Shown here one piece after another: positions 1 through 36,069 of a DNA stretch of 36,069 nucleotides; within the stretch, counting starts at the first letter, position 1; each line of letters begins with the position of its first letter. A program made the translations under genes and the position numbers. The notes below the pieces were generated by a model, which saw nothing but the letters and a program-made list of their open reading frames with translations, made no database searches and had not been told where the DNA came from. The DNA lies in IMG/VR virus record IMGVR_UViG_3300020045_019005, positions 1-36,069 of that record. One strand, given 5' to 3'. This stretch comes from a virus. Lineage: Duplodnaviria; Caudoviricetes.

Positions 1-43
1 TCGGTCGCGCTCCAGCTTTGCAACCTCTTGTCGAAACGGGGCT

Positions 44-466
44 ATGATGTTTGACGATGCAAATTCAATAATTGAAACACGGTTGAATGACAATTGGACA
101 ACAACGGCTATTCAATTTGACAATGTCCGATTTGTGCCTGTTGTGGGTACGGCGTTTATACGATTACAAATTGAATGGGCAATATCGAACGTGATTTCCA
201 TTGGTGGTCGGATTAAATCAGAAGGCTATGTTTTAATTTCCATCTTTGTTCCCCATGGTGGAGGACTTTCCACAATATTGGGGTATGCTGACACCATAGC
301 GGCACTATTCAACATGTACCATGAAGGGTCGATTCGGTTTAAATCGGCAATAATTAATAGAGTCGGGCCTCAGAAAGAATGGTTCCAAATCAATGTTGAA
401 ATACCATTTTACTATGATACCTGTTGGAATTTCTCAACCCCATGCCCTGAAATAGAAGGAGATTAA
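44..466 (+). CDS. Tail terminator / tail completion protein (DUF4128-like)
   Basis: 140 aa directly upstream of the tail tube gene. Motifs IQFDNVRF, G.VLISIFVPHGGG and WFQINVEIPF resemble siphophage tail terminators. Confidence 0.75.
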   Translation: MMFDDANSIIETRLNDNWTTTAIQFDNVRFVPVVGTAFIRLQIEWAISNVISIGGRIKSEGYVLISIFVPHGGGLSTILGYADTIAALFNMYHEGSIRFKSAIINRVGPQKEWFQINVEIPFYYDTCWNFSTPCPEIEGD

Positions 467-469
467 AAA

Positions 470-1414
470 ATGAGTTCAGCAACGGGTTCGCGGTCCTATA
501 TCGCAATGATCAAACAAGCTCCAACCACACCACGGGTAATTCCTACCGCCCCGGTCATGCAGAAAGTTAATTTTGTTTCTGACGATCTGCACCAAACGAT
601 TGCAACTAAGGTTTCGGCACATATCCGGTCAGACCGGATGACCTCAGATCTTACCCGGACAGGGTACAGTGTTGGGGGCGGTTACAATTTCGAGTTTCAA
701 TATGAAAACTCTCTCGCTGATGAGTTGCTTCTTGCTGCCCTATGGTGCGAAGAGTTTACAGCAAACGTTGCCGAGAATGGTTCTTTCTACCAGCCGTTTT
801 ATATTGAGCGGGGTCATGCTGATGTGTCACAATATTTTCGTTTTCTTGGAATGGTTGTGGATAAAATGACCTTGAATTTTCCCGATCAAGCGGCTGTTAC
901 GGGGTCATACCAGTTTGTTGGTCTTGAGTCGAGTCTTTACCAGGCCGTTTTCCTCAATTCGACTTATACCGAGCCTGCAGCAACACCAATTTTTTCGACG
1001 GTTTATCATGTTACCGAGATTGCCATTGATGGGGTAGCGCTCACAAGTTGCCTTGTTAAGGATATGACAATTGAAATTAATAACAACGTCACTCCAAAAA
1101 CGGGCATTGGTGTGCTCGGCGCTTGTGAGACTGTGCCCCATACTTTCGCAATAAATGGGAAAATCACTCTCTATTTTGAAGATGAAAGTTTTTATGCAAA
1201 ATTCTTGGCTGGTACTGCTTTTTCACTCGGGGTTTCTTTGCTTGATGAAAACGGCGACGGTTATGATTTTTTGCTGCCGCGTTGTAAGATACAGGCTGAG
1301 ACTGTGCCGGTAACCGGACAGGATGCCGACATTATGGAAAACGTAACATATATAGCCATTTATGACCCGACCGAAGAGTGCATGATTCGGGTCACAAAGG
1401 TTATAGGGGTATAA
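470..1414 (+). CDS. Major tail tube protein
   Basis: 314 aa between terminator and chaperone genes. IRSDRM..D, GG.NFEF, INNN, G.ITLYFED and LPRCK are typical of the phage tail tube family. Confidence 0.85.
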   Translation: MSSATGSRSYIAMIKQAPTTPRVIPTAPVMQKVNFVSDDLHQTIATKVSAHIRSDRMTSDLTRTGYSVGGGYNFEFQYENSLADELLLAALWCEEFTANVAENGSFYQPFYIERGHADVSQYFRFLGMVVDKMTLNFPDQAAVTGSYQFVGLESSLYQAVFLNSTYTEPAATPIFSTVYHVTEIAIDGVALTSCLVKDMTIEINNNVTPKTGIGVLGACETVPHTFAINGKITLYFEDESFYAKFLAGTAFSLGVSLLDENGDGYDFLLPRCKIQAETVPVTGQDADIMENVTYIAIYDPTEECMIRVTKVIGV

Positions 1415-1443
1415 TAAATCAACATCTAAGGGGTTAATTCACA

Positions 1444-1830
1444 ATGGATTTAAGAAAAAGTTTTGGGGTAAATGCCGATCAAGCCGAGAATGGTAAGTGG
1501 TTTGATTTGGAAGACGGCGGTTCTGTGAAAGTGGCCAAGTTCGGCAATCCCAAATGGGTTGCCGAATTGGTCAGACTTCGAAAACCTCACCTTGCAACCA
1601 TTCGAACCGGGACCTTGAGTGATGAGGTAACGACCGACATTACAGTAAAAGCCATGGCGAAAGGTATTTTGCTTGATTGGAAGAACATATCAATTGATGG
1701 TGAAGAGTTTCACCATTCGCTTGAAAATGCCGAAAAAATTCTTCATGAATACCCGGAATTTCGGGAAGCGATAGCACAAATCGCTTCTGACCGCAAATCA
1801 TTCTCTGTGGAAGATATCGCGGGAAAGTAG
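1444..1830 (+). CDS. Tail assembly chaperone (lambda gpG analogue)
   Basis: 128 aa between tube and tape measure genes, with ENGKWF and ILLDWKNI motifs. Ends in the slippery heptamer G GGA AAG just before TAG. Confidence 0.85.
   Translation: MDLRKSFGVNADQAENGKWFDLEDGGSVKVAKFGNPKWVAELVRLRKPHLATIRTGTLSDEVTTDITVKAMAKGILLDWKNISIDGEEFHHSLENAEKILHEYPEFREAIAQIASDRKSFSVEDIAGK
1821..1827 (+). promoter_or_regulatory. Programmed -1 ribosomal frameshift site GGGAAAG
   Basis: In-frame X XXY YYZ heptamer identical to the lambda G-T site. The -1 frame (GGG AAA GTA GCC ACC ATC ATT CTT TGG...) is open and continuous with ORF 1881..2099. Confidence 0.88.
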
Positions 1831-2099
1831 CCACCATCATTCTTTGGTATCGGAAGAATGGGAATAACCTTGACTGGTTTTTGCGGTTACAAGCAACTGG
1901 GGTCAAGGTTAAGGCACTAGATACCCTGCCGGAAATTGATGTTGTTGATGAGTTTTACCTCGATATGTATAATTCTTGTGGTACGGATTTTTCGGCAATT
2001 CTCGCTTATTGCGGTTTATATGAGCAAACCAACGAAGAGATAATCGAAGCTGTCAAAATTATGAAAATGGTGAGCATAAATGCCAGTAGTTCAACTTGA
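1821..2099 (+). CDS. C-terminal extension of the frameshifted chaperone (gpGT analogue)
   Basis: Open -1 frame from the slippery site to the stop at 2099, overlapping the tape measure start. Confidence 0.8.
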   Translation, partial: GKVATIILWYRKNGNNLDWFLRLQATGVKVKALDTLPEIDVVDEFYLDMYNSCGTDFSAILAYCGLYEQTNEEIIEAVKIMKMVSINASSST

Positions 2100-4464
2100 C
2101 CTCGATTCTAAAGATGCTGTAAAAGGGCTCGATAATTACGACAAAGCTGTCGATAAGTCTGAGCGAAATACTGACAGTGCTTTTTCTCGCATGAAAGCCT
2201 CTATAGGTGGTCTTGTGTTGGTGGCTACTGCTACCGCTACTGCTGTGGCTGCAGCATTCGCAACAATGGGGGCAAAAGGCCTTGATAGTGCCAGCCGTAT
2301 GCAGGAAGCACAAAACAAATACGATGTTGTGTTTACCGGCATGTCGGGTCAGGCCGATGCTTGGCGAACAAACCTTGAAAAAAATTATAATCTCTCTGGT
2401 TTAGCTGCCACAAAATATTTGGCCAACACGAAATCTATCCTTGATGCAACCGGCATGCAGTCAAAAGCTGCCGGTGAGCTATCAAACAATATGGTGAGAA
2501 TGGCTCTCGATTTGGCCAGTTTTGCCGATGTGCCCATTGCCGATGCCATTGAAGCAACGACCGCCGCACTCACTGGCGAAATGGAAATGATGAAAAGGTT
2601 CGGTATTGTAATCAGTGCCGATGAAGTAAGCCGCCGAGCCATGATTGAAAACCATATCCGAAATGCAAGTGCTTTGACGACTGCAATGAAAGCCCAAGCA
2701 ACTTATAACATCATGTTGGAGAAGGGGGCCAAGGCTGTCGGGGATGTTGAAAGGAGTTCTGCCTCATATGTTACCCAACTCAACAAATTACGCGCTTTAA
2801 ACGACGATGTGTCAACTGGAATGGGGCAACAACTTATTCCATTTGCAACCCAAGCTTCGCGGATCTTCCTTGAATGGGCAGGGTCAAATGACGCTGTGGC
2901 AACTTCCTCGAATGCGATGAATACCACTTTGAAGTATACCGTTGAAACAACCCGGTTTTTATACAATGGTTTTCAAGGGTTGGTTCAGATTGGGAATACT
3001 GTTGCGATTGGTATTGCTTATCTCACTGATACCATTGTGGGCATGGTGCAAATGACTGTTGGGCCTCTCCAAGCTCTCGGGGATGCAATGGTCAAATTTG
3101 GGGTGCTTGATGTAAACCCTTTTGAAAATTTAATTGCCGGGATAAACACGGCTCGGGAAGCAACTGAGCAATTTGTCGCCTCTTCCCAGGATGCTTTTAA
3201 TAATCAAGCGAAATCGATTGAAAGTGCCAACACCGCATTTGATAAGTTATCCGAATCTGTGGACAAACAACGGGTGGCTCAAACCAATGTTGCTCCAGCT
3301 ATCGACAATACTACCAGTGCTCTAAATAAGTCAAGTGATGCCGCCAATGTTCATATGGGAGTCGTTGAGAAAATGGCAATCACTTATAACAATGTGGGTA
3401 AAGATCTTTCGGGGATAATGGAAGAAGTCAACGGTGTTTGGACACAAGTAGCGGGGGCAACCGAAAACCTTTCAACCGCTATGACCAAAGTTAAAACCGC
3501 ATCGGCGGGAAATTTTACCGAGGAATCAGCCGAACAATATTTGAAATATAAAAGTGCTGTCGATTCTGCAAATAAAGCTGTCCAGGACCATGCAAAAGTC
3601 TTGGAGGTGGATGCCTCCCCCGCCGAGGTGAAACACCACCAAGCGCTTATAGCATTGTCGGATGCCGCGAAAAAACAGATGGAATCATTTGAAAAAAATG
3701 GGGAAGTGACGAAAAGATTGACTAAACATCATCGTGATTTCGGCGATAGTGTTGAACACAATACCGGGGTATTTAAAACAAATTTCGGTGCGATGAGCAC
3801 CATGACCGATCGAGCAAAATCTTTGGTAAGTGCTTATAATAGTGGGGATGCGTCGGTGCAGTCGCTTGAACAGAGTCACAGAGTATTAAGCAACATGATC
3901 AACAATTCAACGAAAGCCATGAGTTTCAGTCAGGATGCTGCTTATCGCAATGCTGTTGCCATGGATGCCGAGGTGGTAGCGGTGCTCAATGCCGCGAAAG
4001 CATGGGCACAATATGAAAAGGATTTGGAGACTTTCAAAAAATCGGGTACTGGAATCGGGCCGACTGCCCCAGGGTCAGAGAGTGCGGGATATACTGGCGC
4101 TGTCGGAATAATGAAGGGGTCAGTCGATGCGAAAGGTGGTCTGACTGAAGAGCAATGGAAAAGTTTACCTGAATCAGTACGGAACCAATTAGGACAAGCG
4201 GCACTCATGGGCACACAACAGTATACCATGGGGTTGGGGTTGTTGCCATCCCAGGGTGGAAAAGAGATTGTTTCATTATCAAAAGCGATAAACCCCGAGG
4301 GGGAGATAAATTTCCGAGCTCAACAAGCGTACCAATTTGAACAGTTGCAACGAGGCAATGACCCGACTCAAACGACCAACATTTATAATTTTAATCAATC
4401 TGTTTCGCGTTCAGATATCGAAAATATTACAACCAGCACAGCACGAAACACAGCGAGGGCATAA
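2080..4464 (+). CDS. Tape measure protein
   Basis: 794 aa, Ala-rich and helical, after the chaperones. Contains DLASF.D and ALTGEMEMMKRFGI tape-measure motifs. Confidence 0.92.
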   Translation: MPVVQLDLDSKDAVKGLDNYDKAVDKSERNTDSAFSRMKASIGGLVLVATATATAVAAAFATMGAKGLDSASRMQEAQNKYDVVFTGMSGQADAWRTNLEKNYNLSGLAATKYLANTKSILDATGMQSKAAGELSNNMVRMALDLASFADVPIADAIEATTAALTGEMEMMKRFGIVISADEVSRRAMIENHIRNASALTTAMKAQATYNIMLEKGAKAVGDVERSSASYVTQLNKLRALNDDVSTGMGQQLIPFATQASRIFLEWAGSNDAVATSSNAMNTTLKYTVETTRFLYNGFQGLVQIGNTVAIGIAYLTDTIVGMVQMTVGPLQALGDAMVKFGVLDVNPFENLIAGINTAREATEQFVASSQDAFNNQAKSIESANTAFDKLSESVDKQRVAQTNVAPAIDNTTSALNKSSDAANVHMGVVEKMAITYNNVGKDLSGIMEEVNGVWTQVAGATENLSTAMTKVKTASAGNFTEESAEQYLKYKSAVDSANKAVQDHAKVLEVDASPAEVKHHQALIALSDAAKKQMESFEKNGEVTKRLTKHHRDFGDSVEHNTGVFKTNFGAMSTMTDRAKSLVSAYNSGDASVQSLEQSHRVLSNMINNSTKAMSFSQDAAYRNAVAMDAEVVAVLNAAKAWAQYEKDLETFKKSGTGIGPTAPGSESAGYTGAVGIMKGSVDAKGGLTEEQWKSLPESVRNQLGQAALMGTQQYTMGLGLLPSQGGKEIVSLSKAINPEGEINFRAQQAYQFEQLQRGNDPTQTTNIYNFNQSVSRSDIENITTSTARNTARA

Positions 4465-4823
4465 TGATTTTCACATATGGTGCGACTGTTGTCACTCTCG
4501 ATTCTCCGGCTCAATACCCTCTTGTAAATAGTACCATGCTCGTCCAGGCAAAGGATAAATCAGCGTCAGGGGTGACCCATGTCGAAAGCTTCAATGTTCG
4601 GACAAACCTCTTCAATTATTCCTTTGTGGATATCAGTGATACCGATTATATAAAAATCATTGAGTTTTTCCTGAACGTCGTTGACGGCATGCTCTTGGAG
4701 TTTTTATTAACCGATGATTTGTCGGTTACCAGGACAGTCAGGTTTACCGAGCCGACTCTTAATTTCACAAAAAATAGTTACGGTTTGTGGTCCGGTAATT
4801 TTCAGGTAGAGGAAATTTTATGA
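4464..4823 (+). CDS. Distal tail / minor tail protein
   Basis: 119 aa coupled to the tape measure stop (TAATG). Position, VRF motif and C-terminal FQVEE are consistent with Dit-like proteins. Confidence 0.65.
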   Translation: MIFTYGATVVTLDSPAQYPLVNSTMLVQAKDKSASGVTHVESFNVRTNLFNYSFVDISDTDYIKIIEFFLNVVDGMLLEFLLTDDLSVTRTVRFTEPTLNFTKNSYGLWSGNFQVEEIL

Positions 4824-7705
4824 TAACCGACCTTGACCAAGAATTCCTTGACGAAATTGTAAAAACAAGTCGGTCACCTGTCCAGCTTTTGGAGTTTGTT
4901 TTACCCGACGAGATATTTTATTTGAGTGATAAAAATGTTGGTACACTTGAAGGATTGCTTCACGAATACCACCCATGGGTCGAGTCATGGGGAGAATTGA
5001 TTGATAATACTTCTGTCAGTAATGTGTTTGATGGGGAATCGCTTGAAATCCGCTCAGGAACCATAACACTTCTCGCTTCTCCAGATTCAAGGACTTTCAT
5101 CAAAAAACTTTTCCAAGCGGGGATTGAAAACACCGAAGTCCGGTTATATCAATGGTTTTCGGGCCTTATTATTGCTCCTCAATTGATAGATATTTTTGTC
5201 TGTCAAGATCCAATTTCCTTGGCCGAAAATTCGATGCTTTTAACAATTGATCTGGTTTCCCCTCTTATGGCCACAAACCCCTATTTGTGGGCACCGGATA
5301 TAGGGGTTGAGAGTCAGCCGGTTGTGATCGGTAAAGCCATTGGACTCCCTTTGAAAAACCTGCAAACCTCAGTTGTCACGAAACTGGCTCAAGATCTCCC
5401 GTATGATTTCACGGGGAACTGTTTTATTGAAAATGGGGTAGGTTTTACTGCTTCGGGGGTTGTGTCAATTGATGCTGAGGCAATAGCTTACAGCGCAATA
5501 ACTGCATCAATAATCACCATAACTGCAAGGGGACAGAATGGCACTACGGCGCGGCCACATTACAATGGGGGCACAGTGACGGAGTATGGTGCAATTTTTG
5601 ATTATGCTATTTGTAGCGGTCCTGTTGCTGCTGTTGATAATTTACTTGCAAATGGTGAAGAGTATATCAATCCTGTCACATTTCTTTTGAGTTCAAATCC
5701 TGTAATTGCCCGTTTTACAGGAAGACCGCCCTGGTTACGAATTGAAATCGGATCCGATGGTGATCCCGTTGTGCCCGATCCGGTCACAGTAACAGAGTAT
5801 GCGGGTGCATACAGAAACGACTTAGAAAATTATTCTAGGTCACCAGCGAATCCAGCCAATATAAACACTGAGGCAAATTTTGCCACAATGGCAATTGATA
5901 GCACTATTGGGGGCGGGAGTGGGGGAGTTTCCAGATATTCTACTGCTGTCTTTTTAAACAATCTCGGATCTAACAATTATCAAAAAATAGGCGGTAACAT
6001 AAACACTTCCGGGACCGGGTTATTATGGTCAAAATGTGGTACTTTTGGGAATGTGATAGATGACGCTCAAGGGTCTGTTGATGTTCAATATGGTTGGGAT
6101 GATTCAGCATTGGGTGATTTAGTATCGACTAAAGTTGTTATTGCTTTTGGGGGTGGGAATGATGTGATTGCTTCATCGTCTGCCCTCAGTATAATTTTTG
6201 TCGATGCTTCCGGAGGAGAGACAATTTTAGAAACATGGGCTGTTGCTGGTTTAAATTATGTGTTTGGTGATGGTTATATCCCACCCTGGAATTCAAAAAC
6301 ATTTGAATATAATGTATCTGTAGCCAATTTTGCTGATTTACAATTGTGTAGAGTACGGATATTGTTAAAAAATATTGAAGCTTTAAATAGTGACGGTTAT
6401 TCTATTGTCGAAGATAGAACAACAATTCGAATACAAAGTATCATTTGGAAAATTAATAATTTTGTTCATGCAGATGAAATTGGGCCACCCTCTCAATATT
6501 TGGTTGCCCATTTCAATAAGGATTTATCCCCGTTGGGCGATCTACTCAATGTTACTGTAAAAATAAAATCATCGACCACCATTGTTGACGCTGTAGGGGA
6601 GTTATATTTTTTAAAGCGATCTTGGGCCGCGCCCGGTGATGATGTGGTTTTGAATCATTTTTCGGGGATTACCGATAATATTGCGGTAAACGAATATGTA
6701 TTCAATCTTGGTGCAATAACATGGGCACAATTATCAAATTTAAGAATCGGAATAAAACAGGAAGTCATATCTCCGACAACTGAAGGAAGTGTTAGAAGAA
6801 TGACCACTATATTTCATTATGTCAAGTGGTTAATCGAATATCAACCTGCCGAAATACCGACCCCTGACGAATTACGGGTTGTTTATTCGGAAAATTTAAC
6901 ATGCGATGTAACGAGTATCATGGGTGAAAATCCCACACCGCCCCAAGTGGTGCAACATTTAATCGAAAATAACTCAAATTCCGGAGCCTATATTGATACT
7001 GTCAATTTTGCCGCAGAACATGCTTTGTATGATACCGAGACTTACTATTTAAACGGGGTACTCGATACCAATACCCGGTTGCATGACGGATTACGTACAG
7101 TGCTTGGAGAAGGGATGTGCCGGTTGATTTTCAATCAAGGCTTTATTAAAATTCTTTCTTATTTTGATGTTGATGATGCAACGATTGATCATACCGTGTC
7201 GCTTGATGAGGTGCAAATACGGTCCAGGAGAATCGATAATCAACCAACTGAACAAATAAAAAACGATGTTACAATCCTTTATAACCGAAACTATGTGGAA
7301 AATTTTTATAACGGAGAAATCCATTTACAAGATGACAATTCAATAACAAAATTCCAACTGAAGGATTTCAGAAAAGAGCTAAAGCTCATTAGTTCACCAG
7401 ATGTTGCCACACTCTTTGCAACCAGAATGTTGAGTATATTTTCCACACCGACAATAATCATATCCTTCAACATGTTTATGTCTGCCTATATCCTCGAAAA
7501 AGGCGATAGAATATCGATTCCGAGCTTTATTGATTCGCGGTTTAGACTGGTTGGGAGCATTTTATCAATAAGTCGAGTATTTGGGCAGGGGAAAACCTCA
7601 AAAATAAATACCTTCAATATTCAAGTTTACAACCCTCAATCATTGGCAAATCTGGAATTATCTGATACAGTGGTGATTGATGATAATTTAACAATGGGGA
7701 TTTGA
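4820..7705 (+). CDS. Tail tip / baseplate hub protein
   Basis: 961 aa with ATGA overlap. Has a P.VIG motif, ARGQNGTTARPH, and a C-terminal N.V.I.Y ... LEKGDRI hub-like region. Confidence 0.7.
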   Translation: MITDLDQEFLDEIVKTSRSPVQLLEFVLPDEIFYLSDKNVGTLEGLLHEYHPWVESWGELIDNTSVSNVFDGESLEIRSGTITLLASPDSRTFIKKLFQAGIENTEVRLYQWFSGLIIAPQLIDIFVCQDPISLAENSMLLTIDLVSPLMATNPYLWAPDIGVESQPVVIGKAIGLPLKNLQTSVVTKLAQDLPYDFTGNCFIENGVGFTASGVVSIDAEAIAYSAITASIITITARGQNGTTARPHYNGGTVTEYGAIFDYAICSGPVAAVDNLLANGEEYINPVTFLLSSNPVIARFTGRPPWLRIEIGSDGDPVVPDPVTVTEYAGAYRNDLENYSRSPANPANINTEANFATMAIDSTIGGGSGGVSRYSTAVFLNNLGSNNYQKIGGNINTSGTGLLWSKCGTFGNVIDDAQGSVDVQYGWDDSALGDLVSTKVVIAFGGGNDVIASSSALSIIFVDASGGETILETWAVAGLNYVFGDGYIPPWNSKTFEYNVSVANFADLQLCRVRILLKNIEALNSDGYSIVEDRTTIRIQSIIWKINNFVHADEIGPPSQYLVAHFNKDLSPLGDLLNVTVKIKSSTTIVDAVGELYFLKRSWAAPGDDVVLNHFSGITDNIAVNEYVFNLGAITWAQLSNLRIGIKQEVISPTTEGSVRRMTTIFHYVKWLIEYQPAEIPTPDELRVVYSENLTCDVTSIMGENPTPPQVVQHLIENNSNSGAYIDTVNFAAEHALYDTETYYLNGVLDTNTRLHDGLRTVLGEGMCRLIFNQGFIKILSYFDVDDATIDHTVSLDEVQIRSRRIDNQPTEQIKNDVTILYNRNYVENFYNGEIHLQDDNSITKFQLKDFRKELKLISSPDVATLFATRMLSIFSTPTIIISFNMFMSAYILEKGDRISIPSFIDSRFRLVGSILSISRVFGQGKTSKINTFNIQVYNPQSLANLELSDTVVIDDNLTMGI

Positions 7706-8154
7706 TGAAATCCAAAGTGAAAATAAAAGGGTCACTATATCTCAAAACTCTCCGCAAAGATGGGGTCATAACAATCCTTCTTGTGGAAAATACGCTTGTA
7801 AATTGGGCACTCATATCTTTTGCCGGGATACTGGCGGGTACAGCATGGCCGAGTGTTCTTACTCACATTGCGCTCGGTAACGGCACAACTCCGGTTGCTC
7901 TCACCGATACCACCTTAGAGAATGAGTTAGGGCGGTACGCAGCAACAGCTAGTCAACTTGCCCCCCCAAATGACAACACGGCACAATTTCAAATTCTTTT
8001 TGATGAAGGGGATGTTGTCGGTACATTTAATGAAGCGGGAATTTTCAGCGCTGACACCGGGGGAAACATGCTCAATAGAGTAGTATTTGGCGATTTCGTT
8101 GTGGGAGCAAGCGACACATTAACTGTTACTTGGCTCATAGAATTTGGTAATTGA
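7705..8154 (+). CDS. Conserved tail / baseplate-associated protein
   Basis: NTLVN, HIALGNGTT, DTTLENELGR, EAGIF and LTVTW form a pattern common in phage tail modules. ATG at 7705 (TGATG overlap). Confidence 0.65.
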   Translation: MKSKVKIKGSLYLKTLRKDGVITILLVENTLVNWALISFAGILAGTAWPSVLTHIALGNGTTPVALTDTTLENELGRYAATASQLAPPNDNTAQFQILFDEGDVVGTFNEAGIFSADTGGNMLNRVVFGDFVVGASDTLTVTWLIEFGN

Positions 8155-8155
8155 T

Positions 8156-10282
8156 ATGCGACATAAAATGACCGATCAAATGGCCGCTGTTCTCTATTTT
8201 CATCGTAAAAACCAGCGAGAAAAATTTTTTGGTTTGATTCGCACAGGGCTTATTTGGTATGCCCCTGATGGTGTTGATATTATCGGACTATCTGCCAGCG
8301 ACTACCTTTCAATCAGGCCAGAGCTACGATCAATATTTTTCAGTGATGCAGATACGAAGCGAAGCGACGAGGACATAGTCACCAATATTGAAGCAAGCCC
8401 CTATCTGAACAATGGGTGGGAGTTGGTCGGGAGGTCTGGAAAAGGTTACGCATTATTTGAGGAATATGCAGATATAGCCAAGCCGTACAGTTTTCTAGGC
8501 GCGTCCTACCCTCCTACTCCATCAGAAAGCCTACTTTTGCTTTATAATGATTTTGACGGAGGGCAAGAATCTCTCGTCGGACCTGACCCGACATACTCCT
8601 ACGATGGAGTGCAATATGACTTTGATGGTGTTTCTGTTGGCTCTGTGCCTGCATATCATCCAGGTAAGGGCATTTGGTGTGGCCCAGCGTATGCTAATTT
8701 GTTCACCGCTGGCCCGTCAGGTGGAGCACAAACTGTTAGTTTGACCGCAGTAAAGTATTGCCTACAGGTTTTCGATACTGGGACAGTAACCTGTAGTTAT
8801 GGCACAGCAACGGTTGAAAATCCTCTAAAGTTCCCCGCTACGGCAGGGGATACAGAGTTTACACCTAATGGTGCCGGTCGCTGGATGCTGTCAAAAGTTA
8901 CATCATCTGCTGCATCTCACGAAATGCCCTATGTTGCACCTGGAGTCTCAAAAGCGAGTGCCATAGGGACAACCACTAAAGGGTTGTCATTCACATTACC
9001 GTCTGCAATCGTTACATTGTTGAGTGGAAATGGGCCTATGACACTAGCCTGTCTTGCGTTCAACCCTGAGACAAACCACACCGGTGAGTATAACGCTGGG
9101 CTGCTTACGGTCACAAACGTAATGGCCGGAATTTTGAGTAAATCAAATTCCGGTCGGCTAGTGAAGGGTACAGATGGCACAACTGCATTAGATATAATTG
9201 ATACATGGAGTCCTAACGAGTTCCACTTGGGGCTGATACAAACTGATGGATCGGGTAATTTTAGGGTCGGTGCACGCAGGTTATCGGCTGATTTATTTCC
9301 AATAGAAGACGCTCAATATGGAACACTTACAGCCTTTGATGGTTCGTTTGCCCCTAGCAGCAATCCTATGCGAGTTGCTTTCGGGAATCTTGATCCAACA
9401 TGGATAAAGCAAATACAGCTATGGAACAAACAAGCCTCAACAGAAGAGATTATTGCGGCAACATACTATTGCAAACCAAAGCCAACGTCAAAAGGCGATA
9501 TAGAAATTTTTCTTGTGATGGGGCAATCAAACGCTGATGGTCGAGGTTTAATTACCGAATTATCTGGCGGTCTTTCTGCCTTTTACACATACGATCATAC
9601 CACACTCAAATGTTTAGATAAAGTAGCCGTAAAATCAGGTACAGGATTAACAGCGGCATCATTTATTGATGATGGATTAATGTTTTATTTGAGTAAAGAG
9701 AGGTCCACCATCAAAGGGAGGACAAGCCAAAATGTGCAGGCACCTGCAACATATTTTGGTGTTGAATTACCATATGGTTACTCCCATTTTACAGCACATC
9801 CGACTAATCCGTTGTGCATACTAAAAGCAGCAGTCGGAGGCACCGGAATTGAAACAAGTTGGAAGGTAACAACCCCAGATGCCGCGTCGTTGTGGAAGTG
9901 GTTTAAAACTACAATCCATAATCGTGCAATTAGTTGGTTGATAGAACAGGGATATAACCCAGTTATTAAAAAAGTATTTTGGATGCAGGGGGAAACTGAC
10001 GCAGACGCCGGTGTGTCAGAGGCTGCATATGCTGCGAGCCTAAGAGTTCTTGTCGGTAGGCTTAATACAGAACTGTATAACACTCCGACACAGATAATAA
10101 TAGGTGGTTTGTCTTCTGTGTATAACACAACAAACGGCACAAAAATCAAAAATGCACAACAAACAGTTGCTGGAGAATTTGACAATTGCGTGTATTTTTC
10201 AACTGATAGTTATGGTTTATCAGATATTCATTACACAGCGGCAGCATTAGAAACGATGGGCGCTGATTTGTTTAATTTATGA
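8156..10282 (+). CDS. Tail fibre / receptor-binding protein with C-terminal SGNH acetylesterase (SASA/DUF303-like) domain
   Basis: Last gene of the tail module. GQSNADG, AVGGTG, WMQGETD and DIHY blocks occur in SGNH order after a beta-rich, possibly LamG-like region. The ORF track starts at TTG 8144; ATG 8156 is preferred. Confidence 0.8.
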   Translation: MRHKMTDQMAAVLYFHRKNQREKFFGLIRTGLIWYAPDGVDIIGLSASDYLSIRPELRSIFFSDADTKRSDEDIVTNIEASPYLNNGWELVGRSGKGYALFEEYADIAKPYSFLGASYPPTPSESLLLLYNDFDGGQESLVGPDPTYSYDGVQYDFDGVSVGSVPAYHPGKGIWCGPAYANLFTAGPSGGAQTVSLTAVKYCLQVFDTGTVTCSYGTATVENPLKFPATAGDTEFTPNGAGRWMLSKVTSSAASHEMPYVAPGVSKASAIGTTTKGLSFTLPSAIVTLLSGNGPMTLACLAFNPETNHTGEYNAGLLTVTNVMAGILSKSNSGRLVKGTDGTTALDIIDTWSPNEFHLGLIQTDGSGNFRVGARRLSADLFPIEDAQYGTLTAFDGSFAPSSNPMRVAFGNLDPTWIKQIQLWNKQASTEEIIAATYYCKPKPTSKGDIEIFLVMGQSNADGRGLITELSGGLSAFYTYDHTTLKCLDKVAVKSGTGLTAASFIDDGLMFYLSKERSTIKGRTSQNVQAPATYFGVELPYGYSHFTAHPTNPLCILKAAVGGTGIETSWKVTTPDAASLWKWFKTTIHNRAISWLIEQGYNPVIKKVFWMQGETDADAGVSEAAYAASLRVLVGRLNTELYNTPTQIIIGGLSSVYNTTNGTKIKNAQQTVAGEFDNCVYFSTDSYGLSDIHYTAAALETMGADLFNL

Positions 10283-10314
10283 TTGATAATTAACTACAAC
10301 CAAGAGGGGATAAA

Positions 10315-10974
10315 ATGCCAAGAGATAAAGATTTTCTGAAAATTTTCTTGTTCGTGATTTTCGTCCTTGTACTTCAAGGGTGTGCCGTGAAATCCGATGG
10401 TACAAGAACATGGAATTTCGGTGGCGAAAACGGGGTGCAGGTAACAAGCGAAACAGTAGAGGGCTCTTCCCAGGATTTGGTGGAAGTCGAGAAGGAAAAA
10501 ACCCGGCAAAAATGCTTAGAAGAGAAATCTAAAGCCGATATTAAAATGTATGAGACAGCAAGCGCCGACCCAAGGGCAATAGCCGATATTAAAAACTCCG
10601 AATTGATCACCAATCTGGTATCTCTCGCAATTACTCGAAAACCATATGATCCTTGCCCAAGTTCAACAAATTCCGCCGATGTGGAAATTGCCGATGCTGC
10701 AATGTACACATCGATCTATAAAGATGCTTTCGCTTTAATTGGTAAGGGTCTTACTGGTTATTTTATTTGGCAAGGAACAACCAGTGTAATCGAATCGATT
10801 GCTGGAATGACTAGCTCAAGCGGTCAATCATTGACCCTCACGGGCAACGACAACACGGTACAGACTTCAGTTTTCAATCCATATACCGTTGGCGGAACTG
10901 GACAATGGTCCATAGATCCGGGCGGGATTTTTTCAGGCGGATCAACTGGAGCGACAACCACAACGACCAACTGA
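10315..10974 (+). CDS. Putative lipoprotein
   Basis: Basic N-terminus, hydrophobic stretch and lipobox LQGC. RBS GAGGGG upstream. Confidence 0.65.
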   Translation: MPRDKDFLKIFLFVIFVLVLQGCAVKSDGTRTWNFGGENGVQVTSETVEGSSQDLVEVEKEKTRQKCLEEKSKADIKMYETASADPRAIADIKNSELITNLVSLAITRKPYDPCPSSTNSADVEIADAAMYTSIYKDAFALIGKGLTGYFIWQGTTSVIESIAGMTSSSGQSLTLTGNDNTVQTSVFNPYTVGGTGQWSIDPGGIFSGGSTGATTTTTN

Positions 10975-11058
10975 AAAGGTGGCGAACAATGACATGTCCA
11001 AGATGTGGGCTACCCATAGGTTGTTGAGATTAATTCAAGCGGCTGGAGGTCGTGAGCA

Positions 11059-11283
11059 ATGTTGAATTTTCTGAAAGCATTAAAATTTGGTGAAGAACTA
11101 GCAAACCCCACCGCCTGGAAACTTGGGCAATTATCTGTCAATGCTGCTGTTGGTCTGACATTGTTGGCAATGGGGTATTTTGGGGCGCCTGTGGACATGA
11201 ACGGGCCTGTTGAACAGATTGTCACAGGGGTCGTCATTCTTCTCAACCTCTTCATAACTAAAGCTTCGTCCAAAAAGATATGA
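11059..11283 (+). CDS. Holin-like small membrane protein
   Basis: 74 aa with two hydrophobic segments and a basic C-terminus (KASSKKI). GGAGG RBS; lies downstream of the tail genes. Confidence 0.55.
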   Translation: MLNFLKALKFGEELANPTAWKLGQLSVNAAVGLTLLAMGYFGAPVDMNGPVEQIVTGVVILLNLFITKASSKKI

Positions 11284-11741
11284 GTGAGTCACACAACAGA
11301 CGATACTCGGATAATGAGATTGAGCGCCGCGAGTGCTCAGACTGTGCCGATCATACCGGCCATTCTGAGCAACTGAAAAAACACGAAGAGATGGTCAAAG
11401 TTATCCCTGAACTGATGACATTTATGAACACAGAAAAAGGCAAAGATTCGGCGTCAAGGTGGTTAATAGGTCTCTTTTTTTCTGTCCTTATTGCCGGTTT
11501 TGTATTTTTCGTTGTTGGGACAAAAGCGGATATTGTGGAAAAACAAACCGCAGTTAAGGAACAACAGGCGACCATACATCAACAAATTGATAAACTCATG
11601 AACCTTGTTAACCGTGTTGATAAAACTGTTGATTTGCTCAACAACAGATTCGAGATGCGAATGAACCAGGCAGATAAAGACAATGCTTCCAATGCCAAAA
11701 AAATATCAGAATTGGAAGCACGACATATTAAGACGCAATAA
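11280..11741 (+). CDS. Single-pass membrane protein with coiled coil (lysis-cluster associated)
   Basis: ATGA overlap with the holin-like gene. One TM segment (WLIGLFFSVLIAGFVFFVV) followed by a heptad-like C-terminus. Confidence 0.55.
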   Translation: MSESHNRRYSDNEIERRECSDCADHTGHSEQLKKHEEMVKVIPELMTFMNTEKGKDSASRWLIGLFFSVLIAGFVFFVVGTKADIVEKQTAVKEQQATIHQQIDKLMNLVNRVDKTVDLLNNRFEMRMNQADKDNASNAKKISELEARHIKTQ

Positions 11742-11808
11742 GGAAAAATAATAAAACGAGCAACATTATAGGCGCAATCAATAATTCAAGCAGCGTGATT
11801 TCAATCAT
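11728..11808 (-). CDS. 26-aa hydrophobic peptide MIEITLLELLIAPIMLLVLLFFLIAS
   Basis: Hand-translated. GGGAGG upstream; last ORF of the leftward operon, converging on 11280..11741. Confidence 0.45.
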   Translation of the reverse strand: MIEITLLELLIAPIMLLVLLFFLIAS

Positions 11809-11930
11809 TTCTTATTTTCCTCCCTTGTGGGAACATTAATACATGGTTCCCATTTCTTTGTTTTCGGATTCCAAATGTACCAAAGGTTGTTAATTTTTTT
11901 GTATTTTTTTCTGCTCGATAAACTTTCCAT
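11805..11930 (-). CDS. Possible 41-aa protein (MESLSSRKKY...WYIWNPKTKKWEPC...)
   Basis: Hand-translated. Fills the gap after the PAPS-reductase-like gene and its stop overlaps the next start (ATGA). GGAGG lies only 3 nt from the ATG. Confidence 0.3.
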   Translation of the reverse strand: MESLSSRKKYKKINNLWYIWNPKTKKWEPCINVPTREENKK

Positions 11931-13077
11931 AAGCCTCCGATTTTGGTTGTTGCATCCCAAGCCCTTTGCACCACCAATCGTTCCTCAACAATACTTTACA
12001 CAAGCGTCTCCAAGATGGAGCCCAATATTTTTTTTCCAATTCATAAGGTGCCTCATCGGGAATTTTATCATAACCTCGGCGTTTCCAACCTGCTATAAAT
12101 TTAACAAATCGCTCAATATAGTGATCTCTGGTAACTTTCGGCATGGTCCGTAACAAAAGCTTGCAGAACGATTGCCAGGTGTGCCCATCTGGTTTTATGA
12201 TTTTATTATAACCGTTTATATTTCCGGTTTCTTGAACATAGAGAGCCCCACTGTTTACTCCATTTACCCGAACAATGAGCTTATACCATGTTTCCGGTTC
12301 AAGAAGGTGATATAACCATAGCCCTCGACGTTGATCATCACCGTATGGTTGGCACAAGCGCATTTGTGAAGGTTTTACTCCAGCTTTATTCATTTGCTCA
12401 TATATCTTGTTGTATGGTTTTTCGGGATATTTTGAATGATATTTCCAAATATCCCCTGTGTTCCAATCGTAAATTGGGTAAAAATTGAAAAGGTTTTCCA
12501 AAACTTCAGTTGAATAACTCTTGTCTTCATATTTGGTTTTATATTTTGAAGCAATTGTCCTGAATCGATTCAAACTTTCATCACATCGAATACCAACAAG
12601 ACAGGCAGTCTTTTTACCATCACTATACCATTCCCCGAATAGAACAATAAATTCCTCAAATTCCATATCGTTTTTGTAAAAAGGAAAACTGGTATATACA
12701 TTCGGGTGTTTTGGTTTCTCTCTTACCCACAATTCTTTCTGATCTTCGTCCCAAGCGGTCCAAGTGGGTTGATAATTACTTACAGCATTCCGCAACTTCA
12801 TCGGAACACAAACCCAAAACACTTCAATATGATCTTTATAAATTTCTAACATTTCCTCAATATGAAAAATTGTGTGGGAATATTGGGCCTCTAAGTCTAT
12901 TATCAGTATTCCTATCTTTCTATTTCTTTTCTGTGCTTCTTCCATTGCTAAATGAAACATTACCGAACTATCTTTACCGCCAGAAAATGATAAATATATT
13001 GATTGAAACTCATCAAAAATAAATGAAATTCGTTCTCTTGCGGCAGATAAAACATTTTGATCGGTATATTTTTTCAT
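11890..13077 (-). CDS. PAPS-reductase-like PP-loop protein with DUF3440 (IbrA/YbdN family)
   Basis: PP-loop SFSGGKDS, IDLEAQY, GIRCDESLNR, YPIYDW, RLCQPYGDDQRRGL and PSWRRLCKVLLRNDWWCKGL. Confidence 0.9.
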   Translation of the reverse strand: MKKYTDQNVLSAARERISFIFDEFQSIYLSFSGGKDSSVMFHLAMEEAQKRNRKIGILIIDLEAQYSHTIFHIEEMLEIYKDHIEVFWVCVPMKLRNAVSNYQPTWTAWDEDQKELWVREKPKHPNVYTSFPFYKNDMEFEEFIVLFGEWYSDGKKTACLVGIRCDESLNRFRTIASKYKTKYEDKSYSTEVLENLFNFYPIYDWNTGDIWKYHSKYPEKPYNKIYEQMNKAGVKPSQMRLCQPYGDDQRRGLWLYHLLEPETWYKLIVRVNGVNSGALYVQETGNINGYNKIIKPDGHTWQSFCKLLLRTMPKVTRDHYIERFVKFIAGWKRRGYDKIPDEAPYELEKKYWAPSWRRLCKVLLRNDWWCKGLGMQQPKSEAYGKFIEQKKIQKN

Positions 13078-14177
13078 TAATATATATCCATTCTGACTTT
13101 TTCTATTTCAGTAACAATGGGAAAATTGTTTTTTGATAACCAGATGTTTAAATATTTCAAAGCTGTTTCGTCCGCTTGTTTTTTTTGACGTTCTGATAAG
13201 AGATTATAACCGTTTCTAAAATAGGAAGGAATTTTGTGATAATAACAAAGGGAGGCTTGACCTAACCAAGCGACCCTATTCATTGAATCATTTGTTAAAT
13301 AATGCTCACAGGAATATTTCCATTCCGATATCACTTTTTCTAGTGTTTTTTCAAATAATGGGATATCACAAAGAAAAGTAGCGTAACTTATTTCACAAGA
13401 TTCTTTTGTCATACCTTTTGGGGGGTGTGTCTCATAAAACCCGGCCTTGTAACATTCCCAATTATCGTATGTGTGCAGAATTCTCGTTTCTTTTGCTTCT
13501 TTATCTGGTTCTATATTTTCCTCGTTTAAGACAAAATCAATGTCGTCTTCTGACATAAAGTCTATGTCCCATGACTTTGAAAAACTTTCATCAGAAAACA
13601 ATTCTGTTAAACCGGATATTTGGCATAGTCGTAATACTTCATCCTGGTCCATACCTAACTCTTTTCCGATTTTTTTAGCGGACCAATTGCGTCTCTTTAA
13701 TTCTATGACAATTTCGCTCATAGAATCCACTTTGTGCTTACCTCTTGCTCTATTGTGTCGAATAGTAGATGCGATTCTGTCCGATCTCTCAGTATTCTCA
13801 GATTTTACATTTACAACCGGGAGATAACCAAAAACTCTATCCCTTACATCCGGGAATTCTTTGCAAACACGGGTTCTGTGAAAACCGTCTATTACTTCTC
13901 GCCTTCCGCTTTCTTCAACCCATGTTACAACGGGTTGTGTATACCCGTCATGGTTAATGGAATGTCTGAGTAATTCCATTTCTGGAGGGGCCACCGAATT
14001 TGGATTATAATCGTTAGCAAAAACATTATCTTCTTTTACCCACAATACGCAGTCAACGGGTTCATTTTTAAATGGTGACAAACTGTGCAAGAGAGCTTTT
14101 AAACTGTTTATCCTTTCAACTCTTTTATCTAGTTCAACGATTGAGATTATTTCCTGTATTATTAATATATCAATCAT
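13077..14177 (-). CDS. ParB/Srx-like protein (IbrB/YbdM family) fused to an extra C-terminal domain
   Basis: NDYNPNSVAPPEM, DGYTQPVV, IDGFHR, STIRHNRARGKH and an HTH-like segment, then about 135 aa (HTYDNWEC...NRVAWLGQA). ATG 14177 preferred over the ORF-track start 14288. Confidence 0.88.
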   Translation of the reverse strand: MIDILIIQEIISIVELDKRVERINSLKALLHSLSPFKNEPVDCVLWVKEDNVFANDYNPNSVAPPEMELLRHSINHDGYTQPVVTWVEESGRREVIDGFHRTRVCKEFPDVRDRVFGYLPVVNVKSENTERSDRIASTIRHNRARGKHKVDSMSEIVIELKRRNWSAKKIGKELGMDQDEVLRLCQISGLTELFSDESFSKSWDIDFMSEDDIDFVLNEENIEPDKEAKETRILHTYDNWECYKAGFYETHPPKGMTKESCEISYATFLCDIPLFEKTLEKVISEWKYSCEHYLTNDSMNRVAWLGQASLCYYHKIPSYFRNGYNLLSERQKKQADETALKYLNIWLSKNNFPIVTEIEKVRMDIY

Positions 14178-14245
14178 AGGGGTTGCCCGAAGAACAGAAT
14201 TATTAAGTAAAGTGCAATTATGGTCCGAAAGATAAATATTGTCAT
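14174..14245 (-). CDS. 23-aa hydrophobic peptide MTIFIFRTIIALYLIILFFGQPL
   Basis: ATGA overlaps at both ends (polymerase stop and ParB-like start). Confidence 0.5.
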   Translation of the reverse strand: MTIFIFRTIIALYLIILFFGQPL

Positions 14246-16005
14246 GATTTTTTCCCCTTGGTAAATGCGAGTAATTTTTTTGCTTCATTAATGTACCACA
14301 AATAATTCAAATTTGATAATTTACCGTTGAAAGTGTTGCACTCGGTTGCAAGATAACCGACATTGATACCAATTTTGCGCCATATTCCGGGATTTTTCGC
14401 CAATGGGGGCATGTGCTTGACAAGTGGTGCCCCATTCCTGCTGACATAGTATCGAGTGACGTTTTGCACTTGCCTATCCCCAAGCAAAAGTTTCGAGGAT
14501 CTGGGCACTTTGGTACACAAAAGAAAGTCCCAAGGATCCTTGTGGGTAGCTATGAACAATTCAAGGTCAGCGTCATCGAAAAGAACAGCTTTTACCGCTT
14601 TTGGTATGATGAGTGCCGAGTGATCTTTGTACCATTCCCGTTTAACTAGATATTCGCCTTTGTCTTTCACTTTTCCATCGGGATATTTAGCAATGTAGTT
14701 GTTCACATCCCTAATAAACATATGAGTATATTGTACTTCTTCAAGCTCCAATAAAGTAAATTCTTGCCACCATTTACAAATATCTCGAAATCTATTTAAT
14801 TGATCGGGAGGACATTGAACAGTAACCCCATCGGTATTTGCTTGGATAAGTCGTAAACCGGGAATATCAATTATTTGATCAATGAGCATGCATAAAAGGA
14901 GTTGCCCGTTTATGGTTATAGATAAAAATGCTTTTCTATCTCTCAGCCACCCATATTCCATACCCATTTGACCAAATGGGCCATTTAAAGAAAATTTTAA
15001 TGCCTTGTTTTCGGTTGTTCCTTTTTTAAAACTCAACCTTCTTTTTTTAATATCTGCCCAAACTTGACAAAATATAGTTCCCAAATGTTCAGGGTAGAAT
15101 TGATTTTGAATCGCTATTGATGGGTAATAGCTCACCACATCTACATCATAAATATTTCCGATTATCGCTTGTGATTTTACGCTTCCATGAATTCCGCCTT
15201 CCCCCAACCTTAATTTGAAATCACCTAAGCAAATATTGATATTTTGAGCGGTTTTAAATTGTTCCCTAATTGCTCTCAATTGTGGAGTTTTGAATTGAAT
15301 ATATGGTAAAATTACATTTGACAATGGAATGTGATTTTGTTCTGTTCCGTCAGGAAACCGTCTAGTACATCCGGGATTTGTTTTTTCTAATTCTTCTCGG
15401 AAATATTCAGTCCCAATTTTTACATCATTATAATTAACCCATCTTCTTCGATTTAATGATTCTCTAAATTTGATTTCGTTTTCCGAGAACTTTAAGAATT
15501 TCTCAGTTTCGAGAACATCATGAAGGTTGTATTTTAAAAGGATATCCATTTGTGGTTCGGTCAACCATGTGCCAGGCGGGAAAGGTAATTCTTGGATAGT
15601 GGTTGACCGCATTTTAAATTCAAGCGATTTGAGACTTGTTCGCTTTGCTTTATTGTCAAAATGGTGAATTTTGAAAAGGTCAAGCTGTGGGACATATTGG
15701 TTATCATCCCGAATGATATGAGCAAACTTGTCTTCGGAGTTGATCAATTGAGCACACTTGTCATATGCGAGTTCGGCACTTGCCCGGTTATTTATAACAA
15801 AATGTAAAAGTGGGTAGTCATACCTCAAATTGTTAAAACCCACCATCCTACCCTGATTGTTTCGTAAATAGGTCAGAAATTGGATAATCAAATCAATGTC
15901 ATTACGTCTATGGCTTATTTCAAATTGCCAAATAGATCCACCCTGTTTTACGGTCATGGTGAAAATATTCGGGAAACTTTCTAAGTCATAAACGTAATTG
16001 ATCAT
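14242..16005 (-). CDS. Family B DNA polymerase with 3'-5' exonuclease
   Basis: Exonuclease motifs YDLES, GFNNLRYD and YNLHDV. Polymerase motifs DVVSYYPS, KFSLNGPFG and NTDG. Confidence 0.92.
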   Translation of the reverse strand: MINYVYDLESFPNIFTMTVKQGGSIWQFEISHRRNDIDLIIQFLTYLRNNQGRMVGFNNLRYDYPLLHFVINNRASAELAYDKCAQLINSEDKFAHIIRDDNQYVPQLDLFKIHHFDNKAKRTSLKSLEFKMRSTTIQELPFPPGTWLTEPQMDILLKYNLHDVLETEKFLKFSENEIKFRESLNRRRWVNYNDVKIGTEYFREELEKTNPGCTRRFPDGTEQNHIPLSNVILPYIQFKTPQLRAIREQFKTAQNINICLGDFKLRLGEGGIHGSVKSQAIIGNIYDVDVVSYYPSIAIQNQFYPEHLGTIFCQVWADIKKRRLSFKKGTTENKALKFSLNGPFGQMGMEYGWLRDRKAFLSITINGQLLLCMLIDQIIDIPGLRLIQANTDGVTVQCPPDQLNRFRDICKWWQEFTLLELEEVQYTHMFIRDVNNYIAKYPDGKVKDKGEYLVKREWYKDHSALIIPKAVKAVLFDDADLELFIATHKDPWDFLLCTKVPRSSKLLLGDRQVQNVTRYYVSRNGAPLVKHMPPLAKNPGIWRKIGINVGYLATECNTFNGKLSNLNYLWYINEAKKLLAFTKGKKS

Positions 16006-16505
16006 GATTTTAGCCCCATTAATGCGATTTTATAATTAATTCCCGTAAAAATTATAGGTTGTGTTGAACCATATGTCCACAACTCGCAGTCGTCGGGCGA
16101 GAAGAAATTGATGGCCTTGACGATAATTGAAAGCTTTTGCATATCAACCATAACGCGAGTTGGTGAAGTATCGGAGAGTTGCCGGTCAAATATTGGTTTT
16201 TGGTTCGGAAAATCCTTTCTTGTTATTTTCGCGGAGGCGACTTTACCATCACTCAGAGCAAAATAAACCATATCACCGAATTTGCTCAAGCCGATAATAT
16301 CCCCCTCAATTTGCGGGATTTCGATTGTCAATTCGTCGTAAAATGAAATGGAAAGTTGAGCAAAATCCGCACAAATAATCATATGGCCGTCAGTAGCCGA
16401 CAATCTAATACCATCAGTACCGCGTGATTGAATGTGAATAATGTTATAATGGGGAACATCACCCATGAATAACTCAAGTATATTGAAAGTGCCGTTAGGT
16501 ATCAT
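16002..16505 (-). CDS. Sliding clamp (DNA pol III beta-like), short form
   Basis: ATDGH motif, DFP, and C-terminal IALM. ATGA-coupled to the polymerase. Confidence 0.6.
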   Translation of the reverse strand: MIPNGTFNILELFMGDVPHYNIIHIQSRGTDGIRLSATDGHMIICADFAQLSISFYDELTIEIPQIEGDIIGLSKFGDMVYFALSDGKVASAKITRKDFPNQKPIFDRQLSDTSPTRVMVDMQKLSIIVKAINFFSPDDCELWTYGSTQPIIFTGINYKIALMGLKS

Positions 16506-16865
16506 AATTTTATTACCCCAAATTTTTTGATTAACAAAACTAGGTCCAATTTGGAAGGTGTTGACATGGTAAAAATGAACATGGGGGTAGGTATTGTTCT
16601 GGGAATTTCATATCTCACATTGATAACAATATTATCTTCCGATATGAGTTGTTTAAGGCGAGTGAGAATTTTAATATATTTTGTGGCAATCCTTCGACTA
16701 TCGCCACTTTTGGCTCGGTATTGAGTACACCAAGTCCGAAAGGTGCTTGTAAATCGCCCCATGATGTAATGATATATTCACCGTGTTTTTCAGCTTCTTT
16801 TATTGCTCTTTTACTTTTTCCGGAACCATTGACGCCATGATTATTATTGGTTTTTTGGTATTCAT
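16502..16865 (-). pseudogene. Frameshifted small P-loop NTPase (SF3 helicase-like)
   Basis: Three frames join to MNTKKPII / HGVNGSGKS...KVAIVEGLPQ / KYIKILTRLKQLISEDNIVINVRY...PMFIFT...KKFGVIKL. Single-base shifts near 16840 and 16681. Confidence 0.65.
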
Positions 16866-16875
16866 TTCTTTCCCC

Positions 16876-16911
16876 AAAATAACGGGGCGCTGTGGTAGCC
16901 GCCCCTGATTA
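16876..16911 (-). terminator. Intrinsic terminator-like hairpin after the SSB gene
   Basis: Minus strand GGGGCGGCT-ACCAC-AGCGCCCC followed by GTTATTTT. Confidence 0.55.
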
Positions 16912-17727
16912 TTAAAGCATGTAGCCCTTTTGTCTCAAAAGATCATCAGTCCAACCTTGAGCAATCCAACTCTCATAAGGGATACCGTTTGCAGTTGGCA
17001 ACATTACTTTTGGGGTGAGGATTGCGGGGTACGGGGGCATACCGACCGCCCCAGGCATACCGACCGCCCCAGGTTGCTCAAGCAAAGCGCCTTTGGGGAG
17101 TTGTGGTGCAGGATCCGAGCCGAAAGTTGCCGCAGCATCGGGACCATCGCCGAGCACTATCAGCTGACCAGGGCGAGTAAGTTCAAAAAGTGTTGGACTC
17201 AAATACATGCCAGGGCTTTCCGAATCGGGACCATTACCCTTGACCTCAATGACTACCCGGCAATAATCACCTGGTTTGATTTCGGCAGGGTTTTGAATTT
17301 GTTCATGTGGGGCATATTTCCCCAAGTGGAAACATTTGACTGGACCCAATTGGGTAGCGCACTTGAGGATCCAATGGCCGGGGTATCCCTCACACTCTGC
17401 TGGTACTCTGCCGGGTTTCCCTTTGTAGGGTTTGCCGGGGGCTTTGCTATCACCATCGGTAATCTTCCAGGCAAATAGCGGTGATTGCCATTCGTTCATC
17501 TTCCAATCAGTCTGAGCCTGTTGCACAATCAATGCCCCCCAAGCGGTTTGATACCAAAAATCTTCGGCACCTTTTGGGATTGCCATGGCAATAAACGTTG
17601 TCGTGGAGGGTGTGACACCATCTTTCCAGAAAAGGGGTGCTTGTGTCTTCTTGTCCACATTACGAGTTGATTTCATCGGATGACCGCCAACCAAGCGGCA
17701 AACTCCCAATTCTTTAAAAATTTCCAT
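16912..17727 (-). CDS. Single-stranded DNA-binding / annealing protein (DUF2815-like)
   Basis: Follows the DUF2800-type gene. RLVGG, FAWKITDGD, IKPGDYCRV and GMYLSP motifs, a Pro-rich linker and a GWTDDLL tail. Confidence 0.7.
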   Translation of the reverse strand: MEIFKELGVCRLVGGHPMKSTRNVDKKTQAPLFWKDGVTPSTTTFIAMAIPKGAEDFWYQTAWGALIVQQAQTDWKMNEWQSPLFAWKITDGDSKAPGKPYKGKPGRVPAECEGYPGHWILKCATQLGPVKCFHLGKYAPHEQIQNPAEIKPGDYCRVVIEVKGNGPDSESPGMYLSPTLFELTRPGQLIVLGDGPDAAATFGSDPAPQLPKGALLEQPGAVGMPGAVGMPPYPAILTPKVMLPTANGIPYESWIAQGWTDDLLRQKGYML

Positions 17728-18788
17728 TATAATTCTCCGTTGTTGAAATATTTTGCTACTTTCTCAGGATCCGTTTTTGTGAGAACAATAGCGGGGGATG
17801 TACGTTCAGAAATCGACGCAACAAGGATTTCCGGCATGCCTTTTTTTATTGCCTGAATTGGTGTTAAAAGTTTTTCTGTAGCGATGTTCACACCGCACAT
17901 TTTCGAATATTGAAGGATTTCTTTATCGGGTTTTGACCATTTTGAGTTGCCTGGTTTGCCGGTTATGAGACTCCAGCCCGGCACTATACCGCCATTTCGG
18001 ATAATTCCGGCAATTTCGGCCTCACAAGAGGATAATCGGTTTTTTATTCGTTCGAAAGCGGATTTTAATAAATCCAGTTCGCGACCGGGGTTGACCTGTT
18101 GTTTGTTCAAAGGCATATTTGAAACATCGATTGCGTTTTGAGCTGCCTCAATATTTGCGGGACACGCCAACATTCCGGGACAATACCGGCAATGTGAACC
18201 ACTTGAAAGCTTTGGGTCAGGGTTATTCGCGGCATTATGCAACTGAGAGACTTTCTCGAAAAGCTCATGTGCCTTACCTATCCATTTTCGAATTGTTCCC
18301 TCGGGATGATAAGCACGGGGTTGAAATGTCCGAAATATGACGTTTGTTTCCGGTTTTAGCATGAGCAACACAAATATTCCCGCGAAATAACAAATGTGTT
18401 GCCACCAATCGAGTACTAAGACTCTACCCCATTTTAATTCATCAATATAAAGCGTATCGGACACGGAATCATAGCAATAATGGTCACATGTTCCAAAACA
18501 TTCTTGATGAATTGTGGGGATTGCTAAACGTTGTTCTTCATGATGGTTGTTAGAATAAGGGAGCTGTATTGAATTTATATAATCGGGCAATAAATCAATC
18601 ATTTCTTGAGTTATACCGTTGGGCAAAGGTTCATTTCTCAACATTGCGCAACAGTACTCATGGGCAACCCTGCCCTCTATTGTCTCGGGGCTATCCTCAT
18701 TGGGGTAATTCTCGCAAAATATTGGAGCCCCGTTACAATGTACCCATGTTGAGGAACCACTAGGGTTCCAATATTTTGCGTGTTCCAT
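17727..18788 (-). CDS. DUF2800-type PD-(D/E)XK / Cas4-like exonuclease
   Basis: PSGS..W..C, EGRVAH, FGTCD, IDELKWG, FQPR and GSHCRYCP....CP. Confidence 0.82.
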   Translation of the reverse strand: MEHAKYWNPSGSSTWVHCNGAPIFCENYPNEDSPETIEGRVAHEYCCAMLRNEPLPNGITQEMIDLLPDYINSIQLPYSNNHHEEQRLAIPTIHQECFGTCDHYCYDSVSDTLYIDELKWGRVLVLDWWQHICYFAGIFVLLMLKPETNVIFRTFQPRAYHPEGTIRKWIGKAHELFEKVSQLHNAANNPDPKLSSGSHCRYCPGMLACPANIEAAQNAIDVSNMPLNKQQVNPGRELDLLKSAFERIKNRLSSCEAEIAGIIRNGGIVPGWSLITGKPGNSKWSKPDKEILQYSKMCGVNIATEKLLTPIQAIKKGMPEILVASISERTSPAIVLTKTDPEKVAKYFNNGEL

Positions 18789-18790
18789 TA

Positions 18791-19321
18791 TTAACCTATG
18801 GTTGAGAGAGCGGTAAAGACGGCTTGCATCTTATCCGGGTATTGGGCAAGTGTGGAAACATCCGGAACACCTTGACCAGTGATGAGGTTCATAATACCAT
18901 CGGGAGTAATTCGCCCAGATGTGGTTAAAAAGGTTATTTTTTGCATCAAATCCATGAATAAATTGGCACTTGGTGGTGTGGTAGGAGCAGCGACAAACTG
19001 CGATTCATATGCTTCAAGGGCTGCTTTATCACATCCGGGTTTTTGCTTCCATGATCCGTCAGCTTTTTTGGTCTGAGTTGATGCATGGTACAATCCACTC
19101 CATGGTACTCCGCGATTGTCAGCCGGGGCGACCGGAGCAGCCGGGGCGACCGGAGCAGCCGGGGCGACCGGAGCAGCCGGGGCGACCGGAGCAGCCGGGG
19201 CGACCGGAGCGGGCCCATTGTTTTCGGATTCAACCCGGCCATCAAGTAAGGTTTGAAAAAATTGAATCGCCGCTCTGATTCCCAAGACACTATTTGGTAC
19301 TGAAATTCTAATGTTTTCCAT
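18791..19321 (-). CDS. Hypothetical early protein with APVAPA repeats
   Basis: GAGG RBS before ATG 19321. DNRGVPW...H....KKADGSWK motif. First gene of the leftward operon. Confidence 0.7.
   Translation of the reverse strand: MENIRISVPNSVLGIRAAIQFFQTLLDGRVESENNGPAPVAPAAPVAPAAPVAPAAPVAPAAPVAPADNRGVPWSGLYHASTQTKKADGSWKQKPGCDKAALEAYESQFVAAPTTPPSANLFMDLMQKITFLTTSGRITPDGIMNLITGQGVPDVSTLAQYPDKMQAVFTALSTIG
19121..19210. repeat. 18-bp tandem repeat, 5 perfect copies (AGCCGGGGCGACCGGAGC)
   Basis: Read directly; encodes APVAPA on the minus strand. Confidence 0.95.
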
Positions 19322-19355
19322 ACTTTTCCTCATAGTTAGATTAAAACAAGAAGTG

Positions 19356-19414
19356 ATTTTCTTGTTGACTATTTGGACAATAACGGTTATTGACCACTTA
19401 GTCAACAAGAAAAT
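19356..19414. promoter_or_regulatory. 59-bp near-perfect palindrome carrying symmetric divergent promoter-like elements
   Basis: 29-bp arms with 3 mismatches around G19385. TTGACT on each strand followed after 17 nt by TATTGA (+) or TATTGT (-). Confidence 0.75.
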
Positions 19415-19422
19415 GAGGGGTT

Positions 19423-21096
19423 ATGAGTCAATTAAGAGATTATCAACAAAAATTAAAAAACGACATTTTTACCGCCTGGAAATACTCTCAAAATGTGCTT
19501 GCTGTTGCGCCTACCGGGAGCGGGAAAACTGTTCTTTTTTGTGATATTATCCAAACCGCTAACGTGCCCACATGTGTCATCGCTCACCGGCAAGAGTTGG
19601 TCGGTCAGATGAGTTTACAGCTTGCAAAATATGGGGTGTACCATCGCATTATCGGGCCTCCTCCTTTGGTTAAAACCCTTTCACAATTACACGTCTATGT
19701 CCTCGGGAAATCGTTTTATGATTCTCATTCCGATGTTGGGGTGGCCGGGATAAACAGCCTAATAAACAGGGGTGAACAACTCAAGCGATGGTTGCCGCGA
19801 GTTGGTTTGTGGGTACTTGATGAAGCTCATCATTTACTCAAGGGCAATGTGTGGGGTCAAGGTGTCACCATGTTCCCCAATGCTCGCGGTTTGGGAGTTA
19901 CGGCAACACCACGGAGAGCCGATGGTTTTGGTCTTGGTCGCCACCATGATGGTCTATTCGATGTGATGGTGCAAGGCCCTTGTGGTCGTGATCTTATCAA
20001 TTTGGGGTATTTGAGCAACTACATGGTTTATGCTCCTCCTTGTGATATTGATTTTAGTCAGGTTAAAATCAGTCAGACAACGGGGGATTATGTCAAAAAT
20101 CAGCTTGTTGTGGCCACAAAGAGAAGCCACATTATCGGTGACATAGTTGGGGAGTATTTTAAGCTGGCTACGGGTCGCTTGGGGGTGACTTTTATGCCCA
20201 GTGTTGATCTTGCAAAGGAGGTTGCGGAAAATTTTAATGCTGTAGGGATCCCGGCAAAAATGGTCAGTGCGAACACTCCCGATATTGAAAGAGTGAAGAT
20301 ACTCCGTGATTTCGCAAACCGAAAAATACTGCAGCTTGTCAATGTGGACCTGTTTGGAGAAGGGTTTGACCTTCCAGCCCTTGAAGTTGTTTCCATGGGT
20401 CGTAAAACCGAGAGTTTTGCTCTCTTCTGCCAGCAATTTGGCAGGGTGTTACGACCGGCACCAGGCAAGGACAAAGCCATAATAATTGATCATGTGGGTA
20501 ATATGATTCGCCATACCCTGAGGAATGGTTTACCCGATATGCCGCAACGATGGACTTTGGACCGCCGTGACCGAAAGCACAAAGAGAAGGATCCGGATAT
20601 TCTACCACTTCGTGCTTGTGTTTCGTGTTCTGCTGTCTATGAAGCACATTTGATACAATGCCCATTCTGTGGGTTTATCTGGTCACCCGCAAGCCGGTCA
20701 ACTCCCGAGCAAGTTGAGGGCAATCTCGAAGAGCTTAACATCGATGTTCTTTTACAACTGCGGGGTGAGCGTGATAGAATAGATAGCCCGGCCCAATATG
20801 TAAAAGATAGGATGTTGCAAGCAGGAATGCCGGAAATTGCCGCTTTTGGTGCTGCCAAGAATCACCGAATGCGGCAGGATAAACAGGAACAATTACGAAA
20901 TAAGATAGCAATATGGGCGGGTATTTACCATGGTGTCGGTAAATCTGACGCTGAGATTTATATGAGATTTCACAAACGATTCAAAATTGATATTTTAAAG
21001 GCTCAAGCCCTCGGAAGGGTCGAGGCTGAAAAACTTACGGGGGGAATAGTTGATGAAATTAACAGACTTCAAATGGTTTACAATTGTCCACATTAA
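19423..21096 (+). CDS. Superfamily 2 DEAD/DEAH-box helicase with Zn ribbon
   Basis: APTGSGKT, DEAHH, TATP, EGFDLP, QQFGRVLR, DHVGN and CxxC...CPFC. Confidence 0.93.
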   Translation: MSQLRDYQQKLKNDIFTAWKYSQNVLAVAPTGSGKTVLFCDIIQTANVPTCVIAHRQELVGQMSLQLAKYGVYHRIIGPPPLVKTLSQLHVYVLGKSFYDSHSDVGVAGINSLINRGEQLKRWLPRVGLWVLDEAHHLLKGNVWGQGVTMFPNARGLGVTATPRRADGFGLGRHHDGLFDVMVQGPCGRDLINLGYLSNYMVYAPPCDIDFSQVKISQTTGDYVKNQLVVATKRSHIIGDIVGEYFKLATGRLGVTFMPSVDLAKEVAENFNAVGIPAKMVSANTPDIERVKILRDFANRKILQLVNVDLFGEGFDLPALEVVSMGRKTESFALFCQQFGRVLRPAPGKDKAIIIDHVGNMIRHTLRNGLPDMPQRWTLDRRDRKHKEKDPDILPLRACVSCSAVYEAHLIQCPFCGFIWSPASRSTPEQVEGNLEELNIDVLLQLRGERDRIDSPAQYVKDRMLQAGMPEIAAFGAAKNHRMRQDKQEQLRNKIAIWAGIYHGVGKSDAEIYMRFHKRFKIDILKAQALGRVEAEKLTGGIVDEINRLQMVYNCPH

Positions 21097-21268
21097 TTCC
21101 CAAGACAAACAATCGCTAATGCTATGCCACATAAAAACCGAAGCTAAATTTTTATTGGAAGAAATTGAGAACCTTGGTTTTGTCGGAAAGTATATTGTAC
21201 TGCCGGGAAGAATTGATAGACTTTTACCCGAAGAACTGACTGCAAAGGAGACCACAACATGGTATTAG
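21053..21268 (+). CDS. Hypothetical protein
   Basis: Fills the gap between helicase and VRR-NUC genes with overlaps; GGGG upstream. Confidence 0.5.
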   Translation: MKLTDFKWFTIVHINSQDKQSLMLCHIKTEAKFLLEEIENLGFVGKYIVLPGRIDRLLPEELTAKETTTWY

Positions 21269-21735
21269 ATGAATGGGCAAAATTTTGGAATATATCAACT
21301 GACGCATTGAACAATCTACGCAGAATGATAGGGGTATTGGCTCCCATGATTGAAGAGAGTTATGGGGGCATGTCTGAGAGTGCGGTGCAACAAAGGCGAC
21401 GGTTGAATCATGGATATAAGACAGGCGGGCGGCTGTGGCGCAATAATGTTGGTGTCCTTTTTGATGAGTCGGGTCGGCCTGTCCGGTATGGTCTTGTCAA
21501 TGAATCGTCCAAGATCAATAAGACCATCAAAAGCAGTGATCTTATTGGTATTACCCCTCATATTGTAACCCCTGCCGATGTGGGGAAAACTCTCGGGATT
21601 TTCACAGCTGAGGAAGTCAAGGAAGGGGATTGGAAATTTTCTGGTAATGAGCATGAAATGGCGCAGTTGAATTTTCTCCTCATTGTGCTATCTATGGGGG
21701 GGATAGCAAAATTTACAAAAGGTGGTGATTTATGA
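21259..21735 (+). CDS. VRR-NUC family nuclease
   Basis: SESAVQ, LWRNNVG, SSDLIG, EEVK, Q.NFL and GGIA. Confidence 0.85.
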   Translation: MVLDEWAKFWNISTDALNNLRRMIGVLAPMIEESYGGMSESAVQQRRRLNHGYKTGGRLWRNNVGVLFDESGRPVRYGLVNESSKINKTIKSSDLIGITPHIVTPADVGKTLGIFTAEEVKEGDWKFSGNEHEMAQLNFLLIVLSMGGIAKFTKGGDL

Positions 21736-22049
21736 AAAGGCGATTGACTCCCGATGAGCGCCGGGAACGAATAATCGATGCGGCATTTAGATTGGCCATT
21801 TGTTCTAATTATCTCACTATTACCCGTGACGAGGTGGCTGTTGCTGCCAACTGTGCCCCAACCCTGGTAAATCACTATTTCGGTACAGTTGCCGATTTAC
21901 GCCAAATGGTGCTTGATAGAGCGCTGGTAACCGAAAATTGTACCATTTTGGCTCAAGCTATTGTCCAAGGATCCCCCATTGTGCAGCAAATCGATAATGA
22001 TCTTTTTGACCGGGTAATATCGGGGGTGATATATGTCAAAAATACCTGA
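21732..22049 (+). CDS. TetR-family HTH protein
   Basis: RRERIIDAA...TRDEVAVAANCAPTLVNHYFGT matches the TetR N-terminal HTH. Confidence 0.8.
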   Translation: MKRRLTPDERRERIIDAAFRLAICSNYLTITRDEVAVAANCAPTLVNHYFGTVADLRQMVLDRALVTENCTILAQAIVQGSPIVQQIDNDLFDRVISGVIYVKNT

Positions 22050-24357
22050 TAGTTTTCGACCATATAAGCAGTTTATCAACTGGAAGCTTGTAGATAAGGG
22101 TGATGGTAAAAAGTTGGCGAAAGTGCCATATAATGCTCTTCACAATGTGTCAATTGATCCCATGATACCAGGCAACTGGTTGACAGCTGATGAAGCTCTA
22201 CTCTATTCCCAATATGGTTGGGGTATTGCTTTTATTTTCACCAAAGATGACCCGTTTTTCTTTCTCGATATTGATAATTGTTTGGTTGACGGCCAATGGT
22301 CACAGATGGCGCAAGGGTTATGTCGGATGTTTGCCGGATGTTACATTGAGGTAAGTCATAGCGGTAAAGGTTTGCATATTTTCGGAAGCGGTGTCTATCC
22401 GGAACACTCCTGCCGCAATGAGCAATATGGTTTGGAATTTTACAGTGAAAAACATTCTGCAGCGCTCACAGGTGAGGGCGCAATAGGTGATGCAAATTTC
22501 AACGCTCAACCTGCTATTGATTGGCTTATCACAAATTATTTCCCGCCGGCAACCCTGCAGGGTGCTCCGTTGCCTGAATGGACAGACGGACCTTGCCCCG
22601 AGTGGCATGGGATTGAAGACGACCACAAACTTATTGAAAAAGCATTGGCGAGTAAGCGCTCGACAGCCGCCGCCTTTGGTGTAAGTGCTTCTTTTGCCGA
22701 TCTGTGGGCGGGTGATATATCCTTCCATGGTGACGATCATAGTTTCGCAGATGCCGCACTCTGTCAACGGTTAGCATTTTGGACCGGGAAGGATTGTGCC
22801 CGGATAGATAGGTTGTTCCGCCTATCCGGACTCATGCGACCAAAGTGGGATGATAGTCGCGGGCAGTCAACCTATGGAGCCATAACCATCTTGCAAGCAG
22901 TGTCAAAGTGTGACAAGGTATATGGTGAGTGCCCCCCTCGGTTGGTAGGTGCACTCCGGGAAGGTCTTCAATTCTTGTCAGTTGATCAACAGATTGAATA
23001 TTTTGCCGGGTGTACCTACGTTACCGATAGACACCGCATTGTTACCCCAAAAGGTCAATTTCTCAATCCGGATCAATTTAAAGCGGTTTATAGCGGGTGG
23101 GTATTTGCCCTCGATAATATAAATGGCTCTTCAACCCCCGATCCTTATAAAGCGTTTACTCAATCCCAAGGGTATGATTTTCCGAAAGTAGACACAACCT
23201 GTTTTCGTCCAGAGTTGCCAGAAATGTCGCCGGTTGAAGAACAGGGCGGTTTGACCATGCTTAATACCTGGCTCAAACTCGATATCAAACACCATCCAGG
23301 TGATGCATCGCCGTTTCTAAATCATCTCGCGGCAATTCTCCCAGTTGAAACAGACAGAGAGATATTGTTATCCTTTTTTGCTGCAGCAATTCAAAATCCT
23401 GGTAAAAAAATTCCATGGATGCCAATTATTCAGGGTGTCCAGGGCAACGGTAAATCAATGCTCATTCGAATTATGGAATATGCCGTTGGTCATCGGTATG
23501 CACACCGTCTGAACGCCGCCGATCTTGCCAAAAATGCCCTTGTTTTTAATGGTTGGTTACGGGGAAAGCTCTTTGTGGGTATCGAAGAAATCTATGTTCC
23601 CAAACGTCGGGAAGTGCTTGAAGCATTGAAAACCTACATCACTGAGGACAGAATTGAAATTCAAAATAAGGGTGTTGACCAGATAAGTGGTGATAACAGG
23701 GCCAATTTTGCAGCATGCACCAATTATAAAGATGGTGTACCCAAATATAGAGGTGATCGGCGTAATTGTATTTTGTTCACCGCCCAACAGTCCGAGGATG
23801 ACATGGTTCGGATGGGGTGGAAATACAAAAACGGTAACAGCACTCAATATTTTGCCAAGCTCTATAAGTGGCTTTACGCTGACGGTTTTGCCATTGTTAC
23901 CCACATGCTAAAGACCTACCAAATAAAAGACCAATTTAACCCATTTGTCGAAGCTGTGACGGCTCCCATTACAAGTAGCACGCTTGAGGCCATAGCCTGC
24001 AGTCAAGGCAACCTCGAACAAGATGTGATGGAAGCCATTGATGAAGGTCGATCTGGGTTCATCTCTCCTTGGATATCAAGTTTTGCTTATAATCGACTCA
24101 TTGATGAGCGCCGACAAAAAATTTCCCAGAACAGACGACGACAAATTCTTGTTGACATGGGGTATGTGCCCCATCCTGCTTTACGAGATGGGCGGCTTAC
24201 AATATTGATACCAAGCGAGGGCGGGAAACCTCGGATCTATGTTAAAGCGAACCATCCCGCAGCACAGATAGGGAGTGCGGCTCTGGTAGCTCAGGAGTAT
24301 TTAAGATGTCAAAGTGGTGATATGGTCGCCGTTAAATTTAACCAAGGGAGTGTTTAA
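22033..24357 (+). CDS. Primase(-polymerase)-helicase, NrS-1/D5 type
   Basis: N-terminal LDIDNC and EVSHSGKGLH; helical bundle LAFWTGKD..RIDRLFR.SGLMR.KWD; SF3 helicase GVQGNGKS, GIEE and DRR. Confidence 0.9.
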   Translation: MSKIPDSFRPYKQFINWKLVDKGDGKKLAKVPYNALHNVSIDPMIPGNWLTADEALLYSQYGWGIAFIFTKDDPFFFLDIDNCLVDGQWSQMAQGLCRMFAGCYIEVSHSGKGLHIFGSGVYPEHSCRNEQYGLEFYSEKHSAALTGEGAIGDANFNAQPAIDWLITNYFPPATLQGAPLPEWTDGPCPEWHGIEDDHKLIEKALASKRSTAAAFGVSASFADLWAGDISFHGDDHSFADAALCQRLAFWTGKDCARIDRLFRLSGLMRPKWDDSRGQSTYGAITILQAVSKCDKVYGECPPRLVGALREGLQFLSVDQQIEYFAGCTYVTDRHRIVTPKGQFLNPDQFKAVYSGWVFALDNINGSSTPDPYKAFTQSQGYDFPKVDTTCFRPELPEMSPVEEQGGLTMLNTWLKLDIKHHPGDASPFLNHLAAILPVETDREILLSFFAAAIQNPGKKIPWMPIIQGVQGNGKSMLIRIMEYAVGHRYAHRLNAADLAKNALVFNGWLRGKLFVGIEEIYVPKRREVLEALKTYITEDRIEIQNKGVDQISGDNRANFAACTNYKDGVPKYRGDRRNCILFTAQQSEDDMVRMGWKYKNGNSTQYFAKLYKWLYADGFAIVTHMLKTYQIKDQFNPFVEAVTAPITSSTLEAIACSQGNLEQDVMEAIDEGRSGFISPWISSFAYNRLIDERRQKISQNRRRQILVDMGYVPHPALRDGRLTILIPSEGGKPRIYVKANHPAAQIGSAALVAQEYLRCQSGDMVAVKFNQGSV

Positions 24358-24358
24358 G

Positions 24359-24688
24359 ATGGGAGCAAAAGCAACTGATTTTACCGGGAGATTGATTAGG
24401 AATTGTGATGTGTTGGGTATTGATGAGCAAAGCGGGGGCACTGGTCACCATGTGAAGTGGCATTGCAAGTGCCGGAAGTGTGGGGCACTCTTGCGGGTAC
24501 GGTCCAATAGTCTCTCTAGGGGGATGACAGGCCACATTTGCGAAAGTGAAAAGGGTGAACCTAATTTGGATTTGGTGAGCGATACAAACTTTATACCACC
24601 CGTAAGACGGAAGCGCCGACCAATGACACATGAAGAGCTTGGGAAGCATGAAGCATATTTATATCTGGCAGCGAGGGGATTGAGATGA
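24359..24688 (+). CDS. Hypothetical Cys-containing protein resembling the N-terminus of phage HNH/AP2 endonucleases
   Basis: DFTG...WHCKCRKCG....RSNSLSRG.T pattern, but no HNH catalytic domain follows. Confidence 0.5.
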   Translation: MGAKATDFTGRLIRNCDVLGIDEQSGGTGHHVKWHCKCRKCGALLRVRSNSLSRGMTGHICESEKGEPNLDLVSDTNFIPPVRRKRRPMTHEELGKHEAYLYLAARGLR

Positions 24689-24945
24689 GACAGGGTAAAT
24701 TTGACAAGTTGTTGGAGCGACGGATTGAATTGATAAAGAGTGTTTTGTCGTCAAAAGGGGAGGAGTATGGTACAAGTGATCGTTTGCACAACTTTAAAGT
24801 TGCTGCAAATATTGGTCATTTTCTGAACAAGCATTGCTCGGTATGATGCGAAAACATATCGTATCTGTGCTTGACATGATTGAATGGGGAGCCAAGGACC
24901 GAGCCCAAATTGATAAAAAAATATAATTATCTCATTTTGTTTTTG
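24685..24945 (+). pseudogene. Frameshifted all-alpha nucleotide-metabolism-associated protein (DUF1599 / MazG-like)
   Basis: KGEEYG..DRLHNFKVAA, then in another frame EQALLGMMRKHIVSVLD, then in a third frame NYLIL. Confidence 0.6.
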
Positions 24946-24951
24946 TGGAAA

Positions 24952-25350
24952 CTAACAAATAATAGTGTAGGAGTTTTAGAGCCTAACAAAAAACACCTAA
25001 CAACAAAATTGACAAACAATAGTGTAGGAGTTTTTTATTGACAGAATGTTAGTGTAACAAGCCCACAGTGAGGACCGGGATATAATAAGCGGGCATCACT
25101 GTGGGCTTCTGTATTTTTAAGTAATATTAAAGAGTTAGTCGATTTGTGGCCCGAAGCCCGTTGTGAGTCTATATTCCCACTCTCCACGGTTAATATTAAC
25201 CTATATATATACTACATATATTACTCTTTATATATGTAGTATATATACTATATATATTCACAGTGGGATTATAGAGGGATATATATAGGAAATTATTGAA
25301 AAATTTGAAAGCCCGGTGTTTTTGGTATGGGTTTGTAACGGGCTTTTCGT
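24952..25350. other. AT-rich non-coding region with direct repeats and nested inverted repeats; candidate replication origin
   Basis: AATAGTGTAGGAGTTTT at 24961 and 25018; 13-bp IR 25059-25071/25096-25108; palindrome GGTTAATATTAACC 25188-25201; 18-bp IR 25204-25221/25230-25247. Confidence 0.6.
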
Positions 25351-25488
25351 TTTATCATCTTGTGGAAATTATTGGTAAAATGGGAAATTTAATATTTTTG
25401 CAGCGGGCTTTTCATCGGGATATGGTTAATTGTGGATTTTTGTGTCCGAAAATCGGACAGTATCTTTTATATATCATCAAAATAATTA

Positions 25489-25517
25489 TTGATTACTTTA
25501 AATAATTAATGTATACT
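25489..25517 (+). promoter_or_regulatory. Sigma70-type promoter
   Basis: TTGATT-17 nt-TATACT upstream of an AAGGAGG RBS. Confidence 0.65.
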
Positions 25518-25551
25518 ACTTGTGTTTCAAAATTAAAAAAGGAGGTTTGTT

Positions 25552-25665
25552 ATGATTTGGATATTGAGAATTTTTACATTATGGTTGTTCTGTTTATTTT
25601 TTTCTGGTTTTTTCATTTCATTACTATGGGTTTTGTTTTGGGTAATTGATAAATTGTTTCCTTAA
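25552..25665 (+). CDS. 37-aa aromatic-rich membrane peptide
   Basis: AAGGAGG RBS; hand translation MIWILRIFTLWLFCLFFSGFFISLLWVLFWVIDKLFP. Confidence 0.6.
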   Translation: MIWILRIFTLWLFCLFFSGFFISLLWVLFWVIDKLFP

Positions 25666-25689
25666 TAATTAAACTAAAAGGGGTTTGTG

Positions 25690-26079
25690 ATGATTGACAA
25701 TGAAAATTTTTGGGTTGATGAGAATAATAATAAATGGGACAAAAGATTTTTCACCCGTGAGAAAGCGGAGAAATTTTCTAAAAGTTGCCAGGACTGCCAG
25801 AACTGCCAGAACTGCCAGAACTGCCAGAACTGCTGGAACTGCTGGAACTGCCAGAACTTTAAAACCGACCCCAATAAGATTATTTTAAAGAATGTAGGAA
25901 GTCGCAATTCTACCATTTTTATTTATTGGTTATGTGATAGAAATCAAATTATTTGTGGTTGTTTTAATGGACCATTTTTAGAGTTTGAGAAAGCTGTCGA
26001 AAAAACCCATGGTGACAATGACCACGGTTTGCAATATAGGGAAATAATGTCTAGAGTGTGGGAGTTGATGGAATTATGA
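25690..26079 (+). CDS. Cys-x-x repeat protein with conserved GSR...CGCF.G...EF...V..TH C-terminal domain
   Basis: Eight C(Q/W)(N/D) triplets, then a domain I recognise from phage pentapeptide / beta-helix repeat proteins. Confidence 0.7.
   Translation: MIDNENFWVDENNNKWDKRFFTREKAEKFSKSCQDCQNCQNCQNCQNCWNCWNCQNFKTDPNKIILKNVGSRNSTIFIYWLCDRNQIICGCFNGPFLEFEKAVEKTHGDNDHGLQYREIMSRVWELMEL
25786..25857 (+). repeat. 9-bp tandem repeat, 8 copies (consensus TGCCAGAAC)
   Basis: Read directly; variants TGCCAGGAC and TGCTGGAAC. Confidence 0.95.
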
Positions 26080-26249
26080 GAAATCCGCCAGGAAGACCAA
26101 AATTACCCCAAGGTGAGAAGAAGGTGACGGTGAGTATCAAGCTTCACCCGACCATCGTATTGAAGCTTGATATAATGGGTCGGTCACGATCTGAGACAAT
26201 AACGAGACTTATCAAAGGTGAAGTGCTTGGTTGGGGCAAGTACCGATAG
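26076..26249 (+). CDS. Small ribbon-helix-helix-like DNA-binding protein
   Basis: GRPKLP.GEKKVTVSIKL...SRSETI; ATGA overlap with the upstream gene. Confidence 0.6.
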   Translation: MRNPPGRPKLPQGEKKVTVSIKLHPTIVLKLDIMGRSRSETITRLIKGEVLGWGKYR

Positions 26250-26280
26250 TGGCAAGGTCCATCGCGTAGTCAGCTGCGCC

Positions 26281-26343
26281 GGTAACAGACGCCCAAACTA
26301 AACCACGGTGCTGTTTCCGCGTCGGCTTTATTGGTTGTTATAT
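26281..26343 (-). mobile_element. Degenerate attC-like site 1
   Basis: Minus strand: ATATAAC aacca ATAAAGCCGA CGCGG aaacagca CCGTG GTTTAG...; the distal arm is eroded. Shares TCGGCTTTATTG-3 nt-GTT with site 2. Confidence 0.5.
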
Positions 26344-26356
26344 GGTGAGGTGATAC

Positions 26357-26563
26357 ACGGTATGTAAAGAGTGCGGGATACCAGTTTTTGAAAACGAATA
26401 CCGCCCTTTTGCGGGCTGTTTGATGTATAAGGCTTGTGGAAGTAGTCGGACAGTTACCGCAAACTTAAAATCGATAAGAGATAGTGCTGTCGAATACTGC
26501 GCTCTGAGTTGCGACAAGGATTTTCTTGAAGCAGCAAAAATGATACGAGAGTTACAGAAATAA
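26357..26563 (+). pseudogene. Cassette-like ORF with defective start (ACG): VCKECGIP...EYRPFAGCLMYKAC...
   Basis: Open 68-codon frame after a GAGGTG RBS. ACG sits where ATG is expected and an in-frame TGA lies at 26351. Confidence 0.5.
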
Positions 26564-26581
26564 CCGAACATGTTTGGAGTG

Positions 26582-26645
26582 AGTTAACGTGCGGATAAAT
26601 CCGTTGCCGGGCCGTTTCGGTAATCGGCTTTATTGTCTGTTGGGT
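26582..26645 (-). mobile_element. attC-like site 2 (64 bp)
   Basis: Minus strand: ACCCAAC agaca ATAAAGCCGA TTACCG aaacggcc CGGCAA CGG ATTTAT ccgcac GTTAACT, i.e. RYYYAAC, 5 nt, L box, stem with a bulge, L box, 6 nt, GTT. Confidence 0.68.
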
Positions 26646-26663
26646 AAATAGCAAGGAAATTAT

Positions 26664-26834
26664 ATGCCAAGTAAAATTTATATGATTTGTAACAGTTATG
26701 AGTCTGGTTATGGTCACGGGTGCAAAAACGACGGGTCTGACCTGAAGAAAACACCCCACGATGACAAAGAATGCGGGGAGGCATACAAAAGAGATCAAAA
26801 CAAACGGGATTGCTTCGACTGCGATCCTATGTAG
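26664..26834 (+). CDS. 56-aa cassette-like hypothetical protein (MPSKIYMICNSYESGYGHG...)
   Basis: AAGGA RBS just after attC-like site 2; the stop TAG abuts GCCCAAC. Confidence 0.6.
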   Translation: MPSKIYMICNSYESGYGHGCKNDGSDLKKTPHDDKECGEAYKRDQNKRDCFDCDPM

Positions 26835-26860
26835 CCCAACAGTGCAATAAGTGGACAAGT
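26834..26860 (-). mobile_element. Terminal recombination half-site (attI-like or truncated attC)
   Basis: Minus strand CTTAT tgcact GTTGGGC has the same L box-6 nt-GTTRRRY spacing as site 2. No partner arm seen. Confidence 0.45.
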
Positions 26861-26886
26861 CTGGACACACTAATTATGTGTTGTTT

Positions 26887-26915
26887 TTGACAACCTAGAT
26901 TTAGTATGGTATTTT
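26887..26915 (+). promoter_or_regulatory. Sigma70-type promoter for the packaging/head operon
   Basis: TTGACA-17 nt-TATTTT with an extended -10 TGn. Confidence 0.65.
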
Positions 26916-26921
26916 GTGGGA

Positions 26922-27485
26922 ATGAAAAAGAAAGAAACAGATTGGGAATATGGCGAGCGCCTTTATAGGTTGGGGCAAGTATCGGCCAGCGAAGTGGGGA
27001 AAATTATAGGCTGCAACCCCAATACTGTCATTTCCCACATGAAAAAGCGGGGTATAAAGCAAGACCTTGTTTCCGAGGTGCAACGGCGAACAAAAGAGGC
27101 TATAATGGTCGCCCCGCGATGTACCGAAACAGATGAGAAGGTCATTGTTGAGGCAGTAAATACCAATGTTGCGCTTGTAATGTCGCATCGTAAGGACTTG
27201 CAGAAATTACGGGCGCTTGAAAATAAATTCTATCGGGAATTGCGAGATAATCCAACAAAGCTTTATCTCGCAAATTATTTGGGGGAAGTTATTGAAAAAG
27301 AGATTGGTCTCACCATTTCGGAAAAACTTTCTGCATTGGCCAATCTTGCCAAAGTGCAGGAAAAACGTATAGACAAGGAGCGTCAGGCATTCGGTTTGAA
27401 AAATGATTATGAGGAACCGAACAAGGAAAAAATGGTGCTCAATATCAATTTAAGGGGTGCAAAAAATGCCGGAAAGAAGAGCTAA
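26922..27485 (+). CDS. Terminase small subunit (putative)
   Basis: N-terminal DW...E..YR.G HTH and C-terminal ERQAFGL; lies upstream of the large subunit. Confidence 0.75.
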   Translation: MKKKETDWEYGERLYRLGQVSASEVGKIIGCNPNTVISHMKKRGIKQDLVSEVQRRTKEAIMVAPRCTETDEKVIVEAVNTNVALVMSHRKDLQKLRALENKFYRELRDNPTKLYLANYLGEVIEKEIGLTISEKLSALANLAKVQEKRIDKERQAFGLKNDYEEPNKEKMVLNINLRGAKNAGKKS

Positions 27486-27678
27486 ACTACTGTTGCCAAA
27501 AACTATCATAATCCCGAGAAAAACAGAGTTGTTGAGTGCGCCGAGGAAAATAGAGTTAGCCAATGATTGGTATGAGGTGTTAATCCCTATCGGCAATGAC
27601 CACACTGCTAAATTGTTGATTGATGAGGATGCAATCAGAGCACTCAACTCCATAGAGCCGACCGCCATAATTTTTTGA
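27466..27678 (+). CDS. Hypothetical protein between the terminase genes
   Basis: Overlaps both neighbours; GGGG RBS before ATG 27466. Confidence 0.55.
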   Translation: MPERRAKLLLPKTIIIPRKTELLSAPRKIELANDWYEVLIPIGNDHTAKLLIDEDAIRALNSIEPTAIIF

Positions 27679-28928
27679 TGGATGTTGAACTATCAGAACC
27701 GCAGGCGGAATTTTTCAGTAGTGAAGCTACCGCCGTCGCCGCCGTTGCCGGTTATCGGTCTGGTAAAACTGAAGCTTCGGTCATTCGTTTGTTTACAACA
27801 ATGTTCGAGAATCCGGGGGCAGATATGCTTTATGTTGCCCCCACTTACCCTTTGGTAAGAGATATTTTTTATCCCAAAGTTTCCAAGTTTCTTGAAGGGC
27901 TCGGGCAAAAATTCAGGATCCTCACTTCTGACAATGTTGTCAAAGTTTATGGGTACGGAACAGTTTATTGTCGTACCATGGTACACCCTGATTTATTGAT
28001 CGGCTTTGAGGCACTCAACGCTCATATTGATGAGCTTGATATTCTGAAAACTCCCAAAGCCCTTGACGTTTGGAGAAGAGTGAAAGCCCGTTGTAGTCAA
28101 AAAATAGATGGTAAAATCAACCAGATGTTTTTGACAACCACGCCGGAAGGGTTTAAGGCTACTTACGAGATGTTTGTCAAAAACCCATTACCGGGGTCTC
28201 ACCTCATAAAAATGTCCACCTATTCGAATGAGCACAATCTTGCTCCCGGTTATATTGAAGGGTTGAAAGAACAATACCCGGCACATCTCATTGGACCATA
28301 TATCAACGGGGAATTTTCCAATCTGGTATCAATGCCGGTTTGGGTCGCTTATGACAGAAAACTCAATGACAGTACTGAAGTTGCCACAATCAATGATCCC
28401 CTTATTGTGGGTATGGATTTTAACGTTGGCCGTGGCTGCGCTGTTGTCTATGTATTCAGGGGTGAAAACCTGCACGCCGTTGATGAAATTTACAACTCAT
28501 ATGATACACCTGATACGGTTCGAGTGCTCAAAGAACGGTATCCGACACACTCTATCGCTGTTTTCCCTGACGCAAGCGGTAACTCACGAAAATCGGTTAA
28601 CGCTACCACATCAGATATCGCAGTACTCAAAGCGGCTGGTTATGCTATCAAGGTTCGTCCGAGTAATCCGAGTATAAAGGGTCGGGTCATGTCTACCAAT
28701 GCTAAATTCTGCAATGGTGTCGGTAAGAGAGCGCTTTTCGTAAATTCGAAGAGATGTTCCAATTTAGTTGATGCGTTGGAACAACAGGTGTATGATGATA
28801 ATGGATTACCGGAAAAAGGAGAGGGAAAATTTGACGATTTGACCGATGCAGCAAGTTACCCGATAAATTATTTATTTCCGATCAAGGAACATGTTACAAC
28901 CTCTCAAAGTTTGGAAGGTATATTATGA
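27678..28928 (+). CDS. terL: Terminase large subunit
   Basis: Walker A GYRSGKT, Walker B HIDELD, TTTPEG; nuclease motifs GMDFN, PDASG and DDLTDA. Confidence 0.95.
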   Translation: MDVELSEPQAEFFSSEATAVAAVAGYRSGKTEASVIRLFTTMFENPGADMLYVAPTYPLVRDIFYPKVSKFLEGLGQKFRILTSDNVVKVYGYGTVYCRTMVHPDLLIGFEALNAHIDELDILKTPKALDVWRRVKARCSQKIDGKINQMFLTTTPEGFKATYEMFVKNPLPGSHLIKMSTYSNEHNLAPGYIEGLKEQYPAHLIGPYINGEFSNLVSMPVWVAYDRKLNDSTEVATINDPLIVGMDFNVGRGCAVVYVFRGENLHAVDEIYNSYDTPDTVRVLKERYPTHSIAVFPDASGNSRKSVNATTSDIAVLKAAGYAIKVRPSNPSIKGRVMSTNAKFCNGVGKRALFVNSKRCSNLVDALEQQVYDDNGLPEKGEGKFDDLTDAASYPINYLFPIKEHVTTSQSLEGIL

Positions 28929-30295
28929 ACGATATCGAAAAACCCTGTCTTGATTATTTGACCTGGATGACTCAATCGTTGCTCCCTCGGACTTTGATGC
29001 AGGGAACAGCCGGAATGAAAGCGGCGAGAGAAGTTTTCCTTACCAGAAACCCACTTGAAAAACTTGATGCATATGAGCAAAGACTTGAACAATCTACTCT
29101 GTTGAACGCTTTCCGGAAAACTTGCAATTTCCTTGCGGGGCAGGTGTTTCAGTCGGATGTTGTTTTCTCCGATGATGTGTCACCCGATATTATTGAAGCT
29201 TCAAACAACATTGACGGAAAGGGAAATTCAATTCATGTTTTCGCAAAACGACTTTTCATCAATGGTCTTGGGAAAGGTGTTTCCCATATTCTTGTTGACT
29301 ACCCTTCCACCAATGGGCAAGTATTGACAAAAGCCCAAGAGCTTGCCCTCAATATTCGACCCTTTTTCAATGAGGTGCGACCCGAGGATATTATCGGTTA
29401 TCGGTTTACCGAGGACGGGCAGCGTGAGCAAGTAAGGATCAAAGAAACCGCCGCTATCCCTGTTGGCATCTATGGTTCAAAACAGGTAAACAGAATCCGA
29501 GTATTTCATAATACCGGCGCCTGGGAGTTGTTTGAGGAGAACGAAAAAAAGAATTACAACCTTATTGATGATGGGCAACTGTCTTTCAAGGGGATCCCAT
29601 TGATTTCATTTATTCCAGGTGAGGAGCAATCAATACTTGCTGGCGAGACTCCCTTGATGGACCTTGCCGAGCTCAATCTCCGACATTGGCGCTCCAATTC
29701 CGATCAAATCAATATTCTTCATGTGGCCAGGGTTGCTATACTGTTCGGCAAAAACATTGAGGTGCAAAAACTCGCTGTTGGCCCATCTGTGCTCATATCG
29801 TCTACTGAGCCGGACAGCGATTTGAAATATGTTGAAATATCTGGTGCGTCGATTCAGGCCGGTGCAAGTGACCTCAAAGAGATTGAAAGTAAAATGGCCC
29901 TCTATGGTCTGCAGCAACTTATTCCCAGAACCGGCAACATGACCGCGACGGAAAAAGCCATCACATCCGGGGAATCTCAAAGCTCTCTTGGTACATGGGC
30001 AACCGAATTTCAGAGTGCTTTACAAAATGCTTTTGATGTTGCTGAGAAATTTAAAGGTCGCGAGTTTCCACAAAACGGCGTGAAAGTTAATAAGGAATAC
30101 AATTTCGGTATTGCCAATGATGCAGAGCTTACGGTGATCAACAATTCTTTGTTCCTTTCCGAGGAAAATAAGTTCAAAGAGTTCAAACGCCGAGGTATTG
30201 TTGATGAGCATATCACTTGGGAAGATAACCAAGACCAACGCCGGGCTGAAGCGGGTAGCACCAATAATCTTGCTGGTACATTATTTGGAGCATAA
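28925..30295 (+). CDS. Portal protein (DUF4055-like)
   Basis: Follows TerL. Y..RL..S.L.N, HILVDYP, PLMDLAELNLRHW...SD and TATE motifs. Confidence 0.9.
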   Translation: MNDIEKPCLDYLTWMTQSLLPRTLMQGTAGMKAAREVFLTRNPLEKLDAYEQRLEQSTLLNAFRKTCNFLAGQVFQSDVVFSDDVSPDIIEASNNIDGKGNSIHVFAKRLFINGLGKGVSHILVDYPSTNGQVLTKAQELALNIRPFFNEVRPEDIIGYRFTEDGQREQVRIKETAAIPVGIYGSKQVNRIRVFHNTGAWELFEENEKKNYNLIDDGQLSFKGIPLISFIPGEEQSILAGETPLMDLAELNLRHWRSNSDQINILHVARVAILFGKNIEVQKLAVGPSVLISSTEPDSDLKYVEISGASIQAGASDLKEIESKMALYGLQQLIPRTGNMTATEKAITSGESQSSLGTWATEFQSALQNAFDVAEKFKGREFPQNGVKVNKEYNFGIANDAELTVINNSLFLSEENKFKEFKRRGIVDEHITWEDNQDQRRAEAGSTNNLAGTLFGA

Positions 30296-30311
30296 ATAAA
30301 CGAAAGATAAA

Positions 30312-30587
30312 ATGGAAATTCGGGTACAGTCTTCCCCTTGGTATAAAGGGGTTGAGGTGGCTATTTTTAATATTGATAATGTTGTTGTTGATATTTCCAT
30401 GCAAAAGCGTGAAAATAATTGTGTTATAAATCCAATTTTAACCCTAAGTATGGAAAGTGCCCAAACTCTGATGGATGATTTGTGGCATACTGGCTTGCGA
30501 CCAACCGAAGGTCGTGGGAGTGCTGGACAGTTGGCAGTAACAGAACGTCATCTTGCTGATATGCAAAGGTTAGTCTTTAAGAAATGA
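30312..30587 (+). CDS. Conserved phage hypothetical protein
   Basis: 91 aa with AQTLMDDLW..GLRPTEG.GSAG and HL.DM; ATGA overlap with the next gene. Confidence 0.7.
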   Translation: MEIRVQSSPWYKGVEVAIFNIDNVVVDISMQKRENNCVINPILTLSMESAQTLMDDLWHTGLRPTEGRGSAGQLAVTERHLADMQRLVFKK

Positions 30588-31654
30588 CAAGACAAGAAAA
30601 AATAACTCTCGCCCGTATCATCGCAATGCGGGAATCAATTGACACCTTTGAGAGTGCGACTATTGCTGATCTGAAAGGGGTTTACCAGAAAGCAACCGAT
30701 ACACTGCTCAAGCGATTGGGCACTGTGAAGAATAAGACCACTTGGACAGCTGCCCGATTGATGGGTATGTTAGATGAGGTCAGAGTGGCGCAACAGGCTA
30801 TCGCTGACAATCTGGCCGGAAGAGCATCGGATTATATCGCGGAAGCAGGGGCATTTTCCTATAAAAAAATAAATGAGATAACGGGTTGGGATGATAAGGT
30901 GCCTGGTTGGAACACAACTACCATGTCACAAGGGCAAATCAAACAGTTGGTGACCGAGCAAAAACTCGGTGGGAAAGTGCTCAGTGAGTGGATAGGTGCG
31001 GCGCTGACGCCCGACATTGACGCCATTAAATCAGCTATTCAAGTTGGTGCTGTTTCCGGATCCGGTTATGATAAGGTTGTTCGAGAATTGCGTGATGCTC
31101 TCTCGCTTCAGAAGGGGTCAAAGGAATTGCGTGACCTCGAATCTGTGGTCAAAACTTATAATCAAACCATGATTGTCAAGGCGCAGAAAGATATTTATGC
31201 AGCCAACAAAGACATGGTACAACAGGTTGAATGGTCGGCAATTCTTGAGGGCGGTAATGTTTCAACTGGTCGAGGCACTTGTCCACGGTGCATTGCTCTT
31301 GATGGCAAGGTGTGGCTGGTCGATTCCGAGGATGTGCCGAACTGCCCTCTCCATATTCGTTGCCGGTGTGTTCTTTTGCCGGTCACGAAAACATGGGTAC
31401 AATTGGGCTTTGATATTCCGGAAATGGAAAAACAATATTCGCCGTGGTTCATCAAAGACGAAAAAGGTAACAAGATTGAAAAGGGTCGAACCGATATGAG
31501 TTACCACGAATGGTTTGCTTCCCGTGGGGTCGAGTTTCAGAATAATGCAATTGGACCAACCAGGGCGCAACTTGTCAGAGATGGGAAGCTGAAATTGGTG
31601 GATTTGGTTGACAAACAGGGTAACTTAATAACAATTGACAAACTAAAGGGGTAG
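30584..31654 (+). CDS. Minor head / head morphogenesis protein (SPP1 gp7 / Mu F family)
   Basis: WSAILE, TCPRCIALDG and PLHIRCRC; position after the portal gene. Confidence 0.9.
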   Translation: MTRQEKITLARIIAMRESIDTFESATIADLKGVYQKATDTLLKRLGTVKNKTTWTAARLMGMLDEVRVAQQAIADNLAGRASDYIAEAGAFSYKKINEITGWDDKVPGWNTTTMSQGQIKQLVTEQKLGGKVLSEWIGAALTPDIDAIKSAIQVGAVSGSGYDKVVRELRDALSLQKGSKELRDLESVVKTYNQTMIVKAQKDIYAANKDMVQQVEWSAILEGGNVSTGRGTCPRCIALDGKVWLVDSEDVPNCPLHIRCRCVLLPVTKTWVQLGFDIPEMEKQYSPWFIKDEKGNKIEKGRTDMSYHEWFASRGVEFQNNAIGPTRAQLVRDGKLKLVDLVDKQGNLITIDKLKG

Positions 31655-31657
31655 CAA

Positions 31658-32425
31658 ATGCCAGAGTATGTATTGACTGCAGACGGAAATATTAAGTGTC
31701 AGGATGGAAAACCTGTTGTGAAGGGTGACGACGGGAAGGAGTTTACCATTGACGCTATCGGAGCGCAAAAAACCATCACAGCATTACATGCCGAGAGCGC
31801 AGAACACCGCAAAAAAGCGAGTGAGCGGGGCAAACTCCTTGAGACCTTTGGTGATCTTGACCCGGTAAAGGCACGTGAAGCATTGGCTACTGTGGCCAGT
31901 TTGAGCACTGATCATAAACTTGAGATTGAAACTCTCAAAACATCACTAAATCAAACATGGCAGCAAAAACTTGAAACTGAACAGCTGGAGAAAAAAGCCC
32001 TTGCTGATAAACTCTATCATGCGACCGTGATTAAGAATTTTGCCACTTCCGATGTGGTAAAGAAAACAACCCTCACGCCAGATATTGCCGCAAAATTTTT
32101 TGGTGAGCATTTCAATCTTGACGGTACGGCAAAGGATTCAAAAGGTAATCTAATTTTTTCTCGGGAAAAACCGGGTGAGCCTGCCGGATTTGATGAAGCG
32201 CTTGAATTTCTCATTGAATTATACCCGCATAAAAATGACATTCTTCGCGGAAGTGGTGCTGACGGATCCGGGGGACACCACGGGGGAACAAGCACCAACC
32301 CAAATGCAAAATTCTATGATAAAAAATCAGGCTCCTTCAGTCTGTCTGAACAATCCAGAATTGCAAATACAAATCCGGACTTGCATAAACAGTTAAAAAC
32401 AGTATATAGTGGAAATGTGCAATAG
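31658..32425 (+). CDS. Capsid scaffolding protein
   Basis: Helical and charged; SREKPGEPAGFDEALE, YPHK..IL and a Gly-rich segment; directly precedes the capsid gene. Confidence 0.78.
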   Translation: MPEYVLTADGNIKCQDGKPVVKGDDGKEFTIDAIGAQKTITALHAESAEHRKKASERGKLLETFGDLDPVKAREALATVASLSTDHKLEIETLKTSLNQTWQQKLETEQLEKKALADKLYHATVIKNFATSDVVKKTTLTPDIAAKFFGEHFNLDGTAKDSKGNLIFSREKPGEPAGFDEALEFLIELYPHKNDILRGSGADGSGGHHGGTSTNPNAKFYDKKSGSFSLSEQSRIANTNPDLHKQLKTVYSGNVQ

Positions 32426-32630
32426 CTTGAGGGTGATCCTTAAACTATGAAACGAAAATTGACAGAGTAAAAAAGATGGGCGGGTGATCCGTACTTTTTT
32501 ACTCGAAAGATAAGCACCGTGAATGATACTCACAGTGCGTTTCGCTGAAAGCGATATCTTTACTTAATCATTATGCCGGATGACCCCTTTCTGGCTTTTT
32601 GAAAAAGTGGAGATATCGCTTTTTCATTTT
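32422..32630 (+). promoter_or_regulatory. Multi-hairpin leader upstream of the major capsid gene
   Basis: Consecutive stem-loops, two with GGGTGATCC (32431, 32482); 11-bp stem 32465-32475/32494-32504. Confidence 0.45.
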
Positions 32631-32645
32631 AAGGAGAAAAAAACA

Positions 32646-33653
32646 ATGGCCACAACTCAGATTGCAAACATTTATAACCCCGAAGTTTTTGACCCCGCTG
32701 TTGATGAGGCAGCCATCGAGCAGAACGTATTGCTCCAAGCTGGTGTATTGGTACCCAACCCAAAATTGGATGAAATGGCGGCTGTTGGTGGTAACATTGG
32801 TGAGATGCCTTTTTTCACTCCTCTTGCCACAACCGAGCCCGAGTATATTGACGACACAAGTACTAACCTCGGTGTTCCAGCCAATATTGATACCGAGTCA
32901 ATGTTGTGGAGACTTGCCAAGATGCATAAGTCTTGGAGCACTATGGACATTGCTGTTGAATTGGCACTTTCTGATCCAATGGCAGCCATTACTGCCAAAA
33001 TCGGCGGTTATTGGGCAACTCAGCGTCAGAAACGTCTTGTTGCTGCTGCTCTCGGTATCCTTGCCGATAACGTTGCGAATGATTCAAGCGATATGCTCTA
33101 TTCTGTGGCCACCGATGCCAATTCAACTGTTTTGGCCGCTGAGAAAATTTCCGGTGATACCGTGATCGATGCTTGTCAAACCATGGGTGATGCGAAAGAG
33201 CGGCTTTCTATCATCGCCATGCATTCCGTGGTCTATACCACTTTGCAAAAGCAAAACTTGATTGACTATATTCCCAATTCGCAGGGTGTTGTCAATATTC
33301 CGACTTATTTGGGTAAAACTGTACTGGTTGACGATAGTCTCCCGGCTGTTGCTGGCACTTATCGAATCACCTATACGACCCTGCTCTTGTCGCAAGGTGC
33401 TTTCGAGTTTGGTCAAGGTCGGTTGCTTATGCCGTCCGAGCTTGAGCGGATCCCAAATGCCGGTTATGGCGGTGGGCAAGATGTTATCCATACCCGAAAA
33501 GCTGACATTATTCATCCTCGGGGTATGTCTTTCATTTCTGGCTCGGTTGCCGGTAAATCCCCGACTCTTGCAGAGTTGGGTTTGGCCGCAAACTGGAATA
33601 GAGTCATGGACAGGAAAAATATCGGTATCGCTTTCCTGAAAACCAACGGATAA
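32646..33653 (+). CDS. Major capsid protein
   Basis: AAGGAG RBS before MATTQIANIYNPEVF. MPFF, DPMAAI, MHSVVY, YLGK.V.VDD and NW.RV.D.KNI motifs. Confidence 0.93.
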   Translation: MATTQIANIYNPEVFDPAVDEAAIEQNVLLQAGVLVPNPKLDEMAAVGGNIGEMPFFTPLATTEPEYIDDTSTNLGVPANIDTESMLWRLAKMHKSWSTMDIAVELALSDPMAAITAKIGGYWATQRQKRLVAAALGILADNVANDSSDMLYSVATDANSTVLAAEKISGDTVIDACQTMGDAKERLSIIAMHSVVYTTLQKQNLIDYIPNSQGVVNIPTYLGKTVLVDDSLPAVAGTYRITYTTLLLSQGAFEFGQGRLLMPSELERIPNAGYGGGQDVIHTRKADIIHPRGMSFISGSVAGKSPTLAELGLAANWNRVMDRKNIGIAFLKTNG

Positions 33654-33670
33654 TTTCAATCCTGGTTAAT

Positions 33671-33689
33671 GTGCCCCATTACGGGGCAC
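33671..33689 (+). terminator. GC-rich hairpin after the capsid gene (weak terminator or mRNA stabiliser)
   Basis: GTGCCCC-ATTAC-GGGGCAC; no clear U tract. Confidence 0.4.
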
Positions 33690-33718
33690 TACCTTAAAGT
33701 TAAAAAGGAGAGACAACG

Positions 33719-34642
33719 ATGACTATTACAGGATTGAAAAAGGGGCAGAATGGTACTGCCCACATTAATAAAAAAATCCCCACAACGGGAACACCGATTT
33801 GTAGTGTTGCGTCAAAGGGCACTCTGACAATTGCCGAGCCTGTTACCAATAACGACACCATTACCATAGGTGATACCACCTATACGTTCAAGACGGGTGC
33901 CACCTATGCCAAGGCTCAAGGTACTCTCGCAATGGGGACCATCCCGGTTGCGACCAATACCATGACCATTGGTACTAAGGTCTATACTTTCAAAGCCATC
34001 GGTGGGGCTACAGCTGACGGACACATCGACATTGGAGCAGATGTCGCCGCATCGAAACTTGCCGTTGTTGCGGCGATCAATGGTACAGATGGGCTGAATA
34101 CTCCTCACCCGCTTGTTACCGCCGCCGCATTTGTCGGTGATAACATGATAATTACGGCGATTCTTCCGGGTACTGCCGGGAATGCAATTGCAACAACCGA
34201 GACATTTGGTCCGGCTGGTAATGTGTTTGATGCTGTTACATTGGGAACGACTACCGTGGGGGCCTTGCTTGTCGCCGGTCAAATAGGTATAGGTGCCAGT
34301 GAAGCGGCTACCAAGCTGGCAATCGTCGCGGCTATCAACGGAACCGATCTTGTCAACGCAGTGAATACCGATGTTGTGGCTACCGCTTTCGCGGGTGATG
34401 CCGGGGTAATGACTGCCAGGTTTGCTGGTGTGTCGGGTGACCTCATTGCCACAACCGAAACCCTCACCCACGCAAGCAACGTTTGGGATGATACCACTCT
34501 TGGTACCACCGCCGCTGGGGTTGATGGCACTGATGGCGACCCCGGCGACCAATTAATTGACTCGACTTACCTTTACATCTGTGTTGCGCCTCCTTCAACT
34601 GCCGGAAACTGGCGCAGAATTTCGCTTGGTTCGGCATTTTAA
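33719..34642 (+). CDS. Capsid decoration / head fibre protein with internal duplication
   Basis: Thr/Ala/Gly-rich, AGGAG RBS, directly after the capsid gene; C-terminal D..YLYICV....NWRR. Confidence 0.6.
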   Translation: MTITGLKKGQNGTAHINKKIPTTGTPICSVASKGTLTIAEPVTNNDTITIGDTTYTFKTGATYAKAQGTLAMGTIPVATNTMTIGTKVYTFKAIGGATADGHIDIGADVAASKLAVVAAINGTDGLNTPHPLVTAAAFVGDNMIITAILPGTAGNAIATTETFGPAGNVFDAVTLGTTTVGALLVAGQIGIGASEAATKLAIVAAINGTDLVNAVNTDVVATAFAGDAGVMTARFAGVSGDLIATTETLTHASNVWDDTTLGTTAAGVDGTDGDPGDQLIDSTYLYICVAPPSTAGNWRRISLGSAF

Positions 34643-34658
34643 CAAGGGGTTTTGAGAA

Positions 34659-34844
34659 ATGGCTAGAAAGAAGAAAGAAACCGCAGCTGAAGCACTCGCC
34701 AAAGTTGAGGCGGCTCTCGGTGTTGCCCAGGTCGCCCCAGAGGTTCCGGTCGTCCCAGAGGTTCCGGTCGTCCTGGGTCTCCGCGAGCTTTACGGCGATA
34801 ATGTTCCACTTCATATCCTGAACAAAATAGCGAGAGGGGAATAA
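34659..34844 (+). CDS. Small hypothetical protein with PEVPVV duplication
   Basis: 61 aa; 18-bp repeat in two copies at 34736-34771. Confidence 0.65.
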   Translation: MARKKKETAAEALAKVEAALGVAQVAPEVPVVPEVPVVLGLRELYGDNVPLHILNKIARGE

Positions 34845-34846
34845 CA

Positions 34847-35320
34847 ATGACCGTAGAGGTGGGAGTTAACAGCTATGTTACAGTGGCCGAAGCAACCGCT
34901 TATTTTGCCGCCCGTTATGGTTATGGGAGTTGGGTAGCCGAGACCAATAAAGAGGGTGCTCTGGTATCGGCTACCCAAATACTTGACAATTATTGCGACT
35001 GGTATGGATATCCGGTTGCCGATGATCAAGCACTCGCTTTTCCACGATTCGCAATCGATTGGGAAGATGATGGTTTAGTACCCCAAGAGATTAAAGACGC
35101 TCAATATGAAATTGCGTATTTGATAATTACTCAGGGCTCATTGAATCAAAGGGGCGATGATGCACTTGAAGAGATGAAAGCTGGGTCAGTATCAATGAAG
35201 TTCAAGGCCCGAGCTACAGGAAACCCCTTGGTAAATGCTCTTGTTGATTCACTACTTTTACCATTCGGGATCTGTTCGGGGAGTGGTTCAACTAAGGTAA
35301 TCCCTTTGCAAAGGTGTTGA
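34847..35320 (+). CDS. Head-tail adaptor (DnaT-like ssDNA-binding annotation family)
   Basis: NSYVTVAEATAYF..R, QALAFPR and VP.EIK.AQ.E.A motifs. Confidence 0.82.
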   Translation: MTVEVGVNSYVTVAEATAYFAARYGYGSWVAETNKEGALVSATQILDNYCDWYGYPVADDQALAFPRFAIDWEDDGLVPQEIKDAQYEIAYLIITQGSLNQRGDDALEEMKAGSVSMKFKARATGNPLVNALVDSLLLPFGICSGSGSTKVIPLQRC

Positions 35321-35321
35321 T

Positions 35322-35723
35322 ATGCGTGACCCGGCGACCACAATGCAAACTCTTTTACAAAAGCATTTCCCGAAATTTGGCGGAATTAGGAAGTACTGCA
35401 ATTATCAATCTCTCGAAAATCCGACATATGACCCGGATACGAAAACGGTGACAGCCGGGACGATATCGGCAAACGAATATCTGTGGATAATTTTTGATAG
35501 TTATTCACTTGTGTTGGTTGACGATGAATTAATTCTTGGGATAGATAAAAAAGCCATTTTCCCGGCACTTGATCTATCTGTAACACCGAAAATCAATGAT
35601 ATCATTGTTGATGGTGACCTCGAAATGTGGAATGTAATAGGGGTTTCCCCGGATCCTGCAGAGGCACACTATGAATTACATGTTCGACCATGTGGTGTTT
35701 ATGTTCCTCCGGTGGCCCCGTAA
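35322..35723 (+). CDS. Head closure / head-tail joining protein
   Basis: Position after the adaptor; YDP.T, I...DKK, PKIND.I and Y.L.VR. Confidence 0.7.
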   Translation: MRDPATTMQTLLQKHFPKFGGIRKYCNYQSLENPTYDPDTKTVTAGTISANEYLWIIFDSYSLVLVDDELILGIDKKAIFPALDLSVTPKINDIIVDGDLEMWNVIGVSPDPAEAHYELHVRPCGVYVPPVAP

Positions 35724-36069
35724 TGCAAAGGGTAAATACTGGCGCTCAATTGGGGGCAGCTTTGAGGATGGTTCGTAAAAACACCGAAGATGATTTTATG
35801 GAAATTCTTAAAAAGCTCACCTTTGATGCCATGCGAATGTTGATCAAAAAGAGCGCTGTTGATTCTGGGTTTTTAAGGTCAAGGTGGTCGATATCAGTCG
35901 ATGAGAAGCCGAGTGATACCCCAATTATTGGTGTTCGAACCTCGAAATATAGTGCTCAAAGTCCGGCAATTCCCGGCAATATTCGTGCAGGGTCGATTGT
36001 GATACTTTACAATAACACCGAATATGCAATTTATCTTGAAACTGGCACACCACGTATGAGTGCTCAACC
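35723..36069 (+). CDS. Neck / tail completion protein (HK97 gp10 family), truncated by the window end
   Basis: Hand translation MQRVNTG...SAVDSGFLRSRW...NNTEYAIYLETGTPRMSAQP; no stop before the end of the window. Confidence 0.85.
   Translation, partial: MQRVNTGAQLGAALRMVRKNTEDDFMEILKKLTFDAMRMLIKKSAVDSGFLRSRWSISVDEKPSDTPIIGVRTSKYSAQSPAIPGNIRAGSIVILYNNTEYAIYLETGTPRMSAQ

What the first reader, a model, noticed from the sequence alone, without database searches (positions are those of the whole stretch)
26281..26860. Integron-like attC cassette array in a phage that has no integron integrase
Seen: two intergenic imperfect hairpins share TCGGCTTTATTG-3 nt-GTT (26322, 26624). On the minus strand site 2 reads ACCCAAC-5 nt-ATAAAGCCGA-stem-CGGATTTAT-6 nt-GTTAACT. 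Each site is followed on the + strand by an RBS and one short ORF. Known: this is the R''-L''-L'-R' layout of integron attC sites, which IntI recombines as folded single strands. Seen: no tyrosine recombinase motifs in the ORF track. Inference: the phage uses, or used, a host IntI in trans to gain and shuffle accessory genes, which would be a phage gene-capture platform. The sites are degenerate and there are only two plus a half-site, so it may be a relic.
Basis: partly seen in the sequence, partly recalled or inferred. Interest (0 to 1): 0.88.

Follow-up and report, generated by a model that had tools for sequence, protein, structure and literature searches.

The report
Worn integron-type cassettes in a phage
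Two small phage genes lie between DNA hairpin sites shaped like those that bacteria use to swap genes; close relatives of one gene sit in intact cassettes in other viral and metagenome contigs, but here the sites lack a key base and are likely a worn-out relic of a known kind of element.

Summary
Cassette 2 (26588-26839) is real. The five closest of 13 loci with a homolog of its gene have an attC-type site just upstream. Four of the five start with GTTGGG and three end with GCCCAAC, like the window copy. In these arrays the genes lie on the strand bearing the extrahelical G, the reverse of class 1 integrons.

The window's own sites are poor attC sites. Both lack the extrahelical G16. Site 2 scores 1.8 bits on a covariance model I built, against 38-66 bits for eight held-out sites. 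Site 1 has a broken left arm, and the third site is only a half-site. ORF1 has ACG where ATG is expected, and ORF2 has lost a conserved motif.

Best reading: a decayed, integrase-less cassette pair, not a working capture platform. No close relative was found to test swapping. Phage attC clusters without integrase are published (Qi 2023), and this scan has noted reversed phage arrays on other DNA before. Open point: G16-less sites also occur in hairpin arrays of AT-rich phages, so the missing base may be native.

The parts
26076..26249 (+). Upstream flanking gene, ribbon-helix-helix-like by motif only (recalled resemblance; no Pfam, PHROG or NCBIfam hit)
26257..26343 (+). Site 1, broken attC-like site. 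Long reading: left end has ATC in place of AAC (26261-26263), GC-rich stem with a bulged T at 26322. Short reading 26280-26343: TAAC end with a 5-nt insertion in the spacer
   Evidence: 2.1 bits; 12.1 bits, E 3.8
26322..26339 (+). First copy of the shared right arm (bulged T, L-box half without G16, 5-nt spacer, GTT)
26357..26563 (+). ORF1, 68 aa, widespread CxxCG-E[YF]xP family of unknown function; ribosome-binding site at 26347, start codon is ACG (lost or near-cognate start); stop TAA overlaps AAATAAC
26558..26564 (+). AAATAAC, probable far end of cassette 1 (3 of 4 outer bases pair with GTTATAT at 26337)
26564..26587 (+). 24-nt stub between two AAC cores; unexplained, possibly the scar of an imprecise recombination
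   Evidence: sequence
26582..26645 (+). Site 2, full-length attC-like site: AAC, 6 nt, L duplex without extrahelical G, bulged T at 26624, 5 nt, GTTGGGT; the + strand has bottom-strand geometry
26664..26834 (+). ORF2, 56 aa, member of a gene family found in attC cassettes; lacks the conserved IGY(E/N/D)(A/G)G motif of its homologs
26834..26840 (+). GCCCAAC half-site ending cassette 2; pairs with GTTGGGT at all 7 positions (one G-T); no attC hairpin or attI-type direct repeats follow
26887..26915 (+). Sigma-70-like promoter match (10 of 12, extended -10) in front of terS; points away from the cassettes
26916..27485 (+). Terminase small subunit, downstream flanking gene
   Evidence: phrog_1206, E 1e-17

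Best explanation
The stretch 26257-26840 holds one clear and one probable integron-type gene cassette, which were likely inserted by an integron integrase supplied from outside this phage and have likely since decayed. Shown: cassette 2 has self-complementary ends, the same ends as homologous cassettes elsewhere, and its gene lies on the strand with attC bottom-strand geometry. Inferred steps: (1) in phage arrays of this type the + strand folds and is cut between AA and C of the AAC at the left of each hairpin, so a cassette runs from that C through hairpin and gene to the next AA; (2) a circular cassette 2, whose junction is predicted to fold well, was joined by IntI to a plain secondary site in front of the terS promoter, leaving the half-site GCCCAAC; (3) the enzyme came from the host or a co-infecting phage, since this contig encodes none; (4) the genes would be read from upstream phage promoters, with no Pc needed; (5) the sites and both genes then accumulated damage. 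Site 2 may keep some activity, because G16 deletions did not abolish IntI1 recombination in published tests, but strand choice would be weakened.
For: ORF2 homolog loci: 5 of 13 (L104, L121-L124; 74-79% identity, the five closest) have an attC-type site just upstream, found by scanner or model in four and by eye in L104. Four of those five start with GTTGGG, as does the window, against 16 of 236 array sites overall; three end in GCCCAAC like the window. In these arrays the ends of one cassette pair fully in 186 of 226 cases versus 55 of 226 for the two ends of one site; window cassette 2 scores 4 of 4. The modelled circle junction has a recombinogenic-fold probability of 0.56, versus 0.08 for site 2 in place. 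Site 2 is the top box-model hit in the window (21.5 bits, next 11.4) and scores 0.7 in the opposite orientation. It aligns end to end with the covariance model with its one stem gap at the G16 column. Genes start on the G16 strand alone at 182 of 260 array sites and on the other strand alone at 5. IntI link: viral contig L201 has 11 such sites followed by direct repeats and an IntI above the TIGR02249 cut-off, and L123, which carries the ORF2 cassette, has an IntI fragment. Complete phage G005 has 10 sites and an ORF2 homolog but no tyrosine recombinase, so supply in trans is plausible. Decay: ACG start although 128 of 150 ORF1 homologs keep the upstream CxxCG motif and six have their first Cys at residue 3; motif loss in ORF2. 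Published: GWT secondary sites (10.1101/2022.09.11.507474) and tolerance of G16 deletion (PMC5027507).
Against: The covariance model gives no window hit below E 8.8; sites 2 and 1 score 1.8 and 2.1 bits. With the G16 deletion unpenalised, 7 of 200 whole-window shuffles still reach site 2's box score. Both sites lack G16 at the same place, which independent decay explains badly; only 6 of 242 array sites lacked it, at least two of them artefacts. Site 2 also has A-T where 67 of 78 training sites have T-A beside G16. Predicted folding shows no strand bias (0.076 versus 0.081). Eight of 13 ORF2 homolog loci and all 16 ORF1 homolog loci have no site, so cassette 1 rests on weak ends only. The test of which gene the hairpin travels with favoured the downstream gene in all sites (27 versus 7 pairs) but was inconclusive once pattern-selected sites were removed (3 versus 6). 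No close relative, empty site or circle was seen.
Confidence: 0.58

Rival explanations
1. The sites are not decayed but are native members of a G16-less hairpin class seen in arrays of AT-rich phages, served by a recombinase other than classical IntI; the array may still work.
For: Both sites share the same G16-less arm. A family with the same 6/5 spacing and an unbulged ATAAA/TTTAT duplex exists in viral contigs, with conserved spacers that the search pattern did not demand. Five of 11 such loci have a second hairpin site on the same strand within 4 kb. A model of that family ranks sites 2 and 1 first and second in the window (19.3 bits, E 0.16; 12.1 bits, E 3.8).
Against: That model was trained on sites picked with a window-derived pattern, so part of the match is by construction; it is still not significant, against 47-61 bits for its training members. 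One training site (L360) proved to be a likely terminator after a capsid-region gene. The window sites keep the right-arm bulged T and GC-rich stem of classical sites. ORF2's relatives sit in G16-bearing arrays. A scan for the window's exact type gave 1 viral match, of the AT-rich type, and 37 genome matches, none in an array. Six viral contigs with an apparently real G16-less site (G002-G004, G006-G008, G010 minus none; 7 tested) had no PF00589 match.
Confidence: 0.17
2. The block is real cassette DNA but arrived by ordinary phage mosaic recombination from another phage's array; IntI never acted in this lineage.
For: The donor pool is in viral contigs. The left boundary is ragged. Qi et al. 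suggest illegitimate or off-target homologous recombination for phage CALINs (PMC9892861).
Against: The right boundary falls exactly at the AAC core with nothing of a hairpin after it, as site-specific insertion would leave. The left end has ATC, which fits the GWT secondary-site rule, though any three bases match easily.
Confidence: 0.17
3. The hairpins are terminators or chance look-alikes between small accessory genes.
For: Both right arms score as terminator-like stems with T tails (5 found versus 1.5 +/- 1.4 in shuffles). The covariance model is negative. No Rfam family matches.
Against: It does not explain the matching ends shared with homologous cassettes, or that the best site in 36 kb lies 18 nt upstream of a known cassette gene; no hit of that score arose in 1.2 Mb of locally shuffled sequence. 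A present-day role as weak terminators is compatible with a cassette origin.
Confidence: 0.08

Closest known systems
CALINs in phage genomes (Qi et al. 2023, PMC9892861; main text read, supplement searched)
   Same: Short cluster of attC-type sites and single genes in a phage without integrase; 5 of 6 tested phage sites were recombined by IntI1.
   Different: In TJE1 (L133) the three sites carry G16 and the genes lie on the top strand. Here genes lie on the bottom strand, G16 is missing, and only one site is full length.
Integron attC sites and cassettes (class 1 control L156; Nivina et al. 2016, PMC5027507, passages read)
   Same: AAC and GTT cores, 6/5 spacers, paired L boxes, a second extrahelical T, complementary cassette ends; the right arm of site 1 resembles the class 1 site in L156.
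   Different: No G16; A-T instead of T-A next to it; no predicted strand bias; gene orientation reversed; no intI, attI or Pc.
attG secondary-site insertions (bioRxiv 10.1101/2022.09.11.507474, passages read)
   Same: Cassettes inserted outside an integron at GWT triplets leave half-sites, as at 26834-26840 and perhaps 26261-26263.
   Different: Shown for bacterial chromosomes in the laboratory; here inferred for a phage, with no empty allele to confirm it.

Membership tests
attC site | AAC and GTT cores bounding a hairpin, with 5-6 nt spacers and paired L boxes | tested here: met
   Site 2 only; not met for site 1 or the half-site
attC site | Extrahelical G (G16) on the L'' arm | tested here: not met
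   Gap at that column in both sites; box score falls from 21.5 to -3.5 if the slot is required
attC site | Second extrahelical T on the same arm | tested here: met
   T at 26624 and 26322 is bulged in the predicted folds, one base nearer GTT than in G16 sites
attC site | Recombinogenic fold accessible and favoured on the bottom strand | tested here: inconclusive
   Probability 0.076 (+) and 0.081 (-); 27 of 78 training sites are as low or lower; 0.56 for the modelled circle junction
attC site | Significant covariance-model score | tested here: not met
   Home-made model R1: 1.8 and 2.1 bits; held-out controls 30-66 bits
attC site | IntegronFinder or HattCI call | not testable with these tools
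attC site | Recombined by IntI as a folded single strand | not testable with these tools
   Needs the conjugation assay
integron gene cassette | One gene between cores whose outer bases are complementary across the cassette | tested here: met
   Cassette 2: 4 of 4; cassette 1: 3 of 4
integron gene cassette | Same gene found as a cassette in other contexts | tested here: met
   ORF2: 5 of 13 loci; ORF1: 0 of 16
integron gene cassette | Gene on the top strand, ending at its own attC | tested here: not met
   Gene lies on the bottom-geometry strand
CALIN | At least two called attC sites close together (Qi: 20 bits or more, within 3 kb) | tested here: not met
   No site passes model R1
CALIN | No integron integrase nearby | tested here: met
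   record linear, CheckV 71%
complete integron | intI gene | tested here: not met
complete integron | attI with direct repeats, and Pc facing the array | tested here: not met
   No likeness by eye to the junctions of L156, L201, L123; no minus-strand promoter match near 26840
G16-less short sites of AT-rich phages (unnamed) | Unbulged L duplex at 6/5 spacing | tested here: met
   Site 2; partly by construction of the search pattern
G16-less short sites of AT-rich phages (unnamed) | Conserved A-rich left spacer and short T-rich loop; significant model score | tested here: inconclusive
   Site 2 19.3 bits, E 0.16, spacer unlike; site 1 has a similar spacer with a 5-nt insertion, E 3.8

The most novel reading that the evidence does not exclude
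The G16-less sites are a native, working class, and the same cargo gene (ORF2 family) moves between classical IntI-type reversed phage arrays and a second, G16-less hairpin system. Phages would then share one cassette pool across two single-strand recombination systems, borrowing either enzyme in trans.
Probability: 0.15. Interest if true: 0.75.

Novelty: new variant of a known kind. Interest (0 to 1): 0.4.

Why it matters
It adds a phage in which an accessory gene can be traced to a pool of integron-type cassettes whose genes face the opposite way from bacterial integrons. That layout lets phage promoters read the cassettes and suggests phages use IntI in trans. This copy is small and worn, so it is a weak example; G005 (L104) and G011 (L201) are much better test cases. 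Its one distinctive feature is two sites without G16, which standard covariance screens would likely miss, so such screens may undercount phage cassettes.

Tried and rejected
Relatives: terS found no relative in viral contigs; terL found 9 loci at 36-46% identity, none with an R1 hit; blastn of 26240-26920 against 50,697 phages gave only chance matches, best E 2; both cargo proteins had no match there; site 2 had only chance matches in plasmids.

Reads: one run was listed with a 0.07 share and no RNA holder was listed; laying it gave two 151-nt contigs in terS-terL and nothing over the array, so no evidence on circles.

Patterns: the shared 18-nt motif gave 94 viral matches, about what I estimate by chance, with no BLAST likeness to the window. 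The G16-less pattern gave 37 genome matches, none in arrays. Rfam gave no match.

Recoding of TGA in ORF1 was considered and dropped: the ribosome-binding site points to ACG at 26357, and homologs need no residues upstream of it. I did not test alternative codes.

L137 and L156 turned out to be ordinary bacterial-type integrons and serve only as controls; they are included in the pooled array counts. Recombinase hits in L328, L357 and G009 are far from any real site. A window-fitted rule hit site 2 and two other places in 2.7 Mb, with 0 in shuffles; it is circular and not counted. Two misaligned rows and one false site were dropped before building R1 and the box model. Atlas look-alikes were under the bar: a ribosome-modulation-factor-like fold for the ORF2 family is a lead only. 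Cluster membership of the homologs could not be queried, so the DNA context of the nearest ORF1 homolog (P0004) is unknown.

Full report
Setting. The window is a whole 36,069-base viral record, linear, CheckV 71%. It has head, tail, terminase, DNA polymerase, helicase and primase genes. It begins with the tail terminator and ends in an open ORF after the head-closure gene, so I infer that little is missing. No tyrosine recombinase was found by Pfam, PHROGs, a six-frame PF00589 search that rang in 14 of 14 control genomes, or IntI1 tblastn. The finding lies between a small RHH-like gene (stop at 26249) and a promoter match in front of terS (26887-26915).

Observation. The shared motif is at 26322 and 26624 and nowhere else exactly. 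Site 2 spans 26582-26645 and reads as described. On the + strand it is AAC, 6 nt, a duplex of ATAAA with TTTAT, a stem with one bulged T at 26624, 5 nt, GTT. Site 1 has the same right arm, but its left arm is broken in either of two readings. GCCCAAC at 26834 is a half-site. ORF1 has a ribosome-binding site followed by ACG. Of 150 homologs, 128 keep a CxxCG-E[YF]xP motif that begins two residues after this codon, and six have their first Cys at residue 3, so the true start is likely this ACG. ORF2 matches its homologs for 41-42 residues and then lacks their conserved IGY motif.

The cargo gives the strongest evidence. Thirteen loci with an ORF2 homolog were fetched. The five closest (74-79%) have an attC-type site directly upstream: L121-L123 by scanner, L124 by model, L104 by eye. 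The other eight (49-70%, two near-duplicate pairs among them) have no model hit. Four of the five cassettes begin GTTGGG, a start seen in only 16 of 236 array sites, and three end GCCCAAC. The window copy begins GTTGGGT and ends GCCCAAC. A modelled circle of 26588-26839 would carry a site whose recombinogenic fold has probability 0.56, against 0.08 for site 2 as it stands. ORF1 gives no such support: 0 of 16 homolog loci have a site, though these are only 43-66% alike, and the context of the nearest homolog could not be fetched.

The pool it comes from. A pattern scan returned 109 viral loci with 92 distinct matches, 75 with the extrahelical G. Their neighbours form arrays. Ends of one cassette pair at all four outer bases in 186 of 226 cases, against 55 of 226 within one site, as expected after shuffling at the core. 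Genes start on the G-bearing strand alone at 182 of 260 sites and on the other strand alone at 5. In the class 1 control L156 and in phage TJE1 the genes lie on the other strand. In L201 the array runs into direct repeats and an IntI above the TIGR02249 cut-off, on the same strand. L123, which carries the ORF2 cassette, has an IntI fragment at the same place. Complete phage G005 has 10 sites and no tyrosine recombinase. In the window the half-site sits where those junctions do, but the terS promoter follows and I see no attI-like repeats. Whether the hairpin travels with the downstream gene was supported only with pattern-selected sites included (27 versus 7 pairs; 3 versus 6 without).

The sites fail strict tests. 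I built a covariance model from 49 G16-bearing sites not chosen by the window-derived pattern. It found held-out sites at 30-66 bits and nothing in 17 plus 25 other loci. It found nothing credible in the window. Site 2 aligns end to end with a gap at G16 but scores 1.8 bits. A box model that allows the deletion at no cost ranks site 2 first at 21.5 bits, just under the 5th percentile of training sites (22.9); 7 of 200 whole-window shuffles reach it. Nivina et al. (PMC5027507, passages) report that removing G16 keeps bottom-strand recombination but favours the top strand, so absence of G16 does not prove inactivity.

The unexplained point. Two sites lack the same base. Either one arm was copied from the other, or the lack is native. 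G16-less sites with the same spacing exist in AT-rich viral contigs, and 5 of 11 have a second hairpin site nearby on the same strand. A model of them ranks the two window sites first and second, but at E 0.16 and 3.8 and with circular training. The window sites keep the right-arm T bulge and GC-rich stem of classical sites, and I found no array made of their exact type. I give the native reading 0.17.

Mechanism and comparison. Most likely an IntI from the host or another phage inserted bottom-strand cassettes at a plain secondary site before terS, and the pair then decayed. Insertion at GWT triplets is shown for chromosomes in 10.1101/2022.09.11.507474 (passages), and Cury et al. list secondary-site insertion as a source of CALINs (PMC4889954, passages). 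It works like an integron cassette. It is not a member of the attC or CALIN families on strict terms, since G16, model score and gene orientation fail. Qi et al. (PMC9892861; main text read; supplement searched) found 17 phage CALINs and showed IntI1 recombination for 5 of 6 sites, so the concept is known. I did not find the reversed layout or G16-less phage sites in nine library searches (PMC11551772 passages, added nothing). The library lacks most subscription papers, and bioRxiv supplements are closed. This scan has already noted reversed phage arrays and arrays without extrahelical bases on other DNA; those are unchecked notes, not support.

Verdict. Real cassette DNA, small and worn, in a known broad category with two unusual features. 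Interest 0.4.

Noticed in passing
window 24685-24926: A phrog_6802-like gene is split by a frameshift; the second half continues in another frame. Another damaged accessory gene, or an assembly error.
   Followed up: partly
window 24949-25259: Two 29-nt direct repeats (90% alike), a 19-bp inverted repeat and nearly AT-only palindromes just downstream of the primase region; candidate replication origin.
   Followed up: no
window 25777-25866: A 9-nt tandem repeat encodes Cys-x-Asn/Asp repeats in ORF 25687-26079.
   Followed up: no
window 26564-26587: 24-nt stub with an 8-bp palindrome between two AAC cores; unexplained.
   Followed up: no
window 11890-14288: PAPS-reductase/DUF3440 gene paired with a ParB-like gene; resembles IbrA/IbrB-type pairs (name recalled), possibly DNA modification.
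   Followed up: no
window 8144-10282: Tail-region protein with a C-terminal SASA carbohydrate acetylesterase domain, a likely surface-polysaccharide-modifying fibre.
   Followed up: no
L201 (G011) 350-5661: Viral contig with 11 reversed attC sites, an attI-like junction with two direct repeats and an IntI cut by the contig end: an apparently complete phage-borne integron with reversed genes, some resembling DNA methyltransferases by eye.
   Followed up: partly
L123 1607-2000: Reversed array carrying the ORF2 cassette, followed by an attI-like junction and an IntI N-terminal fragment that abuts lysis genes.
   Followed up: partly
L325 2018-2885: A methyltransferase-like gene between terminase and portal genes is bounded by a long hairpin site and a short G16-less site. 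In L299, L293, L317, L325 and L306 the short site is the last of its row.
   Followed up: partly
P0004: The nearest ORF1 homolog (70%) is called from an internal Met and also lacks the CxxCG start, so a non-ATG start may be shared; its DNA could not be fetched.
   Followed up: no
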